Source: a virus
IMG/VR virus record: IMGVR_UViG_3300045988_175328
Span: 64,001-128,000 of that record
Direction: 5' to 3' (one strand)
DNA: 64,000 nucleotides
Part shown: piece after piece, positions 1 through 64,000 of the stretch
Layout: the number at the start of each line of letters is the position of its first letter
How positions within the stretch are numbered: position 1 is the first letter of the stretch
Position numbers and translations under genes: made by a program
Notes under the pieces: model-generated
What the model saw: the letters and a program-made list of their open reading frames with translations, nothing else
The model's database searches: none
What the model was told of the DNA's origin: nothing

Positions 1-1
1 T

Positions 2-73
2 TTTGAATTCGACGATGAAATTTCAGAAGAAGATATTTTAAATAATATCGAAATCATTAGAAAGGACTTTTAA
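2..73 (+). CDS. 3' end of an upstream CDS (partial at window edge), function unknown
   Basis: Open frame from the window edge (FEFDDEISEEDILNNIEIIRKDF) to TAA at 71-73, directly abutting the next gene. Confidence 0.4.
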   Translation, partial: FEFDDEISEEDILNNIEIIRKDF

Positions 74-74
74 T

Positions 75-776
75 ATGGCAGAAAAAGTCCCTTTTAAATA
101 TACCATTTTTGGTAATCGATTAGAGATTACTCCAGAGAATGGAATTAAACCAGATTCTATTTACGAAATTCGAATAAAAAAAATAGAATCTAAAAATAAA
201 AAGAAGAAATTAAAATATAAGGTATATACAGTTGCCTCAGAACAGAAATCTAATTTTTACACATTTGGCGATGTTAACTATCTCATCAAGGTCTTTGGTG
301 CAGAAGATACGGAAGTTCTTTATGCATTAAAAGAAGCAAGTCGATTTGCTCAGTTTCTACTTGATCAAATTCCAGGATACCAAAATCGAGCAGATCTTCC
401 GTATCTATTGCAACAGTTCTGTAAGTTAAGAGCAACCTTAACTTTAATTAATACAAATGCTGTTACGGCAAGTATGTCTGGTAAGGTATCTGGTAAGATT
501 GGCGACATTAGTTTCTCAGCAGAAGATTCTTCTTCTTCTGGATCTAATTCTTCAAGCAAAGGCGGCGCGCCATCATTATCTGATTTAATTAAAATGGTTA
601 AAGCAGAAATGGATCTATTTGCTAAATTAATTACAGATCCTACTTATATGACAATGGGACGAGCTCGACCTCAAATCGGCAAACGTTCTTACAATGAATG
701 TCCGACAAGACATACGTATCCAACAGACTTATTCGATAACTTATCACGTTCATTAAAATCCCTAAGGAGAACATAA
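75..776 (+). CDS. hypothetical virion-module protein
   Basis: 233-aa ORF, tightly packed with its neighbours. It has a Ser/Gly-rich linker (SSSSGSNSSSKGG). I recognised no family motif. Confidence 0.6.
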   Translation: MAEKVPFKYTIFGNRLEITPENGIKPDSIYEIRIKKIESKNKKKKLKYKVYTVASEQKSNFYTFGDVNYLIKVFGAEDTEVLYALKEASRFAQFLLDQIPGYQNRADLPYLLQQFCKLRATLTLINTNAVTASMSGKVSGKIGDISFSAEDSSSSGSNSSSKGGAPSLSDLIKMVKAEMDLFAKLITDPTYMTMGRARPQIGKRSYNECPTRHTYPTDLFDNLSRSLKSLRRT

Positions 777-778
777 AT

Positions 779-1225
779 TTGTATAATCTCGACGACCGAA
801 TTAGTGGATTAATTAAATTAATGGAAGTTGATATGTGGTTAGTTCAGCCAGATAATAAAAAGAAATGTACTTGCATAGAATACGTTTCTGAACATGGTGA
901 TCCTTGCTGTCCTAATTGTTTAGGGTTTGGTAATAGAATTATCGTGAGAGAGATCCGGGCGCACATGCAACCAAAATCTATTACTGATCATTATGGTGAT
1001 TCTGGCAAGAATATATTAGGATACACTATTTATCTTCGTAATGAGTTTCCAGTTTTTGCTGGAGACATTATTGTATTTAAAGATAAAGTTCTTAAATTAA
1101 CTTATGTAAAAGATTGGTTCTCTAACACAAATGACGTCATTTATTACGAAGCCGAAGCTGTTGAGCTAAAACGACATCCAGAAATATTTTTAAAAAACTT
1201 CTATGCTATCATCGGAGATATTTAA
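779..1225 (+). CDS. hypothetical protein with a Cys cluster (possible zinc-binding)
   Basis: 148-aa ORF with a TTG start 3 nt after the previous stop. Motif C-T-C...CCPNC within 25 residues. Confidence 0.55.
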   Translation: MYNLDDRISGLIKLMEVDMWLVQPDNKKKCTCIEYVSEHGDPCCPNCLGFGNRIIVREIRAHMQPKSITDHYGDSGKNILGYTIYLRNEFPVFAGDIIVFKDKVLKLTYVKDWFSNTNDVIYYEAEAVELKRHPEIFLKNFYAIIGDI

Positions 1226-2203
1226 ATGGTCGGCGATACAATACTAATCATCGGTTCTTCTAAAGAATCAAATAAACGATGTGTTGTCGAACAATATGAT
1301 CGGATTGAAGATGTTATTAAAGACTACGGTAAAGATTCAGATTTTGCTGAGGCCTTTAAGACCATCGTTAAATATCGTGTTGACGATGTGTATCTTGTCA
1401 ACATGAAAACAATCACAGATTTTAAAGATATTCTTCGACAAATAGAACATTCTGAGTTTACGTATATTTGTCCTATCTCGATCATGCTTAGGGATAGCTA
1501 CCAAGATAGTTTTAACTTACTTGAGTCACAATCGTATGTAAACCAGTTATCGCTGGCATGTTATCGAAATGATTCTAGAATTATCATGACAGATAACCAT
1601 GCTAGTTTATATGAAGATATGGATGCATTTAATGCAGACTACCGAGAACAAATTGCTAATTTTGCGACAATAAGAAATAAAAATCGTATTCTTGAAAACG
1701 TAATAGTTGTCGCAAATAATCTTAAAGAAACGAAATACGGTAATATAGTGCTGGCTTCATCGTTATCGATTAGCGAGCCTAACGAGTATCCTTTCATACT
1801 TGAAGATGAAGCTATTTTTCTTTTCGATTTTGCTGATATGTTACCGAATCTTGTGTACTTTAAAAATAATTTTAGAACAGGTGTGACTGTCGAGAATTTA
1901 GTTAATCTATCTTCCGACAATCCCAATAAATCTGTTTTAGTCATGAGGATTATTTCTTTAATTATTAAAGAGTTGCATTTTGAGGAATATATCGGTAAGC
2001 AATTTCGTCCATATTTTTTAACAAAAATAAAAGAAAAAGCAAGAAAAGTATTTGATTCTTTTGTTGGATATCTTATCTATGGATACGATATCGATGATGT
2101 AGAGTATGTTGACGATAAGAGTGGTGCTGTTAATATCGTTATACGATATACTCTTTATCCATTATTTACGATTGAATCATATACTGCAGAAATGAGGCTC
2201 TAA
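1226..2203 (+). CDS. hypothetical structural-module protein
   Basis: 325-aa ORF. Its ATG directly follows the upstream stop, and its own stop overlaps the next start (ATGGAA at 2203). Confidence 0.6.
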   Translation: MVGDTILIIGSSKESNKRCVVEQYDRIEDVIKDYGKDSDFAEAFKTIVKYRVDDVYLVNMKTITDFKDILRQIEHSEFTYICPISIMLRDSYQDSFNLLESQSYVNQLSLACYRNDSRIIMTDNHASLYEDMDAFNADYREQIANFATIRNKNRILENVIVVANNLKETKYGNIVLASSLSISEPNEYPFILEDEAIFLFDFADMLPNLVYFKNNFRTGVTVENLVNLSSDNPNKSVLVMRIISLIIKELHFEEYIGKQFRPYFLTKIKEKARKVFDSFVGYLIYGYDIDDVEYVDDKSGAVNIVIRYTLYPLFTIESYTAEMRL

Positions 2204-2877
2204 TGGAATCATCAGATCTCATATTAAATAAGCTAAAAGAGAAACGTGCGCGATCAAAAGCTGTTCCAGCTACTACACCACAAAAGAAGGAATACTTTGA
2301 AAGATTGCGCGCTAAAAAAAGTATTAGTTTTGACGAGTTTATCGAGACATTGACTAAACTTGTCGAAAAAGCTTTTGTCGAAGATGGAGTTAAGATGAGC
2401 CCAGACGAAGGGGCTATGATTAAAGATAGAGAGCAACAGATTAATCATCCTTACATATTTTTTAAAATTGTAAGTGCTTTCCCTCAAAAAAATCTTAAAC
2501 CGCATCTTGTCGAAGAAAAAATTCGCAAGCCTGAGACAAAAGATGATATGTATCCTGTTAGAGATAATGTTGAAGAAGAAGCTATTGAAACATGGCGACA
2601 TCCTTTTGAATATACAATTCAATTTGATATATTTGCAGCTGACTATAGGACAGCTAATCGAGTATTAAATGAATTTGAATCATTAATGATTGATTATACT
2701 GGGTATTTGAAAGAGAATGGAGTCAGAGAGCTTCTTTACAAAGATCGATTAACAGATGATACTATGGTAGAGTTTCGTGAACGATACTCTATTAGAACTG
2801 TTCGCTACACTTTACTTATCGATAAAATGAATGTGGTAACACGTAAAATTATCGAACGACTATTAAGTTCTGATTAA
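2203..2877 (+). CDS. hypothetical structural-module protein (immediately upstream of the sheath gene)
   Basis: 224-aa ORF whose start overlaps the upstream stop (TAATG). Function is not recognisable from sequence. Confidence 0.6.
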   Translation: MESSDLILNKLKEKRARSKAVPATTPQKKEYFERLRAKKSISFDEFIETLTKLVEKAFVEDGVKMSPDEGAMIKDREQQINHPYIFFKIVSAFPQKNLKPHLVEEKIRKPETKDDMYPVRDNVEEEAIETWRHPFEYTIQFDIFAADYRTANRVLNEFESLMIDYTGYLKENGVRELLYKDRLTDDTMVEFRERYSIRTVRYTLLIDKMNVVTRKIIERLLSSD

Positions 2878-2890
2878 AGGAAATGTAAAA

Positions 2891-5800
2891 GTGTATTCAT
2901 TTAAAAGCGAAATTTTAAAAGATTTACCAGGCATTTTTGTCGAAGTTAACTCTGCTCGTAAAAAGTTATACGACGACAGCCAATTCGGTAAAACAGATGC
3001 TGTATTGTGTATCGGTACTGCTTTTGACGGCCCTAATGGCTTCCCTGTACCAATCTACGATCCATCTTACGCTGTATATACATATGGCGATACTTATGAC
3101 CGCCGCACAAAACGAGAAGTTGACTTAGTTGCAACTATCTCTGACGCATATAATAATGGTTGTCGTACAATTTATGGCTTCCGTATCGGCGGCAAAGAAG
3201 CATATAAAGATTTTGCTTTCCGTGATGACAAAGCGATGTACCTTCGTGTAAAATCTACTTTCCCATCCAATAAAGCAAAACAAGTATACTTCACATTCGA
3301 TAATACTCCTGGTGAAGAAAAAATTACAATCTACAAACCAGTTTCCAAAGCAAGCTTGTATGAAAAATATAATGCATTGATCGACGAAACAACTGAAGTA
3401 ATCAAAGTTGATATCAACCTTGGTTTCTCTGGTGCTGGTTTTAATTCTAATACACAATTAACTGAAGTGTTACGTTATGTAAATCGTCATGTGTTAAATA
3501 ACGTTCTTGTTCTTTCTATCGTAAATGATGAAGGTCAAGATATCACACTTCGTAACGACTCTTATGATTTAGCCCTTGGGTCTTTATTCCCAGGAACTTA
3601 CTTCATTGGTCGTAGTCATTCTTTAGTTCCAATTCGTACTGAAGTTCGTACTCATATCATTAAAGGTGAAAACGCAATTAAACCTTATGATTCTTATGAT
3701 GGCGTATACTTCACTGCATTACGAATCAATACTGATGTATCTTCTCGTTACCCAATTTATGCAGGTTCCGATAAAGAAATGAACGAAGTATTGACTAAAG
3801 TTGGTATTAAAATGTTGTCTCATAACGACTATCTTGAATCTCCAATGCTTTCTAATTTAGCGTTCGCAGAAGACGAAGTCGATTATGAAGAAACAAACAT
3901 GACTAACTTCGAAAAATATGTTCGTCTTGGTTCTGGTTTTGCTATTACAGCAACAGCACATAAACGTACTAACACTAAAGGAGAAGAATTAGTTCCTCGT
4001 GTTAAAGAAACAGTAGCTAAAGATCCTCGTTATGTTGTTGGTATTAAAGATGGTGCATATAGCTTACTTCAAAATGCTGATATGCCTTATCGTGTACTAG
4101 GCGCTCAAATTGCTGCAGATACAGTAATTGGCGGCCGCTTACCAAAACCTAAAGATTTCTTACGTGCATTTGCTCAAGAAGTTTCTGTATTTAATTCTGT
4201 ACAAAATGGAGCTGTTGTTCCTAATACAGAATTAATTTCTATTACTCCTAAAGTAGATAGCATGGATACAAAAACATCTGCTCGTAAATTTAAATTTACA
4301 TTTAATAAAATTAAAGACGTAGAAAAAATTGTTCCATCCGCTATTTTCTCTAATGAAGTATTCACATATGTTCCAGTTGTAGATAATAAAGAAGCTTTAA
4401 TGCTTGACAAAAAAGTTTACAAAACTGGACAAGTATTCTTCATTAAAGATGAACAAAAAGTTGTAACAGTAACTGCTGAAAATAAACTTGAAGAGTTCGT
4501 CTCCAAAAATCAAAAATTCAAACACTTTGTTGCTGGCGACAAAATTATTGAATCTTTTGTATTAGGTGAAGATGTTCACTTTAAAGAAGTGGCAGATTTA
4601 TCTGGATTACAATATGATACAGACACTACAGGTATTTTAAAAGACGTTGATTCTACTGCAGGTTTATATTATGTAACTCGTGCAGCAGCTGCAACAGGAA
4701 CACCTATCAATGCAAAATATGTATTGATGACTGTAAATGGTGTATTAACTGTTGCGTCCTATGAAGATGGCAAAGTAACTCCTATCGGTAACTATGACAT
4801 CATCATGGATAAAGATACTCGTGATGATAAAGTAATCGCTTACATCGAAAACTTCGATAACGTAGAAAATAAAGTTGCAATCAGTGTTACTGATTATAAC
4901 TATCGTACATTATCTGAATTTGTAAGCGACTTAAAAGAAAATAAAACATTCTCTCGTTTATTTGATATCAAATTAACAGATAATGGCGTCATTGAAAAAG
5001 ATACTTTAATCGAAGATATCTTAGAACCAGTATTGAAAGATACAGAATTAGTATTGGGCGAGCTTCCTGCTCATAAAGTAATTGATTACGATTACTCTTT
5101 ACGTATTCCTTACCGTACTTCTGATAACTTTGCTCGCCAATTGGCACAACATTGTTTGAATACAGAAATGCGTACAGCTCATACTCATGGCCTTATCGGC
5201 GCAGAACGTATCTCTGATTATACATTATCTGGTGTTGCTCAAAAAGTTGAAGCATTAAAAACATTGTCTTTAGGCTTAAACTTAAAACGTGAAAACGGTC
5301 GAGCAGTTATCGATGATGACGGAATGCCAGTAAACATTGGTGGATCCATTTCCATGGTGTTCATGCAAAACAATGTACCAGTATTTAATTCTACATATTC
5401 TTATGTAGGTAATGGTGGTTCTGCATATGCTGGTTTAGTATCTGCATTAGATGTAGAACAATCCCCAACTAACCAAAAATTAAAAGCAACTCCATTGTTT
5501 GATTTAACAACGGCACAATTATCCGACTTAACAGCTCGCGGCATAGTAACAGCTAAAAATACATATACTCGTGGATATGTAATTACTGATGGTTGCACTA
5601 TGGCTGATAGCTCTGATCCTATGTCTCGTTTAAATACAGTTCGTATTATCGATGCTGTAGAACGAGTAATTCGTGAAGTTTGTGAACCATTCATTGGTAA
5701 ACAAAATAAAATTTCCGTACGTAATGCTATTCAAACTGGATTAACTTCTCGTTTGAATGAATTGAAAGGCAAATTATTGTACGATTATACATTCGATATT

Positions 5801-5926
5801 GTTAATGACGTAGAAGTGTTACAATACACTTACATCGATATCAACTATGTAATCATGCCGTACAACGAAATTCGTCAAATCAATAACTACATTCAAGTAC
5901 GTCAACCGGGCGCAATCGCTCATTAA
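2891..5926 (+). CDS. contractile tail sheath protein (large, 1011 aa)
   Basis: GTG start after AAAGGAAATG. The C-terminal ~150 aa (GYVITDGCTMADSSDPMSRLNTVRIIDAVERVIREVCEPFIGKQN ... INYVIMPYNEIRQINNYIQV) has the pattern of sheath C-terminal domains. The gene is followed by a terminator and the tube-like gene, which is the canonical sheath-tube order. Confidence 0.75.
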   Translation: MYSFKSEILKDLPGIFVEVNSARKKLYDDSQFGKTDAVLCIGTAFDGPNGFPVPIYDPSYAVYTYGDTYDRRTKREVDLVATISDAYNNGCRTIYGFRIGGKEAYKDFAFRDDKAMYLRVKSTFPSNKAKQVYFTFDNTPGEEKITIYKPVSKASLYEKYNALIDETTEVIKVDINLGFSGAGFNSNTQLTEVLRYVNRHVLNNVLVLSIVNDEGQDITLRNDSYDLALGSLFPGTYFIGRSHSLVPIRTEVRTHIIKGENAIKPYDSYDGVYFTALRINTDVSSRYPIYAGSDKEMNEVLTKVGIKMLSHNDYLESPMLSNLAFAEDEVDYEETNMTNFEKYVRLGSGFAITATAHKRTNTKGEELVPRVKETVAKDPRYVVGIKDGAYSLLQNADMPYRVLGAQIAADTVIGGRLPKPKDFLRAFAQEVSVFNSVQNGAVVPNTELISITPKVDSMDTKTSARKFKFTFNKIKDVEKIVPSAIFSNEVFTYVPVVDNKEALMLDKKVYKTGQVFFIKDEQKVVTVTAENKLEEFVSKNQKFKHFVAGDKIIESFVLGEDVHFKEVADLSGLQYDTDTTGILKDVDSTAGLYYVTRAAAATGTPINAKYVLMTVNGVLTVASYEDGKVTPIGNYDIIMDKDTRDDKVIAYIENFDNVENKVAISVTDYNYRTLSEFVSDLKENKTFSRLFDIKLTDNGVIEKDTLIEDILEPVLKDTELVLGELPAHKVIDYDYSLRIPYRTSDNFARQLAQHCLNTEMRTAHTHGLIGAERISDYTLSGVAQKVEALKTLSLGLNLKRENGRAVIDDDGMPVNIGGSISMVFMQNNVPVFNSTYSYVGNGGSAYAGLVSALDVEQSPTNQKLKATPLFDLTTAQLSDLTARGIVTAKNTYTRGYVITDGCTMADSSDPMSRLNTVRIIDAVERVIREVCEPFIGKQNKISVRNAIQTGLTSRLNELKGKLLYDYTFDIVNDVEVLQYTYIDINYVIMPYNEIRQINNYIQVRQPGAIAH

Positions 5927-5941
5927 TTAAATAAATGAAAG

Positions 5942-5972
5942 ATAGGAGCTCGTAATCGGGCTCCTATTATTT
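5942..5972 (+). terminator. rho-independent terminator after the sheath gene
   Basis: Stem ATAGGAGC / GCTCCTAT with a short loop, followed by TTATTT. Confidence 0.6.
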
Positions 5973-6003
5973 CCATTCTTGTTAAGAGAAGTAAAGGATA
6001 TAA

Positions 6004-6474
6004 ATGGAATTAGGTATCAATTTTAGATATGATAGCAAAAGGCGTGCGGCACTTATCTTAGTTTTTGATCGAGAGAGACTATTGCTTAAAGCAATTAGTG
6101 TTTTAAGAAAAAAACTACAGATTCCTTATCGAGAACTCGGAAAAACTAAAGATGGATTATTTTATGTTAAATATAAAGGAATGCTCGCTGCTTATATATA
6201 CTGGTGGATACATCGTATATTTAAAGCAGAATCTGCTAAAGAACACTATCCTTTATTTAAAGAAATATTCCTTCAAGATTTCGAGGGAGAATTGCCATAC
6301 GAAGAACTTCTTGCTTTAACTAATTCAGTCGAAACAGATGAACAAATAACGATCGGTGTTCCATCTGACTCGACGCTAACATGGTGTAAACGTATCCAGA
6401 GATGGCTACCGTTTAAAACTAGAATAGCATCGAGAACAGGAAAGAAAAAAGAGTATTTCCTGCTTTTAAAATAA
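6004..6474 (+). CDS. free-standing, N-terminally shorter paralog of the intron ORF at 6883 (degenerate LAGLIDADG-like endonuclease or maturase?)
   Basis: 156 aa. It aligns to the 6883-7497 product: AALILVFDRERLLLKAISVLRKKL vs SLLILDLVYHSKDVLESIKKIFKEKL; AAYIYWWIH vs AKIIFWWLYH; LPFKTRIASRTGKKKEYFLL vs LSFKTQPVTHTKGKRKHYQLY. It lacks the first ~35 aa of the paralog. Confidence 0.5.
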   Translation: MELGINFRYDSKRRAALILVFDRERLLLKAISVLRKKLQIPYRELGKTKDGLFYVKYKGMLAAYIYWWIHRIFKAESAKEHYPLFKEIFLQDFEGELPYEELLALTNSVETDEQITIGVPSDSTLTWCKRIQRWLPFKTRIASRTGKKKEYFLLLK

Positions 6475-6528
6475 ATATTTGTTTTAAAGGAGAGCGGCTC
6501 CTAACAGTCGCTAAATTAAACTAGACAT

Positions 6529-6686
6529 ATGGCATATCAAAATGACACTAGTGTAACAAGTGCATCTCAATACACTCGTTCTTACACTACTTTCTCTGGC
6601 TGTGATATCGTTGCAACTTTCGGATCCGAAGTTGTAGCTGAAGTACAAGGTATTACAGTTTCTATCAACCGTGAGAAAGCTCCGGT
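6529..6686 (+). CDS. tail tube-like protein, exon 1 of 4
   Basis: MAYQNDTSVTSASQYTRSYTTFSGCDIVATFGSEVVAEVQGITVSINREKAPV aligns to the N-terminus of the uninterrupted paralog at 11429 (SKYTRTYNSYSGCDIVAS...HQEKTPV). The frame hits a stop 4 codons past 6686. The exon end CTCCGGT pairs with an internal guide at 6727-6733. Confidence 0.7.
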
Positions 6687-7529
6687 CAACAAACATTTTT
6701 GATATATGCTGAATCAAAACCTATAGGCCGGAGTAAAACTTTGCTAAAATCGGTGAAAGAGCACTAACACCGAGGATAAGAATATGATATAATAATATTG
6801 TGTTCAATGTCCGTAGAGACTTGAGACACTATTCTCTTAATGATGTATCCATTCCCAGCTAGGGAAATAACGGAGGTTTTTAATGAATGAAGTACTTGCT
6901 TGGTATTTAGGACTTAGTTACCAAGAAGATCAGTATCCAAGAAGTGTTGCCAGTGATTTACATAGTTATTTTATTCGCGGATTAGTTGAACAACTTAATC
7001 CATTTTATTATCGTGAAAAACGATCACTACTTATTTTGGATCTCGTATATCATTCAAAAGATGTTTTAGAATCGATAAAGAAAATTTTCAAAGAAAAATT
7101 ATTAATCGATTCTAAAGTTAAAGAGCTCGATAATAAATATATTTTAAATGTTTCTGGAAAGAATGCTAAAATTATTTTCTGGTGGTTATATCATGAAGAT
7201 TTTAGTACAAGTTATTCAGAAGAAATAGTAAATATATTAACAGATAAAGAAATAACTGATTTAAATAATATGAGCGACGACGATTCCTTACTTGAATTAA
7301 TCGGCGCTTATTATTCTGAAGATAATCATATTTCTTTTAATTGTCCTTATTATGAATCATTAGATCTAGCTAAAAAAGTAAGAAATTTACTTTCGTTTAA
7401 AACACAACCAGTGACTCATACAAAAGGAAAAAGAAAACATTATCAGCTTTATATTCCAAAAAACCAATCATTAATACGCAAAGCATCGAATGAGTAATCA
7501 TTCGTAAAGATATAGTCCACTTAATTGGG
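6687..7529 (+). ncRNA. group I intron 1 of the tube gene (ORF-containing)
   Basis: P1: exon CTCCGGT (6680-6686) pairs with GCCGGAG (6727-6733), with a U-G wobble at T6686. P10: TATAG (6722-6726) pairs with TTATA (7530-7534). AAGATATAGTC (7507-7517) matches the group I J8/7-P7 consensus seen in Tetrahymena and phage introns. The last nucleotide, G7529, is a candidate omega-G. Removal keeps the reading frame (GT + T = Val). Confidence 0.65.
6883..7497 (+). CDS. intron-encoded protein, degenerate double-motif LAGLIDADG-like (homing endonuclease or maturase?)
   Basis: 204 aa with a GGAGG RBS. Two LAGLIDADG-like helices: AWYLGLSYQED and LLELIGAYYSEDNHISF. It sits in a peripheral loop of intron 1. 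TGATATAAT (6785-6793) upstream looks like an extended -10. Confidence 0.5.
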   Translation: MNEVLAWYLGLSYQEDQYPRSVASDLHSYFIRGLVEQLNPFYYREKRSLLILDLVYHSKDVLESIKKIFKEKLLIDSKVKELDNKYILNVSGKNAKIIFWWLYHEDFSTSYSEEIVNILTDKEITDLNNMSDDDSLLELIGAYYSEDNHISFNCPYYESLDLAKKVRNLLSFKTQPVTHTKGKRKHYQLYIPKNQSLIRKASNE

Positions 7530-7572
7530 TTATACATTTGGTTCAGCTGAGCCTCGTTCTATCTCGAGAGGT
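7530..7572 (+). CDS. tail tube-like protein, 43-nt micro-exon 2 of 4
   Basis: Encodes (V)YTFGSAEPRSISRG. This fills exactly the gap between exon 1 and exon 3 relative to both paralogs (RAIGNVNAITYVDG in the 11429 ORF; FGYNSYIFDEMALG in the 14787 ORF). It is flanked by a predicted 3' splice site (after G7529) and a 5' splice site (after U7572). Confidence 0.65.
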
Positions 7573-7678
7573 AATAATAACTCTTTTGCTTCTCCTTTGC
7601 AGTAATGCAACGCATAATTAAACTCTGTGATTAAATGTGCTATACATACTTACAACTTAAGTCATGAGTAAGTAGCAC

Positions 7679-8070
7679 GTATAGTCCACATATCTGGTAA
7701 CAGGTATGTGCCAAGTGGTAACACTCGGAGATTCACTGAATTGCTGGAAAGTCCTAAAGCTTGAATAACTACAACATAATATCGTACAAGTACGATATAA
7801 GCGTGAATGTTGCGAAAGCAGAAAAAATATTCAAGATGGTATATGGTTAAATCCTAAGTACTGTAGCAATGGACAATCAGCAGCCAAGCCCGTAAGGGAA
7901 GGTTCAACGACTATCCTGAGAAGGAGTAGGGCTCAAGCGAGTGGGTGAAAATCCCTTAAATCGAAGTAGTGAAGGTCCTTTAGAAAAGGATTAAGATATA
8001 GTCTGTGCTTTATCGAAAGATAAAGGTGCGCGCAGTGGCGCCGGCTAAGAGTAGCGATCTTAGTTGAACG
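7679..8070 (+). ncRNA. group I (IA2, phage-type) ribozyme core A
   Basis: GTATAGTCCA guide-like element, then two GTAA-tetraloop hairpins (7689-7712, 7713-7730). P4 TTGCTGG (7741-7747) pairs with CAGCA. CAGCAGCCAAGCCC resembles Tetrahymena P4'-P6. P7 GACTA (7909-7913) pairs with TAGTC inside AAGATATAGTC (7993-8003). P9 hairpin CTTTATCgaaaGATAAAG. Long identical blocks are shared with the introns at 10552 and 38331. Confidence 0.75.
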
Positions 8071-8104
8071 AACAACTCTCATATAAACCCTACGGTTTTA
8101 TATA

Positions 8105-8133
8105 TTGAAATTAACCTCCTAAAGTACTATAAT
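8105..8133 (+). promoter_or_regulatory. sigma-A/sigma-70 type promoter for tnpB, inside the intron
   Basis: TTGAAA (8105-8110), 17-nt spacer, TATAAT (8128-8133). AAAGGAGGTG RBS at 8151-8160 and GTG start at 8165. Confidence 0.6.
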
Positions 8134-8164
8134 AATAGTATATAGTTACGAAAGGAGGTGCCTC

Positions 8165-9253
8165 GTGAATAAAAGTTTTAAAGTAGAAATTTATCCAGAT
8201 CAAGATCAGGAAATTTTAATTGAGAAAACATTTGGCTGCGTAAGATATACTTACAATTTTATGTTAAATTTAAAACAACTTCTGTATAAAGAATTTGGAA
8301 TATCAATAACTTTAAATAGGATATCCAAAGTTCTTACGATGCTAAAAAAACTTAAGCCATGGCTTGCAGAAGTTGATAAATGTGCATTGCAATATGTTCT
8401 CAAAGATCTTTTTTTTGGATATGAAAAATTCTTTAATGGCGGAGGATTTCCTGAATTTAAAACTAAACGAGGGAAGAATTCTTATCGTACAAATAGTCGT
8501 TTACATTTAGATCAAGATAAAAAGATGATTAAGATCCCTAAAGTCGGCTGGATTAAGTTTAGAGATAAAAGTAAATTTATTGGTCTTAAAAAGATTTACA
8601 ATATCACTATTTCTAAAAGTGCTAGTGGAAAATATTTTGCCAGTATTTCAGCCGAAGTCGAAATCGAAGCTTTGCCTAAAACCAAAGTAAACTGCGGTAT
8701 CGACTTAGGATTAAAAGATTTTTGTATCTTGAACGATGGAACAGTATTTGAGAATCCTAAATTTTTGGCAAGTAAAGAAAAACGACTCAAAAGGTTACAA
8801 AAGTCTTTAAATCGAAAGAAACTAGGATCTAAGAATTATTTTAAAGTTAAAGCTAAAATAGTTAGACTTCATGAATATATAGCAAATTGTCGAAAAGATT
8901 ATCTGCACAAAATATCTATATTCTTAGTTAGAACTTATGATATTATTTGTGTTGAAACTCTAAAAGTTAAGAATATGCTTAAGAATCATAAGTTAGCTAA
9001 AGCTATTATTGACGTTAGTTGGTATGAATTTTGTCGACAGTTAGAATATAAATGTTTATGGTATGGAAAGAAATTTGTACAGATTGGGACTTATTTCGCA
9101 TCATCACAAACATGCTCTAATTGTGGCTTCAAGAATATAGAAGTTAAGAATCTTGATGTTCGAGAATGGAATTGTCCAGAATGTGGAGTTCATCACGATC
9201 GAGATATTAACGCAGCTATAAATATTCTCAACGAAGGCTTAAAATTAGCTTAA
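8165..9253 (+). CDS. tnpB: TnpB (IS200/IS605-family OrfB RNA-guided endonuclease); no tnpA present
   Basis: 362 aa. Ruv[12 protein letters not shown], Ruv[14 protein letters not shown], zinc ribbon CSNCGF...CPECG, Ruv[15 protein letters not shown]. All three catalytic acidic residues appear intact. Confidence 0.9.
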
Positions 9254-9384
9254 TTTCAATATATAGAACCGCAGGGCATGCGGGGATAGCCTACTGTCTT
9301 AGTATAAGACGTATAGTGAATTTATATTTACTATACGCAACTATTGGGTAGGAACCTCGTCACTTTAAGTGGTGAGAGGATGTC
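9254..9384 (+). ncRNA. candidate TnpB omega RNA scaffold (may start inside the tnpB 3' end); boundaries uncertain
   Basis: Densely structured RNA directly after tnpB. Hairpins: CCGCA/TGCGG (9269-9283), GTCTTA/TAAGAC (9296-9310) and GTATAGTGAA/TTACTATAC (9311-9336). The last two are enclosed by CCTAC (9290-9294) pairing with GTAGG (9348-9352). Omega RNAs are known to lie at this position in IS605-type elements. Confidence 0.4.
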
Positions 9385-9552
9385 AGATGCTGGAAACCCC
9401 TTAGAGCCTTTGGTACCAAAGTGTGACAATCTAAAGGATTGGGCAATCAGCAGGCAGCTTTATCTATTAGATATTGCGCCTCAACGACTATCCGTAAGGA
9501 GTACACCATAATAGCCGGTGGAAGCGCAGAGCTCCCTAGAATAATATAGGTA

Positions 9553-9581
9553 TTGCTATATTCTCCTTTTTGTATTATAAT
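9553..9581 (+). promoter_or_regulatory. sigma-A/sigma-70 type promoter for the LAGLIDADG gene, inside the intron
   Basis: TTGCTA (9553-9558), 17-nt spacer, TATAAT (9576-9581). AAGGAGG RBS at 9591-9597 and ATG at 9605. Confidence 0.6.
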
Positions 9582-9604
9582 AAATATATAAGGAGGTCTT
9601 AAAT

Positions 9605-10264
9605 ATGGCGCAATACAATTATAATTTTGATATTTTAGAAAAAGAATCACCTGAAAAATATTATTTTCTTGGCTTTATCGCAGCAGATGGAGCATTAACA
9701 AATGGCGGAATTGTTTTTGAACTAAACAAGAGAGATGGATATATGGTAAAGAAATTAAATGATTACATATGTCCTGAAAAAGAAGTTAAGTTTAGAGAAG
9801 AAACAAATTCTTGTCGAGCAACATTTTATAATCTTGAAATGACAAAGAAACTAAAAAAATATTTTTCAATGACAAGCAATAGAAAAACCGAAGAGATTAG
9901 ATTCCCAGAAGTACCAGATGAATATCTTCGAGATTTTATTCGTGGGATCATCGATGGTGATGGAACTATCGATACGACTAAAGGATACAAAGGAAATAAA
10001 ATTTATATTGGTGCTCGACTTCGAATCTTAGGTAATGAAATTTTTCTAAAAGAATTAAATGAGAAAACAAAATTATTATATCCACATAATACAAATGCTG
10101 TAAACAGAAAAGGTAAGGAAAATATACATATTATAACTTATAACTTTAAAACAGCGCGCGAATTATTGAAAATAATATATTATGACGGATGCCTATGTTT
10201 AAAACGAAAATTCGATCGTTCTAGGGATGAAGATATAGTCTCTACATTAGTGAGAGCTAAATGA
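9605..10264 (+). CDS. LAGLIDADG homing endonuclease (double-motif)
   Basis: 219 aa. Motif 1 YYFLGFIAADGAL, motif 2 FIRGIIDGDGTID. The 3' end overlaps the ribozyme J8/7-P7 segment, as is typical of intron-encoded endonucleases. Confidence 0.85.
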   Translation: MAQYNYNFDILEKESPEKYYFLGFIAADGALTNGGIVFELNKRDGYMVKKLNDYICPEKEVKFREETNSCRATFYNLEMTKKLKKYFSMTSNRKTEEIRFPEVPDEYLRDFIRGIIDGDGTIDTTKGYKGNKIYIGARLRILGNEIFLKELNEKTKLLYPHNTNAVNRKGKENIHIITYNFKTARELLKIIYYDGCLCLKRKFDRSRDEDIVSTLVRAK

Positions 10265-10278
10265 TAATCATTCTCAAA

Positions 10279-10551
10279 AAAAGAGGGATCGCCGGCACTA
10301 TTGTATTCACACTATTTGATCGTGATGCATTAGTCGACGCATTGGCTATTCGCGCAGCAAAAGCTGCGTATTTCCAACGTATTGGTGGTGATATCAATTA
10401 CCAACCATACACAATTACTGAATGGGATACTAAATTGACAGATATGGTAGTTAATACTTTATCTTCCAGTAACAGTTCCCAAATTGCATCCAGTAATCCA
10501 TTTAAACTTACTCAAAAAGTAGCTGTTCAATCTACTCCTAAATACTCCGAT
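10279..10551 (+). CDS. tail tube-like protein, exon 3 of 4
   Basis: KRGIAGTIVFTLFDRDALVDAL...STPKYSD aligns to PRTIAGTIVFTVLDKHVIYEIF...HYLMD of the 11429 paralog. The 5' boundary comes from guide complementarity and the paralog alignment. The 3' boundary is U10551, wobble-paired with G10565. Confidence 0.65.
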
Positions 10552-10935
10552 TATTCTTAATATAGTCCGTATGTTTAGTAATAAGCATATGTTAAACATA
10601 AATGTTTAAGGTCTCATCGAATTGCTGAAAACCCGTAAAGCTTAAAACGCTACAGCATAATTTTGAAAAACAAATAAGTGCGATAGTAACGAAAGTAAAA
10701 AAAGTTTTAAGATAGCGTATGGTTAAATCCTAAGCGCCACAACAATTGGCAATCAGCAGCGAAGCTCCAAATAGGAGAACGTTCAACGACTAGAGCAAGA
10801 TGCTCGTACACTCAAGCGAGTGGAAGTGGTGAGGGCCCATTTGATGGGTCAAGATATAGTCTATGCCTTAGTGAAAATTAAGGGAGCAACAATTTGTTGC
10901 CAAATAATAGTAGCGATATTATTTGAATATAACAG
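10552..10935 (+). ncRNA. group I (IA2) intron 3 of the tube gene, ORF-less
   Basis: P1: GAT|TAT (10549-10554) pairs with ATAGTC (10562-10567), with U10551-G10565. P2 is TATGTTTAgtaaTAAGCATA and P2.1 is TTAAACAtaaaTGTTTAA. Conserved blocks GAATTGCTG, GGTTAAATCCTAAG, GGCAATCAGCAGCGAAGC and GTTCAACGACTAG are present, plus AAGATATAGTC (10851-10861). It ends ...AACAG at G10935. Removal joins D|E in frame. Confidence 0.8.
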
Positions 10936-11145
10936 GAAATTCCGCCATTTGACATTACTTTATCTTTTGCAAATGAGTATGGTCAATCGGCAGTAATGGT
11001 TATCTACGGCGTAGAGATCTTAAATGAAGCTTCTAGTTTCTCTGTAGATTCTACTACGACTGATAAAGCATGTACTTACATTGCTCGTTCTGTAGATTAC
11101 TTGCAACCAGTAGAAAACAAATACTTATTGAATAACAATTACTAA
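10936..11145 (+). CDS. tail tube-like protein, exon 4 of 4 (includes the stop)
   Basis: EIPPFDITLSFANEYGQSAVMVIYGVEILNEASSFSVD... aligns to ELPNFDITLSFANEYGHNSSISIYNCTIMDEGQVMSVND of the paralog. An in-frame TAA lies 2 codons upstream of 10936. TAA stop at 11143-11145. Confidence 0.75.
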   Translation, partial: EIPPFDITLSFANEYGQSAVMVIYGVEILNEASSFSVDSTTTDKACTYIARSVDYLQPVENKYLLNNNY

Positions 11146-11152
11146 TAAGTTA

Positions 11153-11183
11153 GGGACGAGGATTACCTCGTCCCATTTTTTTT
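11153..11183 (+). terminator. rho-independent terminator after the tube gene
   Basis: GGGACGAGG (11153-11161), loop ATTA, CCTCGTCCC (11166-11174), then eight T residues. Confidence 0.85.
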
Positions 11184-11195
11184 GAGGTTAATAGC

Positions 11196-11432
11196 TTGGA
11201 AAATACGAATCAAGTCTTTCTGTATCTAAACAAAGTTTTAGATGATTATATTAAAGAAGCTGTTCAACGAAGAGTTTCTTTAGACGAAGCTAATCTTGAG
11301 ATGAAAGAAGTTTGTCTTAAAGAATTAGAGCAAAGATCAATAGAGCTTAAACCACATATAAAAACACTTGTTGAAAATAGAGTTAAACAATATCTTAAAG
11401 TCTACCACTTAAAAGTGAGGTATTTAAAATGA
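11196..11432 (+). CDS. small hypothetical protein
   Basis: 78-aa ORF with a TTG start after GAGG. Its stop overlaps the next ATG (ATGA). Confidence 0.5.
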   Translation: MENTNQVFLYLNKVLDDYIKEAVQRRVSLDEANLEMKEVCLKELEQRSIELKPHIKTLVENRVKQYLKVYHLKVRYLK

Positions 11433-13132
11433 CACAAGAAAAAGAGATTGTTCAAACTTCTAAATACACAAGAACATACAATTCATATAGTGGATGCGAT
11501 ATTGTAGCTTCTATTAATATTTCAATACCAGGGCAAGAACCTATTCATCATGTGTTCGGCAGCATTCAAACACTTTCTTATAGCATCCATCAGGAGAAAA
11601 CTCCAGTTAGAGCAATCGGGAATGTAAATGCAATTACGTATGTAGATGGGCCCAGAACAATTGCTGGCACTATTGTATTTACAGTTTTAGATAAGCATGT
11701 AATATATGAAATTTTTGAAGAATTAACAAAGAAGGGGCAATATATCAATGAACATTATTTAATGGACGAGCTCCCTAATTTTGACATTACTTTATCTTTT
11801 GCAAATGAATATGGCCATAATAGTTCTATCAGTATATATAATTGCACTATTATGGATGAAGGACAAGTCATGTCTGTTAATGATATTTTGACAGAAAATA
11901 CATATCATTATTATGCGACTGATATTGACTACATGACTGAATCTGAAAGCTATTGGACAATTAATCGTCAAAAGATTATTGAATCAAATCCTTGGCTTAG
12001 TCCTCAGAACTTTAAACCGCAACCACAGGTTCCGGCAAAAGAAATAGACGATTGCCCATTAGAAAAAATTAGTCGATATAAGTATCGAACATATGCTGAA
12101 TATGTTACTGCTTTAAATAAGGCATACGAAAAACATCGAGATGAATTAGTTGAAGCGCAGAAGACTGATCGTATTGTAGCTTGTCGTCATAAGTATCATA
12201 CTCTTGTCGAAGATGCTAAAAAATATTATAAAATTGGCGATATGCCATATGGATTAAATAGAATTCCTAAACGAAGACCAGCTGTTGTCAATAAAGATTA
12301 CGATAAATTCAGAACACAAATTCGTAAAACTTCAAGAGCTGTTCCTGATTATGACAACTGTAGAGTTAGAAAACATACTGGTCCAATCCAGGCGCCAGAT
12401 TTTAATATAAGAACATCTCGTACTTATAATAGAATTATAATTCCAGATTTAAATATGCCGCGATTAAGATATAATTCATATCGTGACTATCCAGAATTTG
12501 AGAGTCGAGAACGATATGAATCATCTAGAAGCTATCCTGAATTTAGATCTAGGAATTATAAAAAATTCTCGACACGAGGATACCCTATATATAAAACTAA
12601 TTATGCTAAGCATTATAGAGAAGATCCTCCAGAATTTAATTCTAGACTTCGACCTCAAAAATATAAAGTTAATGTCCCGGAATACGAGACTCATAAAAGA
12701 AGAAAAGTCGATATTATGGTCCCAGAATTTGAATCAAGAAAGGCTCCTGAAAGAAAAAGAGAAGGATATCCTGAGTATACAACTCAATATCCAGAGCATA
12801 GAAAAATTGTTCCTCCAGAATTTCCAAGAGTTAGGAATTTAAGAGATAGAGTCCATGATTATGTTCCTGATGAAATTATCGATAGAAACCATGACCATGA
12901 CAATAAACCAATTTTTAAAAATAGAAAACGAGAAAAAATTATCGAGAAAGAAAAAGAAATACATAAAAAGCCAGAAATTAAAGAAAAAAAACGTTTAGAT
13001 TTTGTTCTTAAGAAAAAAGATTCTAGTATGGTGATTGAAGAAGTCAAGAAAGAAGAAACTAAGCCTAAAGACAAATTTAGAATTCGTTCTGTTATCGAAA
13101 AGAACGCAACACCAGATCGAGGTGATAGCTAA
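11429..13132 (+). CDS. tube-fold paralog with a long basic repeat-rich C-terminal extension
   Basis: 567 aa. The N-terminal ~170 aa is homologous to the split tube gene. The rest is Arg/Lys/Pro/Glu-rich with P-E-F/Y-x-S/T-R repeats and a Lys-rich tail. Confidence 0.7.
   Translation: MTQEKEIVQTSKYTRTYNSYSGCDIVASINISIPGQEPIHHVFGSIQTLSYSIHQEKTPVRAIGNVNAITYVDGPRTIAGTIVFTVLDKHVIYEIFEELTKKGQYINEHYLMDELPNFDITLSFANEYGHNSSISIYNCTIMDEGQVMSVNDILTENTYHYYATDIDYMTESESYWTINRQKIIESNPWLSPQNFKPQPQVPAKEIDDCPLEKISRYKYRTYAEYVTALNKAYEKHRDELVEAQKTDRIVACRHKYHTLVEDAKKYYKIGDMPYGLNRIPKRRPAVVNKDYDKFRTQIRKTSRAVPDYDNCRVRKHTGPIQAPDFNIRTSRTYNRIIIPDLNMPRLRYNSYRDYPEFESRERYESSRSYPEFRSRNYKKFSTRGYPIYKTNYAKHYREDPPEFNSRLRPQKYKVNVPEYETHKRRKVDIMVPEFESRKAPERKREGYPEYTTQYPEHRKIVPPEFPRVRNLRDRVHDYVPDEIIDRNHDHDNKPIFKNRKREKIIEKEKEIHKKPEIKEKKRLDFVLKKKDSSMVIEEVKKEETKPKDKFRIRSVIEKNATPDRGDS
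12485..12835 (+). repeat. coding tandem-like repeats (YPEFESR-type, about 7 copies)
   Basis: YPEFESR, YPEFRSR, PPEFNSR, VPEYETH, VPEFESR, YPEYTTQ, PPEFPRV. At DNA level the string CCAGAATTT / CCTGAATTT recurs. Confidence 0.7.
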
Positions 13133-14790
13133 TGGCCATTACGTATGTTGCACAGAAAGAGAATTCTATTCATTTATATTGTGAAGATTTCTTTAATGGA
13201 TATAATACATTAACATATACAGATGGAAAAGAATCTAAAGAAATTACACTTACTTCTCCGGATGTTTTACTCGAGAATTTAACTGCTAATTTATATAAAG
13301 TTAATCTCGGCAATTCTGAAAAATATATCGAAGTCTATTCAGAATCTTTAATTAATGTTCTCGATTTTCTTTTTAATAACATAAAACCTACTGGTATAAA
13401 GAAAGACGATATTCTTAATACTATTGACTCGTATGATCTTTCTTTGGTAGAAGCTTTATATTATCTTTTACGCCAGAAATATTCTAAAGATATTTTAAAA
13501 TTATTGTTAGCGGCGATTAGCTTATTTAACTCTAATAACTTCTATAATAATCTAGATTTAAATACATCAGTTAGAATTAAATCTGATCATAATAATAAGA
13601 TAATGAATGTTCTTATTAATGGAGAGTCTGGAGACAGATTGCACATATCCAAGTTTGTACCAGAAGGATATCAATATATCGAAGCAAAAGATTTAGATGA
13701 TCTCGGGATTTTAAATCTTTCTTTTTTAAAGTCTGGAGAACTGCATCAATTAAAATTAGAACGTGAAGATAATATCACAAATTATTTTTATGTTTACGCA
13801 ATGACACATTCCCAAATTAAAGATATTTGGCCTGACTTAAAGAAAATTACAGATCTTATTAATTCCAGATTTAATGAAGAAAAGTATTTACCTTTGGTGT
13901 ATCAAAACTTTAGCGATGAAGATAAAAAAGCAATTTTAATGGCTCGGTCTGTATCTAAAGATTTATATATATATGAATGTCCTATCTTAGAACAGAACGA
14001 AGATTATTTCGTCGCTTACTTCGACAAAACATCGTTCATTAAACCAATGAATCCGTTGTATCTTTGCATTACAGATATTGAAGGATTAGCGGCTAATGAG
14101 ATTCTTGTAAAAGAACCTGTCACTAATTTCTTAATGGAAATTCCTTTAGCAGGAAAGACCATCTATGAAGGATACTATTTCTTCTATTTAATGGATGATC
14201 ATGATCGTATTGTAAGTAAGATATCTATCTTTAATAAAGATAATGAAATAGAAGCTAATTACAATGAGGCAACCATTAAAGAATTTGTTTATGATCTTGT
14301 TTCTTATCTTAAAAAGATTTATGAAGAAAAAGATGTCGATATGTATTCTCCATTATTCTTTAATGAAGTATCGAACCCATTAGCGAATAGTACAAACTAT
14401 TTTAATTTAATTGTTGAAAAATTAGTGTTAACATATAAAGCCGAAGATTTCTTTGATTTAATCTTTGATCTATATCAATTTAAATATATGAATCAGGGAT
14501 ATAAGAAAGACTTTCATTATTTAATTAAAGATAATAAGGCTAAAAGAATTATTGCGCCGCCATTAAAAGAAGGAAACTTAATTTTAAAATCAGTTAAATA
14601 TAGTCAAACAGGATATAATATCGAATATAAAGAGATATCAGATTCTGCTAATTATGTTACATATTCGGATGCTGACTATACGATAGTCTCTATCTTTGAA
14701 AAGGATTCGGCAGCATGTTTAGGATTTGTTGTTGTTAAGAAGTATGGTCATGACTATTATTTCCAAAACTGGAATGTGAGTTTCGAATGA
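13132..14790 (+). CDS. hypothetical tail-module protein
   Basis: 552-aa ORF, with ATG overlapping the upstream stop (TAATG). No motif recognised. Confidence 0.6.
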   Translation: MAITYVAQKENSIHLYCEDFFNGYNTLTYTDGKESKEITLTSPDVLLENLTANLYKVNLGNSEKYIEVYSESLINVLDFLFNNIKPTGIKKDDILNTIDSYDLSLVEALYYLLRQKYSKDILKLLLAAISLFNSNNFYNNLDLNTSVRIKSDHNNKIMNVLINGESGDRLHISKFVPEGYQYIEAKDLDDLGILNLSFLKSGELHQLKLEREDNITNYFYVYAMTHSQIKDIWPDLKKITDLINSRFNEEKYLPLVYQNFSDEDKKAILMARSVSKDLYIYECPILEQNEDYFVAYFDKTSFIKPMNPLYLCITDIEGLAANEILVKEPVTNFLMEIPLAGKTIYEGYYFFYLMDDHDRIVSKISIFNKDNEIEANYNEATIKEFVYDLVSYLKKIYEEKDVDMYSPLFFNEVSNPLANSTNYFNLIVEKLVLTYKAEDFFDLIFDLYQFKYMNQGYKKDFHYLIKDNKAKRIIAPPLKEGNLILKSVKYSQTGYNIEYKEISDSANYVTYSDADYTIVSIFEKDSAACLGFVVVKKYGHDYYFQNWNVSFE

Positions 14791-15446
14791 GAAGAAAACG
14801 TTTAGATAATCAATTAAATAATCAGTTAGGATATGTTAATAAAACTGTCGACCAAGAAGTTGTAAGAACAGAGAATGGTGAGACAAGGCTAACTCCTAAA
14901 TATAATCGCTACTATTCTCAAATTGATGCGAACATTTATATAGGCGATTTCCTTGTCTCAGATATTCAAAATATATCCTATGGATTAAAACAAAATGATA
15001 TGCCACTATTTGGATACAATAGTTATATATTCGATGAGATGGCATTAGGAAACAGAATTATTCAGGGCGTATTTACGATTAACTTTACTGAGCCTCGATA
15101 TATTGACAAGATATTAAAGAACCATTACACTTCCTTGACCTCTTTTGCTAAAGAAGTTAAAATAGAACAAGAAGGTCAAAAAGAAGATGGTAAACTTCTA
15201 GATATTAAAATTCCATCTAGAAATGAGGATACTGTCATCAATTCTCCAGAACATAATTCTCGATGGAGACAAAAGTTCGATATCGATATTACGTATGGAG
15301 AAGATGACCAAATCATGGGCAAGCCATTGCATGTGACACTATTAGACTGTTACATTACAGATGTACAAACAGTTCTTGATGTGTCGGGGCGGCCTATTTT
15401 AGAACAATATTCTTTCATATCTCGGGATAGCCGAGCTATTGTTTAA
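14787..15446 (+). CDS. third tube-fold paralog (possibly a tube initiator or baseplate-proximal tube protein)
   Basis: 219 aa. DANIYIGDFLVSDIQNISYGLKQNDMPLFGYNSYIFDEMALGNRIIQGVFTINF aligns without gaps to CDIVATFGSEVVAEVQGITVSINREKAPVYTFGSAEPRSISRGKRGIAGTIVFTLF. Confidence 0.55.
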   Translation: MRRKRLDNQLNNQLGYVNKTVDQEVVRTENGETRLTPKYNRYYSQIDANIYIGDFLVSDIQNISYGLKQNDMPLFGYNSYIFDEMALGNRIIQGVFTINFTEPRYIDKILKNHYTSLTSFAKEVKIEQEGQKEDGKLLDIKIPSRNEDTVINSPEHNSRWRQKFDIDITYGEDDQIMGKPLHVTLLDCYITDVQTVLDVSGRPILEQYSFISRDSRAIV

Positions 15447-15449
15447 AAG

Positions 15450-16034
15450 GTGATACAAATGAGCAAAAAACACAGATTTGAAAAAAATCTAAAAAAAGAA
15501 ATATTGGAAAAAAAAGAGGAAATTACTGAGAATACTCAAGTTGAAGATTCTGATAAAAAAGAATATTTAATGGATGTTAATACTCCTAATGCAGCTGATC
15601 AATATGAAGAACCATCAGAAGATGAAGTTCCCGCTTTTTACGAAGAGGAAGATGATGATTACAGTATTGAAGATGTTGAACCATTAACAACAGAAAATAT
15701 TAATTATCTTAAATCTATCTATCCTAATTTAAAATTAACGATGATGGTTAATCAACCAATTGTATGGAAAACAATTCCTCGTAACGAATATCGATTAGCA
15801 TATGATCTAACAGAAGAGGAGAGAGAACATATTTCTAGTTTAGATCCTGCTAATCAAATTGCAGAATTAATGGAAATTCGAAATCAAAAGATTGTTACAT
15901 ATTTTGTATTGTTCCCATCTCGTCCAAGATTATTATATTTATTGGATCGATATAGTGGAATGATTCCGACATTAGCTGAAGAGATTCTTAAAGGATCTGG
16001 TTATTCCTTACAACAACCATCTATTGACTTGTAG
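15450..16034 (+). CDS. acidic hypothetical protein (tail assembly chaperone position)
   Basis: 194-aa ORF with an Asp/Glu-rich N-terminal half. The functional guess rests on position only. Confidence 0.5.
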   Translation: MIQMSKKHRFEKNLKKEILEKKEEITENTQVEDSDKKEYLMDVNTPNAADQYEEPSEDEVPAFYEEEDDDYSIEDVEPLTTENINYLKSIYPNLKLTMMVNQPIVWKTIPRNEYRLAYDLTEEEREHISSLDPANQIAELMEIRNQKIVTYFVLFPSRPRLLYLLDRYSGMIPTLAEEILKGSGYSLQQPSIDL

Positions 16035-16043
16035 GAGGCTCTT

Positions 16044-16877
16044 ATGGAAAATAAATCTAGCGAGCCAAGATTTGATGAAGTATATGACACATTAACTCAA
16101 AAATATGGGCAAGTCTATGTGTATTCTAAATATAAAGAGTTTCCTATTTTTTATAAGGCACTAACTCGTGCAGAACATTATTCTCTATTCGAACAAACAG
16201 AAATATTAGATGTTCATCGAGAAGATATTATTTGTGCAAAATGTATTGTATATCCATATGATTTAGATATTGGAGAATTACCGTCTGGTCTTGTTTCTGA
16301 TTTAGCGTCTGATGTGATGAAAGTAAGTCTTCTTAATAAAGAAGGCCGAAAAATTGCATACATGATGGCTAAAGAAAAAATGGAGAATGTTGACCGACAA
16401 ATTTCTAATATTATTCATGAAGCTTTTCCTGAATACGATATCGAAGAAATCGATAATTGGAATATGGTCAAGACAATGGATTTCTTATTGCGTAGTGAAT
16501 GGATCTTATATCATTTCAGAGGACGTCCTCCTATTGATTTGCAAGAATTAATTAATAGAACTATTGACGTCGATTTTAAACAAAAAGATCCTCGCGTGCT
16601 TAATGAAGAAGAGATCTACATTAAAGAAACTTTAGCGCAAAAATATCCTGAGCTTACTGGCGAAGAAAAGAAAGTAACTCCTCCTGAGAAAAAAGGAAAA
16701 CCTGTAAAACGTAAGAAAAAAGGAATGTCCGAGGCAGAACTTAGAGCTATGTTCCCAGAGGCATTTACATCAGTAGGTACTGAAGAATCATTTAAAGAAA
16801 TGGCTATGGGTTCTAAAAACCCGCATGAGATGACTCCAAAAGAGTTAGCAGAATTAGCCGGTTTTAATAAAGAGTAA
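16044..16877 (+). CDS. hypothetical protein with a basic C-terminal region (chaperone position)
   Basis: 277-aa ORF with a GGAGG RBS. Contains KKGKPVKRKKKG near the C-terminus. Confidence 0.5.
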   Translation: MENKSSEPRFDEVYDTLTQKYGQVYVYSKYKEFPIFYKALTRAEHYSLFEQTEILDVHREDIICAKCIVYPYDLDIGELPSGLVSDLASDVMKVSLLNKEGRKIAYMMAKEKMENVDRQISNIIHEAFPEYDIEEIDNWNMVKTMDFLLRSEWILYHFRGRPPIDLQELINRTIDVDFKQKDPRVLNEEEIYIKETLAQKYPELTGEEKKVTPPEKKGKPVKRKKKGMSEAELRAMFPEAFTSVGTEESFKEMAMGSKNPHEMTPKELAELAGFNKE

Positions 16878-16881
16878 TTAA

Positions 16882-19800
16882 ATGGCAGATTTATTAGAAA
16901 AACAATCTATGGAAGATATGTTTTTCGAAAATGCTTTGGAGAACGTAGCAGTTGTTGGTGGTATAGCAACTGCTGCGTTTTCTTTGTATAAAAGTGATTT
17001 CGGAAAGCAATTAATCGGACATATTGATCCACTATTCGGAAGAATAAGTGAACGTCTTTCATATATGAATAGACATGGCGATAATCCTTTTACTTTTGAA
17101 GAATTAGGAGTTGGCTTTAAAATGGCTAAGTCTAATTATATCGGGGAAGGATTTGATCCATTAACAAGATCAGCATCACTAGATAATAAAGAAGCAATGA
17201 ATTTAATTCATGAGATAGCTCAAAATCATGACTATTATTCTTTCTCTAGAAATGCTGGTCAAGCAATGTATTACAATTACTTTGAAGAGTCAATGCTCAA
17301 TCAAATGGACAGTATGGGATTCGGTCTTAGTGAAAAAGGTAGAGAAGCATTATCTGTAACGTTTAAAGATAATGCTCACACTTTCATTGATTTTGACAAA
17401 GGACTTCTTAAAACAGAAGGCGAAGCGGCTCTTTCAAATCTTGCGAACGGCAATCTTCCAAGATATCTTTCAGAAGCAGATTCTAAAGCATTACGTGGAT
17501 ATATTGATTCCACAATAAATCAAGACATTCCAGTTGCCTTTAATCCATTTGCTAATTTTGTCTCACAAGATGAAATTCAAAATACATTAATGAGTATGCA
17601 TAAGGATTATAAAGAGCAATGGAAGTCTCAAATAGATGTATTAATTTCTAAAGCTGAAGAAGAAACAAAAACTTCTAATTACCACTACATTACTTTAGGA
17701 GAATACGAAAATTTTGGCCGAGGACTTGAAAGTGACGATAATCAGATTCGCATTAATGTTAAACGAAATGGTGGCGAACAAAATCTAACATTAAATGAAA
17801 TTGCTACTGATTCTATTTTCGATGCTTATAATTTAAAAGATTTACCTATTTCTAAATCTAGATTTGTAAAAGATAGTGCTACTCCTGGAGCAAATAATCC
17901 TGATGATATAATCGATCATTCTTTTACAAAAAGAATGTTAGATGGTGTTAAAAGTTTTGCTAAAAGTACACTTCCATATAAACTAGCTGGTATTGAAGGA
18001 TTTCAGTCATCTTCTCCTCGTGGAATTGAGTCAATAACAAAAGAAGCCTTTCAACCATATATTCAAAAAACATTAGGCAAAACTGACTATGTTAGAATAG
18101 GCCAATCTTTATACCAGAAAGATAGTACTACTGGCGGTTATAAAAAAGTTGAACTTGAAGGAGGATCTTGGTATAAAGGTAATGCTACTAACATAGAGAG
18201 TCAATCTATTGCTATGGGTTATGCTGATCCAAAATCAGCAGAACGAACTAATTGGAAATCTAGAGGTGAATCTCCGCATAGAAGACATACGACTCTTCAT
18301 GGAAATAATATCGATATACTTAGAAATGCTGATTTAAGTAAAATGACGAATGAAGATTTATCTTATCGGATATTCTCTTTAAAAAATCATTTAGATATTG
18401 TTGACCATGATATTGATACCCAGACATTCCGTAAGATGGTTAATGGAGTCCTTGACCAATTTGGAGATCAACTCTCTCCAGAGCATAATCATTATCTAAC
18501 AGGACTTGTTAATTTACTTTCAACTGGTTCTCCTGAAGAGTTAAGAACTGGACTTAACGGTATATCTAGTATACTTCCGAGAAATTCATCTTCTATTATT
18601 AAGCCGACAAAAGAATTTAATAATCTTTTAGAGAGAACTAAAAAAGGAGAATATTTAGGAACTAAAATAGTTGAAGATGCTATCGGTGTTACCGAAAAAG
18701 GCAATGAGAGAATAAAGGGCCCGCTTGAAAAAACTCAAAGTTTAATAAAAGAAGAAATAATTAATAGCATTCTTCAAGGGAATATATCTTTAGGGCCACA
18801 ATATTCTGGCAGAGTAACTGATCCTGATTCTTTTAGGGCTCTTCTTCATCATTTAACATTTAATATCAATGACGGATTTAACATAGGTAAGGGTGATGCC
18901 GAAAAAATAAGCAGATTGGCTTCAACAGTATTTATTAAAAACTTTGATCAACTTCCTGAAATTATTTCTGAAGGTTCTGCTTTAAAATTAGCAGGAGGAC
19001 CGAGAGCTCTTGCTGAAAAGGTTCAAAAACTTTTAAATGGTAGCCCTACACTAAATGAATCATTAGCATATTCTATGGGGACAGGCGTTGATCGTAAAGT
19101 TCTTTTTGAATCTACAAAAGTAAAACAAGACTATGTGTATCAAAAGAACACAACACCATTTCAAAAATTAGCTGATCTTAGTCCAGATAAAATTGCTGAT
19201 TATATTTTAGGCGGCGGATTATTTGATACTGCGAAATCAATATTTGCTGGCTCAACTTTTGATCTAAGTAAATCTGCTAAATATTTAAAACATGTAAATC
19301 TTGAAGAAATTGCTCCAGATTTTAAAACAGGAAATTCTTTATCTGAAATGAATTCTGTTGGAGCGTATGCGTATCGAATTGCTAATCGAATTAATGACCA
19401 ATTAAATGAAACTTCATTATCTACTTTTTTTGGCGTTATTAATGAGAACTTCTCAGACTGGGCTTCTAAGTATATTAATCTTAGAGTACCATTAGGGTTA
19501 CATAGAGCTGATGCGACAACAACATTAGGTATTACAAAAAATCTAATGTTAAAAAGATTACTTCCTGCTAGTATTCTTTTGTCTCAAGCTGAATGGGCCG
19601 ATGATACATTTGATATTAATGAAAATTTTCAAACTGGCTTAGCGAATATGGATCTTGGATTTAGACGTATTGTCGATGGATTAGGTATGACTAATTTTAT
19701 GAAACGACATAAAATGTTAAATCCATTAGCAGAATATATTTCTGGAGATTATACATTATTCCAGAGTTATAATGAACGTTTGGACTATTATCAGAATGGA

Positions 19801-22800
19801 TATGATCCAATTCGATCTGGTCGATATTGGGTATGGGGTTCTACAAATGAATTCAGAGGTTCTTCTGTTTCATATTGGGAGCCGAATAGCTTAAGACTTG
19901 CGACATCTGATTACAAGATGAAGTCTATATATGGTAGCTATTGGAATAAATATTTACATTCACCAATACCAACATTAACAAATCCATTGTCACCATTATT
20001 CTATTTAGCTAATCCATATTGGGTTGAAGAGCAACATTCTGAAGATAGACCATATTTAAAATCAGGCCCGTTATTTGAAAAGAACTCTTTGCAAGGCGCA
20101 TTGTTTAATTGGAATATTGGAGAATTAATTAAACCTGAACGAAGCTACCATGATGACAGAATGTGGTTCGGTCGAGACGTATATGCTGTCATGTATAATA
20201 TGCGACAACAAGAAATGGAAAAACGTGACGATAATCGATACATCATTTTCCAAAATGGTCGCTTAGGCATATATGATTTTAATTCATTCCAAAATCCAAA
20301 CATGCAAGAGTCTATTAATAATGAAGATGCTGAAGAGTATAGAGAGCAAGCTTCTCCTGTATTCACAAGCGCAGCTGATTATTCAAATGCATTAAGTTCT
20401 GATGGTTCATTAGATACTGATGAATATCAATCATTAGCTAGTGGATCTACTTCTGGCGCAGGTGGTTTTGGTATTCGAAGTGCAATTACTTCTATGAATA
20501 AAAGTGTCGCAGGCGAATATATTCAACAACGAATCAGAAGAAATAATAGCACAAAAACTGTTCATGAATTATTAGAGAATGCTGGATATTATAATGATAT
20601 AATGAACTCTAATGCAGACTCTATTGTAAATCAATCTATTAATGCTGTTCGTGCAGTATCTGGTATTTATGGATATGCTGGTGTTAAATTCTTCGGAGAA
20701 AATGAAAAGACAAGAATAGCTGATGCTGGAGACATTACTTCATTCGCAAGATCTTTCTGGGATATGGGATTTGGCGGATTAGGCTCCGAAGGGGCCGAAA
20801 TTGCCCGTCGTTTCATTCCTGAGTTTTCAAGACGTCATAGAATTAATCCATTAATGAATGAGCTTGCTGAAAAACATCCTTGGCTACCTGAAAAATTCTT
20901 CCGAGGAGATCCATATGCAAGTATGCCTATGGGAGAGGCAAGGCTGCCAGGTACCGGATATGAAGCTTTAAATCAGTTACATCCTGATCAGTTTGGACAA
21001 TATGGTGTTATTGATCGATATAAGATCTTAGCAGATATTGCGCCTAATTCTGAAGAATATAAATATTATAAGACCTTAATTAAGATGCTTGAGGATCCAG
21101 AGGCTAAGAAAATATATAATGATACCGAAGAGAGAATTAAGCATCAAAATAAAAGATACGATTTCTTCAATTATAAGTTTTTAGGCAAAACGACTAAAGG
21201 TGAAGAAGTCGGTATTGAAAGTATTCAAAGCAATGGTAAATTTACTATTGTTGGTGACGATAAGTTATATCAAATAGCCGGCGTTAAATTTAATACTCAA
21301 GGCGAAGAATCTAAAAAAATTCTTCAAGAAATATTAAATGAAGGCTCTAAGGTAATGATGTATACCGATGATATAGAAATATCTGAAAATAATAAAGTAA
21401 ATGCTCCAATAAAAGCAGCATTATTTTTAGATGGTCAAAATATCTCGGAGATGCTTATCGACCACGGACTTGCTCAGTACGATAGAGAAGATTCTTCAGC
21501 TGCTGGAGCAAAGGCTAATTATAATCCACTTTCAAGAGCACTAGGTACTGGATTTGAGTTCTTAACACATTTAAATATACCTATTATTCATTCTCAATTT
21601 TTAAGAATCAACTCTTCTTTAGAGTCTTACGAACAGAATCAAATATATGGTTCTGGATTTGAATCTTGGGATCATCCTATTGATAGTATGATTATGCCTT
21701 CGGTCTACCAAGGAAAAACTGGTTTATTCCTTGATTTCTTAGGAGAATCAGCTTATCGTTATCATAATGCTATTGAAGATGGATTTATTTCTGCATCAAA
21801 AACTGGCCGAAGATTTGCTAAGCATGCATATCGATATTTAGATAGACCAACATTGATTGGGCATATTTTTAGTAGGTTTGCATACTCTGGAGAAAATCGA
21901 GAGCATTATGCGAATGCAACAACTGCATTAACCAGATATGCCGGTAATGCATTTTCATTGTATACTTCTTTACAAGATCCATTTTATGCTGCTTTTGCGT
22001 GGGGAAGATTTGGATATGATACGTCAGCATTCTTCAATCCATTTGAAAAATTAATTGTTGGTACAAATGAAGATTGGGAAAATAAAATTTTCTCTTATCA
22101 AAAATTGTCTGATCAGTTCTTTAGAGATTACGACGAGACATTAAGAACTTCTATTGCATTTACAGAAGCAAGACCTATTGTTAATACATTAACAGATGAT
22201 TTATATCGTGGAGCATATGAATTAAGTTCTGATATTAATACTCCTGGTTTAATAAAAAATACTTTAGATACTCTTCTTCACACAAGACCCTCAAGAATAG
22301 TTACAGGTTTGGCTTCTGCAGGTATTGGTGTTGCTTTATCTATTGCAAATTACAATTCAGTAACAGAAACGTTTGGTCAAGATTCTATATTTATCCCTGA
22401 TCATGTTAAAGAACGATGGGATGTCGAAGAATATTTTGATCGGTTAAGATATATTAAATATATGTCATTATATGCTCAAGCTGCAAAAATAGCTATTAAT
22501 GAAGAAGATACAGATGTAGCTGCTTTATATCGACATCAAGATTATGTCCGCGAACATGAAAGTGACGATATATCATTATCTAATATGATCGCATCTGTTC
22601 TTGTTTCTGGTTCTCCGATTGAGGATGGCATATCTCAATTCAAACGATTTATGTTCGGGACAATGAATGAAGATATGACAGTTTTATCGGCTGATAAATT
22701 TACAGAACTTGCTATTATGTATAAGCAAGCTGCCGAGAATACTATTTATGGATTAACAGAAGATTCTGAATATTCAGATATCATTAGAGCATTACCAGAT

Positions 22801-23310
22801 TATGAAAAGGAATTTTTCGAAGATTTCTCTGGAGTTCTTGATGAAGAAGAGCGAGATAAAATACTTAGAGAAGTTTCTCCTTCTTTAAAAAAAGCATTAA
22901 AGCTTGTTTGGTATGGAGAGCTTGAAGATCAAATGCCAAATGAATTATATTTCTCGACTCATAATTTGCCATCTGTATTCTGGGAGGGTTGGCAAGCCGA
23001 TAAAGATATGTCAGATATTAGAGCTAAAGTTATTTACAACGAAGGTCTTAGCTATGCAGATTATGGCATTTTTGCATCTAAATATGAAGAACCAAATGTT
23101 CAAGACGCTCCAAATATTGATGACATAAAAGATTCTGACGACCCAATTACCGTAAAGGCTAAACTAGGTATTTTAATGAAAGGATACAATTTATCTTCTG
23201 ATGATGTCGACGTCTATAAGACATCTGATCCAAGTACCCTTTCAGTCATTCAAGATACAGTTTCTGTATTAGGATATAAGATAGAAACTGCATTAAGCAA
23301 AGTTTTTTAA
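16882..23310 (+). CDS. giant virion-module protein (2142 aa), function unknown; N-terminal hydrophobic helix and an internal degenerate SNase/OB-like segment
   Basis: Uninterrupted ORF. NVAVVGGIATAAFSLY lies near the N-terminus. The segment FTIVGDDKLYQIAGVKFNTQGEE...KAALFLDGQNISEMLIDHGLAQ resembles the thermonuclease fold pattern but lacks clear catalytic motifs. Confidence 0.6.
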   Translation: MADLLEKQSMEDMFFENALENVAVVGGIATAAFSLYKSDFGKQLIGHIDPLFGRISERLSYMNRHGDNPFTFEELGVGFKMAKSNYIGEGFDPLTRSASLDNKEAMNLIHEIAQNHDYYSFSRNAGQAMYYNYFEESMLNQMDSMGFGLSEKGREALSVTFKDNAHTFIDFDKGLLKTEGEAALSNLANGNLPRYLSEADSKALRGYIDSTINQDIPVAFNPFANFVSQDEIQNTLMSMHKDYKEQWKSQIDVLISKAEEETKTSNYHYITLGEYENFGRGLESDDNQIRINVKRNGGEQNLTLNEIATDSIFDAYNLKDLPISKSRFVKDSATPGANNPDDIIDHSFTKRMLDGVKSFAKSTLPYKLAGIEGFQSSSPRGIESITKEAFQPYIQKTLGKTDYVRIGQSLYQKDSTTGGYKKVELEGGSWYKGNATNIESQSIAMGYADPKSAERTNWKSRGESPHRRHTTLHGNNIDILRNADLSKMTNEDLSYRIFSLKNHLDIVDHDIDTQTFRKMVNGVLDQFGDQLSPEHNHYLTGLVNLLSTGSPEELRTGLNGISSILPRNSSSIIKPTKEFNNLLERTKKGEYLGTKIVEDAIGVTEKGNERIKGPLEKTQSLIKEEIINSILQGNISLGPQYSGRVTDPDSFRALLHHLTFNINDGFNIGKGDAEKISRLASTVFIKNFDQLPEIISEGSALKLAGGPRALAEKVQKLLNGSPTLNESLAYSMGTGVDRKVLFESTKVKQDYVYQKNTTPFQKLADLSPDKIADYILGGGLFDTAKSIFAGSTFDLSKSAKYLKHVNLEEIAPDFKTGNSLSEMNSVGAYAYRIANRINDQLNETSLSTFFGVINENFSDWASKYINLRVPLGLHRADATTTLGITKNLMLKRLLPASILLSQAEWADDTFDINENFQTGLANMDLGFRRIVDGLGMTNFMKRHKMLNPLAEYISGDYTLFQSYNERLDYYQNGYDPIRSGRYWVWGSTNEFRGSSVSYWEPNSLRLATSDYKMKSIYGSYWNKYLHSPIPTLTNPLSPLFYLANPYWVEEQHSEDRPYLKSGPLFEKNSLQGALFNWNIGELIKPERSYHDDRMWFGRDVYAVMYNMRQQEMEKRDDNRYIIFQNGRLGIYDFNSFQNPNMQESINNEDAEEYREQASPVFTSAADYSNALSSDGSLDTDEYQSLASGSTSGAGGFGIRSAITSMNKSVAGEYIQQRIRRNNSTKTVHELLENAGYYNDIMNSNADSIVNQSINAVRAVSGIYGYAGVKFFGENEKTRIADAGDITSFARSFWDMGFGGLGSEGAEIARRFIPEFSRRHRINPLMNELAEKHPWLPEKFFRGDPYASMPMGEARLPGTGYEALNQLHPDQFGQYGVIDRYKILADIAPNSEEYKYYKTLIKMLEDPEAKKIYNDTEERIKHQNKRYDFFNYKFLGKTTKGEEVGIESIQSNGKFTIVGDDKLYQIAGVKFNTQGEESKKILQEILNEGSKVMMYTDDIEISENNKVNAPIKAALFLDGQNISEMLIDHGLAQYDREDSSAAGAKANYNPLSRALGTGFEFLTHLNIPIIHSQFLRINSSLESYEQNQIYGSGFESWDHPIDSMIMPSVYQGKTGLFLDFLGESAYRYHNAIEDGFISASKTGRRFAKHAYRYLDRPTLIGHIFSRFAYSGENREHYANATTALTRYAGNAFSLYTSLQDPFYAAFAWGRFGYDTSAFFNPFEKLIVGTNEDWENKIFSYQKLSDQFFRDYDETLRTSIAFTEARPIVNTLTDDLYRGAYELSSDINTPGLIKNTLDTLLHTRPSRIVTGLASAGIGVALSIANYNSVTETFGQDSIFIPDHVKERWDVEEYFDRLRYIKYMSLYAQAAKIAINEEDTDVAALYRHQDYVREHESDDISLSNMIASVLVSGSPIEDGISQFKRFMFGTMNEDMTVLSADKFTELAIMYKQAAENTIYGLTEDSEYSDIIRALPDYEKEFFEDFSGVLDEEERDKILREVSPSLKKALKLVWYGELEDQMPNELYFSTHNLPSVFWEGWQADKDMSDIRAKVIYNEGLSYADYGIFASKYEEPNVQDAPNIDDIKDSDDPITVKAKLGILMKGYNLSSDDVDVYKTSDPSTLSVIQDTVSVLGYKIETALSKVF

Positions 23311-23322
23311 AGGAAATAATTA

Positions 23323-26300
23323 ATGGCGACAAGCAATATTATCCTTAGAGGGAGAAATAATCATTTTGATCCATCAGGTATTTTTAGACAAGACTACAAG
23401 CTTTATCTTAGTTACGTAAAAACAATTCATAACTATATTGAAGAGAATAATAATGCAACTGGATTAACAGGTAGGCCTACAGAGTTTTTAGACCATAAAG
23501 GCAATCATGTAAAAATTAATGATGTTAATGAAACTATTAATATCTACGATCATAGACTTTCTGGAACAAATGACGCAAAATTAGTTAAAAGCATGTTTCA
23601 GAATAATCTATTCGAAAGAATGGCGACTGAGAATACTACTGTATATGATATTGAAACTCTCGTTCCTTTAGTTGGAAAAACAGGTGAATTATTCCAAGAT
23701 TCAATTTACCAATATTCGTCTCAGAATATAATCGACGGCGAAGTTGTTGCCGGAAAAAATTATTATCTTGGGTTAAATCAAAAGCAAGTAGAATTTTTAA
23801 AAAAATATTATCAGAATTTTGATGCGAATTTAACTAAAGATAAAGCTGCTTTATCTTCATATAAAAGTATAATACGTGCAGGTCTATATAAAGACGATCT
23901 TCTTGCTGGGAAAGCTCTTGGCGCAATTCCAACAGAGCTTCTTAACCCAATTGGCAAAAACCAAATTAAAGAATCTAAAGAAGCTTTTATAAAAGGGTTA
24001 AATGCTCTTTATGAGTTACATAATCAAAATCAAAAATTAAGTGGGGAAATTACTCTTTTAGATGGTTCAAAGAAAACTGTTCAGGGGAATACATATATAC
24101 TTCATCAAATTTTTGATGACCTTTTGTCTAATAATTTAAGAACTGCATATAATGGCTACAATTTTGATGAAAGAAAAATGTATGAGATTGCTCATCTTAA
24201 TGGAGATTCTGCATTAATTCAAAAAGCAGAAAAGTTGATGGCCACACAAAGCCAACGATTCTTTGATATTCAACCTGCTATCAGGTTGTTTAAAGAATTG
24301 GGATTAGGATCTGAGTTTAAAGCGTTAGGTATCGATAATCCATATGCGAAAGAAGGTCCGAATGGATCTATTTTACCTACAGCTAGAAATACACAATTAG
24401 GAACGATGGTCAATTATCTTCCTGAGCATGTAAGAAAAAGCCTTGGCCTAATGAATGCCGATGCATTCCATGATGCAACTGTCGATACATTTGCATATGC
24501 CAATGTGTTAAATTATAATTCTAAACGGTTCTCTGATATGGTTAGAACATTGCATGACCAAATTCAGAATCAAGAAAATACAATGATTCCCAATAGACAA
24601 GTATCATTCTCTAGCAATGCATCACTCGATTCTTATCATTTGATGAGAGTTAATCGTTCGATGTACAATGATAATATGCCTATGATGATCGTAAATGCTA
24701 ATGAAGAAAACTCTCTTCATGTACAAAAATTAGGACATACATTTAAATTTAATACAGCCAATCCAGATAAGCCAGGATATTTTGCAACAAATGAATCATT
24801 AGCAGGTATCTTACGAAAAGGTATGAATATTGCTATCGGCGAAAATGTAAGAAGTTTTAATGTAGATGATACGATTAAAGAGCAATTCTATAATGCAACT
24901 GGTCATATGCTTGCTGAAGATGAACTTGTGATGGTTCCTTTTAAAATCCATGATACAAAAGGATTTTATGGTAATCAATATATCGTTTTGCCGAAAGGTC
25001 AAATGTCTGAAGTCTTGCAAAGAATGGGTACATTTTTTGGAGGTGCTCAACTTGATGACTCTGGAAAAATTGTTCAAACATCAAATGTAACAAGAGATGG
25101 TGTTAATTCAATGTTTGAGCAAATAGGATCTCTTAAAAAGTATCAGACTGGCACTGCTCAACAAGCTGTAGAAAATTATCTTAAAGACAGCACTAAGTAT
25201 CAATTGAATAATTATCTTTTCCAACAATTAGATAAAACTGATATCAATAGAGCTAAAATTATGAAGGATCTTGCTAGAATAAAAGATGACAAAGTACGGA
25301 AACTTTATCTTCAAATATCGCAAGAAATGATCAATAACAATATCGATAAAGATCAAGCTTTAGAATCTATTGCTAGAATTAATGGTGTTACAAGTAAAGA
25401 TCCTTTGTATTTAAAAGCTCATAGTTTTATCGGTACTCTTCAAGAGCAACAAAATATTTATTTTTCTGGTAATCGTGCAGCTAATTCTGGCACACCATTG
25501 TTTAGATCAGCTGCTTGGTCTACGCATGAGTTATTAGAACGAACAGATAATAAACTTATCGATACATTCGCTTCTACTTTCTTAGACGTTGCTGCTAAGC
25601 ATGGATATCAAAATTCAAAAGGAGAATTTTTCTTTAACAGCGATTCTAATGTAATTGCTGGAAAATTAGTAAATGTTCTTTTTCAAGAAATGAGAAGAAA
25701 TAATCAGACATTAAAGACTTCTATTTTAAGTCTTTCTCCCGATGAATTAAAAAAATTCTTTTACGATAAAATTACTCCACAAAATGGGTTAGACCTTAAT
25801 GCAAGAAACACAGAAGAAACAGCATCAAAAATTCTTTCTTTTGCGACACGAGCAGCTAAGGGCTCTCGTGGATCAGATAATATTCCAGCGAATCAAATAA
25901 AAAATGTTTTATACGATATCGCTAAGTTCATGAAAAACAATAAGATTATCGATTCTAATAAAGATAACTTATTATATAATATGAAAGATATTGTCGATAA
26001 TCGTTTAGATACGCCTGAGTTAATATCTGAATATATTGCAAAAGATTTAGCAAGTTCTTTTGAAAGACAATATTCTAAGGGTAAATTACCTGATTGGTAT
26101 AATAGTACTTTTGTAAATTATCGTGGTGGTAAAGTAACTCTGGGCGAGAATACTCTTGGGAACTTTAGAAGAATGGCCTCCAAAATAACTGGCGATTTCG
26201 TATATAATCCAAAAGATTCTAGAAAAATATTAAAAGATTTCATGATGTCTGACGCGATAAAAGATCAATTAGCTAGATACTATGATGATAAAGAGCTAGG

Positions 26301-29300
26301 TCATTTTATTGCGAATTCTGCGAATGAAACAATCACTAATTTAGCAGATACTATTATCGATAACTTAGATTTAGCTAATATGACAATTCATTCTTCTCAT
26401 GGTGTAGTCCTTGAGGATTCAGTTGGCCGAAAATTTAATTTAACTAATTCTATCCCAATGGTTGTTTTTGAAGAAGGCGTTCCCTATATAAAAGTTGGCG
26501 GAAATACTTATAGCATTAGTTTGGCAACTCGATATTTAGAATCTCGTGATTTTGAAGGCAAGAAAACTTCTGGATATATTTCACTTGGTGTTGAACAGCT
26601 TGAGCCATATAATGAAATAGCTGCTAGGATATCTAAAACAAAAGTTAATAAATTTGGTTCACTTTCTGCTGTTCAATTAGGATTAAATTCTGTTACTAGA
26701 GAGATATATGAGAATACAACTTTTAACAGTCCTAATAATAGAAAATCTAATGCCGGAAGTTATAATTTTGTAGCAAAGAGTGCTAGATCTTCTGGGTCAA
26801 TGTATACAACTACGAATATAGGATTTAAGCCTATTCTAAAAGATCTTGTTCCTGTGTTTAATGATCTTATTGACAATAAAGTTGTAAGTGAATCTTTCAT
26901 TACGGATCATCTTATTAACTCTACAGGATCTACTGATTCTGCAGAAGCGCTCGAAAAACTTGGATTTGTACCTAAAGATCCAAATATGAGAGGAGCATCT
27001 GGTACCAATTATCTTGAAATGATCTTTAACAAAGATCAGTCTCAATATCCTGCAAATCAAAGAGCTATTCAAGAATTTTTCTCTAAACCTTTTGAAAATC
27101 CTGTACTACTTTCTAATGGAAAACAAGCAAATAATTTTGGAGAATTAATTCTTTTAAATTCTTCGGCTACAGGAGCTCATCGTTATACTATAGATGCCAA
27201 TAAAGATCCTATTTTCATTATAGAAAAACAGCAAGTTGATGTTCCCTATAGTTCTTTAGCTAAAGGATTTTATAGTACTGAAGCAAGAAAATCTTCTTTT
27301 GGTCAAATCTCTTTTACTTTATCTGCATCTAATTCAAATAAACAAGTTGGTCCAGGTTCAGATGTTGCATCTAGTCGTTATATCCAGAATCATTTACAAC
27401 AAATGTCAACGATAATGCCTGAGTATATTGATCAAATTAGCGACTTAACTGGTCTTGATTACGGAAGTTTAAAAGATCAGCCAACATTAAGAAGATTTGA
27501 TGACAGATCTGTAGAACATTCAGTAAATGCTAATATGCTGATTTCTTCTCACTATGAAGACATTTCTACATTAGAAAAAGAGATTAGTAGCTCTACAGAT
27601 ACAGTGTTAGAAAAATATGATTTAATGTCTGGCAAAAGTCTCAGCTTCTACAATGATGCGCCTGATAATTTAAAAAATAAAATTCATGGACATCTTAGAA
27701 ATGTAGCAGAAGGATCTGCATCTGTTGCTCAAGAACTTGCTGATATTCACCATATGACAGAAACGTCTGCTGGTGTACAAATGATTAAATTAAATGAGAC
27801 TAGCATTAATGATAAATATATAAAAAATATAATGCCGGTTTTCTTTAATCATGAAACAGGCCAGTACGAAGCATTAGAAGAAGCGAAGCTTGCATATTTT
27901 AAGGATCTTAACGTTATTGCAAAAAGAGATTCTAGAAGTAATAGCGATATTTTCTATGATAAATCTAAAGGCGATGCTTTTGGCAAGGTAGTCTTTAAAG
28001 ATAGCAATACAGGCAAACTTTTAACTCCTAAAGAAATTGCAGAAATATTAAATAAATCTTTAAATGAAAAAGTAGGCGTCGTAGATTTTGACGACATTAC
28101 TCATATATTTAAAGAATTGATTCATCAAAATATATACAGCTACTTTAATGCTAAATCTGTCGGAAGTCAAACAACAATGAAACTTGTAGCCGATAGTACA
28201 AAACATGTTGCTTCCACAATGGGCATGGGCATCGGAACTGTTTTCAATGGTGTTGCCGATATTTTTGAAAGAAATAACTTTGGTCATTATGTTGGCGAAC
28301 TCATGGATTTTGATGCTATGAAACTTCTTCTTCATGGCGATATTGACGTAGCTACTAAAGTATTCGCTTCAGAAGCAGTTAAAAACGGTCGATTCGTTCC
28401 GAGAAGATTTTCTGGAAAACGTCTTTATAAAGTATTAGAAGACGTAAAAATAAAAAATGCTTTAAGTACTAATGCCAAAGGGTTTAAAAATTATGTCGAT
28501 AAAGCATTACCGAATTTTTTAATCGATATTAAAGACAAAAATGGAAATGTAACGCATCAAGAAAAATTAGTCGACTTAAAAGCAAACGCTAGAAAAAATA
28601 TGAGAAAGCGGATGTTCGGCAATGAAAATATTGGTAAAGACTTAAAGTATCTAGATGATTTTGTTAAATACCAAAAAGTCCAAGACTATATGGCAATGGA
28701 GCAAAGTCTTACGCATCAGTTAAGAGCTATTAATGTTTTAAAGACTAACATAAATGACGGCATATCATTCATGAATCGGAATAACGATATCTACAAAGAA
28801 ATCGGATCCATGAATTTAAAAGATGTAAAAGATCTTGCTTCTAAAATACGAACTGATGTTAATTTGCAACAAACACATCCTCACATGTATGAGTTCTTGC
28901 GGAAACATTCAGTTCAAGATCTTGAAAATCTTTTCCATTCATTTAAGAATATAGAACAATTAAATGCTCAAAACCCATTGCTATATAATATATTAAAGAA
29001 TAGTCCAGAAGATTTAGATAAATATATTGGCAATATTAAAGGTGTCATGTATGGCTTTGAAAAAGCGACAGCAGGGACACCTAGAATTGGGAATATCGCT
29101 CAAACTTCTAACTTAGTTAATTCAGCAACAGATTTAAATGAGATGAAAGAAGTTGGTGTTAGAATCAGCAAATTCTTTGATCGCATCAAAAAAGCTGTTT
29201 CTAATCCTCAAGGGAAAAATCAAAAAGCTGGTGAATTAGATAGATTCTTCTTTGGTGAATTAAAAGTAAAAGATTCTGACGGAAAATTTAAAACTTTTTT

Positions 29301-32300
29301 TGAACGAGAAGAGCATAATATCCTCAATTATGATTTTTACAATTCTGATGAAATGCGGCAAATGGTCTCAGTTCAAGATAAAGAGCTTAGAGCAATGAAA
29401 CGAATGTTCTCTGAATTTCAAAAGTCCAAAGGAAAAGACATTCCTATCTCTGTCAATAAAAATGATATTGACGACTATTTAATGCAAATCGATTACCTTC
29501 ATGGAATATTGCCATATTATAATGTTGGAACTGTTCGAGAACTTTTTGCCGATGGAGCATTAGAAGATATTGTAAGAGGCAACATTTTAGCTCTTCGTAG
29601 ATCTCTTTCGCATTTATCTGGAAAGGCTAATTTGTCGGCCGAACAATTGCTTTTCCGAGAAAGATATATAGTAACAGAAATATTGAATCAACATTATTTC
29701 GATATCAATGGAGAAAAAGGCTTAGTAATGGGTATTTCTAATTCTCCAGAAGATATAAAAAGGGCAGAACCAATTACTTTAATTCGAAGAATGATCGATA
29801 ATACAATGCATCATGCTTCTGGCTCTCAAGAGATAAAAGCTAAATTTAATGGTGACCAACAAAAGATAAGAGAGGCTATCGTTGATTATTTAAATCAATC
29901 TGATTGGTTTAATATAGAACAGAATGCTGGCCATAAAATATTTGAAATAGATCCTTCAGATCCAACTAAAGTAAAAATTGAAGGTAAACATCTTAGAATT
30001 ACAACAAAAACATTAGGAGAGTATAAAGCTGATGGTGGATCATTAAATGTGATTCATCATGTAACTGGTGACGATGAATTAATTAATCCTATCGCTACAA
30101 TGTTCCAAGAATTAAATGAAAAAGTTTTTGGATATAGTCTTGGCCGTGAGATAAAGAAAAAAAGATCTGGTAATGTTCATGCTGTAGTGTCCGATTCCGA
30201 GTCAATGCATGAAATGAATTATCTTCTTTCCAATATAATTGGAACGCATCAGCAAACTCAATTTTTCCCATATGCTCATTCTCATGGCTCCAAGTCTGTT
30301 ATTGGTGCGGTTAGCGGAAGCGAACAAGATTCTCTAATGGCTATGTCACTAAATGAAAAAGCATTAGAGACTATCCATAAGGCATTGCCAAATGATCAAA
30401 AAGTAAGAGAAGCTTATCTTGAAATGATCAAATTACAAAACGAAAAAAGAACAAAAATAAAAGAAGATTTACTTGCTGCGAATCAAGGCATGACAGAAGC
30501 ACAAGCTCAAAAAGAAGCCGATAAATTTGGACTTGCTTTTCATCCATTTAATTCTTTCAAAAATGCAGTCGAAGATCCAGAAGTTCGTATGAAGCTTTTT
30601 GGTCAAGAAGAAATGAAAGCTGGAACATCTGTAAGAATGATTAAATTCGGCACACAGGATATAACTAAATCTGATAATTACAAGAAATTAGATGAAGTTT
30701 CTCAAAAAATAGCACATGATCTTCATTATAAAAATAATAGATTCTCAAAAGAATGGCTTCATTTAAAACGAGATGCTATTTCTTCTATGGCCGCAATTGT
30801 TTACGAAGAAGATAAAGGCGCTCATAGTGTTGCCCAAAAAAGTGCTCCCATTACTCTTTTCAAGGAACTAATGAGGAATCCAGACAGCCCAGAAGCTATA
30901 GCTTATGCGCAGTTCTCAAGAGATTCTAGAGATATCTCTGAGAAGATAAGTCATGGACACGATGTCGATACTGGACAAAGATACCATTTAAATATAGATG
31001 GAGAACGTGTATATATTAATGTCCCAAGCTATAAAGCAAACGATGAAACTGACAATTTGTTTACTCAAATTGAAACAAATTATCGTCGATATAATGAAAG
31101 TATCGAAGAGATGCAAAATGCTACTGACTCTTATGAAAAAGCTGAATTTGCAAGGAATGCTTCGCAAAATGCAGAGATATTAAGAAACTCCATAGAGAAA
31201 CTTAATCAAAATACGAAAAACGATGCTTATAAAAAAGGGAAAATAAGACAAACCAATTTCTACGAAATGGGTATTCGTCGTTCTGGTGAAGCAGAATATC
31301 TAGCAATGGACGCATTCGATACTAAGAATAAAATTTTCTCAAGAGGAAAAGATGCAAAAGGCAACGAGATCGTTAAAACAGTTCAAGATGTTATCGATGA
31401 AGGATACACTCCAGCTATAGCAGAAGTTAGCGAACAGTTCTTTGAAGATGTTGGTATTTTAGATAAAAGAATGTCTAAAGCTGATCGAGCTGCAAAATTA
31501 GCGAAATTAGAAGAAGAAGGTACAGTAATGGCCATAAGCCGTTATCCTTATAACTATCAGAAGTCTATTAGTTTTGCTAAAGTATATTTAAACAAAGATA
31601 TGTCCGATAAACATATTCGCTCTAATCATTTCTTACAAGTAAAAATGAATGCCGATAACGATGGTGACTTATTATATGCAACTAATTTAGCCCAAGGCAA
31701 TTTAAAGAAAGCCTTTAAAGGGATGTCTGAAGATGCTTTAGCATATGCTACAGCTGCCGACAACTCTATCGGATATCTTCAAACTACTTTGTATAATGAC
31801 AAGGGCGAGCTTCTTGATAGCCTAAAAAATGATGCGTTTGAAGCGAATATCATGACTCATTATAAAAAAATGATGAAGGATATTTCGACCGACGAATTTG
31901 GCGAATTGAAATCTACAGCGCAATTGACACAGAACGCAGGTGCGCCATATCATTCAATTAAGAATTTAAATAACTTACTTGTTAGTTCTGAAATTGTAGA
32001 AGATTCATTAAATCGTTCTAAATTTGAAAACCATTTCTCTGGCCTTAACAATATTGTTTTATCTGATTCTACACAAAATCAAGATAATGTTTTAAAAATC
32101 TCTGATCGTCGATTAATGAACTTGTTTTCTATCGGCGCTGTCGAATCTGGTTTGTCGGCAAAAAACTTTAATGATCAATATGTTCCTATTCAGTTATCTG
32201 AAGGAATTCGTAATGCTATGACTAGCGGAAGTCAAATCTCTGACAGAATGACTGCGCTTTCAAATCTACTTGATCAAAAAGCGATTAATCCTAATGGCGG

Positions 32301-33186
32301 CGAAGCAAGTCAAACAAACTGGGACTTTATTTTTGATTCTTTATTTAAAAAAGAACCAGATTTAAAAGTATTAATTGATGCGACAACAGAAGCAGAACAT
32401 TCTTTAATCAAAAGTGGACAAAAGACATACGACGATTATGCTCAATATGGAGTTGATGTAACAAATATTATTGACGACGCAGAAAAAGAAGCTCATTTTA
32501 GAAAGCAGATGAATGCTGCGTATAAAGCAAAATTAAGTCAAGATTTGAAACAGTCTACTGTCGATATGTTCTCTCGTGTCGGAGATAGATTTTCACATGT
32601 TGACACAAGAGCATATGATTTATCCATACAACAGCATAATGATATTGCTGATTATATGGTTCTCGGCATTGGCCAAAACAATGGATTAGATTATAATTAT
32701 TTTAATGTTACTAATTCATCTGGCGCTATGAACCAAAATAATATCGATGTAACACGAATCACAGAAGGAATTCTATCTGGAACACAAGGCGAGATTGTCG
32801 GTAAGGATATACTTACAGAAATTGCTTCTAAGAGATCAAAAGGATTACTTGGTATGGCAATGGGCGCAGGCGCTTCTATTCTTCTTGCTGGAATGGGAAC
32901 ACAAAATCCAATTCCTCAAATTGATAATTCTGTAACAGCTCCTATGGACGATAATGTAATGGTTCGAGAAGTTCAGGCTCCAAGTTATGGCGATAATTCT
33001 GGATATTTAATTAATGTTCGTACATCTAATACAGATGGAGGAGCAACTGCGGCAGCATTAATGAATATGGGTTCATTAGCTCTTGGAGGAAATCGCCAAA
33101 ATATAACAGTTACAACAAGAGTTAATCAACAATATACAGACATGCCTATAACTGAAGCTATGAGTTACTTGTCTAATATGTTCTAA
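23323..33186 (+). CDS. giant protein (3287 aa): N-terminal DEDDh-like exonuclease motifs plus C-terminal two-barrel RNA-polymerase-like motifs (candidate virion RNAP)
   Basis: Exo I VYDIETL (nt 23647), Exo II YNGYNFDERKM (nt 24151), Exo III FHDATVDTFAYANV (nt 24469). Beta-like YAHSHGSKSVIGAVSG (nt ~30271-30318) resembles GRHGNKGV(I/V)S. Beta-prime-like ISRYPYNYQKSISFAKV...MNADNDGDLLYA (NADNDGD at nt 31648-31668) resembles NRxPTLHRxGIQAF...NADFDGD. Confidence 0.6.
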   Translation: MATSNIILRGRNNHFDPSGIFRQDYKLYLSYVKTIHNYIEENNNATGLTGRPTEFLDHKGNHVKINDVNETINIYDHRLSGTNDAKLVKSMFQNNLFERMATENTTVYDIETLVPLVGKTGELFQDSIYQYSSQNIIDGEVVAGKNYYLGLNQKQVEFLKKYYQNFDANLTKDKAALSSYKSIIRAGLYKDDLLAGKALGAIPTELLNPIGKNQIKESKEAFIKGLNALYELHNQNQKLSGEITLLDGSKKTVQGNTYILHQIFDDLLSNNLRTAYNGYNFDERKMYEIAHLNGDSALIQKAEKLMATQSQRFFDIQPAIRLFKELGLGSEFKALGIDNPYAKEGPNGSILPTARNTQLGTMVNYLPEHVRKSLGLMNADAFHDATVDTFAYANVLNYNSKRFSDMVRTLHDQIQNQENTMIPNRQVSFSSNASLDSYHLMRVNRSMYNDNMPMMIVNANEENSLHVQKLGHTFKFNTANPDKPGYFATNESLAGILRKGMNIAIGENVRSFNVDDTIKEQFYNATGHMLAEDELVMVPFKIHDTKGFYGNQYIVLPKGQMSEVLQRMGTFFGGAQLDDSGKIVQTSNVTRDGVNSMFEQIGSLKKYQTGTAQQAVENYLKDSTKYQLNNYLFQQLDKTDINRAKIMKDLARIKDDKVRKLYLQISQEMINNNIDKDQALESIARINGVTSKDPLYLKAHSFIGTLQEQQNIYFSGNRAANSGTPLFRSAAWSTHELLERTDNKLIDTFASTFLDVAAKHGYQNSKGEFFFNSDSNVIAGKLVNVLFQEMRRNNQTLKTSILSLSPDELKKFFYDKITPQNGLDLNARNTEETASKILSFATRAAKGSRGSDNIPANQIKNVLYDIAKFMKNNKIIDSNKDNLLYNMKDIVDNRLDTPELISEYIAKDLASSFERQYSKGKLPDWYNSTFVNYRGGKVTLGENTLGNFRRMASKITGDFVYNPKDSRKILKDFMMSDAIKDQLARYYDDKELGHFIANSANETITNLADTIIDNLDLANMTIHSSHGVVLEDSVGRKFNLTNSIPMVVFEEGVPYIKVGGNTYSISLATRYLESRDFEGKKTSGYISLGVEQLEPYNEIAARISKTKVNKFGSLSAVQLGLNSVTREIYENTTFNSPNNRKSNAGSYNFVAKSARSSGSMYTTTNIGFKPILKDLVPVFNDLIDNKVVSESFITDHLINSTGSTDSAEALEKLGFVPKDPNMRGASGTNYLEMIFNKDQSQYPANQRAIQEFFSKPFENPVLLSNGKQANNFGELILLNSSATGAHRYTIDANKDPIFIIEKQQVDVPYSSLAKGFYSTEARKSSFGQISFTLSASNSNKQVGPGSDVASSRYIQNHLQQMSTIMPEYIDQISDLTGLDYGSLKDQPTLRRFDDRSVEHSVNANMLISSHYEDISTLEKEISSSTDTVLEKYDLMSGKSLSFYNDAPDNLKNKIHGHLRNVAEGSASVAQELADIHHMTETSAGVQMIKLNETSINDKYIKNIMPVFFNHETGQYEALEEAKLAYFKDLNVIAKRDSRSNSDIFYDKSKGDAFGKVVFKDSNTGKLLTPKEIAEILNKSLNEKVGVVDFDDITHIFKELIHQNIYSYFNAKSVGSQTTMKLVADSTKHVASTMGMGIGTVFNGVADIFERNNFGHYVGELMDFDAMKLLLHGDIDVATKVFASEAVKNGRFVPRRFSGKRLYKVLEDVKIKNALSTNAKGFKNYVDKALPNFLIDIKDKNGNVTHQEKLVDLKANARKNMRKRMFGNENIGKDLKYLDDFVKYQKVQDYMAMEQSLTHQLRAINVLKTNINDGISFMNRNNDIYKEIGSMNLKDVKDLASKIRTDVNLQQTHPHMYEFLRKHSVQDLENLFHSFKNIEQLNAQNPLLYNILKNSPEDLDKYIGNIKGVMYGFEKATAGTPRIGNIAQTSNLVNSATDLNEMKEVGVRISKFFDRIKKAVSNPQGKNQKAGELDRFFFGELKVKDSDGKFKTFFEREEHNILNYDFYNSDEMRQMVSVQDKELRAMKRMFSEFQKSKGKDIPISVNKNDIDDYLMQIDYLHGILPYYNVGTVRELFADGALEDIVRGNILALRRSLSHLSGKANLSAEQLLFRERYIVTEILNQHYFDINGEKGLVMGISNSPEDIKRAEPITLIRRMIDNTMHHASGSQEIKAKFNGDQQKIREAIVDYLNQSDWFNIEQNAGHKIFEIDPSDPTKVKIEGKHLRITTKTLGEYKADGGSLNVIHHVTGDDELINPIATMFQELNEKVFGYSLGREIKKKRSGNVHAVVSDSESMHEMNYLLSNIIGTHQQTQFFPYAHSHGSKSVIGAVSGSEQDSLMAMSLNEKALETIHKALPNDQKVREAYLEMIKLQNEKRTKIKEDLLAANQGMTEAQAQKEADKFGLAFHPFNSFKNAVEDPEVRMKLFGQEEMKAGTSVRMIKFGTQDITKSDNYKKLDEVSQKIAHDLHYKNNRFSKEWLHLKRDAISSMAAIVYEEDKGAHSVAQKSAPITLFKELMRNPDSPEAIAYAQFSRDSRDISEKISHGHDVDTGQRYHLNIDGERVYINVPSYKANDETDNLFTQIETNYRRYNESIEEMQNATDSYEKAEFARNASQNAEILRNSIEKLNQNTKNDAYKKGKIRQTNFYEMGIRRSGEAEYLAMDAFDTKNKIFSRGKDAKGNEIVKTVQDVIDEGYTPAIAEVSEQFFEDVGILDKRMSKADRAAKLAKLEEEGTVMAISRYPYNYQKSISFAKVYLNKDMSDKHIRSNHFLQVKMNADNDGDLLYATNLAQGNLKKAFKGMSEDALAYATAADNSIGYLQTTLYNDKGELLDSLKNDAFEANIMTHYKKMMKDISTDEFGELKSTAQLTQNAGAPYHSIKNLNNLLVSSEIVEDSLNRSKFENHFSGLNNIVLSDSTQNQDNVLKISDRRLMNLFSIGAVESGLSAKNFNDQYVPIQLSEGIRNAMTSGSQISDRMTALSNLLDQKAINPNGGEASQTNWDFIFDSLFKKEPDLKVLIDATTEAEHSLIKSGQKTYDDYAQYGVDVTNIIDDAEKEAHFRKQMNAAYKAKLSQDLKQSTVDMFSRVGDRFSHVDTRAYDLSIQQHNDIADYMVLGIGQNNGLDYNYFNVTNSSGAMNQNNIDVTRITEGILSGTQGEIVGKDILTEIASKRSKGLLGMAMGAGASILLAGMGTQNPIPQIDNSVTAPMDDNVMVREVQAPSYGDNSGYLINVRTSNTDGGATAAALMNMGSLALGGNRQNITVTTRVNQQYTDMPITEAMSYLSNMF

Positions 33187-33222
33187 TACGATATAATATA
33201 AGTATATAAATTTACATTTTAA

Positions 33223-33255
33223 CCCCACCTTATACCCCATTTATACAAGGTGGGG
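33223..33255 (+). terminator. terminator-like hairpin after the 3287-aa gene (weak U-tract)
   Basis: CCCCACCTT (33223-33231) pairs with AAGGTGGGG (33247-33255). An alternative pairing is TATACCCC / GGGGTATA. It is followed by TATATT rather than a clean T-run. Confidence 0.4.
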
Positions 33256-33284
33256 TATATTATATACTTGAGCGAGGAAAATAT

Positions 33285-36200
33285 ATGGCAGAAGATAATA
33301 ACAATAATGATGCATATAGAAGGCATCATATATCTACAAGTGGGCCACAAGGGTCTGTAAAACCTGATTTAGAAAAACTTAATAATCAGCGGCATCATAT
33401 TGTAGAAAAAACTCCTTCTCTGAAAATTAAAACAGATAATCCATACAAAAGACATCATGTTCCAGAACCTCTTCCTGGAGAAATAGAGAACAATCCATTT
33501 GAAGAAGCTTTTCATAAAAGACATCACAATCTAGAAGAAGCAAGAAAAGATAATTATAATAGACGTAATCATTTAGGTGCTTATTCAGAGAGAAACGAAA
33601 TGAGCACTTCAGATAATAATGAAGTAAATAGTGAAACTTCTGCAACTGAAAAAGAGAAGAAATCTTCTGAAGACGCATTTACTAGACATCATGTAAAAAA
33701 AGATGATACTGTTTATGGTACTAACTCTTCAACCAATACTGCTTCAAATCAAAGTATTGATTCCAAAGGCGACAAAAAAGAAGATAAGAAAAAAGACAAA
33801 AAACCTTTCTGGGAAACTTATAAAAGAGTTGGTGAACGTGGAGGATGGGATGGTTCTGACGAGCAATTTAAAAAAATTGTTGACGAATCTAAAATAGGAT
33901 TGCCACAAATTGAAGATTTTTTAAAAAATCAGATTTTAGATCCAGCTATTTATGATCAAAGTTTAACAGTCGATAATCCTGATGATGCGACCTTCTACAC
34001 AGAAAACCCTCCGGAGAAAGATGGCTTTGATTCTTCTAAGTCTATTTTAACAATGACTGTGAATAAGGATGCATTCTATTATAGCGGCAGTCCTTCTACT
34101 CAAGGACTTGATGATCCAATTTTTACTGGCGCAGTCGATGGCGATACCATCAAATTTGACTTCAAAAAAACTGGTGTTAAGGATCCTCAAATTATTGAAT
34201 ATATAGATTTATCTCGCAAAAAGATGATCAGTTTTTTTGCTGACAAATTTAAAACAAGCAATGAAAAAATCGAATCAATGTTTGATAGTATCAATGAAGA
34301 TGCCATGGGTATTCGTTTCTTATTTTTTGACGCGCCTGAAGTTTTGCATATAAAATATGAAAAAGTAGAAGAATTTAAGGAAATGACATTTCAAGAAGCG
34401 TCTACATATAAGGCAATCATGTGTAAATATACATGTAAAGATCCTGGCACATTTGAAAAATGGGAACCATTAGATGCAAATGAAAAGTATTGGTTTGCCT
34501 ATAAGAATAGAAGATACTATCAAGTTTGCGATTGGTACCAAGATTATGCTCAAAAAAATAGTAATAAACAACCGTCATATTCTAATGGATCTTCTGCATA
34601 TCTTATTAAACAAAATGATACAGATATATTAAGTATTGCTGACGGATATTTAGGATCACGTCTTGTAAGTACAATGTTTCAAAAAGCAACAGCGGCTAAA
34701 TTAGTGGTTGATTTAAACTTTTCCGAAAAACAAGATACTATGTCAGGCTATCCACGAAGAGCTGATTATAGTTCATTTGATAATGAGCTAGTTCGTAATT
34801 TTATCAATGGACTATATCTTGGTATCGAAGGAAAGCAAGATACTATATTTGAAGAAGCAGGCGTCAATGCTTATGGTATGGAACATTACCGCCGCTTACT
34901 TTCTATTATTTATTTAAAAGTTGATGGCAAATGGATTAATCTTAATAAGTATGTAATTTCTAAATTAAAATATGCGTCTCTTTTAAAATATAGTGGTAGT
35001 GCAAATCCTTCTTTAAAAGCTTACTCTTATGAGCACGATACAAAAGTATGGGCAGATAGAGTTTGGAAATCTATTGAGAAATTTGACAATCGTCATGAGG
35101 TTCAACGAAAAGCATTTGGTCGTGGAGATATTTCTGAAAGTTTGAAATCTATTAGAGATTGGACTTTAACATTAGGTGATGTAACATTATTTGTTCCTCC
35201 TGTTTCTATTAAAACAGTGTCTCAATCTAATTATCCAAAATCCCCAATCTTACGATCTAAAGGTTCTGCGGTATTTAATTCATATACCGAAGATAAGATG
35301 CTTCAGATCGAATGTTTCTTTAATGAAGATAGAGGAATTAATGGTGCCCCTGTTACATTAAAAACAAATAAAAGTAACAAGGCCAAAGAAGTTACTTATC
35401 ATATTAATGGTGTTCGTTCTTTATTGTCTCAATTCCAATTTGCTCCCTATATCCCAATCGAGAATAAATATGTGAATGAAGTGCTTGGAATGGATGCTGT
35501 TATTTTTGATAGTTTCTCTATTGAGACTGTAGCTAATTATCCTAAATTGCTTCATGTTACATTATTATTGCGCGAGTTTAATCATCACGCTTTCATGCCG
35601 CAAGTTCCAAATGCAAGATTACTAAGCGATTTAGAAGTAGATTATCGAAATTTCTTCGCCAAAACAATTAATTATGATTTATTTCGTTGGTATTATCAAC
35701 AACCATTACTTCTTGGGAACAAATTAAAAGACGAGAAACTTCCAGTATATTCAAAAGAGTTTATGAAACAAACTCTATTCGCTAATAAATCTGCTTATTT
35801 CCCAGTCGATACATTAGATCCGACTATATCTATTTTTGCTCCTAATGAAAGCAAAATTAATCTTTTAGAAAAATCTAGAAATCGATATAATCGACAAAAT
35901 AAAAAGAATCCAGTACTATATACTCCATCTGATGCTGATAAGAAATTATTTGAAAAGCTAGATGGATTATGGCGAAATATTTTGTCGTATCAATATGATG
36001 AAACTTTAACAGTTGATAATTATGAAACATTTGCTCAGAAATTTACTTCATATCTTGATGGCAAAGGTTATCTTACTTTCAATGATGGCATTCAGTATAA
36101 TGATCATCCTTACTCAAATCAACTTTCTGAAAAGATGCCATTTGGACCTGTTGGCGAAAAAGGCGAACGAATTCCATTTTTGCAAATAAGAGTTCGATTG

Positions 36201-38330
36201 GATACTGAAAATTCTAGTGATGTTTATGATCTTTTAAGACAACAATTCGCAGCCAACTTTGTTGCGGCAAAATCTCCAGCCGAATCTGGTGGACGAGGAC
36301 AGTCTACTGGTACAAGTAGTCCTAACTGGTTCGTTAAATATGATTCCATCTTTGCTAACAATGAAATAGAATTACAATTTAAATTTAATGATCCTAGCAT
36401 ATTATATGCTGGAAACTATGGATATCAATTCTTAGAATATTGTGCATCTCAATATGTCGATCAAAAAAATATTGATGAAAACTATAAAGGCTTAAGTGGT
36501 AATGAAGAATTAGCTAAAAATGTTCATGACTCACAATTTGAAACATTAGATTCTTTAACATATGAAACATATTTAACAAATGTTTTAGTTCAAGGATTTA
36601 CAGCTAATTTTACAAATTCTTTTGCCGAAATTTCTCTTAACAGCATGAGCGGTGGTGTTTCTCCTCAATATATGGGCGGGCAAAATGCCAATATAACTTT
36701 TAGCATTATGACATACGACAAGGAAACTGTTGACAAACTTGATAAGATTCCTCGCATCGTAAAATACTTACGTCAGCGTTATCCTAATGCATTGCCACTA
36801 TATCCATTTAGAATTGATTCAGAATTCACAAAATTACTTGGTATATTTGAAGTGATTGTAACATCTGTAAGAACATCTACTGTGCCTAATTATCCTGGGT
36901 TAATTAAAGTTGATGTCGTTATGGAATCTGTTGACCGAACAATTCGTAATCGAGAAGTTATTAAAAAATTCTATGAAGGAACACTTAATAGAACAATAGA
37001 TGCTCCTGAAAATGTTACTGATACATTGCCTTTGTCTTATTTTGATCTTGAAGATAATTTATCAAGAGCGGAGTTATATCCTGATTTGCAATTACCGACA
37101 ATATATGAACTTGGAGAATTAGGATTTGAATTTGTTCGGTATAAAAATCCTGGAGGGCAAATTTATGTAGATCCTGATTTTTATTTCGTATATCAATATC
37201 CATTGTTCTCAGATCTTTTAAAACGATTAATTGTAATTGAATCAAAAAAAATATTTGAAGATGAAAATGGAAGTATAAAAGATGGTGCTGATCCATTCTT
37301 TGATTTCTCATTTTTAACTGCTGATCAAGTTAATACCATATCAAGTGGTGGGCAACCTATATTATCAGAGTCTACAAATTATCCTAATCGAGATGATTTC
37401 AAAGAATTAAAAGAAGCTGAAGAAACGATCCAGAATAAGATAATTCCTAATGAGAAAAAAGAACAAACATTAACTGCTAAAGTAGATGGATATAGTCATT
37501 GGAATATTTCTAAAATGATTAAAGCTTCTTTTCAAGAACCATATTATACTTGGTTGTATCATTCTAATAAAGATAAATCTGCAGGTACTGATACAGAACT
37601 TGTTACTGTTATTGATGAATATAAAAAAGCTGCACTGGAAGCCATTACTTATCTTCAAGAGAATCCGATTACAAATAATAGTGATATTGAAGATATTTTA
37701 AAATTAATAGTAACTATTACTGATCGCGATGCTAATAAAGGAACAAGTAATGGTAATGAGTCTAAAACAAAATCTATTGAAAAAATAAATACAACTACTA
37801 AATCAGATATCGAAAAAGCATCTGGAGACAATAATGATCCAGACGCTTCTGTTGATTTAACATATCGGCAATCTAAAGATGAAAATGGCGACTGGAAAAA
37901 AGGTGAAGTTAATACTGGATCAGGAACTAATTATGGAGTAAAAGACCTTAACCATCAATTTATCCGTCGCTTATTAAATGCAGTTCTTCTTGCTAATGTA
38001 AACGAAGAGTATTCTTCAGCGAAAAAAGAAGATTTTAAAAAGAAATTTCCAACGAACCAAACTGAAATTGATGACGCAATTAATGTTAAATATAAAGAAC
38101 TAGTAGAAAAATATACCGATAATGAAATTCTCTATAGAAAGCAAAACAATCTTCTATTAAAAGGGAATAATCGTACTGAATCATTATATTCTTCTTCAGG
38201 AGTGAGCTTGCTCCCTGATGATATTCAAGAACAAATCAATAAAGAAGCTTATGCTGCTGCATATGGTGAAATATATAAAAAATGGAAGCCTACAACATAT
38301 GGAGATTCTGGCGTAACATATTATAGTTAT
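33285..38330 (+). CDS. giant tail protein, predicted exon 1 (1682 codons): RHH repeat region plus a staphylococcal-nuclease (SNase) domain
   Basis: ATG after GAGGAAA. SNase motifs AVDGDTIKF (nt 34133-34156), GIRFLFFDAPEV and GMEHYRRLLSIIYLKVDGKWINLNKYV. The TAA at 38331-38333 is predicted to be intronic (see the intron at 38331). Confidence 0.65.
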
Positions 38331-38999
38331 TAAAATCTCAAACTAACACTCCTGACTTTTAGTCATGAGATACAGTTTTGGAAACTAGTAAGGATGTTGG
38401 GAAACTAGCATCTAGTGGCGGGTTAAATCCGTCCAACAAAGACACTGAATTGCTGGGAACCCCTAAAGCTCAAAGTGCCTTGATGGTCACGAAAGTAGAA
38501 ATAAATCTTTGAGATAGTATACGGTTAAATCCTAAGTACTAAGTGACAATGGGCAATCAGCAGCGAAGCCGGATCTATTTTTAAACCGGAACGTTCAACG
38601 ACTAGACCTCTTGAGGGTCGTACACCGTAAGCGATTGACGGTGGAAGTGGTGTCGCCTAAGTTAAGCAGATAGTGCTTAATATGGATAAGATATAGTCTG
38701 TGCTTGTATGAAAATACAAGGTGCGGGTAGTGCCGCCGGTTAGAAAGTAGCGTTTCTAGCTGAATGAGGCTTCACAAAACGTGGTTCTAAAAAATGCCCT
38801 TAAAATATAGATATTTTACAGAAAATATGCTATACTATATTTGTTAAAAGTAAGGCTGTAGATCGAAAGATCTTATGCTGTAGAGGCGACCTGGGCACGC
38901 CTAAAAGAATAAGGGGTTCTTAGAGATCCAAACTTCTTAATAGAGAAACTTTTTTATGGCTCTCTTAGAACCACGTGATTTTAATCATGTGAAGCTCAG
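38331..38999 (+). ncRNA. group I (IA2) intron between the 1682-aa and 1897-aa ORFs
   Basis: The core is homologous to 7735-8070 and 10620-10935: CACTGAATTGCTGGG, GGTTAAATCCTAAG, GGCAATCAGCAGCGAAGC, GTTCAACGACTAG and AAGATATAGTC at 38689-38699. P1: AT|TAAAA (38329-38335) pairs with TTTTAGT (38357-38363), with U38330-G38362. The 3' end ...TCAG (G38999) is homologous to ...AACAG of the 10552 intron. Confidence 0.7.
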
Positions 39000-41900
39000 A
39001 ATTATGATAATATTCTTTACGCAGATAAATATAATCAATTTAGAATAAAAACTATGGGTGCCTTATCTATTCCAGTATTTACAGAAGAGGCTCTTCGTAA
39101 AAACAGAATTCTTAATCGATATGACGATAAAGTCTATGATATTCGATATAAAAATTATAATGAAGGTATAGGTATTTCTCGTGAAGAATTCATGAACTAT
39201 CGATTAAGTTTTATTGATCCATATTATTCTAAAGCTCCAATCTGGCAAACTACGCAATATATGAAAAATTGTATAAATCATATCAATTATTCAAAAGTAG
39301 CTTTTTTAAGAAATGTTCTTTATATACTTGCCATTCTTGTAATGGAAGATATTATGCCAACATATTTAATCGATGTTTTAGGAACAGGCGCAGTTAGTGA
39401 AACAAAAGCATTAGAATTTATTAAAAATCTAAAGCTTGCCAACAATGCAGAAAAGAAAAACTATGATACCTTAAAAGAGTTTGTCATGAAAAATAAAACA
39501 ACCTATGTAAATGGCAAAATCTTTATAGCTTTCCTTCTTGCAATGAATATTGAAGATGATGAACTTTGGAAATTAGTTTTCAGTAAAGATACAGTAGGAT
39601 TAAATGCTTATAAGCAAAAGATTCTATCTAAGTTGTCTGGTAAAACTGCTTCGCTTACAGAATCAGAAAAACGAGTTCGCAAATTATTCTTAGCAATGAT
39701 ACCAACTGGTATTGTTAAGGATTTAGAAGAACTTGGGACTGAGGACTCTGAAGAAAACACTGTTACTGATATGATATCTTCATTGCAGCAAAAATTTGTT
39801 TTAACTGCTAATAAACAGCCATTCCGAAAAATCAGAGATATGTTTCTTAATATGGTTCAAACTGATATTCGAGGAAGGATGCTTCGAGGATTTCCAACAT
39901 TCCATTTGATCTTTATTGACGAAGGTCTTCAAACTGGCTACTGGAAAATGCATGACAGTTTCTATAGCTCTAATTCTATTAGTTCGATACAAGTTGTTAA
40001 ATCCAAAAACATTGCAGCTGATACAGCCACAATTGTCCTCAATAATTTGTACAACAATATTATTGATGAATATGAATCATTTGATCCGACTGATGGATTC
40101 TTTACTCAGATACAATATGGCGTTGCTGCTATGGAAAAAGTTTATGACTCGATTTTCAATCCGGAGCAATTTGTACGCGAAGCTGAATTCAAACGAAGCC
40201 TGATCCCTGAACATTCTGGAATTAAACTAGTCGCGGGAGCTCGTATTCATTTAAGAATGGGATATGGTTCTGATAGTGCTAAATTAAACCCTATGTTTAA
40301 TGGCACCATTACTGAAGTATTGGGAGGAGAAGTTGTTCAAATAACAGCTCAAGGCGATGGAATTGAACTGTCAAATCCAATTCTTGAAGATAACTATGGA
40401 GACAAAATAAAAAATCGTGGATTAAGTTATCTCTCTTGGAATACATCTAATTATGGTAAATCTTATGGTGGTGTAACTCCTAGAACTTTAATTAGTTCTT
40501 TCTTAACAGTAACTGATAATAATTTCTTGTCTAGCGCTCTTAAGGATCTTCACAATAAAGACTTTGCTTCTAATTGGGTAAGAAATACTTCTGGAATATT
40601 ACGTTCAGCAATGAATGCCGTAAATCCGTTCGGACTTTATCATTTTGGACAAGTATCTTATAATAGATTTTTTATTAATGGAGAACCTGTTCAAAATATT
40701 TACGAAGTGGATGAATCTGGTGTTTATTTTGGTAATCAAAAATTATCTGGGAAATATTATCGAGGATTTTTAAAAGATGAAAATTCGCGCGAATTAAATA
40801 AGTCTTATTTACAAGGGCTTTTGAATACAGATAATGAATTTTTTGGATCAATTGGTGCAGGTCTTTCTAATCTTGGAGATTTATTCCCATTCCACTTTGG
40901 GGACAATGGCGATTTTAAGGCTCCATATGTTAGTATAAAAACGCAAGGTAGAACGCTATGGGATATCCTTAAATTCTCGGCTTCTGCAAGTCCGTCTTTT
41001 ATTGGCGCTATCGATAATTTTGGATTTAGAAGTACAGTGTTTTTAGGCAGACCAGATTGGTATTATGCATATCGATATGGTAAAACTGCCGATAATGGGG
41101 TTATTGAATTAAGAAAACCATTCCAACAAATCCATATTTATACTTCAGATAATGATATTATTAGAAACGATATTCAAACTACTTCTAATAAAGTAACGAC
41201 AGTTGCTCGTGGCGTCTATGAATATGAAGACATGAAACGTTCTACTGATGATGTGTATTTTGATCGAGATATTTATCCAGAATATCAACGAAAAATGATT
41301 GTTGACACTTGGCTTTATGGACGCTCTCAAACAAGTACAACTGCTGAAAATCTTTTCAATGTTGATTCTACAGATGGATTAGTTGACAAAACTCTTGGCG
41401 GTGGTGTTATTATCGGAAATATTCTAGGATGGGCCTGGAGAAATACTGTCGGAAGACTTGGTGACTATGACCTTCTTTCTGGCGGTGAAAATCATAATTT
41501 TAAAAAAACTGCTAGAAAGATGACAATTAGCCGTTTGCGTCAATCCTTAGAGCAACTATACACAGGAAATCTTGTTGTATATGGAGATCCTTCTATTAAG
41601 CCACATGATTTTATCGTAATTCATGATGAAGTAACTAGTTTATCTGGCCCAGCTACTGCCAGAGATATTGTTCATTCTTTAAGTTTTGAAACTGGGTTTG
41701 TAACAACTATTTCTCCTGATGCTATTGTAGACCCTATTAATGATAAAGAAAGTAAACTTAGAACTGTTCAAGTTCTTGGTACTTCCTTGGGAATGATTCA
41801 ACATGCTCTCTTTTTAAGAAATATGTTATATTCAGAAGTCGCAGAAAAAATCATACAATCTATTTCTGATTTTACAGCAGAAAAAATGTATGAATTAAGA

Positions 41901-44747
41901 AAAAAATATTCAGATAAGCTTTATAAAAAATTTAGTAATAAATATGAGAGAATGCAAAGATATCAAATTAATTCAGAGTTAGCTGCTAGAAAAGTTCCTA
42001 TATATGAGGAAAAGATTTCTAACATAAAACATGAAATAATTGAAATTGAAAAGCAGACTCTTAATTATAAAGCGTATATGAATGATGATGTTTTTTCTAA
42101 AAATGTTCAAGATTATTATAATAAAAACGAAGAACTTTCTAAATTAAAACTTCAAAAACAAAATTATTTAAGTAAAGGCATACCAAATACTGATTCTATA
42201 ATTACAAATTTAGATAGCTCTATTAACAATTTAGAACAAGAAATTGCTAAGATTGAGCCTTCTTTGTCTGGAGTAGGTGAATCTAAAGCATATAGTGCTT
42301 ATACAGAAATTCGAAAAAAAGAAGCTCAAATTTCTATGCTTGAAAGGCATCTCGAAAAATATAAAAAATTCGCAGAGACAGCAAAAAAGACATTAGACAA
42401 ATTTACTTTTAATTTTTACAAGGATAAATTAAATCTTCTTGTTAACAAAGTAGAAATTTGGAGAGATAATTCCAAAGCTCTTGAACTAGCTAAACTTGCA
42501 TTCATGAATGATTTTGTAAAAAGTGTTCGTCCTAAATATGCTGATGAATATAAAAAGCTAGAACAATTATCTAGTGGATGGGATGAATGGGATACATTAA
42601 TCACTGACGATGCTGTTCGTAAAGAATTAAAAGATTATATATCTGGTAGTTCAATTTCTCCAGAGCTTGCTAAAGAAATAGAAGACGCAAGAACTGGAAT
42701 GAAAGATTTGCTAAATAAAATATCTACTCTTCAAACTCAAATTGAATCATCATACGATAGCTTAAAAATATCAGCAGAAGCACTTGAAGAATATGAAAAA
42801 AATGGGAAACTCCCAGACATAAACATTTCTAATAGCAATATTTCAAGAAACGCTTACTATGAAGATTATAAAAAATTAGCTGCCGAAAAAGAAGAATTAG
42901 ATAAAATTCCAGATGTCAATAGAACTCAAAAACAAAAAGATACTATTAAAAAACTTCAAGATGCTATTGATCAATTAAAGATAGATTATAACAATAAATT
43001 TAATGATCTTTTTGATGTCTCTAAACTTGAAATATTAAATAATGCATTAGTTAAAACTGGAGATCCTGAAAAAATAGAGATTGCTATTAAAGAGACAGAA
43101 ATTTTAAGAGCTCAACTCTCATACTATGAAAAAGCTATAAGTGTTCTTGATGATGTTAGTTTCGAAAGAGAAAAAACTACTAGGTTAATATCTTTACTTA
43201 AAGAACACCAAGCAGCTATTCTTGATATCCTAGAGAAAAGAAAAGAAGCTTTAACTGCTTTAGGTAATCTTAGAGGGACAGATCTCTATAAAGCTATTCA
43301 GAAACTTCCTGATGATCTTAAAGAAAAAGTTTTAAAAGATTTATCTCCTAAAATGGAAAATTTAGATGAGATTTTAAAGACTATTGCAGAGATTGCTCAA
43401 GACGAAGCGACAGTTGCAAAAGAGCTTAAGTCACTTATTGCTACAGAATCTTCTATTGCTCGTTTTAACGAAGCTATGAAAGGCAATGGCGTTATTAATC
43501 TTGTTCTTAAAAAATATAGCATTATTGAGAATCTTGGAGGACCTATTAAATACATTAGTAAAGTATTTGGTGTCTTATCTAAAGCATTTGCATTCCCAGG
43601 AAAAATTATTGCATTTGCTGAAAAAATTCCAGTAATAGGTCCTCTTCTTAAAAAACTTGGAAGCAAGACAGCAACATTAATTACATTCTTAGGTGAAATG
43701 TGGGGCATTGAACTTGCAGCATTTTTAAATAATTATAAGACATTACAGATAACTCCACTTACTAAAAATGGTACTCCATTTATTCCATTCATGGGCGGAT
43801 CAATGGGAACCATTGTTGGCACTCCTAACTTTAATCGAAAAGGGCCATTATTTGAATTAATCACTCCATTCTTTAGTTCTGACGAAAAAATTAAGGAAGC
43901 TCATCCATTTAAATCATTTATTGGTGGATTTTTAGAGTTCTTTATGATGAATGATTTTACAACAGCTGTCGATACAATTAATGAAAATGTTGGTGCTCAA
44001 TATCCTCAAAGTGGGTATAAGATTAATATGGCAACTGATGTTCTTAATTCATTCTTTACAAGACAGCCGTTAAAAACATATCATCAATTATTAGCTCCTA
44101 AATATCCAGGGCAAAGTAATACTAGTCAAAATCCAGAACAAAAGAAAAGTGAAGAAGAGCTTCTTAAGGCAAAAATTTCTCAATGGCAACATAAATGGAG
44201 TTCAAGTGGATTTGCTCAAAATGCATTGACTCCTTTAATATATGTTCCAGATTCTGATTTGTTTTTATTAAAACAAGTTAATTTCTTTATTTCTAGATTT
44301 GAGAAATTAGATGATGAAGATTTATCGAATGTGACAACATTAGATCTTTCACTAGGTAGTAGAACTGAGAAAGTAAATTGCATTAAAGTAGAAACTTCAG
44401 AATCTGTGGAATATGATGCACCATTAATTCATCCATATGCAAATGCAGTTATTCTAAAAATTTTAACAGAATGCTACAATAAGCTTTCTTATAAAGAGAA
44501 AGTTGATAAAAATGAATTCTTAAATAAGGTTAGTCAAGACTACATTACTTATGCAAGTGGTTATAAGTTTAATGGTAGTAATATCTATACTTCTTCTGGG
44601 TTTGGATTTACTTTAATTCCTCATGGCGAATCAGTTAAAAATCTTGAAACAGTATTATCTTTAATGAAACAAGAAAACGTTCTTGATTTTAAAAAAGACG
44701 ACTCTGATAAATTTATCATTAATATTTTAATTCCACGGGATATTTAA
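39000..44747 (+). CDS. giant tail protein, predicted exon 2 (1915 codons): hub-like N-region, long coiled coil, hydrophobic segment
   Basis: The frame is open from 38985. ATG 39054 has no Shine-Dalgarno site (TTTAGAATAAAAACTATG). RIHLRMGYGSDSAKLNPMFNGTITEVLGGEVVQITAQGDGIEL resembles gpD/gp27/VgrG-type hub proteins. Heptad-rich region at roughly aa 900-1400, and a Gly/hydrophobic stretch (PVIGPLLKKLGSKTATLITFLGEMWGIELAAFL). Confidence 0.6.
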   Translation, partial: NYDNILYADKYNQFRIKTMGALSIPVFTEEALRKNRILNRYDDKVYDIRYKNYNEGIGISREEFMNYRLSFIDPYYSKAPIWQTTQYMKNCINHINYSKVAFLRNVLYILAILVMEDIMPTYLIDVLGTGAVSETKALEFIKNLKLANNAEKKNYDTLKEFVMKNKTTYVNGKIFIAFLLAMNIEDDELWKLVFSKDTVGLNAYKQKILSKLSGKTASLTESEKRVRKLFLAMIPTGIVKDLEELGTEDSEENTVTDMISSLQQKFVLTANKQPFRKIRDMFLNMVQTDIRGRMLRGFPTFHLIFIDEGLQTGYWKMHDSFYSSNSISSIQVVKSKNIAADTATIVLNNLYNNIIDEYESFDPTDGFFTQIQYGVAAMEKVYDSIFNPEQFVREAEFKRSLIPEHSGIKLVAGARIHLRMGYGSDSAKLNPMFNGTITEVLGGEVVQITAQGDGIELSNPILEDNYGDKIKNRGLSYLSWNTSNYGKSYGGVTPRTLISSFLTVTDNNFLSSALKDLHNKDFASNWVRNTSGILRSAMNAVNPFGLYHFGQVSYNRFFINGEPVQNIYEVDESGVYFGNQKLSGKYYRGFLKDENSRELNKSYLQGLLNTDNEFFGSIGAGLSNLGDLFPFHFGDNGDFKAPYVSIKTQGRTLWDILKFSASASPSFIGAIDNFGFRSTVFLGRPDWYYAYRYGKTADNGVIELRKPFQQIHIYTSDNDIIRNDIQTTSNKVTTVARGVYEYEDMKRSTDDVYFDRDIYPEYQRKMIVDTWLYGRSQTSTTAENLFNVDSTDGLVDKTLGGGVIIGNILGWAWRNTVGRLGDYDLLSGGENHNFKKTARKMTISRLRQSLEQLYTGNLVVYGDPSIKPHDFIVIHDEVTSLSGPATARDIVHSLSFETGFVTTISPDAIVDPINDKESKLRTVQVLGTSLGMIQHALFLRNMLYSEVAEKIIQSISDFTAEKMYELRKKYSDKLYKKFSNKYERMQRYQINSELAARKVPIYEEKISNIKHEIIEIEKQTLNYKAYMNDDVFSKNVQDYYNKNEELSKLKLQKQNYLSKGIPNTDSIITNLDSSINNLEQEIAKIEPSLSGVGESKAYSAYTEIRKKEAQISMLERHLEKYKKFAETAKKTLDKFTFNFYKDKLNLLVNKVEIWRDNSKALELAKLAFMNDFVKSVRPKYADEYKKLEQLSSGWDEWDTLITDDAVRKELKDYISGSSISPELAKEIEDARTGMKDLLNKISTLQTQIESSYDSLKISAEALEEYEKNGKLPDINISNSNISRNAYYEDYKKLAAEKEELDKIPDVNRTQKQKDTIKKLQDAIDQLKIDYNNKFNDLFDVSKLEILNNALVKTGDPEKIEIAIKETEILRAQLSYYEKAISVLDDVSFEREKTTRLISLLKEHQAAILDILEKRKEALTALGNLRGTDLYKAIQKLPDDLKEKVLKDLSPKMENLDEILKTIAEIAQDEATVAKELKSLIATESSIARFNEAMKGNGVINLVLKKYSIIENLGGPIKYISKVFGVLSKAFAFPGKIIAFAEKIPVIGPLLKKLGSKTATLITFLGEMWGIELAAFLNNYKTLQITPLTKNGTPFIPFMGGSMGTIVGTPNFNRKGPLFELITPFFSSDEKIKEAHPFKSFIGGFLEFFMMNDFTTAVDTINENVGAQYPQSGYKINMATDVLNSFFTRQPLKTYHQLLAPKYPGQSNTSQNPEQKKSEEELLKAKISQWQHKWSSSGFAQNALTPLIYVPDSDLFLLKQVNFFISRFEKLDDEDLSNVTTLDLSLGSRTEKVNCIKVETSESVEYDAPLIHPYANAVILKILTECYNKLSYKEKVDKNEFLNKVSQDYITYASGYKFNGSNIYTSSGFGFTLIPHGESVKNLETVLSLMKQENVLDFKKDDSDKFIINILIPRDI

Positions 44748-45112
44748 TGGACTTTTTTAAAAACAAAATAAAAGATGACTACGCTGGGCAATCTATACGT
44801 AACGATTCTTTCTTTAAAACAAGAGGCAATGTAATTTTAGCAGATGTTAAAACTTGTACTTGTTCTGTTACCTATATTGACAAATATGGGGAAATACAAG
44901 AAGAATCAAGAATGCCGGTTCAAACGAATACTCCTGACTCATGGTTCCCAAAACCTGGAGATTCTGTTATAATAGAACAGGGAATTGGCAAGCCACTTAT
45001 CACTGGTAGATGGCTGCCAGATTATTCGAAGCAGATCTATAAAGAAAGCAGACTGCTATCGGACATATTCCCTGATACATCAAATGAATCTTCAGGAGGA
45101 ACTATACAATAA
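44747..45112 (+). CDS. small baseplate spike/OB-fold-like protein (gpV-like?)
   Basis: 121 aa, with ATG overlapping the upstream stop. MPVQTNTPDSWFPKPGDSVIIEQGIGKPLITGRW resembles baseplate assembly protein V-type OB domains. Confidence 0.4.
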   Translation: MDFFKNKIKDDYAGQSIRNDSFFKTRGNVILADVKTCTCSVTYIDKYGEIQEESRMPVQTNTPDSWFPKPGDSVIIEQGIGKPLITGRWLPDYSKQIYKESRLLSDIFPDTSNESSGGTIQ

Positions 45113-46230
45113 TGGCAGAGAATCAACCGGTAGAAAAGCCAAAAGACGAGAAACCAAAAGCAGAACAGCCTGCTGAAAATAAAGAAAAAAAAGACTCCTC
45201 TGATAAAAAAGAGGAGTCAAATAAAAAAGAAGATACGGCAAAAAAGAGAGCTGAACAAATACAATTACTTAATCAAAAGCAAATAACTGAAAGTAATAAA
45301 AAAATATTAGAGCTCGATAAAGCTATTAATAATCTTGGAACTATTACAGGTGAAGAGCTTCCTCCGATCGATGAGGCTAAAAAGTATGAAAATTTAAAAT
45401 TTAATACAGTTGAGGCCGAAGAGAGTTATGAATACCCAGATCGATCTAAAGATTGGTTCCAAAAAATTGGTTTAGCGAGTATTGTCATAAAAGCAGGTAA
45501 GGCTATCGGTCTTAGCGTCGGCAATAATACAAAGCTTGGTGTTGATTCTCATGCAATTAATTTAATTGCGCCTACTGTTGAAATAAAAGCAAATCGATTA
45601 AATCTTAATGTCGATGAATTAACTATTAATGGACATAAGTTAAATAATCGATTATTTGAACTGTCTGATTTTAGAGAGATCCCAAATAAACCAGGTTCTG
45701 CTATTGGCAATCTTCAAATGAAAGGTACTGTTCTCGTTAAAGCATGGGAACCAAACCTGAATCGATATGTTCTGATTCGTCGGAATATTCACATGCCTTT
45801 ATTCAGTAAGATCTTAAATCCGCCAGAGATAAATGAAGGATTAAAGATTGACGATCCAACAAAACTTATTACAGATTTCAAAGCTTTCTCGAAAGAGATG
45901 CTTGCTGGCAATATGCCCGCTAAATCTGATGAAATCAAAAAAGCTTTAGATTCAGGCGCAGTAGAATTTGATCCTATTCTTAATAGTAATGTATTTGAAA
46001 TAAAAGTTAAAGATTATGCTGATTATAAAACTTTCCACGATAGTTTAACTCAGAAATATGAAACAAATAAGAAAGCATATGAAGAACTTGCTCAAAAAAG
46101 TACAGATACTAAAGCTAAGGATACTCTTGTAGCTCTTGAAAAAGCTTACAAAGATCTTGATTCTAGAGCTAAACAGTATTTTGATCTTAAAAATAAAAAA
46201 GCTGGTAAGCCTGAATCAAAAAAAGTATAG
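45112..46230 (+). CDS. putative central spike/needle protein with a Lys/Glu-rich N-terminus
   Basis: 372 aa. The short repetitive segment GLSVGNNTKLGVDSHAINLIAPTVEIKANRLNLNVDELTINGHKL is suggestive of a beta-helix. Confidence 0.4.
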   Translation: MAENQPVEKPKDEKPKAEQPAENKEKKDSSDKKEESNKKEDTAKKRAEQIQLLNQKQITESNKKILELDKAINNLGTITGEELPPIDEAKKYENLKFNTVEAEESYEYPDRSKDWFQKIGLASIVIKAGKAIGLSVGNNTKLGVDSHAINLIAPTVEIKANRLNLNVDELTINGHKLNNRLFELSDFREIPNKPGSAIGNLQMKGTVLVKAWEPNLNRYVLIRRNIHMPLFSKILNPPEINEGLKIDDPTKLITDFKAFSKEMLAGNMPAKSDEIKKALDSGAVEFDPILNSNVFEIKVKDYADYKTFHDSLTQKYETNKKAYEELAQKSTDTKAKDTLVALEKAYKDLDSRAKQYFDLKNKKAGKPESKKV

Positions 46231-46266
46231 ACTCAGCCTGAGAAAAAATAAAATAATTAAATTACG

Positions 46267-46292
46267 AGTAGGGTATTTTATACCCTACTTTT
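46267..46292 (+). terminator. rho-independent terminator
   Basis: AGTAGGGTA (46267-46275), loop TTTTA, TACCCTACT (46281-46289), then TTTT. Confidence 0.75.
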
Positions 46293-46308
46293 GTAATATA
46301 GGACCCGT

Positions 46309-47319
46309 ATGAGTTACCTAAATCATAATAAAATAATTGAGTATATAGGTAAAGAAAATCAAGAATATATTTCAAAACACTATGAAGAAATTTACAAAAA
46401 AGAATTTGAGAAAAAAGAAAAATTTAGTTTATCCAAACGATACTTAAAGCTTGAGGAAAGACTTAAGGACCGAAGTGTAACATTAAGCAAAGAAGATCAA
46501 GAAAAGTTTGAAGAAATAAAAAAGAAGATAAAAGAAGCCGAGGCAATTAATGATGTTTCTGCACTAAAAAAAATGTCAGAAATATTAAATACATTGCCAT
46601 TTATAAAAGAAGGCAAGAAAGATGACAAAGGCAATATAACTTTTGTTCCTGAGATTGCGAAATTAAATGATTATTTCGATGGCATTGTCGATAAAAAAAT
46701 AAGTGAAGAAATTAATAAAATTACTCACGGAAGAATTAAAGATTTTAATGAGCTCTTAAAAAAACGTGAGCAAGTAATTTCTATCATTAAAACATATAAA
46801 CATTTAAAAACACATGATCCTAAAGCAGCTGCAGAAGTATTTGAGTCCATCAAGAAAAAAGCTCAAGAATACTCTATAAAAGAAATTGAGGCTAGGTCTA
46901 ATAAGCTTTTTGAAAGATATAGAACAGAAGGTTTTAAAAAATATGATAGTCTTGAAAAGAGAACGCTCGGCTATCTTGACAAAGGTTTAAATATCTATAA
47001 GGACTGGGATAAAAAATTGCGAAGTTGGGACGCTCAAATCAATAACAGCGTTTCAATAATTAATAATATAAATATCATATCTAGTAAAACAAAAGATAAG
47101 GTAATTATTAATACGCAACGTCTTGGTAAAATTACGACAGCTCTCGATAGATTCAATAAACATGTTGTAAAATATCGACAAATTGTTACTGAAAAATTAG
47201 CTCAAGCTAGAGCATGGGTAAATAAACAAGTCGATCGTTTAAAAACTTATGTTACTGATAAAGTTAAAGGGTATGCCTCTAAGGCTTTAGGAAGTGCTTT
47301 AGGTAGATTAAAATGGTAG
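46309..47319 (+). CDS. coiled-coil hypothetical protein
   Basis: 336-aa Lys/Glu-rich ORF that starts a new operon segment after the terminator. Confidence 0.55.
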   Translation: MSYLNHNKIIEYIGKENQEYISKHYEEIYKKEFEKKEKFSLSKRYLKLEERLKDRSVTLSKEDQEKFEEIKKKIKEAEAINDVSALKKMSEILNTLPFIKEGKKDDKGNITFVPEIAKLNDYFDGIVDKKISEEINKITHGRIKDFNELLKKREQVISIIKTYKHLKTHDPKAAAEVFESIKKKAQEYSIKEIEARSNKLFERYRTEGFKKYDSLEKRTLGYLDKGLNIYKDWDKKLRSWDAQINNSVSIINNINIISSKTKDKVIINTQRLGKITTALDRFNKHVVKYRQIVTEKLAQARAWVNKQVDRLKTYVTDKVKGYASKALGSALGRLKW

Positions 47320-47834
47320 ATTTCGAATTAAAAAATGATGACATAGTGATTGCTAAAGGCGATAAGAATAATACTTTAAAAATAAAATTTCAGATTAAAG
47401 ACAATCACTCTCCTCTAAAGATACAGTTTTTATTAAATTCTGTTGTTAGAGAAGAAAGAAAAAAAAACTTAAAAATTAAGTTTAAAATCAATGATCCGAA
47501 TATCGCCAAAGGAAGTAATTCTAAGGTTTCAGCTATATACGAAAAAGAACATAATGTTCAACAAACTGTTATGCGATTGAAAACAGAGCTTGGAGAATTG
47601 CCATTGTATTCATGGTATGGATCTAGACTCGTTGAATATCGTCATGAAGATAAATTTAAAAAAGAAAATATTGTCGCAATTAAAGCGGCCGTTCAAGAAG
47701 TTCAATATGTAGATGGATTAAAAACATTAGTTAGTACTAACAATGATCCATCACAATATATGTCTTGGCACAATATTCTTCTCGAAATATACGATGAAGA
47801 AAATCAAGAAGTATTAAGGAAGGTGAAGATTTGA
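47313..47834 (+). CDS. baseplate wedge protein, gp25/GPW-like (tentative)
   Basis: 173 aa. VQQTVMRLKTELGELPLYSWYGSRLVEYRHED resembles the core of the gp25/W family (T..GER...P.FG..L). Confidence 0.45.
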   Translation: MVDFELKNDDIVIAKGDKNNTLKIKFQIKDNHSPLKIQFLLNSVVREERKKNLKIKFKINDPNIAKGSNSKVSAIYEKEHNVQQTVMRLKTELGELPLYSWYGSRLVEYRHEDKFKKENIVAIKAAVQEVQYVDGLKTLVSTNNDPSQYMSWHNILLEIYDEENQEVLRKVKI

Positions 47835-48628
47835 TTAAAAGCCTTACGACTATACATAAGAGTATACGAGATTTCTTCGAAGATAAGATTAAAGATAGAA
47901 TTGAACAGGGGTCAGTATTAGATTTGTTCATGATATCGACTGCGAGTGAAATAGAAGCAGCTTATGAATATATCGAAGAGAATAAATATCCATATATCTA
48001 CACCTCTCTTACTGGACAGAATATTGATAGAATGGCTAAGATGTGTGGATTTGAACGAAGGCCAAATGAATCAGATCAAAATCTTTTGTTCCGATTAATT
48101 AATTGGTCTTTTATTAATGCAAAAAGTAATACTATTGCAATAGAAGCAGCTCTTTTAGATATGCAGTATTCTAGTAATATCACTTATTTCCCACGAGCGT
48201 ATGGTGCTGGTACAGCTATTTGTTATGTGATTCCGTTAGAATACACAGAGCATACAATAGAACTTGCTTTAGAAGAAGCAAAGGATAGATTGAAAAATGT
48301 AGTCAGCCCATCGCTCTATATAGAATATGTTGTTCCTAATTTAAAAGCAATTACGATTTCAATCAATGTCGACAATGTTGATTCTAACTTAGTCGATATT
48401 CAAAAAAATATTGAATCTAAATTTGCTTATTATATCAACTCAATTCCGCCGCACGAAACACTTGATATCGGATATTTAGAAAGGATAGGATATGAAGAGC
48501 CTGGCGTTAACTATTTTAGTGTTACTGGGGTATTCGTTGACGGCGTACCTACTAGCAATGTCAGCATTACTCAGGATTTAACATCTAAATTTATTCTCGA
48601 TGAAATTCGATGGCATGAGGTAAGCTAA
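47831..48628 (+). CDS. baseplate J-like protein (tentative)
   Basis: 265 aa with a TTG start. It follows the gp25-like gene. NIDRMAKMCGFERRPNESDQNLLFRL resembles the J-family LD.LA...G..R segment. Confidence 0.4.
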   Translation: MIKSLTTIHKSIRDFFEDKIKDRIEQGSVLDLFMISTASEIEAAYEYIEENKYPYIYTSLTGQNIDRMAKMCGFERRPNESDQNLLFRLINWSFINAKSNTIAIEAALLDMQYSSNITYFPRAYGAGTAICYVIPLEYTEHTIELALEEAKDRLKNVVSPSLYIEYVVPNLKAITISINVDNVDSNLVDIQKNIESKFAYYINSIPPHETLDIGYLERIGYEEPGVNYFSVTGVFVDGVPTSNVSITQDLTSKFILDEIRWHEVS

Positions 48629-51600
48629 TGGCTATCGATAAAAAAACACATAGTAGCTTTTTAAAAGCTATTGAATATTTTCCTAAATGGATGCAGATAC
48701 GTCGGCGTCCGTTTAAATCTAACTCTGGTAAGTTACTTCTATCTATTATTGAAGAAATTCAAAGCATATATGAAGAAGTAAATAATTACAATAAACGATT
48801 CTTCCTCGTAGAGTATGCAGGTAAGGAAGATACGATTGCTTCTCATGTGTATCGAGCCAATATCGGTACTAGTAACGATATAATAGATTTACATATAGAT
48901 ATTCCTATTACATATAGTTTAAAAGAGTTTTATGAAGAAAACGATTTGGCATATTATGACGATGGTAATCTATATCTAAAGGAAGAAAATGTTCATGAGC
49001 AAGTTCTTAGATATACTATTAATAATTTTAATTATTCGACTAATTTAATTAAAGAACCTATCTGGAATATCTTTGATGAATTTGCATGGTTTGCTGGAAT
49101 TGAACGATTCGAACACGAAACGAATAGTTCTCTTGTTAACAGAACCTATGATGCATTTCGAACAAAAGACGATGAGAATAATCATATTCTCTTTGACGAC
49201 GACTCTATTTATGATGCCTATAAACATCGTTTTAACTCTACAGAGATTGGCCTAAAATATTTAATTAAAAACATTATTAGTGCCTCCGGCCATATTCCAT
49301 TTAAAGATATTAAAATAGAATCTTTAAACGAAGATAATTTATTTAAAGAATATCTAGATGGAACTATTTACGATTACATCTCTGAGATTAATAAAGATAT
49401 TGCTAAAGAAAAAGTATGGGACGAATCTCTATGGGAACATTCATTTGTTAAATTAAATCATGCGCCTCATATCTGGGACCAACCGGTTTATATGTACCAG
49501 CAAGGTGTCGGATATTTCGATTCTCTTCATGTGCATAATTCTTCAGAGATTCAATTACCTGACTCTACTGATGTCGATATCTATGAACGAGTTAAATCAA
49601 GAGAAACAGCTGCTCAATATATAATGAAATCTGATCGTAAGATTCCGATTACTCTTACGTTAAAGAAACATTCTACTGAGTTAAAATCTCTTGATTTTGA
49701 CTATCGTGCCTATGCTTTTCCAATGCGAGAAGTTAAGCCAAAAGAAATAGAATTTAGTTTCTTTAAAGATAAAAACCTAAGAAAAGAAATATATCTTGAA
49801 GAGATTGTCGATCCGACTCAAGTATATGACCAAGGCATTACGTTAGAAGATGCCGGTATATTAAGAAATAATACTCCAGAAGATATTAAGTATACTTTAG
49901 AGTTTCAGCCTAAATATAGAAATGGCAATATTTTAATCGACAAAATTTTTGTCGATGATGTCGATCAATTAGATCCATACTATAATGATGAATGGTTCAT
50001 TAAGAATAAACATTTGTCTTATATCGATAATTATTTCTATGGCACAAAACTATCTGATTTTCACAAATCTTCTTTCATTAAAAATGCAGAAGAAGGAGTT
50101 ATTCTTGATCGAAGAAATTCTTCGTCTGGCACATTAAGTGTATCATTAACTCCAGATATGTTAAATAAAACTATCTTCTATGAATTATCTGATAAGAAAA
50201 CGAGCATTCTTGATCGTGAAGATATTTTTAAAGAGAATACATATCGATATGATGAAGATAATAATATTTTAGTAGCCGACACGAACAAGAAAGCATCACT
50301 TTCTTTTACTAGTTATTTAAGTGATTTTAAAGTATCTATCGCAAAATTGGCGTATGAAGAAGATATTGGTTCTTGTATCATAAGAATTAAAGACGCTGAA
50401 ACAAATACTCTTATTGCTCGGAAAGAACTTAATGCCGACACAATAGAAACAGAATTCTCTTGGTCGACGCAAATTCCTAAGAATGTGACAGTATCTGTTA
50501 CAAAAATTGGTGAACGAGGATTTGTTCTTACAGAACTTGCTGTATCAGCAAATAATATTGAATTCTTTATTGATGGTGTAAAATTAAATCCGGTATTAGG
50601 TGATTATACAATACCTACATCTGGAGAAGTGTTAACGATTAAGTTATCGTCTTATCTTGGTATTTCTGCGCCAATTCTTAAATATGTTTCTATTGCTGGC
50701 GGATATGCTTCTTTTAAATTCTTTAAAAAAGATATCATTGTCCCAGCCAATTCATCGAAACGATTAAGAATAAAAGGTTCAGATTATAAACTTAATCTTT
50801 ACTATAATGATCAACTATTAAGTTCTAACTATGAGCCCGTTACTAAATATTCTGGTAAAGGTAGATTGTTCTTAACAGTTAATAAAAAAGATATTAAAAA
50901 ATCTACGCCTCCAATTAAAGAAGGAACATTTGGCGGTAAGGCATTATCTTATATCGATATCGATGGCCCGATTAAAAAGATTAATATTGAATATGCGAAT
51001 CCAAAAGAATTCTTATATAAAAAAACGTTAGAAGATATATTTAAAATTATGGGTATCGCTGAAGAACGAAATCGATATTATACCGATGCTCAAGGAAATC
51101 TAGTTAAGATTTCTTCGGCTGGATATGATACTGTTTTAATTAAAGACATTAATCTTCCTAAAGATTTTGATATTTTAGATATTAAAACACATTCTGGTAT
51201 TGACTCGTATTTCATCAGCGATAGATCTCACCGATTTAATAACCACGATAGTTCTTCTGTAAACTATATCTACGAGGTTAAGTTTAGTCATAAAGATAAC
51301 AGCTCCTCTGTTGCTCATAAACAATTTAAAACTATTAAGTACCAAGTGGTTACTCCTCTTGATAAGGCATTATTCTCGCCTAAGCTTAATTCTTCAGAAG
51401 TATATAGGTTGACAGTTGATACGCATGATGGTCATGCTTTCTATCGATATCAGAACTATGAATCTACTGTCGTTAAAGACTTCTCTATTATTGGCGCTAA
51501 AGTAAATCGACCGACAGCTGATATTTTAATTATTAAAGATGGCGGCGATATTCGTGAACAAGAATATTCATTATCGCTAATTAAAGATTTAAAATCTTAT

Positions 51601-53688
51601 TTATTCTCGACAGAATTAACTCTTGACGATAAGATTGAAGATTATATCTTAGCTGAATATACAATTAATACTCCAGATTATCTTTCTATAGAATACAAAG
51701 AAAGTACTCATAAAGAAACAGTTGTAATGAATGAGGAAGGCGTTGCTAAATTAAAATATGCTAACGTACTTAAATCTGGATTTAAAGTTAAAAATGGCGA
51801 CGATGTAATTCCTGAAGATAACTATATTCTATATGAAGAAGAAGGCATTATTTTAATTCTCGATGCTTCAAAATTAAAATCATTAGAATTAAAAGTTGAA
51901 TATACATATAAAAAACCATATAAAATATTCTTCAATAATCTTGACATTCTATATGATAAAATCGAGCATCATCAAGATGCTTATGCATTAAAATTACTTG
52001 AAACAGTTAAGAGTATTCATGACAAAGAAACAAAACAGTTATCACAATCTTATCAGAACAAGTTAATAGCAGCAATTCCAAAAGATGAACTATATTCTGC
52101 TGTTGCTACTGAGACAACAGTTACAGCATTTAAAAAAGATTTTACTGACAAGATTGTTGTTAAATCTGGATATTATTACGAAGAAGGTAAAGAATATTAT
52201 TATCCGGCGAACGAACAAGTGATAATTAAAAAAGAAAAACATGCTGTTAAGTTCCCGAACTCTTCTAAGCAAGGATCGTATTTGTTACTCCATATGGAGA
52301 ACAATAACTTCATTCCTAATTCTTCAATGTCTAATAAACGATTACATCCTTTAACAATTCTTAATTTTGAAAGAGATAAAGAATTTAATATTAATAGCTC
52401 TTTAGGTAAATTATCAATTCCGACTTCATTTAATAACTGGTCTTTCTATGATTGTGATTCTTTTTTAGATCATAAAGATAATAAATATAGTATGCGACTT
52501 AGTTTTAATAAAGAATCTTCATATGCTTTATTTAAATTGTCAGATTTAAAACAGCTTAAGAAATATTTAAGCATGTCTTTTAGCGGCGATTTAAAATTCT
52601 ATCTTGCAGAAGAAGTTAAGATAAATGACTTCAAATTGCCGAAGTTACCTCTCTTAAAAATTTTTGAAGAAATAAAGACAAAAGACGGTTATTTTAATAT
52701 TAATATTCCTAAAGATATCGATGGACTATATTTAGTGATCAAAGGCAAATCTGGATTTATCTACGAGATCGGATCTTCTGATTCTTCAAAACCAGAAAAG
52801 ACGCAAAAAAATATAGAACGCCTAGGTTGGAAAATAGAACAAGAATTAACGAATCGTCCGATTGAGTTAATCTATGACAATATTAATGCTGTTACAACTA
52901 ACGTCGATATTAATGATATGCAGTACATGTCTTATGGTGTTACAATGGATTATGAATCTACATTAATTGCATCGGCAGACTTTAAACGTTGTACATTAGA
53001 TAAAGCATTAATTAGACATAATAAAATTATCACACTCGATGAGCCTGGTATTATTACGACTGAGATATTTAATATTGTTCCGACTCGTTTTACCGATGAA
53101 GAGGAAAATCATCGGGCGTTAATTCATAATATTTTATATTCTGTATTAAAGATAAATACAATTGAAACCAAAGAATTTAAAATTAAAATCTATGGTGCTG
53201 ATACCTATAATGAACGATTCTTATACATAAGCGAAGTAGAAAATACTAATTTCAGTAGTTTATCGACAGAAAAATTAAAACGATTCTTGCGTTTTGAAAT
53301 TGAGATACCTAAGAATTCTGAAATAAGTTCTATTTCTTTGTATAATATTTACAAAGAAATTCCGAATTTAGATCTTCTTAATATTAAATCTTTAGAATAT
53401 TATGAAGGCACTTTAGAGTCTCGTCTCTTCTATATCTCTTCAAGAAAAACTGTTGTTATTGAATCTATTGATGCTGATATTAAAGGTCAAGTTTTAATTT
53501 ATATTCGTGGACTAAGAAGTTCTAAAATAAATTCTATATTTGGAGAGTGGAAATTATTAGAGCTTGACGGATTAAAACTTAAGAATAATATTATTTACTC
53601 TGATACGACAGCATACCAGATCAAAGTTAAGCTTATTAGTAAAGAATCTGAGCTTACATTACGCTCCATAAAATTTAAGGAAATATAA
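48628..53688 (+). CDS. large baseplate/tail-fibre structural protein (1686 aa)
   Basis: Uninterrupted ORF in the baseplate block, with ATG overlapping the upstream stop. No catalytic motif recognised. Confidence 0.55.
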   Translation: MAIDKKTHSSFLKAIEYFPKWMQIRRRPFKSNSGKLLLSIIEEIQSIYEEVNNYNKRFFLVEYAGKEDTIASHVYRANIGTSNDIIDLHIDIPITYSLKEFYEENDLAYYDDGNLYLKEENVHEQVLRYTINNFNYSTNLIKEPIWNIFDEFAWFAGIERFEHETNSSLVNRTYDAFRTKDDENNHILFDDDSIYDAYKHRFNSTEIGLKYLIKNIISASGHIPFKDIKIESLNEDNLFKEYLDGTIYDYISEINKDIAKEKVWDESLWEHSFVKLNHAPHIWDQPVYMYQQGVGYFDSLHVHNSSEIQLPDSTDVDIYERVKSRETAAQYIMKSDRKIPITLTLKKHSTELKSLDFDYRAYAFPMREVKPKEIEFSFFKDKNLRKEIYLEEIVDPTQVYDQGITLEDAGILRNNTPEDIKYTLEFQPKYRNGNILIDKIFVDDVDQLDPYYNDEWFIKNKHLSYIDNYFYGTKLSDFHKSSFIKNAEEGVILDRRNSSSGTLSVSLTPDMLNKTIFYELSDKKTSILDREDIFKENTYRYDEDNNILVADTNKKASLSFTSYLSDFKVSIAKLAYEEDIGSCIIRIKDAETNTLIARKELNADTIETEFSWSTQIPKNVTVSVTKIGERGFVLTELAVSANNIEFFIDGVKLNPVLGDYTIPTSGEVLTIKLSSYLGISAPILKYVSIAGGYASFKFFKKDIIVPANSSKRLRIKGSDYKLNLYYNDQLLSSNYEPVTKYSGKGRLFLTVNKKDIKKSTPPIKEGTFGGKALSYIDIDGPIKKINIEYANPKEFLYKKTLEDIFKIMGIAEERNRYYTDAQGNLVKISSAGYDTVLIKDINLPKDFDILDIKTHSGIDSYFISDRSHRFNNHDSSSVNYIYEVKFSHKDNSSSVAHKQFKTIKYQVVTPLDKALFSPKLNSSEVYRLTVDTHDGHAFYRYQNYESTVVKDFSIIGAKVNRPTADILIIKDGGDIREQEYSLSLIKDLKSYLFSTELTLDDKIEDYILAEYTINTPDYLSIEYKESTHKETVVMNEEGVAKLKYANVLKSGFKVKNGDDVIPEDNYILYEEEGIILILDASKLKSLELKVEYTYKKPYKIFFNNLDILYDKIEHHQDAYALKLLETVKSIHDKETKQLSQSYQNKLIAAIPKDELYSAVATETTVTAFKKDFTDKIVVKSGYYYEEGKEYYYPANEQVIIKKEKHAVKFPNSSKQGSYLLLHMENNNFIPNSSMSNKRLHPLTILNFERDKEFNINSSLGKLSIPTSFNNWSFYDCDSFLDHKDNKYSMRLSFNKESSYALFKLSDLKQLKKYLSMSFSGDLKFYLAEEVKINDFKLPKLPLLKIFEEIKTKDGYFNINIPKDIDGLYLVIKGKSGFIYEIGSSDSSKPEKTQKNIERLGWKIEQELTNRPIELIYDNINAVTTNVDINDMQYMSYGVTMDYESTLIASADFKRCTLDKALIRHNKIITLDEPGIITTEIFNIVPTRFTDEEENHRALIHNILYSVLKINTIETKEFKIKIYGADTYNERFLYISEVENTNFSSLSTEKLKRFLRFEIEIPKNSEISSISLYNIYKEIPNLDLLNIKSLEYYEGTLESRLFYISSRKTVVIESIDADIKGQVLIYIRGLRSSKINSIFGEWKLLELDGLKLKNNIIYSDTTAYQIKVKLISKESELTLRSIKFKEI

Positions 53689-55718
53689 TGCTTTTTGAAT
53701 ATAGCGCACAAGTTTCTAAAATAAATGGATGCCATTTTTTCGATCAAGACATTATCGAGCTTTCTTATCTTTACGATGGAGATATTGAGCTTCATGCGAA
53801 TATTGATTATAAATCTCCAGGTTTTGGATTTGTGATAACTCCTCTTGAAGGTAGTTCTTATTTGTTCAAAATCGGAGACAATAGTTATTCCATATATCAA
53901 AAAGACAAAGAACAATACCGAATTGCATATTCAACTGTGCAATTCGGAGATGCCTTGAAAGAAGGGGTGCTTCATCTTAAAATAGAAAAAGAAGAAGCAT
54001 TCTTCTATATCGAAAACAATGGGAAAATAATTCATTTAAATGAATCAACTAAATTAAATATAAAATCTGATACTAAATATCGTATCGGTATATATAGTGA
54101 AGCTAATAACACTGTAAGAAAATTCACAATACTAAATGGACTTCCTCAAGGTTGGAATCCTAATATCGTAAATACTGTTGGCGGCAGAATTAGATACGAA
54201 GACAACGAAATTCATTTCGAGAACTGTACATACTATAGTGAAACAGAAACAGATTGGATTAAACTTAAAGCTGGAAAGTATTATCTTAAGTATATAAAAG
54301 AAGGCGACATTACTTCTAAAGTATTTATTTCCGGCGATAAGAAAATAATCGAAGAAGAAAAAGATATTCTTAGTGGAGACCGATTTGTTCTCGATGAAGA
54401 TAAGTTTGTACTGATTCGCTTTTATGGCAAAGATGGAATCGTTAAGAATATCGAGATTAAAAAACATCTTAACTCTGCTTATCTTCCATCTGAAGGAAGT
54501 AGTGCTAAAAAAGATCCTTCTTATTTAGATATAGATTTAAATGAAATTGAATCTATCAAGATCAATGTTGAAATCACTGAAGACTTAATTCCAGAAGAAT
54601 CATTTTTTGCTATATATGGCGAAGACAAATTTGCTCCGGTCGATGTTCCGATCAAAAAGAAATTCACGATTACTTTTAATAAAGGAACTCTTACTTTAAA
54701 TTATGGCGAAGATAAGAATATATTCTTTAATGAAAAGCTTCCGCATTTAAAGTTACTATATAATATTGAAGCAATTATCTCTAAGATGGAAATAACTAAA
54801 CCTGATGGATCTATTATTAATGTTTTAGTAAAAAATCAGGTTAGAGAATATGTTTCTAATTCTATTGATCGTCCGATCCTTTGTATCGACAATACAACAG
54901 GAGAACCTTTAGATTTAAGCTCTTCTTATCGAGAGATTATTATCGATGAAGATCAAATCGACGCCTTTACTAAAAATAGTATTATTAGATTATCTCATAC
55001 TTTGAATGTTTATGAAAAACATGATATCGAAGTAGTCGGCATTAAAGAGTTTTCTCCGTTAAATCCATATGGGAGGACATTTAAAGAATACGTATTAAGT
55101 GATATTCCGTTTCATTATCTAGATATAGATACTCGTAAAGATATATATAAAAATAGTATTCATATTCCAAAAGATATTCGTGAACAATATAAATATATAT
55201 TGGTCAAATATAAAACGGCCGATAAGTACTATTATCGATTTACAAATTGGAATCGTGAACTATTCGAACCTAAGAAAGATACGCTTAAGTTAAAGAAGCC
55301 GATTATCGATACATTTAATAATGCCACGGTAATCGGCACAAACGAATATCCGGATATCGAATACTTCTTTAGAGTTCGCCGCAATCATGAAACAACAGAT
55401 TTCAATATGACAGTATCTAATTTCTCGATCATTAATAATGAAGACTTTATCGTTAATTACGATAAGAATCAGATCGAGTTAAAGAAAGTTGATTTTAAAT
55501 ACTATATCGTTGAGTATTTAAAAGACAATAGTTATGTTATTAACGATCTTAAATATGAAGGAGGCGATCCTTTGTATGAAGTAATGGTATCTACCAATTC
55601 TGAAGATTTTGAAATTAGATACGATCAAGACAAAGTTACGGGCAAAACATTAAAATATAAAGTCACAGATATACCAATTAAATATAATACATATATCGCT
55701 TTAAGCAATAAGGAATAA
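53688..55718 (+). CDS. baseplate/tail-fibre-associated structural protein (676 aa)
   Basis: ORF overlapping the upstream stop (TAATG). Call is positional. Confidence 0.5.
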   Translation: MLFEYSAQVSKINGCHFFDQDIIELSYLYDGDIELHANIDYKSPGFGFVITPLEGSSYLFKIGDNSYSIYQKDKEQYRIAYSTVQFGDALKEGVLHLKIEKEEAFFYIENNGKIIHLNESTKLNIKSDTKYRIGIYSEANNTVRKFTILNGLPQGWNPNIVNTVGGRIRYEDNEIHFENCTYYSETETDWIKLKAGKYYLKYIKEGDITSKVFISGDKKIIEEEKDILSGDRFVLDEDKFVLIRFYGKDGIVKNIEIKKHLNSAYLPSEGSSAKKDPSYLDIDLNEIESIKINVEITEDLIPEESFFAIYGEDKFAPVDVPIKKKFTITFNKGTLTLNYGEDKNIFFNEKLPHLKLLYNIEAIISKMEITKPDGSIINVLVKNQVREYVSNSIDRPILCIDNTTGEPLDLSSSYREIIIDEDQIDAFTKNSIIRLSHTLNVYEKHDIEVVGIKEFSPLNPYGRTFKEYVLSDIPFHYLDIDTRKDIYKNSIHIPKDIREQYKYILVKYKTADKYYYRFTNWNRELFEPKKDTLKLKKPIIDTFNNATVIGTNEYPDIEYFFRVRRNHETTDFNMTVSNFSIINNEDFIVNYDKNQIELKKVDFKYYIVEYLKDNSYVINDLKYEGGDPLYEVMVSTNSEDFEIRYDQDKVTGKTLKYKVTDIPIKYNTYIALSNKE

Positions 55719-55720
55719 TA

Positions 55721-58480
55721 ATGGCTAATTGGCAACCACTAATATTAACTAAAAAAGGGCAGGATCTGTTTGCAAAAGCAATTTCTGCCGACAGTAAAAT
55801 ACAAATTACAGCAATATATGCTGGAGAAGGAAATAGGTTCACTGTAGATTCTACACGAATGGAGCGTCGATCTAAAGCAGCAGTAATTAGTTCTGTTAAC
55901 TATTCTGACAATGCAGCGATTATCGATTATTCATTTAATAATGAAGGATTAACTTCTCGTATCTCTGTAGCTCAAATCGGCTTCTTTATTGGAGATGATT
56001 TATTTGCTTATATGGAAGATACTGCTCCTGATGTAATTCCTCCAGCATCTTCTGGCGCAGCGACATTAAAATTGTCGTCTATTTTTAAATTAAATAATGC
56101 GACAACAATTACTTTATCTCCGACAATTAATAGAGCTAGTGATGATAACAAGATCATTACACTAATTAATCAAAAGCTTTCTCAACATGAATCCGATCCA
56201 AATGCGCATTCTGCGATTAAGGCAACTTCTAAAACAGAAAGTAATGGAAATAAAGTTCCGACATTATCTGTTACTAAAGATATTATTGACGATAAAATAT
56301 CTGCTAATAATACGACACTAACAAATAGCTTAAGAAATACAATCGATGAAAAAATAAGAGCAATTCCAGGCGGCCCTGATTTAACTAATTTAAATTCTAA
56401 TATAGTTGGCTCTTTAATTAATCAATTATCGAATGGCGCTAATATTGGAACACCTGCAGGAAAACTGGTAAAAGATTCAGACGTTAAAAGCTATATCGAT
56501 GGGAAAAATTTTATCTCGCAAGCGAATTTAACAAATCAAATTAATGATTTGAAACGTGAGTTAGGTTCCAATAATAACACTAATTCAATTGTCAACAAAT
56601 TAAATCGTGATGTCGATAATTTAACGACAGTCGGAGAAGAAGCAATTATCTCTTTAGCAAGACGTTCTCTCATTAACACAGTGATGAATAAAGATAACCA
56701 AACACATATTTGGAACATCTCGATGAATACTGTCGAAGAAGAGAAAGGTATCGAGATCGGTACAAATGTACGAGCTCGTGGACGAACAGCTTCCGCATAT
56801 GGTATCGATGCAGTATCTATTGGTCATAATGCTATTGCTGTTGGCGGTAATGAAACACGTCAATCGCTTACAAATAAGCTTTCTGAAAATCGATCTAAGC
56901 TTGATGAGATCGCTCGCCTAAAAGAGAATATCATTACCTACAACAAAGAAGTAAATGATTTAAAACGCAACAATGCTAAGATGATCGAGATCGGCGAACG
57001 AGCTAAAGCATTACATGCGTCAAAAGAAAAAGCTCGCTTGGCATGGCAAGCTAAGTTGTTTGAATATAATCAAGCGGTAAGTGATAATGAAGCATATCTG
57101 CGAGAATATAATCGTAAACTTGAAGATTTCAATAATCGCTTAAGAGCGACTGAGCGTATTTCTGGTGTTGATTTAAATAGTGATACAAGCTTAACAAATG
57201 CCGCTACTCAGTTTAAGCGTATGGTCGAAGAGAATACGACTATGAATCTTGATATCGATTTCTATAAGAAGTATATTAGAAATTACTATAAAGCTCTTGG
57301 AGATTTAAGAAAAGCAAGGACTGTTTATAATAAATCAGATAGAGAATCTTTTTATAAAAATAATTATTATGATAAGGCTGAAGATAAAGAAACTATTGTT
57401 GGAACTTTTAAAAACCTAGGCTCATTAACAGATATTAATACTCTTTTTTATTTTGTGGATGACATAGAGATAGATCTTAATTTTTCTGCTTCTAGCTTAT
57501 ATATTAGACTCCAAAATTCTTCTAAGTATCAAGTTAATTTTCTTAATAATAATTATGAGAGAATTAATCCAGAAATATTTCTCGCTAACGATGAGTTATT
57601 AAATAAAATTAGCAAAGATATTCCAAAATATAAAGCATTATTAAGAATAATATTGGATGCAAGTAATTCTAGTTTCTTATCAAAAGAAGCAAAAAATTTA
57701 ATTTATACGATATCAGACATTAAATTAGACATTCTTTTAAAAAAATATGAAATTTCTAATTTTCAATTTAAATATGAAAAAAATCACGAAACATCTTTTC
57801 TAGATAGTAAAAAAAGTGCAATAGATCAATTAAAAAATTTAGAAAATAAATTTAAAGAAGCAATAAAAAATGACCCATATTATTTACGAAAAGATCTTAT
57901 TGAAAAATATAAAAAAGAAAATATTGATGATGTAGAAAACGCTAATAGAATTACGACAGAACGATTAACCGACGAATTAGCTCGAGCACTTAATATTAAT
58001 AAAAATGAAGCTACTCAAAAAGAACAGTTAATTTCTCGATTAAAAACTGAAGAAGCTAATCTTAAAGAAGCTTATGAAAAAATTAATCCTAATATTGAAG
58101 CATCTTCTTCTGATATTAGTCAGTATGAAAATATTTTGCGTCAAATTAGTAATAAAGCAACACAATTACAAGATGCTCAAACTCGATTAAGTTCTTTAGA
58201 ACGAGGATTAACTTTAAATACATTTAATAATGTAGACTCTAAATCAGTAGCTCTTGGTGTCAATGCATTTGCATCTGGAACTAATTCTGTAGCTATCGGA
58301 CATTCTTCTGAAGCAACTGTTAATAATGAATTCTCTGTTGGTAATAGTTCTTTAAAACGAAAACTCACCAACCTTGCGAATGGTGCAGTATCTGCTACAT
58401 CTACTGATGCAGTTACAGGTAAGCAGTTATTCAAGGTATGGCAAGCACTTAAAGGTACGAATACTCCTTGGGAAGAATAG
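55721..58480 (+). CDS. tail fibre protein with YadA/Hep_Hag-like motifs and a long coiled coil
   Basis: The N-terminus WQPLILTKKGQDLFAKAISADSKIQITAIYAGEGN is like tail-fibre N-terminal domains (LT.AG..L.A.A...G..L.lt..avGdG). ASAYGIDAVSIGHNAIAVGGNE and VALGVNAFASGTNSVAIGHSSEATVNNEFSVGNSSLKRKLTNLANGAVSATSTDAVTGKQL resemble trimeric autotransporter head/neck motifs. Confidence 0.6.
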   Translation: MANWQPLILTKKGQDLFAKAISADSKIQITAIYAGEGNRFTVDSTRMERRSKAAVISSVNYSDNAAIIDYSFNNEGLTSRISVAQIGFFIGDDLFAYMEDTAPDVIPPASSGAATLKLSSIFKLNNATTITLSPTINRASDDNKIITLINQKLSQHESDPNAHSAIKATSKTESNGNKVPTLSVTKDIIDDKISANNTTLTNSLRNTIDEKIRAIPGGPDLTNLNSNIVGSLINQLSNGANIGTPAGKLVKDSDVKSYIDGKNFISQANLTNQINDLKRELGSNNNTNSIVNKLNRDVDNLTTVGEEAIISLARRSLINTVMNKDNQTHIWNISMNTVEEEKGIEIGTNVRARGRTASAYGIDAVSIGHNAIAVGGNETRQSLTNKLSENRSKLDEIARLKENIITYNKEVNDLKRNNAKMIEIGERAKALHASKEKARLAWQAKLFEYNQAVSDNEAYLREYNRKLEDFNNRLRATERISGVDLNSDTSLTNAATQFKRMVEENTTMNLDIDFYKKYIRNYYKALGDLRKARTVYNKSDRESFYKNNYYDKAEDKETIVGTFKNLGSLTDINTLFYFVDDIEIDLNFSASSLYIRLQNSSKYQVNFLNNNYERINPEIFLANDELLNKISKDIPKYKALLRIILDASNSSFLSKEAKNLIYTISDIKLDILLKKYEISNFQFKYEKNHETSFLDSKKSAIDQLKNLENKFKEAIKNDPYYLRKDLIEKYKKENIDDVENANRITTERLTDELARALNINKNEATQKEQLISRLKTEEANLKEAYEKINPNIEASSSDISQYENILRQISNKATQLQDAQTRLSSLERGLTLNTFNNVDSKSVALGVNAFASGTNSVAIGHSSEATVNNEFSVGNSSLKRKLTNLANGAVSATSTDAVTGKQLFKVWQALKGTNTPWEE

Positions 58481-60139
58481 ATGAAAATTTATCCTAACAA
58501 TAAAAATGTTGTAGCGAAAGAGGTTGTCGGATTATCCGACATTCCTCTTTCTTACATTTCTTCTGAACTTACATTTGATGGTATCAATATCGATTATACG
58601 GAATTTAATAATAAAAAAATCCCGGCACGAATCTTTGAAAAGGCTAAGAAAAATATTCTTTACTTTAAATCAGATACAGAAGTAGCTGTTAATAATAAAG
58701 ATTATATGATCGATAACGATGGTTTCTTGACATTAAAAAACACATCGAAAAACAAAAAGCATCGTGCGACTGTATTTTCTTATCGGTATATTCTGCAGTC
58801 AGAAGATCCATATAAATCTGGAGAGCCATTAACGATAAAAATAAACTCTTCTAAAATTAAAGATTTATTGAAAGAAACGCCGACTCTTCCGAATATTGAT
58901 ATCCTTGAAGATGAAGACTCTCCTGATATTCTTTGCTTTAAAAGCGAAGCAGAGTATATTGAACAGATGAAAAAGAAAGAATATATTGACAACGGTCCTC
59001 CTGTTTCACTTATTATTTCTTCAGCTGTCGATCAATTAATTCATAGCAATTTTCCTCAAGAAGTAAAAATAAAAGATCCAATTCTTTTCCATAACAAATC
59101 CTACGAGATTCGTCCTAAAGTTGAGATGATCCGTACTGATAAAGAGTTTGAACTCTTTCCGAAGATTACATATAAATATATATTCTTAACTGACAAAGAA
59201 TCTCCATTTGTTATCTTACAAGACCTACTTAATTTTAAAACAATTATTCTTGCAACTCCCAAAGGAATTAAAGATAAAGGATTAAAAGAATTATTGCTTG
59301 AACATATTGTATTTGCTTATCTAGTAAGAGCTATTAAATATCCAAAGGATCCGTTTACTTCTTATATCTCTAAAAACGATATCGATTATTTCTTAACATT
59401 ATCGACGCCACTTAACAAAAAACATCCAGATATTAATTGGAAATCTGACGTCAAAAATCTTCACGGTGACTATCGATTACTTTATATCGATATCGACAAT
59501 CCCAATGTAGAACTTGACTATATTTCTCCAGATGGATATTGTCATTTTAAAAAGACAGTTTATGATGAACCTGAAAAAGGTACATCTAAAACTATATTGA
59601 CAGCTCAAGAAGAAATACGGTATATTGATCAAGGCATCGATTCTATTTATGAGATCGAAGAGTCGCCTAAGATTTCTTACAAGATTAAAGATCACGAAGT
59701 AGATATTCTTGTTACTCCAATGAAAAGTTCTTCTAAAAAGATATTCATTAAAGACGATTATTTTACGACGATTCATAATTTAAATTCAGATCATCTTCTT
59801 GTCGTTAAATATGATGAGGCAAAAGAACAATGGTATTATGAAATTGTAGAAGATTCTAATACGAATACCGATATAGTTATCGCCAAGATTTTAATTAAAC
59901 GAAAATCTAAAATAACGCCAATCGATATACGTGTTCTAGGTGGAGGAAGCTCTTCATTCTCTGATCCGAACATGATCGACTCTAGTAATATAAACGGAAG
60001 ATCTTACAGGGTTGGAACCGCAATGGTTATCACTCTTCCTAAGCAATATAAATCTCATCAAGCGCACTTAGAAAAAGAAATAGAAAAACATATTTCTTCA
60101 TCCGAAGTGCCAATTTTCCTTTTTGAGGATTCTAATTAA
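58481..60139 (+). CDS. hypothetical tail-fibre-module protein
   Basis: 552-aa ORF, with ATG directly after the upstream stop. Confidence 0.5.
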   Translation: MKIYPNNKNVVAKEVVGLSDIPLSYISSELTFDGINIDYTEFNNKKIPARIFEKAKKNILYFKSDTEVAVNNKDYMIDNDGFLTLKNTSKNKKHRATVFSYRYILQSEDPYKSGEPLTIKINSSKIKDLLKETPTLPNIDILEDEDSPDILCFKSEAEYIEQMKKKEYIDNGPPVSLIISSAVDQLIHSNFPQEVKIKDPILFHNKSYEIRPKVEMIRTDKEFELFPKITYKYIFLTDKESPFVILQDLLNFKTIILATPKGIKDKGLKELLLEHIVFAYLVRAIKYPKDPFTSYISKNDIDYFLTLSTPLNKKHPDINWKSDVKNLHGDYRLLYIDIDNPNVELDYISPDGYCHFKKTVYDEPEKGTSKTILTAQEEIRYIDQGIDSIYEIEESPKISYKIKDHEVDILVTPMKSSSKKIFIKDDYFTTIHNLNSDHLLVVKYDEAKEQWYYEIVEDSNTNTDIVIAKILIKRKSKITPIDIRVLGGGSSSFSDPNMIDSSNINGRSYRVGTAMVITLPKQYKSHQAHLEKEIEKHISSSEVPIFLFEDSN

Positions 60140-62205
60140 TGGTTAAACATTTAAAACAAATTGATTTCACGAAAGGAGTTAAGGCCGCGCCGATTAATTA
60201 TAATTTTAATTTGATCGACGAATGGCTAAAACATCTTCGTTTAAATAGCAGTGGATGGGGTGTTATTACTGGATTTGATTTATCGAGAGATAAAGATACA
60301 TTTAATATTAATGTATCAAGCGGAACACTCGTTACTTTTTCTGGAGAAGAACTATCTCTTCCTGACAAAGTAATTAATGTTGGCCCGCCAGATCCTACTC
60401 GATATTTCGAGAAACATACATTGACTGCAACTGGGAAAATCGAACTTCGATTTCCAGTATATTCTCCATCACAATTAAAACTAATTCGATACATTAATAA
60501 TACTGAAGGTACTCTTCCTCCAACAACAGAGTTTCGTGTCTACGATGTTGAAACTCAAGAGATTATTCCGGTAGCTTCTATTATTAAGAACAATGTTCTT
60601 GTTGAAGATCCAGAAGAGCATACAGGAAAACGTATCGAGGTAGCATATCAATATGCATCTTCGCATATCGATACAATTACATATAATGAAAATTATCCTG
60701 ATCTATATCCAAAATATTATTTCGGGATTTTTTCATCTTCTCCTTCGTTACCAGACAAAAAAACATTCTTTAAAGAAAAAGATATTATCTTAGGGTATGC
60801 CTATTGGCATATCACTGAAGAAGGAGTGTCAGTTGAGTTCTTAAAAGAACCGACTAACAATCAAAGTATTTACGTTAATAAAGATAACGATATTTATCTT
60901 TACGGCAAATTATACCCTCGACGCCAAAAACAATTCATTTATTTTATCCAACCAGAGAAACCAGATCCTAATGATCTGTGGTATAATATGGATGATAATA
61001 CTTTATATATTTGGCGGCAGTATCAAGGAAAAGATTATGCGTGGGTCCCATTAAATTCTCACGATCAAGCTGATCACAAAGAAGTTCATTTGTTTGATTC
61101 TAACGAGAAACAAACTTTTATCTTCCCAGAGAACAAGCCTAATATGATTTTTAAGCCAAGAACTTCAGCTCTTGAAGTATATATCGACCAAGGATATATT
61201 ATGGAAGATCAATTTACTGAGATGATCATGCTCAAAGCTCGTAATGCAGCTGGCGATCATATTGTTGTGGCTGATGAACCTCGATATCTTGAAGAAGATA
61301 TTTTAAAAGGCGTCGGATTCAAATTAAATTATCCATTGAACGAGCCGACTATCGTGCAAGCTAATGTTCGCCATGTAGTGAAACCTGCATCTGACTCTGG
61401 AACGTTTCAACGTGCAGCTATCTTTGTCGAAGAGAAACGTATCGTCTATAATGAAGACACATACCCAAATCATATGAGAGATTTACGTATTCCGTCTTAT
61501 TTCCAATATGGCAAAGGTCAATTAGAGATCTATCTTAACGGGATTAAACTTCACGGAGGATCTTCTGACGAAGACGACTTCACAGAATTGCCTCCAGAAA
61601 ATGGAGTTCTAGCAAACAAGTTTCGGGTTCGTGATCATGTTAATTTAAGATATGGCGACAAGATTATATATCGTATTTCTCATTATGTTTGGTCGTATGA
61701 ACAGATCGAACAGTTGATGGATTCTTTAAAAAAGAAAATCGACGATAATAAAACAATTCTTGATACTTTCAAACAAGAGTATAAGGCTAAAATGAATACA
61801 CTTGAGCCAAATGTAAATAAGGCACTTACTGATATTCATAACTTAAAAAATTCTACACTTAATACAGAAACTTTCATTCGTAAGAGTGATAAGATATCGC
61901 TTGCTATGCTTAACGATGAGCTTAAAAATAAAATATTTAAAAGTTATATAGAATACGAATTAATTGTCGATCCTTCATCTCCGACATACCCATTGCCATT
62001 CGAGAAAAAAGAATCACAGGTAATTCTTGTTCTTTTAGATGCGCATGTATCTATCGATCAAAAACTTGATAACGCATCGTATAAAACTCTTTTAAATAAA
62101 GATGTCGATTATACTATTCTCGAGAATAATCGAATCAAACTTGCTACAAGCTTAGTAAGAAATACACGTAAATTAAAATTCTTAGTCTTTAACTTCGGAG
62201 AATAA
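60139..62205 (+). CDS. putative tail fibre/receptor-binding protein
   Basis: 688 aa. PNDLWYNMDDNTLYIWRQYQGKDYAWVPLN is a motif type common in phage fibre proteins. C-terminal coiled-coil segment. Confidence 0.45.
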   Translation: MVKHLKQIDFTKGVKAAPINYNFNLIDEWLKHLRLNSSGWGVITGFDLSRDKDTFNINVSSGTLVTFSGEELSLPDKVINVGPPDPTRYFEKHTLTATGKIELRFPVYSPSQLKLIRYINNTEGTLPPTTEFRVYDVETQEIIPVASIIKNNVLVEDPEEHTGKRIEVAYQYASSHIDTITYNENYPDLYPKYYFGIFSSSPSLPDKKTFFKEKDIILGYAYWHITEEGVSVEFLKEPTNNQSIYVNKDNDIYLYGKLYPRRQKQFIYFIQPEKPDPNDLWYNMDDNTLYIWRQYQGKDYAWVPLNSHDQADHKEVHLFDSNEKQTFIFPENKPNMIFKPRTSALEVYIDQGYIMEDQFTEMIMLKARNAAGDHIVVADEPRYLEEDILKGVGFKLNYPLNEPTIVQANVRHVVKPASDSGTFQRAAIFVEEKRIVYNEDTYPNHMRDLRIPSYFQYGKGQLEIYLNGIKLHGGSSDEDDFTELPPENGVLANKFRVRDHVNLRYGDKIIYRISHYVWSYEQIEQLMDSLKKKIDDNKTILDTFKQEYKAKMNTLEPNVNKALTDIHNLKNSTLNTETFIRKSDKISLAMLNDELKNKIFKSYIEYELIVDPSSPTYPLPFEKKESQVILVLLDAHVSIDQKLDNASYKTLLNKDVDYTILENNRIKLATSLVRNTRKLKFLVFNFGE

Positions 62206-62206
62206 A

Positions 62207-62641
62207 TTGGATAGAAATTTAACTTGGATGGTATTAGACGATAATGAATTCGATATATATGATACATTTAGGGCTGGTGTTTTAACGCCGGCCCATGTTC
62301 ATATTATTCCGGTTCGATTGTACAATAATTATCTTGGATTAGAAAAAATACCAGATCTAAAAAACTTCGGGATTAATTTTTATTTCTCCCACTTAGAAGA
62401 CTCATCTTTATTGAATTATATTCGTATTTTAAATAAAGATGGCGCCGAATTACCGCTGACTCGTATTGGCGATACACTAACAGTTAATTTAACTGAGACA
62501 GTTGTTTTATCTGGCGAAGCAAACGACGGAACGAATCCTAAAACTTTCTTCGATTTCAATATTGAATTTGATTTACCGAAGGAAATAAAATTTAAAATTA
62601 ATGATCTTAAAGAACTCAACTGTGAAGTTGTTATCTACTAA
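62207..62641 (+). CDS. small hypothetical protein (fibre-module)
   Basis: 144-aa ORF with a TTG start. Confidence 0.45.
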   Translation: MDRNLTWMVLDDNEFDIYDTFRAGVLTPAHVHIIPVRLYNNYLGLEKIPDLKNFGINFYFSHLEDSSLLNYIRILNKDGAELPLTRIGDTLTVNLTETVVLSGEANDGTNPKTFFDFNIEFDLPKEIKFKINDLKELNCEVVIY

Positions 62642-62659
62642 CATGGGGGTGAATTTTAA

Positions 62660-64000
62660 TTGAAACCTACCTATGGTATACGAAAGTTTAGTGAATATAC
62701 TACAGATCCTACTTCCGCTTTTATTATTAACGATACTGATAAAGACAAGTATTACTGGGCTGATATTCCAGATGGATCATTACTCGTTAACACTAAAACA
62801 GGCACTCTTTCTATTAAATTAGAAGAAGAGATTGATTGGGTTCCTTGTGGTGTTAAACGAGACGGTACTGAGAAACTTTTAAAGAGTGCGGTTATCGAAG
62901 TTGAGTTTTTTACGATTGTCGACATACAAGATGACAAAGTATTGTATCATGATATTCATGAAATCTCTCGAGTAGCTTATATTAAAAATGGCAAGGCATC
63001 TTTTAAAATCGGTCGCGGATTATATCTTCCCGGAACTAATCAACTCGAAGTTTTTGTCAACGATGTGATCCGAAGAACAGCGGCAACAAAAGATTTAGTC
63101 GAAGAAAACATGAAATATTTCTCGATTGACCTCGACGACTTAATTATCGGATCAACACTTACTGTTCGATACATTGATTATGAACGTTTAAGTGAAGTAT
63201 ATCCATATATTTATCTACAAAAAAGCCATCCATGGTTTTTTGAAGATAAAGATATTTGGATCGATAAACGGAAAACATATCATGAAGACACACCACTCAG
63301 TTGGTATATCGAGAAACTCGATGCCGATCATGCACATGTTGTAGTATATGCAGACAAAGAGTCGAGATTAATCTTAACGAAAAAACAGAATGAACTATAT
63401 AATATTATTTCGACACGATATATCACTAAGTTCTCTGTGCCGCTAGAAGACGAAGATTACTTTTTAAATGTATTCGCTTCGGCTATAAATAAAAAAACAT
63501 CTTTTCAAAAAATATTAATTCAAGGTAAAAATAAAAGAAATAAAGAGATCCTTGATATTAATAAACTCGGCGAATCTCCAACAAAACACTTTTACAGAAT
63601 TACTTCAACGGTTGGATATGTTGTGGCATTTTATACAGATGATTCTTCTAATTCTTTAATCTATCGGAAGCAAAGTTTAACTGGAACGATTGATTTTACG
63701 GTTACAGAAAATCATCCTCGACGTATTCGTGTTGTATTAATTAATCCCAAAACGAATCAATCAGTATTAACTAAGTTTATTGAGAATCCTTTGTATGATC
63801 TTTTTGAAAACAAACGCAATGAAGATATTGAACGAAGAAAATCGTTAATCTTAAATGCTGAGCGATTAAAACGAGAAAAAGAAGAAGAGCGTAAGCGTAA
63901 AGAACGAGAAGAACAAGAAAGAAGAGAAGCTGAGCGTAGACGCTTAGAAGAAGAAGCTCATAGGCTAGAAGAAGAAAAAAGGAAGCTTGCTGAAGAAGCA
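62660..64000 (+). CDS. structural protein, 5' partial (runs off the window), ending in an E/R/K-rich helix
   Basis: TTG at 62660 after GGGGGTGA. The frame is open for 447 codons to the window end. It is absent from the ORF track because it has no stop. DKYYWADIPDGSLLVNTKTGTLSIKLEEEIDWVPCG resembles the motif in the 60139 ORF. The tail reads ERLKREKEEERKRKEREEQERREAERRRLEEEAHRLEEEKRKLAEEA. Confidence 0.6.
   Translation, partial: MKPTYGIRKFSEYTTDPTSAFIINDTDKDKYYWADIPDGSLLVNTKTGTLSIKLEEEIDWVPCGVKRDGTEKLLKSAVIEVEFFTIVDIQDDKVLYHDIHEISRVAYIKNGKASFKIGRGLYLPGTNQLEVFVNDVIRRTAATKDLVEENMKYFSIDLDDLIIGSTLTVRYIDYERLSEVYPYIYLQKSHPWFFEDKDIWIDKRKTYHEDTPLSWYIEKLDADHAHVVVYADKESRLILTKKQNELYNIISTRYITKFSVPLEDEDYFLNVFASAINKKTSFQKILIQGKNKRNKEILDINKLGESPTKHFYRITSTVGYVVAFYTDDSSNSLIYRKQSLTGTIDFTVTENHPRRIRVVLINPKTNQSVLTKFIENPLYDLFENKRNEDIERRKSLILNAERLKREKEEERKRKEREEQERREAERRRLEEEAHRLEEEKRKLAEEA

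What the first reader, a model, noticed from the sequence alone, without database searches (positions are those of the whole stretch)
6529..11145. Tail-tube gene split into four exons, including a 43-nt micro-exon
Seen in sequence: four + strand segments carry the tube protein.
- 6529-6686: ...INREKAPV
- 7530-7572: YTFGSAEPRSISRG
- 10279-10551: KRGIAGTIVF...PKYSD
- 10936-11145: EIPPFDITLSFANEYG...
They total 681 nt (227 codons). The joined product aligns without gaps to two uninterrupted paralogs in the same window (the N-terminus of the 11429 ORF and the 14787 ORF). Each gap carries group I hallmarks: the J8/7-P7 string AAGATATAGTC, P4/P6 blocks resembling Tetrahymena, GNRA hairpins, and internal guide sequences complementary to the flanking exons.
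Inference: the major tube protein can only be made after three or more splicing events. Virion assembly would therefore depend on ribozyme activity.
Basis: partly seen in the sequence, partly recalled or inferred. Interest (0 to 1): 0.8.

Follow-up and report, generated by a model that had tools for sequence, protein, structure and literature searches.

The report
Tail-tube gene split by four ribozymes
The major tail-tube gene of this jumbo phage really is cut into four exons, including a 43-base one, by self-splicing group I introns, and the middle intron is itself interrupted by a transposon-intron hybrid (an IStron carrying the RNA-guided nuclease TnpB), so four nested splicing events are needed to make the virus's tail.

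Summary
The four exons (6529-6686, 7530-7572, 10279-10551, 10936-11145) are real. Joined, they give a 227-aa protein colinear with uninterrupted tail-tube orthologs and with intron-less alleles in about 90%-identical phages (dN/dS 0.05-0.08).

The three gaps hold four group I ribozymes, not three.
- **Gap 1** is a group I intron that Rfam misses. Its core is supported by covariation, including a P3 helix that spans its ORF.
- **Gap 3** is a clear Rfam hit.
- **Gap 2** is a twintron. Relatives carry the same intron without window 7632-9386. That 1755-nt insert has a complete group I core, an intact TnpB gene, an inverted repeat around the ORF and conserved ends. It starts after GTGAT and ends in TCAG. 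More than 20 copies with the same ends sit at unrelated sites in related phages. It is a group A (IS200/IS605-type) IStron in J3/4 of the host intron, so it most likely has to splice out first.

The split gene has a precedent: Twort orf142, a tail-tube gene with three introns. I found no precedent for an IStron inside another intron's catalytic core.

One anomaly remains. The outer middle intron ends in A, not the canonical G, as do about half of the related introns. No RNA evidence exists.

The parts
6004..6474 (+). Free-standing ORF (156 aa) between the sheath and tube genes. It is a homolog of the intron-1 ORF and a candidate free-standing homing-endonuclease-like gene.
   Evidence: BLASTP E 2e-10 to ORF 6883-7497. 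Absent from the intron-less relative L004, where sheath and tube are 55 nt apart. No Pfam or PHROG hit.
6529..6686 (+). Exon 1 of the major tail-tube gene (M1 to the first two bases of the V53 codon).
   Evidence: It ends in U6686, which is wobble-paired to G6727 in P1.
6687..7529 (+). Intron 1, a group I intron of 843 nt. Helices: P1 6680-6686/6727-6733; P10 6722-6726/7530-7534; P3 6739-6744/7478-7483; P4 6750-6755/6768-6773; P6 6774-6777/6809-6812; P7 G6816 plus 6818-6821 / 7514-7518; P8 7487-7504. The terminal nucleotide is G7529. The ORF 6883-7497 lies between P7.2 and P3'.
   Evidence: No Rfam hit. The hand-built structure, tested on 7 homologs, is 98.9% paired against 35-49% in slid controls. 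It has 7 pairs with compensatory changes, including the long-range P3. It is homologous to the ~1050-nt site-1 intron of L013-L018, L023, L031, L033 and L044.
6883..7497 (+). Intron-1 ORF (204 aa) with its own Shine-Dalgarno sequence. Family unknown, with degenerate LAGLIDADG-like motifs seen by eye.
   Evidence: No Pfam, PHROG or PDB hit. The AlphaFold model is unusable, pLDDT 42.9.
7530..7572 (+). Exon 2, the 43-nt micro-exon (third base of the V53 codon plus YTFGSAEPRSISRG).
   Evidence: 100% amino-acid identity to the same micro-exon in more than 20 related phages that carry introns at both sites. Colinear with intron-less alleles.
7573..7631 (+). Outer intron 2, 5' segment. P10 guide 7581-7587, P1 guide 7588-7594, P2 GNRA hairpin 7597-7610, P3 5' strand 7623-7629, first two bases of J3/4 at 7630-7631.
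   Evidence: 84-92% identical to the start of the site-2 intron of relatives. Helix assignment follows the Rfam alignment of the ORF-less homolog L032.
7632..9386 (+). IStron (1755 nt) inserted in J3/4 of outer intron 2. P1 is GAU|UA 7629-7633 paired with UAGUC 7682-7686. Left-end hairpin 7637-7678. Ribozyme core to P9 at 8025. Terminal G9386.
   Evidence: Absent from all 21 related site-2 introns; the empty site reads CTCTGTGAT|ATGCTGG. More than 20 copies elsewhere share the left end TARRTGTGCTAT after NGAT and the right end GAGAGGATGTCAG. Rfam 82.6 bits at 7684-8025.
8088..8117 (+). Left arm of the inverted repeat that encloses the tnpB module. The right arm is 9247-9276.
   Evidence: 30 nt, 90% complementary. 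Similarity to ribozyme-less IS relatives begins exactly here.
8165..9253 (+). tnpB (362 aa, GTG start, strong Shine-Dalgarno sequence).
   Evidence: Pfam HTH_OrfB_IS605, OrfB_IS605 and Cas12f1-like_TNB. E 4e-97 to ISDra2 TnpB structures 8BF8/8EXA. The conserved RuvC-type motifs GIDLG, VETL and HDRD are present in the printed alignment, which is to the top hit 9yyg.
9254..9386 (+). IStron right end, the presumed omega-RNA scaffold. It ends in TCAG. The guide would read into 9387 onwards (ATGCTGGAAACCCCTT).
   Evidence: Conserved right-end block in all family copies. The omega-RNA role is inferred from IS605 and IStron biology (PMC10690162) and was not modelled here.
9387..10278 (+). Outer intron 2, 3' segment. 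Last base of J3/4 at 9387, P4 from 9388, P7 9486-9490, P3' 9525-9531, P8 9533-9536/10224-10227 with the endonuclease ORF in its loop, P7' 10236-10240, P9. The last nucleotide is A10278.
   Evidence: Sub-threshold Rfam pieces at 9388-9490 (26.2 bits) and 10137-10262 (32.5 bits). Continuous homology to the site-2 introns of relatives. The ORF-less homolog in L032 passes Rfam gathering at 66.7 bits.
9605..10264 (+). LAGLIDADG-type homing endonuclease ORF (219 aa) in the P8 loop of outer intron 2.
   Evidence: PHROG 4645 endonuclease, E 4.7e-31. Pfam LAGLIDADG_3 at 20.2 bits, below the 22.5 cut-off. An intact 220-aa homolog is in L019. Absent from the ~250-nt intron forms.
10279..10551 (+). Exon 3 (K68-D158).
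   Evidence: Its first 7 nt pair with the P10 guide 7581-7587.
10552..10935 (+). Intron 3, a group I intron of 384 nt with no ORF. P1 is GAU|UAU 10549-10554 paired with AUAGUC 10562-10567. P7 10788-10792, P7' 10857-10861. Terminal G10935.
   Evidence: Rfam 73.9 bits. The core is 66-75% identical to IStron ribozyme cores, and its post-P9 tail aligns to the IStron's. No P10. This site is unoccupied in all 80 relatives kept.
10936..11145 (+). Exon 4 (E159-Y227 plus the stop codon).
11153..11184 (+). Intrinsic-terminator-like hairpin with a T-run just after the tube stop codon.
   Evidence: 9-bp stem with 7 G-C pairs, followed by ATTTTTTTTG.

Best explanation
The window comes from a jumbo phage related to Bacillus phage 0305phi8-36. 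Its major tail-tube gene, the equivalent of gp140, is interrupted at three codon positions by mobile group I introns.

**The four elements**
- Intron 1 (843 nt) and outer intron 2 (951 nt without its insert) are homing-type introns. Each carries an endonuclease-like ORF and a long guide sequence that pairs with both flanking exons (P1 plus P10).
- Outer intron 2 has itself been invaded. A 1755-nt group A (IS200/IS605-type) IStron sits in J3/4, between the P3 and P4 strands of its catalytic core.
- That IStron has a group I ribozyme at its 5' end, then an inverted-repeat-bracketed tnpB gene, then a conserved right end that finishes in TCAG.
- Intron 3 (384 nt) is a ribozyme of the same lineage as the IStron's, but without the IS part.

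**Inferred pathway at the RNA level**
1. The 4.6-kb pre-mRNA is transcribed from 6529 to the terminator at 11153.
2. Introns 1 and 3 self-splice independently.
3. The IStron splices out. Its 5' splice site follows GAU (7631) and its terminal G is 9386. This restores CUCUGUGAU-AUGCUGG, which is J3/4 of the outer intron.
4. Only then can the outer intron fold and join exon 2 to exon 3.
5. The 684-nt mRNA encodes the 227-aa tube protein.

**Inferred behaviour at the DNA level**
- The LAGLIDADG enzyme homes the outer intron into intron-less tube alleles.
- TnpB, with a guide read from 9387 onwards and the adjacent motif GTGAT, would cut IStron-less copies of that intron in co-infecting phages. This would drive retention and spread of the IStron.

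**Shown versus inferred**
- Shown: the anatomy, the insertion boundaries, the homology, the selection on the exons and the ribozyme cores.
- Inferred: actual splicing, its order, and the activity of TnpB and the endonucleases.
For: **The exons form a functional gene**
- The junctions are colinear with uninterrupted orthologs and with intron-less alleles L004-L009.
- dN/dS is 0.05-0.08 at dS of about 1-1.5.
- Synteny is sheath, tube, tube paralog, as in 0305phi8-36, WH1 and KLEB27-3.
- The window holds no other intact copy.

**Four ribozymes**
- Two elements pass Rfam gathering.
- The outer intron 2 core gives sub-threshold pieces in the window and a full hit of 66.7 bits in the uninterrupted homolog L032.
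- The intron 1 structure has compensatory changes in P3, P6, P6a, P7.2 and P8.
- All four 5' splice sites have the U.G wobble pair.
- The P1+P10 guides of 12 and 14 bp are matched by only 1 and 3 of 5000 shuffles.

**Nesting**
- The site-2 introns of 21 relatives equal window 7573-7631 plus 9387-10278, with the empty site CTCTGTGAT|ATGCTGG.
- The insertion point is inside J3/4 according to the Rfam alignment.

**IStron identity**
- TnpB domains are present.
- The ORF matches ISDra2 TnpB at E 4e-97, and the conserved RuvC-type motifs GIDLG, VETL and HDRD are present.
- An inverted repeat encloses the ORF.
- Left and right ends and the NGAT target are conserved across more than 20 copies at unrelated sites.
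- The target and the TCAG end match group A IStrons (PMC4227781; PMC10690162).
- Five of five copies with both ends defined interrupt stop-free frames of 190-213 codons in the sense orientation. That implies the copies are spliced.

**Population data**
- Relatives carry 0, 1, 2 or 3 elements in this gene, including a different IStron at aa 105/106.
Against: - There is no RNA or protein evidence of any kind.
- Outer intron 2 ends in A10278, not the near-universal terminal G. The junction is fixed by protein colinearity and by P10, and no alternative G-terminated junction keeps the reading frame.
- Intron 1 is not recognised by Rfam.
- The nested junction was not found in IMG/VR or JGI metagenome contigs. 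It may be a recent insertion that selection has not yet tested.
- The IStron has no tnpA, so transposition would need a transposase supplied in trans.
- The omega-RNA was not modelled.
- P1 of the IStron and of intron 3 includes only 3 exon base pairs.
Confidence: 0.82

Rival explanations
1. This particular genome carries a crippled tube gene. The IStron insertion in the core of intron 2, or the loss of the terminal G, blocks ligation of exon 2 to exon 3. The sequence would then be a defective or helper-dependent phage variant, or an assembly of a minority haplotype.
For: - The terminal nucleotide is A10278.
- The nested junction is unique among the collections scanned.
- The site-3 intron is also unique to this window.
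Against: - All exons and all three intron ORFs are intact, and the exons show dN/dS 0.05-0.08.
- The IStron ribozyme is the best-scoring core, at 82.6 bits.
- Terminal A occurs in 14 of 21 related site-2 introns and in two other intron families, in many independent metagenomes. This argues that it is tolerated.
- A natural self-splicing intron without the terminal G is on record, Coxiella Cbu.L1917 (paper title seen).
- IStron copies interrupt coding frames elsewhere in these phages.
Confidence: 0.1
2. The outer intron splices without prior removal of the IStron. The IStron's own fold (P1 at its 5' end, the inverted repeat and P9 region at its 3' end) brings its two ends together. J3/4 is then effectively continuous and the 1755 nt behave like a peripheral loop.
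For: - The IStron's P1 and the 30-nt inverted repeat could bring its termini close together.
- Group I introns tolerate kilobase ORF insertions in peripheral loops, as with the endonuclease ORF in P8 here.
Against: - The insertion lies in J3/4, a core junction between P3 and P4, not in a terminal loop.
- The IStron's P1 uses the outer intron's own GUGAU, which is the end of the P3 strand plus J3/4, as its 5' exon. The two folds therefore compete.
Confidence: 0.06
3. Gap 2 is two tandem introns separated by an unnoticed extra micro-exon, or the exon fragments are translated as separate polypeptides.
For: Two ribozyme cores lie in gap 2.
Against: - The protein is gapless across SRG|KRG against all orthologs and intron-less alleles.
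- Relatives show the two flanking pieces of gap 2 as one continuous intron.
- A 14-codon exon has no start codon or ribosome-binding site.
- The sequence 10264-10278 is not conserved in frame among relatives.
Confidence: 0.02

Closest known systems
Staphylococcus phage Twort orf142 (tail-tube gene with three self-splicing group I introns and exon skipping; Landthaler & Shub 1999, as cited in PMC11878797)
   Same: A myovirus tail-tube gene split into four exons by three group I introns of the phage IA2 type. Expression of a major virion protein depends on ribozymes.
   Different: Here one intron is itself interrupted by an IStron, giving four ribozymes. Two introns carry endonuclease-like ORFs. 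The tube protein family and the phage lineage are unrelated. The exon sizes of Twort could not be checked because the paper is not held.
Group A IStrons (CdISt1 of Clostridioides difficile and relatives; Tourasse et al. 2014, PMC4227781; IS605-type IStrons in PMC10690162)
   Same: An IA2 group I ribozyme at the 5' end, an IS200/IS605 TnpB ORF enclosed by an inverted-repeat stem, insertion just after a TTGAT-like pentanucleotide (here GTGAT), a 3' end of TCAG, no target duplication, and many copies at unrelated sites, mostly inside genes in the sense orientation.
   Different: No tnpA (TnpB only). The family lives in phage genomes of human-associated metagenomes. This copy sits inside the catalytic core of another group I intron and not in an exon, so its '5' and 3' exons' are intron RNA. 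I found no report of this in the papers searched.
Coxiella burnetii 23S rRNA introns Cbu.L1917 and Cbu.L1951 (Raghavan et al. 2007; title seen)
   Same: Two group I introns flank a very short exon (34 bp there, 43 nt here), and one intron lacks the canonical terminal G.
   Different: An rRNA gene in a bacterium, not a phage protein-coding gene, and no nesting. I could not read the paper, so the details rest on its title and my memory.
Organellar twintrons and the Didymium twin-ribozyme intron (introns within introns; reviews PMC8393795 and PMC3679873 listed)
   Same: One self-splicing element is inserted within another. The outer one is expected to need removal of the inner one.
   Different: Those are eukaryotic organellar or nuclear rDNA elements. 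The inner element here is a DNA transposon-ribozyme chimera with an RNA-guided nuclease. It interrupts a core junction and not an intron ORF or a peripheral loop.
Phage T4 td, nrdB and sunY introns, and Bastillevirinae or SPO1-type introns (PMC11878797, PMC3984707)
   Same: IA2-type phage introns with P7.1/P7.2, intron-encoded endonucleases with their own expression signals, and presence/absence polymorphism among related phages.
   Different: Those mostly interrupt nucleotide-metabolism, polymerase and terminase genes. Here a structural gene carries up to three or four elements.

Membership tests
Group I intron (Rfam RF00028) | Match to the covariance model above the gathering score | tested here: met
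   IStron core 82.6 bits and intron 3 73.9 bits. Outer intron 2 gives only 26.2 and 32.5-bit pieces in the window, but its uninterrupted homolog L032 scores 66.7 bits. Intron 1 gives no hit at E <= 1.
Group I intron | Conserved core topology: the P3-P8 / P4-P6 domains with the P3/P7 pseudoknot | tested here: met
   Rfam alignments for three cores. For intron 1, the hand-built structure is 98.9% paired on 7 homologs, with 7 compensatory pairs including long-range P3, against 35-49% in slid controls. P7 itself is invariant, so it has no covariation support.
Group I intron | [quoted passage not shown] | tested here: met
   U6686.G6727, U7572.G7588, U7631.G7684 and U10551.G10565, read from the sequence. 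P1 is invariant in the intron-1 homologs.
Group I intron | Terminal guanosine (omega G) at the 3' splice site | tested here: not met
   Met for intron 1 (G7529), the IStron (G9386) and intron 3 (G10935). Not met for outer intron 2, which ends in A10278. Fourteen of 21 related site-2 introns also end in A. Apart from the terminal base, the 79 nt upstream of exon 3, including P7', show no change in the six sequences compared. The P7 5' strand was compared only between the window and L032.
Group I intron | Self-splicing with exogenous guanosine | not testable with these tools
   Requires in vitro transcription and splicing, or cDNA from infected cells.
IStron, group A (IS200/IS605 type) | Group I ribozyme fused 5' of an IS module that encodes TnpB (ORF B) | tested here: met
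   Core at 7684-8025, followed by tnpB at 8165-9253 with OrfB_IS605 and TNB domains and E 4e-97 to ISDra2 TnpB.
IStron, group A (IS200/IS605 type) | Insertion 3' of a TTGAT-like pentanucleotide, a 3' end of TCAG, and no target duplication | tested here: met
   The filled site reads CTGTGAT|TAAATG...GATGTCAG|ATGCTGG and the empty site reads CTGTGAT|ATGCTGG. Family copies follow ATGAT, TTGAT, TCGAT, GTGAT or CTGAT, and all end in TCAG. The criteria are from PMC4227781.
IStron, group A (IS200/IS605 type) | Inverted-repeat stem enclosing the ORF region | tested here: met
   Arms 8088-8117 and 9247-9276, 30 nt, 90% complementary.
IStron, group A (IS200/IS605 type) | TnpA (Y1/HUH transposase, ORF A) | tested here: not met
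   There is no ORF between the ribozyme (ending 8025) and tnpB (8165), and the same layout holds in the related copies. TnpB-only IStrons are listed in Tourasse's table ('ORF B only'), so this does not exclude membership. It does make the element non-autonomous for transposition.
IStron, group A (IS200/IS605 type) | Multiple copies at unrelated loci with conserved ends (evidence of mobility) | tested here: met
   About 20 ribozyme-bearing copies at 67-78% identity in related phage contigs. Alignments start at window 7627-7629 and stop at 9386-9387, with unrelated flanks.
IStron, group A (IS200/IS605 type) | Omega-RNA scaffold at the right end with its guide in the 3' flank | not tested
   Only the conserved right-end block was seen. 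No structure model was built.
Twintron (intron within intron) | The inner element interrupts a sequence that the outer intron's catalytic fold requires | tested here: met
   The insertion lies between the 2nd and 3rd nucleotide of J3/4, directly after the P3 5' strand and before P4.
Twintron (intron within intron) | Sequential splicing, inner element before outer | not testable with these tools
   Needs analysis of RNA intermediates.
LAGLIDADG homing endonuclease (ORF 9605-10264) | Match to LAGLIDADG profiles and presence of the two motifs | tested here: inconclusive
   Pfam LAGLIDADG_3 scores 20.2 bits, below the 22.5 cut-off. PHROG 4645 'endonuclease' gives E 4.7e-31. The motifs LGFIAADGAL and IRGIIDGDGT are visible in the translation.
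Major tail-tube protein of 0305phi8-36-like phages (gp140) | Orthology and synteny with the tube protein identified by mass spectrometry | tested here: met
   40-50% identity over about 90% of the length to WH1, Edson, KLEB27-3 and MTATph1. Over 61% of the length (two pieces) to 0305phi8-36 gp140, which is annotated as a virion protein, tail tube. The gene sits directly after the sheath gene. Pfam Phage_tube_2 scores only 17.9 bits, below its cut-off.

The most novel reading that the evidence does not exclude
Production of the phage's major tail-tube protein is gated by a transposon. The IStron sits in the catalytic core of a homing intron, so the tube mRNA forms only after the IStron RNA chooses splicing over acting as a TnpB guide RNA. 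TnpB and omega-RNA folding are known to repress IStron splicing. TnpB levels would therefore set the timing or yield of virion assembly. Meanwhile TnpB's guide, which reads into the host intron's P4, lets the IStron home into IStron-less copies of that intron during co-infection. That makes three stacked layers of selfish elements: endonuclease intron, IStron, and RNA-guided nuclease. In addition, this intron lineage would splice efficiently with a terminal A in place of the canonical G.
Probability: 0.2. Interest if true: 0.85.

Novelty: new variant of a known kind. Interest (0 to 1): 0.62.

Why it matters
**A natural test system.** Closely related phages carry the same tail-tube gene with 0, 1, 2 or 3 elements. 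The same intron occurs bare (about 250 nt), with an endonuclease gene (about 930 nt), and with an endonuclease gene plus an IStron (2706 nt). This series allows direct tests of how group I introns, homing endonucleases and TnpB transposons stack up and spread in viruses.

**Coupling of splicing and guide RNA.** The nested IStron ties an essential virion protein to the recently described conflict between IStron splicing and TnpB guide-RNA function.

**IStron distribution.** IStrons were thought to be largely confined to Firmicutes and Fusobacteria genomes and a few Clostridium phages. This family extends them to a clade of jumbo phages, where they are abundant.

**The terminal-G rule.** A terminal A in about half of three different intron families questions how strict the terminal-G requirement is. 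It points to easy mutational experiments.

**Annotation.** Gene callers will miss or fragment this major structural gene. A 43-nt exon and four ribozymes explain why.

Tried and rejected
- **Rfam on gap 1.** Nothing at permissive thresholds in the window. Only an 11.5-bit fragment in L032, which carries a different site-1 intron, the 325-nt type. I built the structure by hand and tested it by covariation instead.
- **Early helix guesses.** My first guess for P3' of the outer intron (GACGGAU near 10190), and my first guess that the endonuclease ORF lay in P7.2, were wrong. The Rfam alignment of L032 shows P3' at 9525-9531 and the ORF in the P8 loop.
- **IStron P1.** My first guess (guide GUCAU) was replaced by the homology-based UAGUC. 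What Rfam calls 'P1' at 7688-7709 is really P2, because the true P1 encloses the left-end hairpin.
- **Alternative 3' splice sites for outer intron 2.** I tried G10263, shifted junctions, and a 5' splice site after GG as in group B IStrons. All break the frame or the conserved SRGKRG, or are not conserved in relatives.
- **Is intron 3 an ORF-less IStron?** Its core and post-P9 tail are of IStron lineage and it follows CCGAT. It lacks the family's left-end and right-end blocks, so I do not call it an IStron.
- **Structure and PDB search for the intron-1 ORF.** The AlphaFold model has pLDDT 42.9, too poor for a fold search. phmmer against PDB found nothing. Pfam at E <= 10 found nothing.
- **Exact-pattern scans.** No hits for the nested junction or the site-3 junction in IMG/VR or JGI metagenome contigs. 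The source contig is not in those collections.
- **Bacterial genomes.** The closest TnpB is only 48% identical or less, so there is no host clue.
- **Rfam on 20 TnpB loci at once.** Only 4 hits, probably lost to the speed filters. I used motif positions instead.
- **Papers not held.** The Twort (PMC22036) and Coxiella (PMC2045182) papers could not be read.

Full report
**1. The observation**

The four + strand segments 6529-6686, 7530-7572, 10279-10551 and 10936-11145 join to 684 nt and translate without a stop into a 227-aa protein.

A tblastn search of the phage collection finds the protein as a single uninterrupted gene in Bacillus phages vB_BceM_WH1, Edson and vB_BauM_KLEB27-3 and in Moorella phage MTATph1. 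It is found in two pieces in 0305phi8-36.

In those genomes the gene lies directly after the tail-sheath gene and before a paralog. In 0305phi8-36 it is gp140, annotated 'identified as virion protein by mass spectrometry; tail tube'. The window has the same order:
- sheath, 2891-5926
- the split gene
- the paralog, 11429-13132
- a gp142-like gene, 14787-15446

The multiple alignment is colinear across all three junctions: PV|YT, SRG|KRG and YSD|EIPPFD.

The alignment to the 11429 ORF has 27% gaps (29% identity, E 2e-25), and the 14787 ORF matches only weakly.

**2. Natural intron-plus and intron-minus alleles**

A scan of IMG/VR gave 118 related loci, of which 80 were kept. Mapping the exons onto them shows these allele types among phages with about 90% identical tube proteins:
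- no intron: L004-L009
- an intron only after codon 53: 323-nt or ~1050-nt forms
- an intron only after codon 67
- introns at both sites, with exactly the same 43-nt micro-exon at 100% amino-acid identity
- in L054 and L055, a further element at codon 105/106

None of the 80 has an intron at the window's third site.

The intron-less alleles fix the junctions to the nucleotide. They carry different synonymous codons at site 2: CGTGGT|AAACGC, against AGAGGT|AAAAGA in the intron-bearing alleles. The latter are the codons that pair with the intron's guide sequence.

Between the window's joined exons and the intron-less alleles, dS is about 1-1.5 and dN/dS is 0.05-0.08. The split gene is therefore under strong purifying selection and is not a decaying pseudogene. 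The window holds no second intact copy.

**3. The intervening sequences are group I introns, four of them**

Rfam RF00028 passes its gathering score at 7684-8025 (82.6 bits) and at 10542-10883 (73.9 bits). A permissive scan adds two partial cores in gap 2: P4-P6/J6-7 at 9388-9490, and P8/J8-7/P7'/P9 at 10137-10262.

The J8/7-P7' string AAGATATAGTC occurs four times on the + strand in the locus, at 7507, 7993, 10230 and 10851. The window holds six copies in all against 0.18 expected.

Gap 1 gives no Rfam hit. By eye it has a full core: P1, P3, P4, P6, P6a, P7 with a bulged A, P7.1, P7.2, P8 and a terminal G. I tested that structure on seven homologous site-1 introns with the ORF removed. It is 98.9% paired against 35-49% when the partners are slid. 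Seven pairs change on both sides, including two in P3, whose strands lie about 740 nt apart across the ORF. The sequences are few and related, so this is support and not proof.

The guide sequences of introns 1 and 2 pair contiguously with the last 7 nt of the upstream exon and the first 5 or 7 nt of the downstream exon (12 and 14 bp). Only 1 and 3 of 5000 shuffles reach this. All four 5' splice sites follow a U that is wobble-paired to G.

**4. Gap 2 is a twintron: an IStron inside a homing intron**

BLAST of gap 2 against the site-2 introns of relatives shows that they correspond to window 7573-7631 plus 9387-10278. The window has an extra 1755 nt.

The empty site reads ...AAACTCTGTGAT|ATGCTGGAAACC... 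in every relative examined. The window reads ...CTCTGTGAT|TAAATGTGCTAT ... GAGAGGATGTCAG|ATGCTGG.... There is no target duplication.

The ~250-nt ORF-less form of this intron (L032) passes Rfam at 66.7 bits. Its alignment places the insertion point inside J3/4, just after the P3 5' strand and before P4. The LAGLIDADG-type ORF (9605-10264) lies in the P8 loop and is absent from the 250-nt forms.

The insert contains:
- a complete ribozyme
- a 30-nt inverted repeat, 8088-8117 with 9247-9276, that brackets the ORF
- a 362-aa TnpB with HTH_OrfB_IS605, OrfB_IS605 and TNB domains
- similarity of E 4e-97 to ISDra2 TnpB, with the conserved RuvC-type motifs GIDLG, VETL and HDRD present in the printed alignment

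Related TnpB genes at 67-78% identity occur in many copies in the related phages. Alignments of those copies to the window start at 7627-7629 and stop at 9386-9387. About 20 copies carry group I core motifs upstream of tnpB. Every copy whose left end was mapped starts TA(A/G)(A/G)TGTGCTAT after an NGAT target, and every copy whose right end was mapped ends ...GAGAGGATGTCAG before unrelated flanks.

These are the published hallmarks of group A IStrons: a TTGAT-like 5' target, a TCAG 3' end, an inverted-repeat stem around the ORF and an IA2 ribozyme (PMC4227781; PMC10690162).

Five of five copies with both ends defined interrupt a stop-free frame of 190-213 codons in the sense orientation. This is indirect evidence that the family splices.

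There is no tnpA. About a dozen relatives lack the ribozyme, and their similarity to the window starts exactly at the left arm of the inverted repeat.

**5. Intron 3**

Its core and its post-P9 tail are 66-75% identical to IStron ribozymes. It follows CCGAT and ends in CAG. Its P1 (GAU|UAU with AUAGUC) is the same as the IStron's (GAU|UA with UAGUC), and it has no P10.

It lacks the family's left-end hairpin, the inverted repeat, tnpB and the right-end block. I therefore read it as a ribozyme of the IStron lineage without the IS module. It could be ancestral or derived.

**6. How it most likely works**

Shown:
- the anatomy and the insertion boundaries
- the ribozyme cores and the intact ORFs
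- the selection on the exons

Inferred:
- One pre-mRNA runs from 6529 to the terminator-like hairpin at 11153.
- Introns 1 and 3 splice independently.
- The IStron must splice first to restore J3/4 (CUCUGUGAU-AUGCUGG), which is identical to the empty-site sequence.
- The outer intron then ligates exon 2 to exon 3.

IStron transcripts are known to be torn between splicing and serving as the TnpB guide RNA (PMC10690162). TnpB could therefore influence tube mRNA yield here. That step is speculative.

At the DNA level, the guide would read ATGCTGGAAACCCCTT next to the motif GTGAT. That is exactly the sequence present in all IStron-less site-2 introns, so TnpB could drive IStron retention or homing during co-infection.

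**7. The main anomaly**

The outer intron ends ...CATTCTCAAA|AAAAGAGGG. Its last nucleotide is A10278, and there is no G within 15 nt. Protein colinearity and the contiguous P1+P10 guide both fix this junction. Every alternative breaks the frame or the conserved sequence.

Terminal nucleotide in relatives:

| Intron family | Terminal A | Terminal G |
|---|---|---|
| Site-2 intron | 14 | 7 |
| 325-nt site-1 intron | about 10 | 9 |
| ~1050-nt site-1 intron | 3 | 7 |

Apart from the terminal base, the 79 nt upstream of exon 3, including P7', show no change in the six sequences compared. The P7 5' strand was compared only between the window and L032.

The only precedent I know is Coxiella Cbu.L1917, for which I have only the paper's title. 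Either this lineage tolerates a terminal A, or many of these genomes carry an impaired intron. I cannot decide between these in silico, and it is the main reason my confidence is not higher.

**8. Comparison with what is known, and novelty**

A tail-tube gene with three group I introns is already known: Twort orf142, identified as a tail tube in PMC11878797. Very short exons between group I introns are also known, from Coxiella. IStrons are known in Clostridium phages.

In the literature I searched, I found no IStron, or any group I element, nested in the catalytic core of another group I intron in a phage or bacterium. The exact nested junction is also absent from IMG/VR and JGI contigs.

I rate it a new variant of a known kind, with moderately high interest.

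Noticed in passing
window 38349-38999: A third Rfam group I core (38349-38720, 72.4 bits) lies in the 720-nt gap between the stop of ORF 33285-38333 and the start of ORF 39054-44747. Its post-P9 tail resembles the IStron's. It has a long inverted repeat (about 38767-38791 with 38965-38999) and ends ...GCTCAG. It looks like an ORF-less IStron derivative in an intergenic position.
   Followed up: partly
window 10278; L004-L083 site-1 and site-2 introns: The terminal intron nucleotide is polymorphic, A or G, in three different intron families of this phage population. About half of the copies have A. The P7' (3') strand is the same in both forms.
   Followed up: partly
window 6004-6474: A free-standing ORF between the sheath and tube genes is homologous to the intron-1 ORF (E 2e-10). 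It is absent from the intron-less relative L004. It may be a free-standing homing-endonuclease-like gene next to the intron hot spot.
   Followed up: partly
L054 6422-8000 (also L055): Relatives carry a further 1.58-kb element in the tube gene at codon 105/106. It has a group I-like core and a different 362-aa TnpB, so it is a second kind of IStron, inserted directly in exon 3.
   Followed up: partly
L086, L089-L091, L093, L101-L105, L108, L111: About a dozen copies of the same TnpB family lack the ribozyme. Their similarity to the window's IStron begins exactly at the left arm of the inverted repeat (window 8088-8096). This points to a modular fusion of an intron with an IS element.
   Followed up: partly
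window 6764-6793, 8105-8133, 9553-9581: The best + strand sigma-70-like matches in the locus each sit 25-90 nt upstream of one of the three intron ORFs. The total number of promoter-like matches is not above shuffles, so this is only suggestive of separate expression.
   Followed up: no
L032 7686-7703 and 7983-8000; window 10262-10278: The 325-nt site-1 intron and the site-2 intron share a near-identical 3' tail, GATAATCATT(C/T)TCA, a partial palindrome. Its meaning is unknown.
   Followed up: no
L085 around 2469/4254: One IStron copy interrupts an ORF whose upstream part reads ...LAGLFEVKGF... (LAGLIDADG-like). This may be another case of an IStron landing inside a mobile-element gene.
   Followed up: no
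window 34810-34820 (- strand): A single exact copy of AAGATATAGTC lies on the minus strand inside ORF 33285-38333. It has no Rfam hit and may be chance.
   Followed up: no
PHROG 9206; NC_009760 ORF140: The tube protein family is labelled 'major head protein' in PHROGs and in the RefSeq record, while GenBank EF583821 calls the same gene tail tube. This is probably a propagated mis-annotation.
   Followed up: no

What the first reader, a model, noticed from the sequence alone, without database searches (positions are those of the whole stretch)
7573..10278. IStron-like composite inside a phage structural gene: two ribozyme cores, promoter-driven TnpB with a candidate omega RNA, and a promoter-driven LAGLIDADG endonuclease
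Seen in sequence, in order between the micro-exon and exon 3:
- a P1/P10 guide (7581-7594)
- a full IA2 core (7679-8070)
- a hairpin ATATAAA/TTTTATAT (8081-8103)
- TTGAAA-17-TATAAT and then tnpB with intact RuvC D/E/D residues and a zinc ribbon (8165-9253)
- ~130 nt of nested hairpins (9254-9384)
- a second full core (9385-9560, plus P7' at 10230-10240) containing TTGCTA-17-TATAAT and a double-motif LAGLIDADG gene
Established knowledge: IStrons (a group I intron fused to an IS200/IS605- or IS607-type element carrying tnpB) are known from Clostridioides difficile, the Bacillus cereus group and Clostridium botulinum. TnpB uses a transposon-end omega RNA as its guide.
Inference: this stacks two different homing systems in one intron of an essential phage gene, an RNA-guided TnpB and a protein endonuclease. 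It may be a twintron or a tandem fusion. I am not aware of such an arrangement having been described. A 9-nt direct repeat ACGTATAGT (7677-7685 and 9309-9317) brackets the core-A + tnpB + structured-RNA unit and may mark its insertion borders.
Basis: partly seen in the sequence, partly recalled or inferred. Interest (0 to 1): 0.9.

Follow-up and report, generated by a model that had tools for sequence, protein, structure and literature searches.

The report
IStron nested inside a phage intron
A self-splicing transposon carrying an RNA-guided nuclease (an IStron) has inserted into the catalytic core of a second self-splicing intron that carries its own homing endonuclease, all inside a jumbo phage tail-tube gene, so two selfish elements are stacked and probably have to splice out in order.

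Summary
It is not two full cores in tandem. It is a twintron.

- **Inner element (7632-9386):** an IS605-type IStron with a complete group I ribozyme (Rfam 82.6 bits), a promoter, tnpB with an intact RuvC triad and zinc ribbon, and a conserved omega-RNA scaffold. It starts right after GTGAT, a TTGAT-like motif, and ends in TCAG.
- **Outer element (7573-7631 plus 9387-10278):** a group I intron with a LAGLIDADG gene in its P8 loop. The IStron splits its J3/4 junction.
- **Empty site:** the predicted IStron-free junction CTCTGTGAT|ATGCTGGAAAC occurs exactly in 29 related phage contigs at the same tube-gene position. IStron-free, ORF-free copies score 67-68 bits as complete group I introns.
- **Filled site:** the twintron allele is near-identical (one gap in one contig) in five independent metagenome contigs. 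It was not found in the three scanned collections.
- **TnpB target:** the 16-20 nt after the IStron's right end are the outer intron's own J3/4-P4/P5 sequence. TnpB would therefore target IStron-free copies of that intron, not the intron-less tube gene.
- **Unexplained:** the outer intron ends in A, not the usual terminal G, here and in 14 of 27 relatives.

Verdict: a new variant of known kinds. Ordered splicing and both nuclease activities are inferred, not shown.

The parts
6529..6686 (+). Tail-tube gene exon 1 (ends ..GCTCCGGT|)
   Evidence: Protein alignment with intron-less tube proteins of Bacillus phages WH1, KLEB27-3 and 0305phi8-36 and Moorella phage MTATph1. Relatives without intron 1 read GCTCCGGTTTACACATTTGG continuously.
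7530..7572 (+). Micro-exon of 43 nt (T TAT ACA ... AGA GGT), ending in the U of the outer intron's 5' splice site
7573..7631 (+). 5' part of the outer group I intron: P10/P1 guide 7581-7594, P2 hairpin 7597-7610, P3 5' strand CUCUGUG 7623-7629. GTGAT 7627-7631 serves as the transposon-adjacent motif (TAM) for the IStron.
   Evidence: This segment is continuous with 9387 onward in 29 contigs. The Rfam alignment of IStron-free relatives assigns these helices. Coordinates.
7632..9386 (+). Inner IStron, IS605-type with tnpB only, 1755 nt. It starts TAAATGTGCTATAC and ends GAGAGGATGTCAG.
   Evidence: The left border is shared with independent copies whose flanks differ and end in NYGAT. The right border is shared by 26 or more copies that diverge immediately after TCAG.
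7684..8025 (+). Ribozyme core of the IStron (P2-P9). Conserved P9 extensions run to about 8081.
   Evidence: Rfam RF00028, 82.6 bits, full model 1-253. Conservation.
8076..8081 (+). 5' arm (CUCUCA) of the closing stem. It pairs with UGAGAG 9373-9378 and brings the IStron 3' splice site to the ribozyme.
   Evidence: The stem covaries across family members: CATCCTCTC/GAGAGGATG, ATATCCTTTT/AAAAGGATAT, CATCTTTT/AAAAGATG. Coordinates.
8105..8133 (+). Promoter-like TTGAAA-17-TATAAT upstream of tnpB
   Evidence: TATATATTGAAATTA and the -10 region are near-invariant in other copies.
8165..9253 (+). tnpB, 362 aa, GTG start
   Evidence: Pfam. PDB ISDra2 TnpB E 4e-97. Catalytic and zinc residues. PHROG 506 at 8e-128.
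9253..9386 (+). Omega-RNA scaffold, which is also the transposon right end. Its 3' stem CCUC..GAGG overlaps the closing-stem arm.
   Evidence: Homology to right ends of TnpB loci. Of 14 consensus pairs, 8 show compensatory changes. Fold -42.5 kcal/mol, z -4.4. The 5' limit is not determined.
9387..9402 (+). Predicted guide of the omega RNA (AUGCUGGAAACCCCUU), which is J3/4-P4/P5 of the outer intron
   Evidence: Position immediately 3' of the right end. The same 20 nt follow GTGAT in all 29 empty sites. The guide length of about 16 nt is assumed by analogy with ISDra2.
9387..10278 (+). 3' part of the outer group I intron: P4-P6 9388-9480, P7 5' strand within 9482-9490, P3 3' strand CGCAGAG 9525-9531, P8 arms 9533-9539 and 10221-10227, P7 3' strand 10231-10240, P9. 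It ends ..CUCAAA.
   Evidence: Rfam fragments. Full-length matches in IStron-free, ORF-free relatives. Coordinates.
9553..9581 (+). Promoter-like TTGCTA-17-TATAAT for the endonuclease gene. The ribosome-binding site AAGGAGG follows.
   Evidence: Conserved in all ORF-bearing relatives, including diverged ones.
9605..10264 (+). Double-motif LAGLIDADG-type homing endonuclease gene (219 aa) in the P8 loop. Its 3' end overlaps P8', P7' and P9.
   Evidence: PHROG 4645 'endonuclease' at 5e-31. Pfam LAGLIDADG_3 in 8 of 8 family members, best 2e-6; the window protein scores 20.2 bits against a cut-off of 22.5. PDB 2dch at E 0.004. Nine relatives have the same intron without this ORF.
10279..10551 (+). 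Tail-tube exon 3 (AAAAGAGGG ... TCCGAT|)

Best explanation
The region is a group I twintron.

**Outer intron.** An ancestral group I intron with a LAGLIDADG homing endonuclease gene in P8 sits at GGT|AAA of the tail-tube gene.

**Inner IStron.** An IS605-type IStron (ribozyme, tnpB and omega RNA, no tnpA) later inserted into that intron's J3/4 junction, 3' of GTGAT.

**Inferred order of events in RNA**
1. The IStron ribozyme pairs its guide GUCAU with GUGAU and cuts after U7631.
2. A closing stem (8076-8081 with 9373-9378) brings the TCAG 3' end to the ribozyme. The flanks are ligated to give CUCUGUGAU|AUGCUGGAAAC.
3. This restores J3/4, P4 and the P3 pairing of the outer ribozyme.
4. The outer ribozyme then splices GAGAGGU|AAAAGAGGG and restores the tube reading frame.

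**Inferred events at the DNA level**
- The LAGLIDADG enzyme would drive the outer intron into intron-less tube alleles.
- TnpB with its omega RNA would cut IStron-free copies of the outer intron, at the motif GTGAT followed by ATGCTGGAAACCCCTT. Repair from the filled copy would then spread or retain the IStron.
- The omega-RNA 3' stem and the closing stem use the same nucleotides. Guide-RNA formation and IStron splicing should therefore compete, as published for IStrons, and this competition would also gate tube-protein production.

The architecture, the borders and the order of insertion are shown here. Splicing order, both nuclease activities and the competition are inferred.
For: - **Borders.** The left border is shared by independent IStron copies whose flanks differ (ATGAT, CTGAT, TTGAT, TCGAT, GTGAT). 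The right border is shared by at least 26 copies ending GATGTCAG, with unrelated flanks.
- **Empty site.** The 20-mer CTCTGTGATATGCTGGAAAC predicted by deleting 7632-9386 is found exactly in 29 IMG/VR contigs, at the same place in the same gene, with no target duplication.
- **Outer core.** IStron-free, ORF-free relatives are complete RF00028 matches (67-68 bits). P3 is ACUCUGUG/UGCAGAGC and J3/4 spans the insertion point. In the window only fragments score.
- **Outer splice sites.** Supported by protein alignment, by intron-less alleles TCGAGAGGT|AAACGCGG, and by P10 covariation with the 3' exon.
- **Inner parts look intact.** Ribozyme 82.6 bits. TnpB 334 bits to ISDra2-like TnpB with the catalytic triad. 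Omega-RNA covariation. Closing-stem covariation.
- **No self-targeting.** The only near-match to motif plus target in the window is the filled site itself, where TCAG replaces TGAT.
- **Not an assembly artefact.** The twintron is 100% identical in four ENA contigs and 99.96% (one gap) in a fifth, one of them 227 kb long.
- **Gene is in use.** Exon 3 is under purifying selection.
- **Match to published IStrons.** TTGAT/TTTAT targets, TCAG end, closing stem, no duplication (PMC4227781). TTGAT motif, omega RNA in the tnpB 3' UTR and conflict with splicing (10.1101/2023.11.20.567912).
Against: - There are no RNA data. Neither splicing step, the intermediate, nor the omega RNA has been observed.
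- The outer intron ends in A, not the terminal G expected of group I introns, so its second splicing step is mechanistically unexplained.
- The motif here is GTGAT, not TTGAT. Tolerance at the first position is inferred only from the flanks of other copies.
- No tnpA lies in the element, so how it first reached this site is unknown. It could have arrived by transposition with TnpA supplied in trans, or by recombination.
- The IStron's P1 is short, at 5 base pairs.
- The nearest TnpB relatives in IMG/VR are only 74% identical, so the donor lineage is unsampled.
Confidence: 0.8

Rival explanations
1. The two introns form a tandem fusion or a recombination chimera. Crossover at the conserved AATTGCTGGAAA core sequence would leave core A plus tnpB joined to the 3' two-thirds of a second intron, and the composite would be removed as one unit.
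For: Core B has no P1-P3 of its own next to it. IA2-type cores share long identical stretches.
Against: - Deleting exactly 7632-9386 gives a junction present in 29 contigs.
- The missing P1, P2 and P3 strand of core B lie at 7573-7631 and are collinear with those contigs.
- The unit's ends are those of many independent IStron and IS copies.
Confidence: 0.03
2. The whole 2.7 kb is removed in one step. The IStron ribozyme (core A) uses the outer P1/P10 guide at 7581-7594 as its substrate helix and splices GGU|AAAAGAG directly, so the outer core is never rebuilt.
For: - The outer P1 lies only about 90 nt upstream of core A.
- Both ribozymes are of the same subgroup, with near-identical J4/5, J8/7 and P7 sequences.
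- The outer 3' splice site lacks a terminal G whichever core uses it.
Against: - Core A has its own P1 with the motif and its own TCAG 3' end with a covarying closing stem.
- The outer core segments remain intact and nearly identical to functional relatives.
- Nothing positions the distant 3' splice site at core A.
Confidence: 0.1
3. The insertion is a recent dead end. The IStron has inactivated the outer intron and hence the tube gene, and the phage is defective or relies on the tube paralogue at 11429-13132.
For: - The outer intron has no terminal G.
- The filled allele was not found in IMG/VR, the metagenome collection or the genome collection.
- A tube paralogue lies next to the gene.
Against: - Every ORF and RNA part is intact.
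- The same allele occurs in five independent assemblies from at least two projects, one of them a 227-kb contig.
- The exons are conserved.
- The paralogue is also present in phages with an uninterrupted tube gene, so it is not a replacement.
Confidence: 0.07

Closest known systems
IS605-family ('group A') IStrons: CdISt1 / CdiIStron of Clostridioides difficile and relatives (Braun 2000; Tourasse 2014, PMC4227781; Zedaveinyte 2023, 10.1101/2023.11.20.567912)
   Same: - Group I ribozyme at the 5' end, then tnpB, with the omega RNA in the 3' UTR.
- Insertion 3' of a TTGAT-like pentanucleotide.
- The element ends in TCAG.
- No target duplication.
- A short closing stem encloses the ORF region.
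- tnpA is often missing.
   Different: - The host is a jumbo phage.
- TnpB is closer to ISDra2 TnpB (E 4e-97).
- The 'exons' it interrupts are not a gene but the J3/4 junction of another group I ribozyme.
- Its guide therefore matches a ribozyme core.
IS607-family ('group B') IStrons in Clostridium botulinum phages c-st and D-1873 (CbISt3, CbISt4; PMC4227781)
   Same: These are IStrons carried by phage genomes. The c-st TnpB is 48% identical to this one.
   Different: Group B elements insert after GG, end in CGG and go with a serine TnpA. The element here has an NYGAT motif and a TCAG end. The c-st locus I fetched gave no group I match.
ISDra2 TnpB with its omega RNA (PDB 8bf8, 8ex9, 8h1j)
   Same: Same domain order, the same D/E/D triad and zinc ribbon, a TTGAT-type motif, and a guide taken from the DNA flanking the right end.
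   Different: ISDra2 is a plain IS with TnpA and no ribozyme. The scaffold sequence here is shared only with Firmicute and phage relatives. Activity is untested.
Group I twintrons and twin-ribozyme introns (fungal mitochondrial group I-in-group I twintrons; the Didymium twin-ribozyme intron), from my own knowledge
   Same: One group I element lies inside another, and a homing endonuclease gene is present.
   Different: - Those are eukaryotic, and none carries a transposon-type RNA-guided nuclease.
- Here the inner element is a DNA transposon that splits the catalytic junction J3/4.
- My searches of the held library found no phage or IStron twintron.
Multi-intron phage structural genes, for example the three-intron orf142 of Staphylococcus phage Twort (from my own knowledge)
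   Same: Several IA2-type self-splicing introns lie in one late gene. Core A is 78% identical over 176 nt to an unannotated stretch of Staphylococcus phage phiIPLA-RODI.
   Different: Those introns sit side by side, separated by exons, and none is nested or carries tnpB.

Membership tests
IStron (IS605-type, group A) | A group I ribozyme occupies the 5' part of the element | tested here: met
   RF00028 at 82.6 bits, full model, 7684-8025.
IStron (IS605-type, group A) | An IS200/IS605 tnpB (orfB) lies downstream within the same borders | tested here: met
   Pfam OrfB_IS605, HTH_OrfB_IS605 and Cas12f1-like_TNB. The intron-tnpB spacing and spacer sequence are shared with other copies.
IStron (IS605-type, group A) | Inserted 3' of a TTGAT/TTTAT-like pentanucleotide, ends in TCAG, and makes no target duplication | tested here: met
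   GTGAT|TAAATG... ...GTCAG|ATGC in the window. Flanks of other copies are NYGAT or NYTAT. All right ends finish in TCAG. The exact empty site has no duplication.
IStron (IS605-type, group A) | The element borders coincide with the splice sites, and the transcript is restored by self-splicing | not testable with these tools
   The border geometry fits: U before the 5' border, G as the last nucleotide, P1 GUGAU/GUCAU, and a covarying closing stem. No RNA data are available.
IStron (IS605-type, group A) | A tnpA transposase (tyrosine type) gives autonomous mobility | tested here: not met
   No ORF lies between the ribozyme and tnpB, which are separated by about 139 nt. This is also true of all 8 C. 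difficile 630 IStrons, so it does not exclude membership.
TnpB-omega RNA (OMEGA) nuclease | RuvC D/E/D triad and zinc ribbon | tested here: met
   D180/E264/D347 align to positions 191/278/361 in the ISDra2-like chain. The cysteines are C317, C320, C337 and C340.
TnpB-omega RNA (OMEGA) nuclease | A conserved structured scaffold at the right end, followed by a variable guide | tested here: met
   In alignment A4, 8 of 14 pairs show compensatory changes. The flanks diverge right after TCAG. No Rfam family matched this stretch at E up to 1.
TnpB-omega RNA (OMEGA) nuclease | RNA-guided cleavage of the motif-adjacent target | not testable with these tools
   The target GTGAT+ATGCTGGAAACCCCTTAGAG exists in 29 contigs.
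Group I intron (outer element) | Conserved core P3-P9 recognised by a covariance model | tested here: inconclusive
   In the window only fragments score: 26 bits (E 1.3e-3) and 30 bits (E 1e-4), because the core is split. Uninterrupted, ORF-free relatives score 67-68 bits full length, and the window's segments are collinear with them.
Group I intron (outer element) | The 5' exon ends in a U that forms a U-G pair in P1, and P10 pairs with the 3' exon | tested here: met
   GAGAGGU/GCUUCUC and CUCUUUU/AAAAGAG. P10 changes together with the exon codons in relatives.
Group I intron (outer element) | The last intron nucleotide is G (omega G) | tested here: not met
   The intron ends ..CUCAAA|AAAAGAGGG. 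It ends in A in 14 of 27 relatives and in G in 13.
LAGLIDADG homing endonuclease | Two LAGLIDADG motifs in one chain, and a match to family profiles | tested here: inconclusive
   - Motifs LGFIAADG (22-29) and IRGIIDGDG (112-120) are present.
- Pfam LAGLIDADG_3 scores 20.2 bits, below the 22.5 cut-off, for the window protein. It is hit by 8 of 8 family members, best 2e-6.
- PDB 2dch at E 0.004. PHROG 4645 'endonuclease' at 5e-31.
- The single-sequence structure model was unusable, with pLDDT 33.
Twintron | One intron lies inside another, and removing the inner one rebuilds the outer one | tested here: met
   This is shown at the DNA level. Sequential splicing itself could not be tested.

The most novel reading that the evidence does not exclude
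This is a working 'drive on a drive'. A TnpB guide RNA is programmed against the conserved catalytic core of another mobile intron, so the IStron spreads through the population of LAGLIDADG introns rather than through genes. Tail-tube synthesis would depend on strictly ordered double self-splicing, which TnpB and omega-RNA binding can throttle. In addition, the outer intron completes exon ligation without a terminal G, as half of its natural alleles seem to. That would be a natural exception to a rule held to be universal for group I introns.
Probability: 0.3. Interest if true: 0.85.

Novelty: new variant of a known kind. Interest (0 to 1): 0.66.

Why it matters
- IStrons, homing-endonuclease introns and twintrons are each known. 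I found no report of an IStron inside another self-splicing intron, or of a natural TnpB guide that matches a ribozyme core.
- If the inferred steps hold, an IS605-type element can use another ribozyme's core as a harmless landing site, because its own splicing repairs the damage.
- It would also be a natural three-layer system (gene, intron, IStron) for studying ordered ribozyme folding.
- It would link the published conflict between omega RNA and splicing to production of an essential virion protein.
- The 29 empty sites, the ORF-free intron copies and the intron-less alleles already give a graded series for experiments.
- The G-or-A polymorphism at the last intron nucleotide is a separate, directly testable puzzle for ribozyme chemistry.

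Tried and rejected
- **ACGTATAGT repeat as insertion borders.** Rejected. The borders are 7632 and 9386, IS605 elements make no duplication, and the 9-mer pair is weakly significant.
- **IS607-type (group B) IStron starting at GAGG|T 7572 and ending in CGG near 9283.** I considered this after reading PMC4227781. Rejected, because other copies share sequence only from 7632 and through to 9386.
- **Other splice registers for the outer intron that would give a terminal G.**
  - GGU|...GGG|AUC (window only) deletes the invariant K-R.
  - Using G10263 adds five residues and loses P10.
  - No register fits all alleles.
- **Other copies of the filled site.** The right-end junction 20-mer is absent from the viral, metagenome and genome collections. 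A degenerate left-end junction gave nothing in viral contigs and 8 unrelated chance hits in metagenomes. An exact-protein look-up then found the same allele in 5 ENA assemblies.
- **Rfam family for the omega RNA.** None at E up to 1.
- **Rfam sensitivity on related loci.** Rfam at gathering threshold flagged only 4 of about 20 IStron ribozymes. Motif scans and alignments showed the rest.
- **More distant TnpB loci.** Phages c-st, iF6, SPG24, P7574 and a Clostridioides phage share the right-end scaffold but gave no group I match.
- **Structure prediction of the endonuclease.** The single-sequence model had pLDDT 33, so I ran no fold search.
- **Other TnpB loci abutting a group I core.** None of the 47 loci does.

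Full report
**Context**

The window comes from a jumbo myovirus related to Bacillus phage 0305phi8-36 and its relatives.
- A 1011-aa sheath gene (2891-5926) is followed by a tail-tube gene whose conceptual product is 47-52% identical in the multiple alignment to the uninterrupted tube proteins of Bacillus phages vB_BceM_WH1 and KLEB27-3 and Moorella phage MTATph1.
- The tube gene is split into four exons: 6529-6686, 7530-7572, 10279-10551 and 10936-11145.
- The finding covers the middle interruption, 7573-10278.
- The junction ..SISRG|KRGIAG.. matches the invariant ..SRGKRGIAG.. of the homologues.
- It also matches three more distant viral contigs that read TCGAGAGGT|AAACGCGG without any insertion.

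**What is there**

| Feature | Coordinates | Evidence |
|---|---|---|
| Complete group I ribozyme (core A) | 7684-8025 | Rfam 82.6 bits, E 1.7e-19 |
| Group I fragments (core B) | 9388-9490; 10137-10262 | Model positions 60-148, 26 bits; 30 bits |
| tnpB | 8165-9253 | Three Pfam TnpB domains; ISDra2 TnpB E 4e-97 |
| Omega-RNA-like structured RNA | 9253-9386 | -42.5 kcal/mol, z -4.4 |
| LAGLIDADG-type gene | 9605-10264 | |

- In TnpB, D180, E264 and D347 lie on the positions numbered 191, 278 and 361 in the ISDra2-like chain. There are two CxxC pairs.
- The stretch after the tnpB stop is homologous to the sequence downstream of related tnpB genes in many phages.
- The LAGLIDADG ORF has two motifs. 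It hits PHROG 4645 'endonuclease' at 5e-31. Its Pfam LAGLIDADG_3 match is just below the cut-off but is shared by all eight family members tested. It also gives a weak match to the LAGLIDADG protein 2dch.
- Both promoter-like sites exist and are conserved in relatives.

**The borders of the inner element**

A scan of IMG/VR with the TnpB protein returned 47 loci, most 67-74% identical.
- About twenty have a group I ribozyme directly upstream of tnpB, at the same spacing as in the window. They form an IStron family in phage contigs.
- On the left, independent copies become alignable only from TAA[AG]TGTGCTAT. Their differing flanks end in ATGAT, CTGAT, TTGAT, TCGAT or GTGAT. A second subfamily has NYTAT.
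- On the right, at least 26 distinct copies end in ..GAGAGGATGTCAG and are unrelated immediately afterwards.
- In the window this gives 7632-9386, preceded by GTGAT (7627-7631) and ending in TCAG.
- These are the published hallmarks of IS605-type 'group A' IStrons: insertion after TTGAT, ATTAT or TTTAT, a TCAG end and no duplication (PMC4227781). The same paper series reports a TTGAT motif and an omega RNA in the tnpB 3' UTR (10.1101/2023.11.20.567912).
- The element has no tnpA, like all eight IStrons of C. difficile 630.

**The empty site**

Deleting 7632-9386 predicts the junction CTCTGTGAT|ATGCTGGAAAC.
- This exact 20-mer is present in 29 IMG/VR contigs. In each it sits at the same position of the same tube gene and is flanked by sequence collinear with 7573-7631 and 9387 onward.
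- Seventeen related loci carry the LAGLIDADG ORF, 63-90% identical. Nine have the same intron without any ORF, with P8 reduced to UCCCGAAAGGGA.
- Three of these ORF-free, IStron-free copies were scored against Rfam. Each is a complete RF00028 match at 67-68 bits.
- In that alignment P1 is UUCGAGAGGU../..GCUUCUCC, P3 is ACUCUGUG/UGCAGAGC, and J3/4 is the AUA spanning the insertion point.
- So 7573-7631 holds P1, P2 and the 5' strand of P3 of the outer intron, and 9387-10278 holds the rest. The IStron sits in J3/4. The order of events is clear: the endonuclease intron came first and the IStron second.
It also shows the ACGTATAGT repeat is not a border.

**Is the filled allele real?**

- Neither junction of the filled site occurs in IMG/VR, the metagenome collection or the species-genome collection. 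The only hits were chance matches.
- An exact-protein look-up found the same TnpB in contigs from five ENA assemblies. One is 227 kb long.
- The sequence is 100% identical across the overlapping part of 7500-10330 in four of them and 99.96% (one gap) in the fifth.
- The arrangement is therefore not an assembly chimera. It appears to be confined to one phage lineage.
- None of the other 47 TnpB loci has a right end that abuts a group I core.

**How it most likely works**

Shown:
- The architecture, the borders and the intact parts.
- Covariation in the omega-RNA scaffold, with 8 of 14 pairs showing compensatory changes.
- Covariation in a closing stem between the sequence just 3' of the ribozyme and the last nucleotides before TCAG. 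Examples are CATCCTCTC/GAGAGGATG, ATATCCTTTT/AAAAGGATAT and CATCTTTT/AAAAGATG. In the window it is CUCUCA 8076-8081 with UGAGAG 9373-9378.
- Covariation of the outer P10 with the first codons of exon 3: CACUUUUG with AAAAGAGG, CCGCGUUUG with AAACGCGG, and CUCUUUUG with AAAAGAG in the window.

Inferred:
1. The IStron ribozyme pairs GUCAU with GUGAU, cuts after U7631 and ligates to A9387.
2. That rebuilds J3/4 and P4 of the outer ribozyme.
3. The outer ribozyme then joins GAGAGGU to AAAAGAGGG.
4. An insertion of 1755 nt in J3/4, a junction in the catalytic core, makes inner-first splicing likely. It is not proven.
5. The omega-RNA 3' stem (CCUC..GAGG) and the closing stem share nucleotides 9373-9378. 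The published antagonism between guide-RNA formation and IStron splicing should therefore apply, and here it would also limit tube mRNA.

**What TnpB would cut**

- The nucleotides after the right end, AUGCUGGAAACCCCUUAGAG, are the outer intron's J3/4, P4 and P5.
- The same 20 nt follow GTGAT in all 29 empty sites.
- In the window the only near-match is the filled site itself, where TCAG stands in place of TGAT. This is the usual way IS605 elements avoid cutting themselves.
- The LAGLIDADG enzyme is the candidate for cutting the intron-less allele.
- The two systems therefore act at different levels of a nested hierarchy.

**An unexplained point**

With the 3' exon start fixed by three independent lines, the outer intron ends ..CAUUCUCAAA, with A rather than the terminal G expected of group I introns.
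- Among 27 complete relatives the last nucleotide is G in 13 and A in 14.
- A-ending alleles occur in 229-236 kb contigs.
- The first 50 codons of exon 3 (the stretch compared) show 778 synonymous against 14 non-synonymous codon differences among A-ending alleles.
- The P7 strands are unchanged.
- I found no splice register that gives both canonical ends and the conserved protein.
- This lowers confidence in the details of the second outer step, and it is interesting in its own right.

**Comparison and novelty**

- The inner element passes the testable defining features of an IS605-type IStron and of a TnpB-omega RNA locus. It is a new member of those kinds, in a large phage-borne family.
- The outer element is a group I intron with a homing endonuclease gene. 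One defining feature, the terminal G, is not met.
- What I did not find described is an IStron inside another self-splicing intron, or a TnpB guide matching a ribozyme core. I searched for twintron, group I and bacteriophage, for IStron and nested, and read two IStron papers and a review.
- Group I twintrons in fungal mitochondria, the Didymium twin-ribozyme intron and the multi-intron Twort gene are the nearest structural precedents, from my own knowledge.
- I rate this a new variant of a known kind, with interest about 0.66. It stays well above ordinary because of the nesting in a catalytic junction, the intron-directed guide, the ready-made allelic series, and the terminal-nucleotide puzzle.

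Noticed in passing
window 10264-10287; loci L074-L102: The outer intron's last nucleotide is A in the window and in 14 of 27 related contigs, and G in 13. The exon is under strong purifying selection in both groups. The A-ending tails belong to three different sequence contexts.
   Followed up: partly
window 6687-7529 (ORF 6883-7497) and 6004-6474: - Intron 1 of the tube gene has canonical ends (CCGGU|...GGG|U) and an AAGAUAUAGUCC motif at 7510, but no Rfam match at E up to 1.
- Its 204-aa ORF has no Pfam or PHROG hit. It is a paralogue (26% identity, E 2e-10) of the free-standing 156-aa ORF between the sheath and tube genes.
- Nine of 27 relatives lack intron 1, and others have different sequence at its 3' end.
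   Followed up: partly
window 10552-10935: Third tube-gene intron. It is an ORF-less group I intron (Rfam 73.9 bits) with canonical ends GAU|...ACAG|GAA.
   Followed up: partly
window about 38331-38998: - A group I intron (Rfam 72.4 bits at 38349-38720) lies between two giant ORFs (33285-38333 and 39054-44747).
- Its sequence resembles the second IStron subfamily. It starts after GTTAT with TAAAATC, appears to end in CTCAG, and carries a long inverted repeat (38768-38800 with 38960-38995) but no tnpB.
- It may be an ORF-less IStron derivative.
   Followed up: no
L081 and L096 (IMG/VR contigs 3300008664_000004 and 3300045988_138996): Exon 3 of the tube gene is interrupted again after ..RIGGD in these two relatives. 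This suggests a fourth intron site in the same gene.
   Followed up: no
L010-L056: - A large family of tnpB elements with the same right end occurs in IMG/VR phage contigs, with and without the ribozyme and often several per contig. For example, 3300006320_000011 has three.
- Contig 7000000286_000027 has two tnpB loci and also an IStron-free outer intron.
- Rfam at gathering threshold reported only 4 of about 20 ribozymes that motif scans and alignments show.
   Followed up: partly
window 11429-13132: A 567-aa tube paralogue has a tube-like N-terminal 180 aa and a long, repetitive, basic C-terminal extension (PEF/PEY..R repeats). Paralogues exist next to the tube gene in 0305phi8-36-like phages too.
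   Followed up: no
Only its 3' arm is conserved in other IStron copies, so the hairpin itself is probably not a conserved feature.
   Followed up: partly

Follow-up and report, generated by a model that had tools for sequence, protein, structure and literature searches.

A giant protein in the tape-measure position of a putative jumbo myovirus carries a DEDD-type exonuclease domain and a beta'-type RNA polymerase barrel signature

Introduction

A single gene in the window, i.e. the whole stretch of 64,000 nucleotides of viral DNA analysed here, encodes a protein of 3287 aa that bears a DEDD-type 3'-5' exonuclease domain near its N-terminus and, further along the chain, the catalytic signature of a beta'-type polymerase barrel. 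We consider it reasonably probable that this protein is a tail-associated multi-enzyme in tape-measure position, expelled through the tail at infection and equipped with an exonuclease and a two-barrel polymerase, and that the phage itself is an uncultivated jumbo myovirus of ~227 kb, distantly related to Bacillus phage 0305phi8-36.

An exonuclease and a polymerase barrel in the tape-measure slot point to an enzyme that is probably injected with the DNA, and the tail-module position together with the beta' signature makes a virion-delivered RNA polymerase, as put forward in a first-pass annotation made from the sequence alone, a reasonable reading. The combination of an exonuclease with such a polymerase appears to be undescribed; in agreement with the first-pass annotation, no description of the fusion was found in the literature searched, a limited library that gives no firm negative.

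Results

Gene, family and alignment

23323..33186, + strand: entire gene for the giant protein of 3287 aa, at the tape-measure position within the tail module (ORF list, translation)

The ORF was recovered as originally called, with each of the motifs quoted for it at the residues given. It starts with ATG and has a purine-rich AGGA upstream, and an identical protein is encoded on a 227-kb metagenomic contig. Four homologues are close to it and about 55 cluster representatives are distant, all of them on contigs that, where long enough, reach ~235 kb; the family ranges from 1800 to 3300 residues on phage genomes of ~215-236 kb in IMG/VR. No functional annotation for this family was found across the libraries searched. 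Searches of Pfam, PHROGs and PDB with the whole protein or a profile of its close homologues gave no match, a full-length eight-sequence profile retrieved nothing relevant from the PDB, and neither the gene nor two segments of it matched any of 50,697 phage records by megablast or tblastn. A 192-aa fragment used as query returned noise only, and a repeat homologue search with alignment A3 yielded no additional relatives.

Residues are referred to as invariant on the basis of alignment A4, which consists of 8 homologous sequences at ~20% identity. Its coordinate map also delimits one insertion, which is missing in the relatives of 2540-2586 aa; aa 1801-1900 show 9% identity to the relative P0004.

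28690..29622, + strand: clade-specific insertion, aa ~1790-2100 (A4 coordinate map)

N-terminal domain

23575..24567, + strand: 3'-5' exonuclease domain, aa 85-415 (AlphaFold2, Foldseek against BFVD, Pfam matches of homologues)
23647..23658, + strand: Exo I, D109-I-E111-T (invariant in 8/8 A4 sequences; on the first beta-strand of the model)
24151..24168, + strand: Exo II, N277-G-Y-N-F281-D282 (N277, G278, F281 and D282 invariant in A4)
24469..24486, + strand: Exo III, H383-D-A-T-V-D388 (H383, A385 and D388 invariant in A4; located where the model's last long helix begins)

The first-pass annotation had recognised exonuclease motifs in DIE (aa 109-111), YNFD (aa 279-282) and HDATVD (aa 383-388). 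Such a triple is by itself weak evidence, since a loose version of it arose in 675 of 20000 shuffled sequences. The assignment is nonetheless upheld by the invariance of the motifs, a confident structural model, a BFVD match and Pfam matches of the homologues. The AlphaFold2 model of aa 85-415 (pLDDT 86, pTM 0.85) has an RNase-H-like topology with helical insertions, and its secondary-structure map places the motifs on beta1, at the start of helix B and on the last helix, as expected. When searched against BFVD with Foldseek, the model retrieved a 'YprB ribonuclease H-like domain' protein (E=5e-8, TM 0.56); among PDB folds none was significant, the best being PARN (E=0.17) and oligoribonuclease. 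The Pfam family RNase_H_2 (PF13482) matches 3 of 6 family members (best E=4.7e-6; P0005 scores 22.1 bits, with a cut-off of 22), the sequence of the 3287-aa protein itself falling below Pfam thresholds, including that of PF13482. Exo II resembles the PolB exonuclease motif 'YNGxxFD', and the best PDB sequence match at this motif was Pfu PolB, which was not significant (E=1.2).

The prediction of aa 85-415 as a DEDD-type 3'-5' exonuclease, YprB/PolB-exonuclease-like with a DEDDh-type motif III, is thus well supported by both sequence and model. With the RNase_H_2 (PF13482) enzymes and the DnaQ-like DEDDh exonucleases the domain shares DIET, YNGxxFD, H-x4-D and the RNase-H-like topology; it differs from them in having large helical insertions between the motifs and in being embedded in a 3287-aa tail protein. 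Since one relative (L021) lacks it, the exonuclease is an optional rather than obligatory partner of the polymerase.

Catalytic barrel

31216..31722, + strand: beta'-like catalytic double-psi barrel region, aa 2632-2800 (PDB profile matches, conservation)
31540..31548, + strand: R2740-Y-P2742, invariant Arg and Pro of the beta' barrel (A4 and A7)
31648..31668, + strand: N-A-D2778-N-D2780-G-D2782, putative metal-binding loop (three Asp invariant in all clades)

The region at aa 2632-2800 is the most conserved internal region of the protein and the only one through which the remote homologues were detected by exhaustive HMM search. It opens with KNDAYKKGKIRQTNFYEMGIRRSG, which, from a likeness to E. 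coli beta' judged by eye, we take to be switch-2-like. The two stretches that had led to the proposal of a beta'-type catalytic loop were located at aa 2739-2754 (SRYPYNYQKSISFAKV) and aa 2776-2782 (NADNDGD). R2740, P2742, D2778, D2780, G2781 and D2782 are invariant in the eight sequences of A4, and all of them other than G2781 stay unchanged in five clades (A4, A7), the Arg and Pro also in the L021 and P0006 variants. Relatives carry the metal loop as KADHDGD, KLDYDGD, NADHDGD or KADADED. The Arg and Pro of R-x-P belong to a set of eight residues that all two-barrel polymerases share, and in DPBB-A the R-x-P lies about 35-45 residues upstream of the D-x-D-x-D triad (PMC2919709); here R2740 is 38 residues upstream of D2778. 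The chance expectation of NADxDGD is 3.9e-4 per protein of such composition, and 32 of 20000 shuffled sequences contained R.P with DxDGD 28-48 aa further on.

A search of the PDB with the A7 profile placed the beta' of the AR9 non-virion RNA polymerase on top (7S01_d and 7S00_d, E=0.0017-0.0019), followed by a non-significant match to phiKZ gp55 (7OGP_A, E=0.08); these alignments span R-x-P through DxDGD and beyond, ~75 residues. In a comparison with E. coli RpoC by hhalign the best match fell, weakly (P=0.04), at NADFDGD, and Smith-Waterman scores for E. coli RpoC and RpoB did not rise significantly above those of shuffled sequences (z about 2). With its invariant residues and AR9 profile match, the region at aa ~2630-2800 bears, as far as sequence can tell, the genuine signature of a beta'-type catalytic double-psi barrel with R-x-P and D-x-D-G-D intact, the closest relatives being the multisubunit beta' proteins of the jumbo phages AR9 and phiKZ.

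PolB-like exonuclease motifs and a two-barrel catalytic loop in one chain would also be expected of a two-barrel enzyme that makes DNA or primers and edits 3' ends by means of a proofreading exonuclease, comparable to archaeal PolD, in which a proofreading nuclease cooperates with a two-barrel fold that polymerises DNA (PMC4996933). We hold this to be most improbable, as the 3287-aa protein retains R-x-P and all three loop Asp, of which PolD retains two, and its best matches are RNA polymerase beta' subunits and not PolD. Some ~2300 residues, moreover, separate the exonuclease from the catalytic loop, L021 has no exonuclease, and positional equivalents of the gene carry an exonuclease without DxDxD, so that the two modules are separable.

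Search for a partner barrel

30277..30306, + strand: HSHGSKSVIG, aa 2319-2328, earlier proposed as a beta motif (unconserved; probably not a barrel motif)
27685..28242, + strand: candidate beta-like (DPBB-B) region, aa ~1455-1640 (invariant A4 columns)

The first-pass annotation had assigned signatures of both barrels to the protein. The beta' part of this claim stands on the invariant residues and the AR9 match described above, while the beta part, HSHGSKSVIG near aa 2319, is unconserved outside the closest clade and no second barrel was found by modelling or profile search. The motif contains 0 invariant residues in A4, its counterpart in P0004, a relative with 49% identity, is SSFGSKTVTG, and on these two grounds it is probably not a barrel motif. 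As it is unconserved, its likeness to a beta barrel is most likely due to chance.

A better candidate for the partner barrel, although an unproven one, is the region at aa ~1455-1640, in which E1463-G-S, K1549, G1554, K1611, K1620 and K1627 are invariant in A4. For the K1611/K1620 pair, the K-to-K spacing in the P0005 and P0057 clades is 8, as it is for Rpb2 K979/K987, the basic pair in the DPBB-B of two-barrel polymerases (PMC2919709); for the acidic residue that DPBB-B contributes besides, E1463 is a candidate. The region is also beta-rich in a low-confidence AlphaFold2 model. For modelling of the polymerase region, a spliced query of <1200 aa was used (aa 1430-1785 and 2105-2940, clade-specific insertion removed); the resulting model was unusable (pLDDT 46.9, pTM 0.27), and a Foldseek search with it returned nothing, a result that is meaningless given the model quality. 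PDB profile searches of aa 960-1452, 1452-1690 and 2783-2990 matched no polymerase.

We favour a lysine-bearing partner barrel that is probably part of the 3287-aa chain as well, located around aa 1455-1640. A split enzyme, in which only the beta' barrel is located here and the lysine-bearing barrel comes from another polypeptide as in AR9 and phiKZ, the complex being the polymerase, is in our view unlikely. It would account for the restriction of sequence matches to beta' N-terminal subunits from the split polymerases of jumbo phages, for a beta-type barrel that went undetected in the 3287-aa chain by profile or fold, and for the relative P0006, which at 493 aa begins just before the barrel, although this may be a truncated gene call. 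It does not account for the invariant E-G-S and the K-x8/9-K cluster in the beta-rich, conserved aa 1455-1640; the neighbouring genes, in addition, are homologous to structural proteins of phages without the polymerase motif, and no beta-like gene was seen within the 64-kb window.

C-terminal to the catalytic loop, two further motifs are conserved family-wide; in a PDB profile search neither showed a likeness to a bridge helix or trigger loop.

31936..32166, + strand: A-G-x-x-Y-x-x-x-K (aa 2872-2880) and E-x-x-L-S-x-K-N (aa 2941-2948) (invariant columns, alignment A11)

Genomic context and C-terminus

16882..23310, + strand: upstream neighbour, 2142-aa homologue of 0305phi8-36 virion protein gp145 (BLASTP)
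33285..44747, + strand: downstream neighbour, baseplate hub or lysin gene, gp147 homologue (BLASTP, tblastn to gp147, Moorella CDS0032)

The placement of the gene in a tail module, also noted earlier, was confirmed, with the sheath upstream, the hub downstream and both flanks homologous to gp145 and gp147. The genes follow one another as sheath, tube, chaperone-like ORFs, gp145 homologue, 3287-aa gene and gp147 hub homologue. By BLASTP the 2142-aa upstream protein matches gp145 (E=2.5e-44) and CDS0026 of the Moorella phage (1.4e-48); a gp145-homologue neighbour was found at all IMG/VR loci, and the three-gene block of gp145 homologue, 3287-aa gene and gp147 homologue is kept in 17 IMG/VR loci. 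The gp147 homologue is divided into two ORFs here by a group I intron (38349-38720) and is a single ORF of ~3180-3196 aa in most related loci (aligned for L005 and L010). A crAss-like phage was ruled out by the tail sheath and the 0305phi8-36-like myovirus relatives.

The gene lies between the tube and chaperone genes and the baseplate hub, i.e. in tape-measure position, a stretch that the 2142-aa upstream gene occupies as well. Its positional equivalent in 0305phi8-36 is gp146, which was detected in virions by mass spectrometry according to the record annotation and was assigned as tape measure from tail length (PMC2147016). From this position we infer that the 3287-aa protein is likewise a virion component. 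No similarity to known tape-measure families was found in Pfam or PHROGs, and the likeness to gp146 was not significant.

32833..32910, + strand: glycine-rich hydrophobic segment, aa 3171-3196 (hydropathy scan; strongly conserved)
32911..33183, + strand: C-terminal ~90 aa, most conserved part of the protein (28 invariant columns in the last 87 residues)

The segment at aa 3171-3196 is a possible membrane-inserting element, and the C-terminal ~90 aa may serve as a tail- or hub-anchoring module. The likeness of this C-terminus to that of gp146 was seen by eye only and is not significant.

A hydrophobic segment and a conserved C-terminus are also features of tape measures, which follow a rule of thumb of ~0.15 nm per residue; 3287 aa would correspond to roughly 490 nm, a plausible long tail. 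Together with the slot of the putative 0305phi8-36 tape measure, and with most of the protein showing no recognisable enzyme fold, this would suit a structural tape measure or ejection protein that sets tail length or forms a DNA conduit and in which the enzyme-like domains are relics kept for folding or assembly. Such a role alone is distinctly improbable. All catalytic residues of both domains are invariant at ~20% identity amid diverged surroundings, which indicates selection on catalysis, and the example of P23-45 demonstrates that tape-measure and polymerase functions coexist.

Discussion

The closest precedent for such a protein is gp96 of Thermus phage P23-45, which the first-pass annotation did not cite. 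It is an experimentally established virion two-barrel RNA polymerase fused to the tape measure (bioRxiv 10.1101/2022.12.01.518664; PMC10770324) and the one other tape-measure-linked polymerase in the literature searched. Both proteins are giants in the tape-measure slot with a conserved DxDGD loop and a membrane-type segment, and both have almost no similarity to known polymerases beyond that loop. They differ in layout, the polymerase of gp96 being the N-terminal ~1200 of 5002 residues whereas the catalytic barrel here is at aa ~2630-2800 of 3287, and in content, as the paper describes a metallopeptidase domain and no exonuclease for gp96. P23-45 is a siphovirus, unlike the contractile-tailed jumbo phage proposed here. 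No chains of gp96 or QDE-1 were among the PDB profile matches at E<=10, assuming that their structures are deposited there.

The sole solved structures matched by the barrel profile, AR9 (7S00/7S01 chain d) and phiKZ gp55 (7OGP chain A), are likewise from jumbo phages. Their polymerases, however, are assembled from four or five individual subunits whose genes lie outside the tail module, and are without an exonuclease fusion or a tail-anchoring sequence. Both barrels occur in one chain in crAss-like phi14:2 gp66, SPbeta YonO and 0305phi8-36 gp99. Of these, phi14:2 gp66 is virion-packaged and its gene adjoins giant structural genes; hhalign of the C-terminal 1100 aa against it gave a probability of 0.1, and gp66 was absent from the PDB matches. 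The YonO-like enzyme of 0305phi8-36 is a separate non-structural gene, orf99 (PMC2147016).

The same slot between gp145 and gp147 homologues is filled by 0305phi8-36 gp146 (2537 aa) and by Moorella phage MTATph1 CDS0027 (1309 aa). Both show DEDD exonuclease signatures, the former as the exonuclease motif triple and the latter as a Pfam RNase_T match (E=5e-5), and both are without the DxDxD motif, so the polymerase module is not general to the slot. HMMs of the family, the exonuclease region and the C-terminus gave no significant match to either protein. The persistence of an exonuclease signature in these two proteins, neither of which has the polymerase loop, suggests that nuclease injection is an older feature of the tape-measure slot. 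A functional analogy only is provided by the virion RNA polymerase of N4-like phages, a giant protein ejected into the host for early transcription, which has a T7-like right-hand fold, not a two-barrel one, and is packaged in the capsid.

The tail delivery proposed for P23-45 gp96, which serves transcription of the first genes, is the best model of function available for the 3287-aa protein. On this analogy the protein would be assembled in the tail lumen and ejected before or with the DNA, and its polymerase module would transcribe the first phage genes without the host enzyme. The glycine-rich segment and the ~90-aa tail at the C-terminus would anchor it in the host envelope as well as in the tail or hub. 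The exonuclease would act on nucleic-acid 3' ends at entry, and its targets could be the ends or template of the phage DNA, as processing, or host and defence nucleic acids, as attack. A closer cooperation of the exonuclease and the two-barrel polymerase in one injected polypeptide, by trimming or proofreading of transcript 3' ends or by resection of DNA ends, appears rather improbable. If true, the former would be the first case of DEDD trimming or proofreading of the nascent transcript 3' end for a two-barrel polymerase, and in the latter, resection of the entering DNA end would make a single-stranded template or promoter for the polymerase; either would amount to a self-contained machine that opens the genome and transcribes it, delivered via a contractile tail.

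Within the literature searched, and should the polymerase be active, this would be only the second lineage with a cellular-type two-barrel RNA polymerase in a tape-measure-position protein; contractile-tailed jumbo phages would gain their first example, and the presence of a 3'-5' exonuclease on the chain would be new as well. Tail delivery of transcription enzymes would then be a recurrent solution and not a peculiarity of P23-45. The reading gives an otherwise unannotated family of 1800-3300 residues a testable function, and it illustrates how such enzymes evade detection, as only ~75 residues of the protein are recognisably polymerase-like.

Open reading frame and motif content

The gene under study was confirmed in the ORF list and by translation as a single feature:

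23323-33186 (+), uninterrupted ORF of 3287 codons with an ATG start, encoding a giant protein of the tail module

A purine-rich AGGA stretch precedes the ATG, and each of the motifs listed in the first-pass annotation was recovered at its residue. Taken alone, the quoted motifs differ in weight: a protein with these amino-acid frequencies would contain NADxDGD 3.9e-4 times by chance, R.P with DxDGD 28-48 residues further on arose in 32 of 20000 shuffles, and a loose version of the exonuclease motif triple in 675 of 20000. The protein had no match in Pfam, PHROGs or PDB sequences, and neither gene nor protein matched any of 50,697 phage records. Cysteine is absent from the protein and tryptophan amounts to just 0.2%.

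Distribution and conservation of the family

A collection of 5.8 billion proteins contains four close homologues (98, 82, 75 and 49% identity); the contigs that encode three of these measure 222-225 kb. A protein identical to the 3287-aa protein is encoded on a 227-kb metagenomic contig (ENA ERZ27276323, k141_26322). An exhaustive HMM search using residues 2050-3150 against 1.84 billion representatives added only P0005, of 2582 aa (E=2e-17), and the 493-aa P0006, and both aligned via the stretch surrounding the DxDGD loop. Starting from P0005, about 50 more clusters were reached, most of which lie on contigs of ~210-234 kb; P0056, 64% identical to P0005, and P0057, 27% identical, are among them. 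In IMG/VR, 17 loci carry the family, among them a variant of 1781 aa (locus L021).

The family alignment (A4; eight sequences, clades ~20% identical to one another) holds 155 invariant columns, which are concentrated in the N-terminal exonuclease region, residues 1001-1100, 1401-1700, 2101-2200 and 2701-2800, and the C-terminal ~190 residues (3101-3287). Residues ~1790-2100 (window 28690-29622) form a ~300-aa insertion particular to the 3200-3290-aa clade and missing in the 2540-2586-aa relatives; this insertion diverges very fast, with 9% identity over residues 1801-1900 to a homologue that is 49% identical overall. P0006, from the representative library, starts ~80 residues ahead of its R-Y-P...KADADED barrel, in which Glu replaces the Gly of DxDGD, and could be a gene call that was cut short or a member of the family encoded as a split subunit.

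Exonuclease domain

The three exonuclease motifs are invariant in A4 (D109-I-E111-T, N277-G..F281-D282 and H383..D388). Residues 85-415 were modelled with AlphaFold2 from an alignment of 11 rows (mean pLDDT 86, pTM 0.85). In the model Exo I falls on strand 1 of a three-stranded sheet, Exo II opens the helix that follows strand 4 and Exo III sits where the last long helix begins; the modelled arrangement is DnaQ-like, with helical insertions separating the motifs. Foldseek against BFVD returned one strong match (E=5e-8, TM 0.56), to a protein fragment of metagenomic viral origin named 'YprB ribonuclease H-like domain-containing protein', followed by weak exonuclease matches; none was significant against PDB, where PARN and oligoribonuclease stood within the top ten. 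Of six family members that were aligned, three match Pfam RNase_H_2 (PF13482), with 4.7e-6 as the best E-value, and the score of P0005 all but coincides with the curated cut-off. The best match of the exonuclease region in a PDB sequence search, the Exo II motif of Pfu PolB, was not significant. From motif invariance, the model, the BFVD match and PF13482, we take the N-terminal domain, as originally proposed, to be a genuine exonuclease of the DEDD class whose motif III is of the His type; its activity is predicted.

Catalytic-barrel signature of the beta' type

All PDB sequences were compared with a profile of residues 2628-2830 (A7; eight sequences, five clades). The best matches came from the non-virion RNA polymerase of phage AR9, as two constructs of its beta' N-terminal subunit (E=0.0017 and 0.0019), followed by phiKZ gp55 (E=0.08), and all three alignments span from just ahead of R-x-P through DxDGD to ~20 residues past it; no chain of gp66, QDE-1 or P23-45 gp96 was among the matches. 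The catalytic loop reads NADNDGD, KADHDGD, KLDYDGD, NADHDGD or KADADED according to clade. In the closest clade KKGKIRQTNFYEMGIRRSG lies just upstream of the barrel motifs, and by eye it resembles a 20-letter stretch that we take to be the switch-2 segment of E. coli beta'. R2740, P2742, D2778, D2780 and D2782 are invariant in A4, as is G2781, and this invariance together with the AR9 match bears out the beta'-type catalytic-loop signature first noticed by inspection. Eight residues are invariant in all two-barrel polymerases, five of which fall in the beta'-type barrel (Ruprich-Robert and Thuriaux, PMC2919709), and all five are invariant in the present family.

A DNA-synthesising two-barrel enzyme with proofreading would have an analogue in PolD, which synthesises DNA with two barrels, has a proofreading partner and retains two of the three Asp (PMC4996933). 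In the present protein, by contrast, none of the three is lost and the matches are to RNA polymerase beta', and we consider DNA synthesis highly improbable.

Candidate partner barrel

Both barrel signatures had been proposed to occur in one chain. The beta' signature stands, being invariant and matched by AR9, but the beta-type signature at residue 2319 does not: HSHGSKSVIG contains no residue invariant in A4 and differs already in the 49% homologue; failing this conservation test, it is probably not a barrel motif. Residues ~1455-1640 are a better, putative candidate for the lysine-bearing partner barrel. In the shorter relatives ~950 aa separate the E-G-S motif from the catalytic loop. Invariant mid-protein residues include E1463-G-S, K1549, K1611, K1620 and K1627; of these, E-G-S may be compared with 'EDS' of beta/Rpb2, and the equivalents of K1611 and K1620 are spaced eight residues apart in two clades, as are K979 and K987 of Rpb2. 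The candidate and catalytic-barrel regions were modelled with AlphaFold2 as a spliced query of <1200 residues with the clade-specific insertion taken out; the candidate region is beta-rich in this low-confidence model (pLDDT 47, pTM 0.27), on which a fold search is meaningless. Profiles of the candidate region and of residues 960-1452 and 2783-2990 matched no polymerase in PDB. A split enzyme, the polymerase of which requires a partner subunit, is an unlikely but not negligible explanation.

Genomic context

The window consists entirely of the tail and baseplate module, in agreement with the location first assigned to the gene. The sheath gene matches the sheaths of Moorella phage MTATph1 and Bacillus phage 0305phi8-36, the upstream neighbour (2142 aa) is a homologue of 0305phi8-36 gp145 and Moorella CDS0026, and the two downstream ORFs are homologues of the hub/lysin gp147. 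Since its flanks are homologous to gp145 and gp147, the 3287-aa gene fills the gp146 slot, and each of the 17 IMG/VR loci has these three genes as a block. The sheath itself is unusually long:

2891-5926, tail sheath of 1011 aa, only the C-terminal ~260 residues of which resemble known sheaths (phrog_16991; 0305phi8-36 gp139)

According to its record annotation, gp146 was detected in 0305phi8-36 virions by mass spectrometry, and it was assigned as the tape measure on the basis of tail length (PMC2147016). That the present protein is purely structural, with enzyme domains that are relics, appears quite unlikely. Direct similarity of the family to gp146 or Moorella CDS0027 was not significant. 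CDS0027 (L002:20513-24442) matches Pfam RNase_T (E=5e-5) and gp146 (L001:22624-30237) bears a DEDD-type motif triple beginning YLDIETTGL (residue 1223); the record annotations of both, that of gp146 being 'hypothetical tape measure', do not mention an exonuclease. DxDxD was looked for in both proteins and is absent, and 0305phi8-36 has a YonO-like polymerase encoded by a gene of its own, orf99 (PMC2147016). The L021 relative keeps the polymerase loop and lacks the exonuclease domain. As gp146 and CDS0027 have the exonuclease signature without the loop and L021 has the reverse, the two modules are separable.

Upstream of the polymerase-motif gene in L021 (IMGVR_UViG_3300045974_000102), a giant protein (L021:338-6790), weakly homologous to the 2142-aa protein of the window, has a domain resembling restriction endonucleases (Pfam REase_MTES_1575, E=3e-22). 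It seems that nuclease domains pass from one giant tail protein to another.

Comparison with virion RNA polymerases

The tape measure protein gp96 of Thermus phage P23-45 has 5002 residues, of which the N-terminal ~1200 constitute a two-barrel RNA polymerase of the virion; this enzyme transcribes the pre-early genes and was found by a DxDxD search of virion proteins (bioRxiv 10.1101/2022.12.01.518664; PMC10770324). It is the decisive precedent, and the 3287-aa gene is of the same kind and in the same slot. The present protein differs in coming from another type of phage, in having its catalytic barrel near the C-terminal quarter whereas the gp96 polymerase is N-terminal, in being closest in sequence to the multisubunit beta' of jumbo phages and in having an exonuclease in addition. 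It showed no similarity to phi14:2 gp66, and no description of an exonuclease fused to a two-barrel RNA polymerase of the gp96 kind was found in the literature searched. The earlier observation is partly confirmed, and its interpretation as a virion-delivered RNA polymerase partly supported: we think it probable that this is a tail-delivered protein in the tape-measure position, with an active exonuclease and a two-barrel RNA polymerase catalytic core, which would work like gp96.

Introns in the window

Group I introns occur in the hub and tail-tube regions:

7684-8025 (+), group I intron, tail-tube region, 82.6 bits
8165-9253, IS200/605-type 'transposase' ORF (phrog_506, E=8e-128)
9605-10264, endonuclease ORF (phrog_4645)
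10542-10883 (+), group I intron, tail-tube region, 73.9 bits
33285-38333, hub ORF of 1682 aa
38349-38720 (+), group I intron (Rfam RF00028, 72.4 bits)
39054-44747, hub ORF of 1897 aa

The hub protein is unsplit (~3180-3196 aa) in most related loci, as checked by alignment in L005 and L010, and because the third intron lies inside the 720-bp gap of the hub ORFs, a self-splicing intron apparently interrupts the gene for the baseplate hub. The transposase and endonuclease ORFs lie between the two tube-region introns, and introns with mobile ORFs may divide a gene for the tube or a tube paralogue there.
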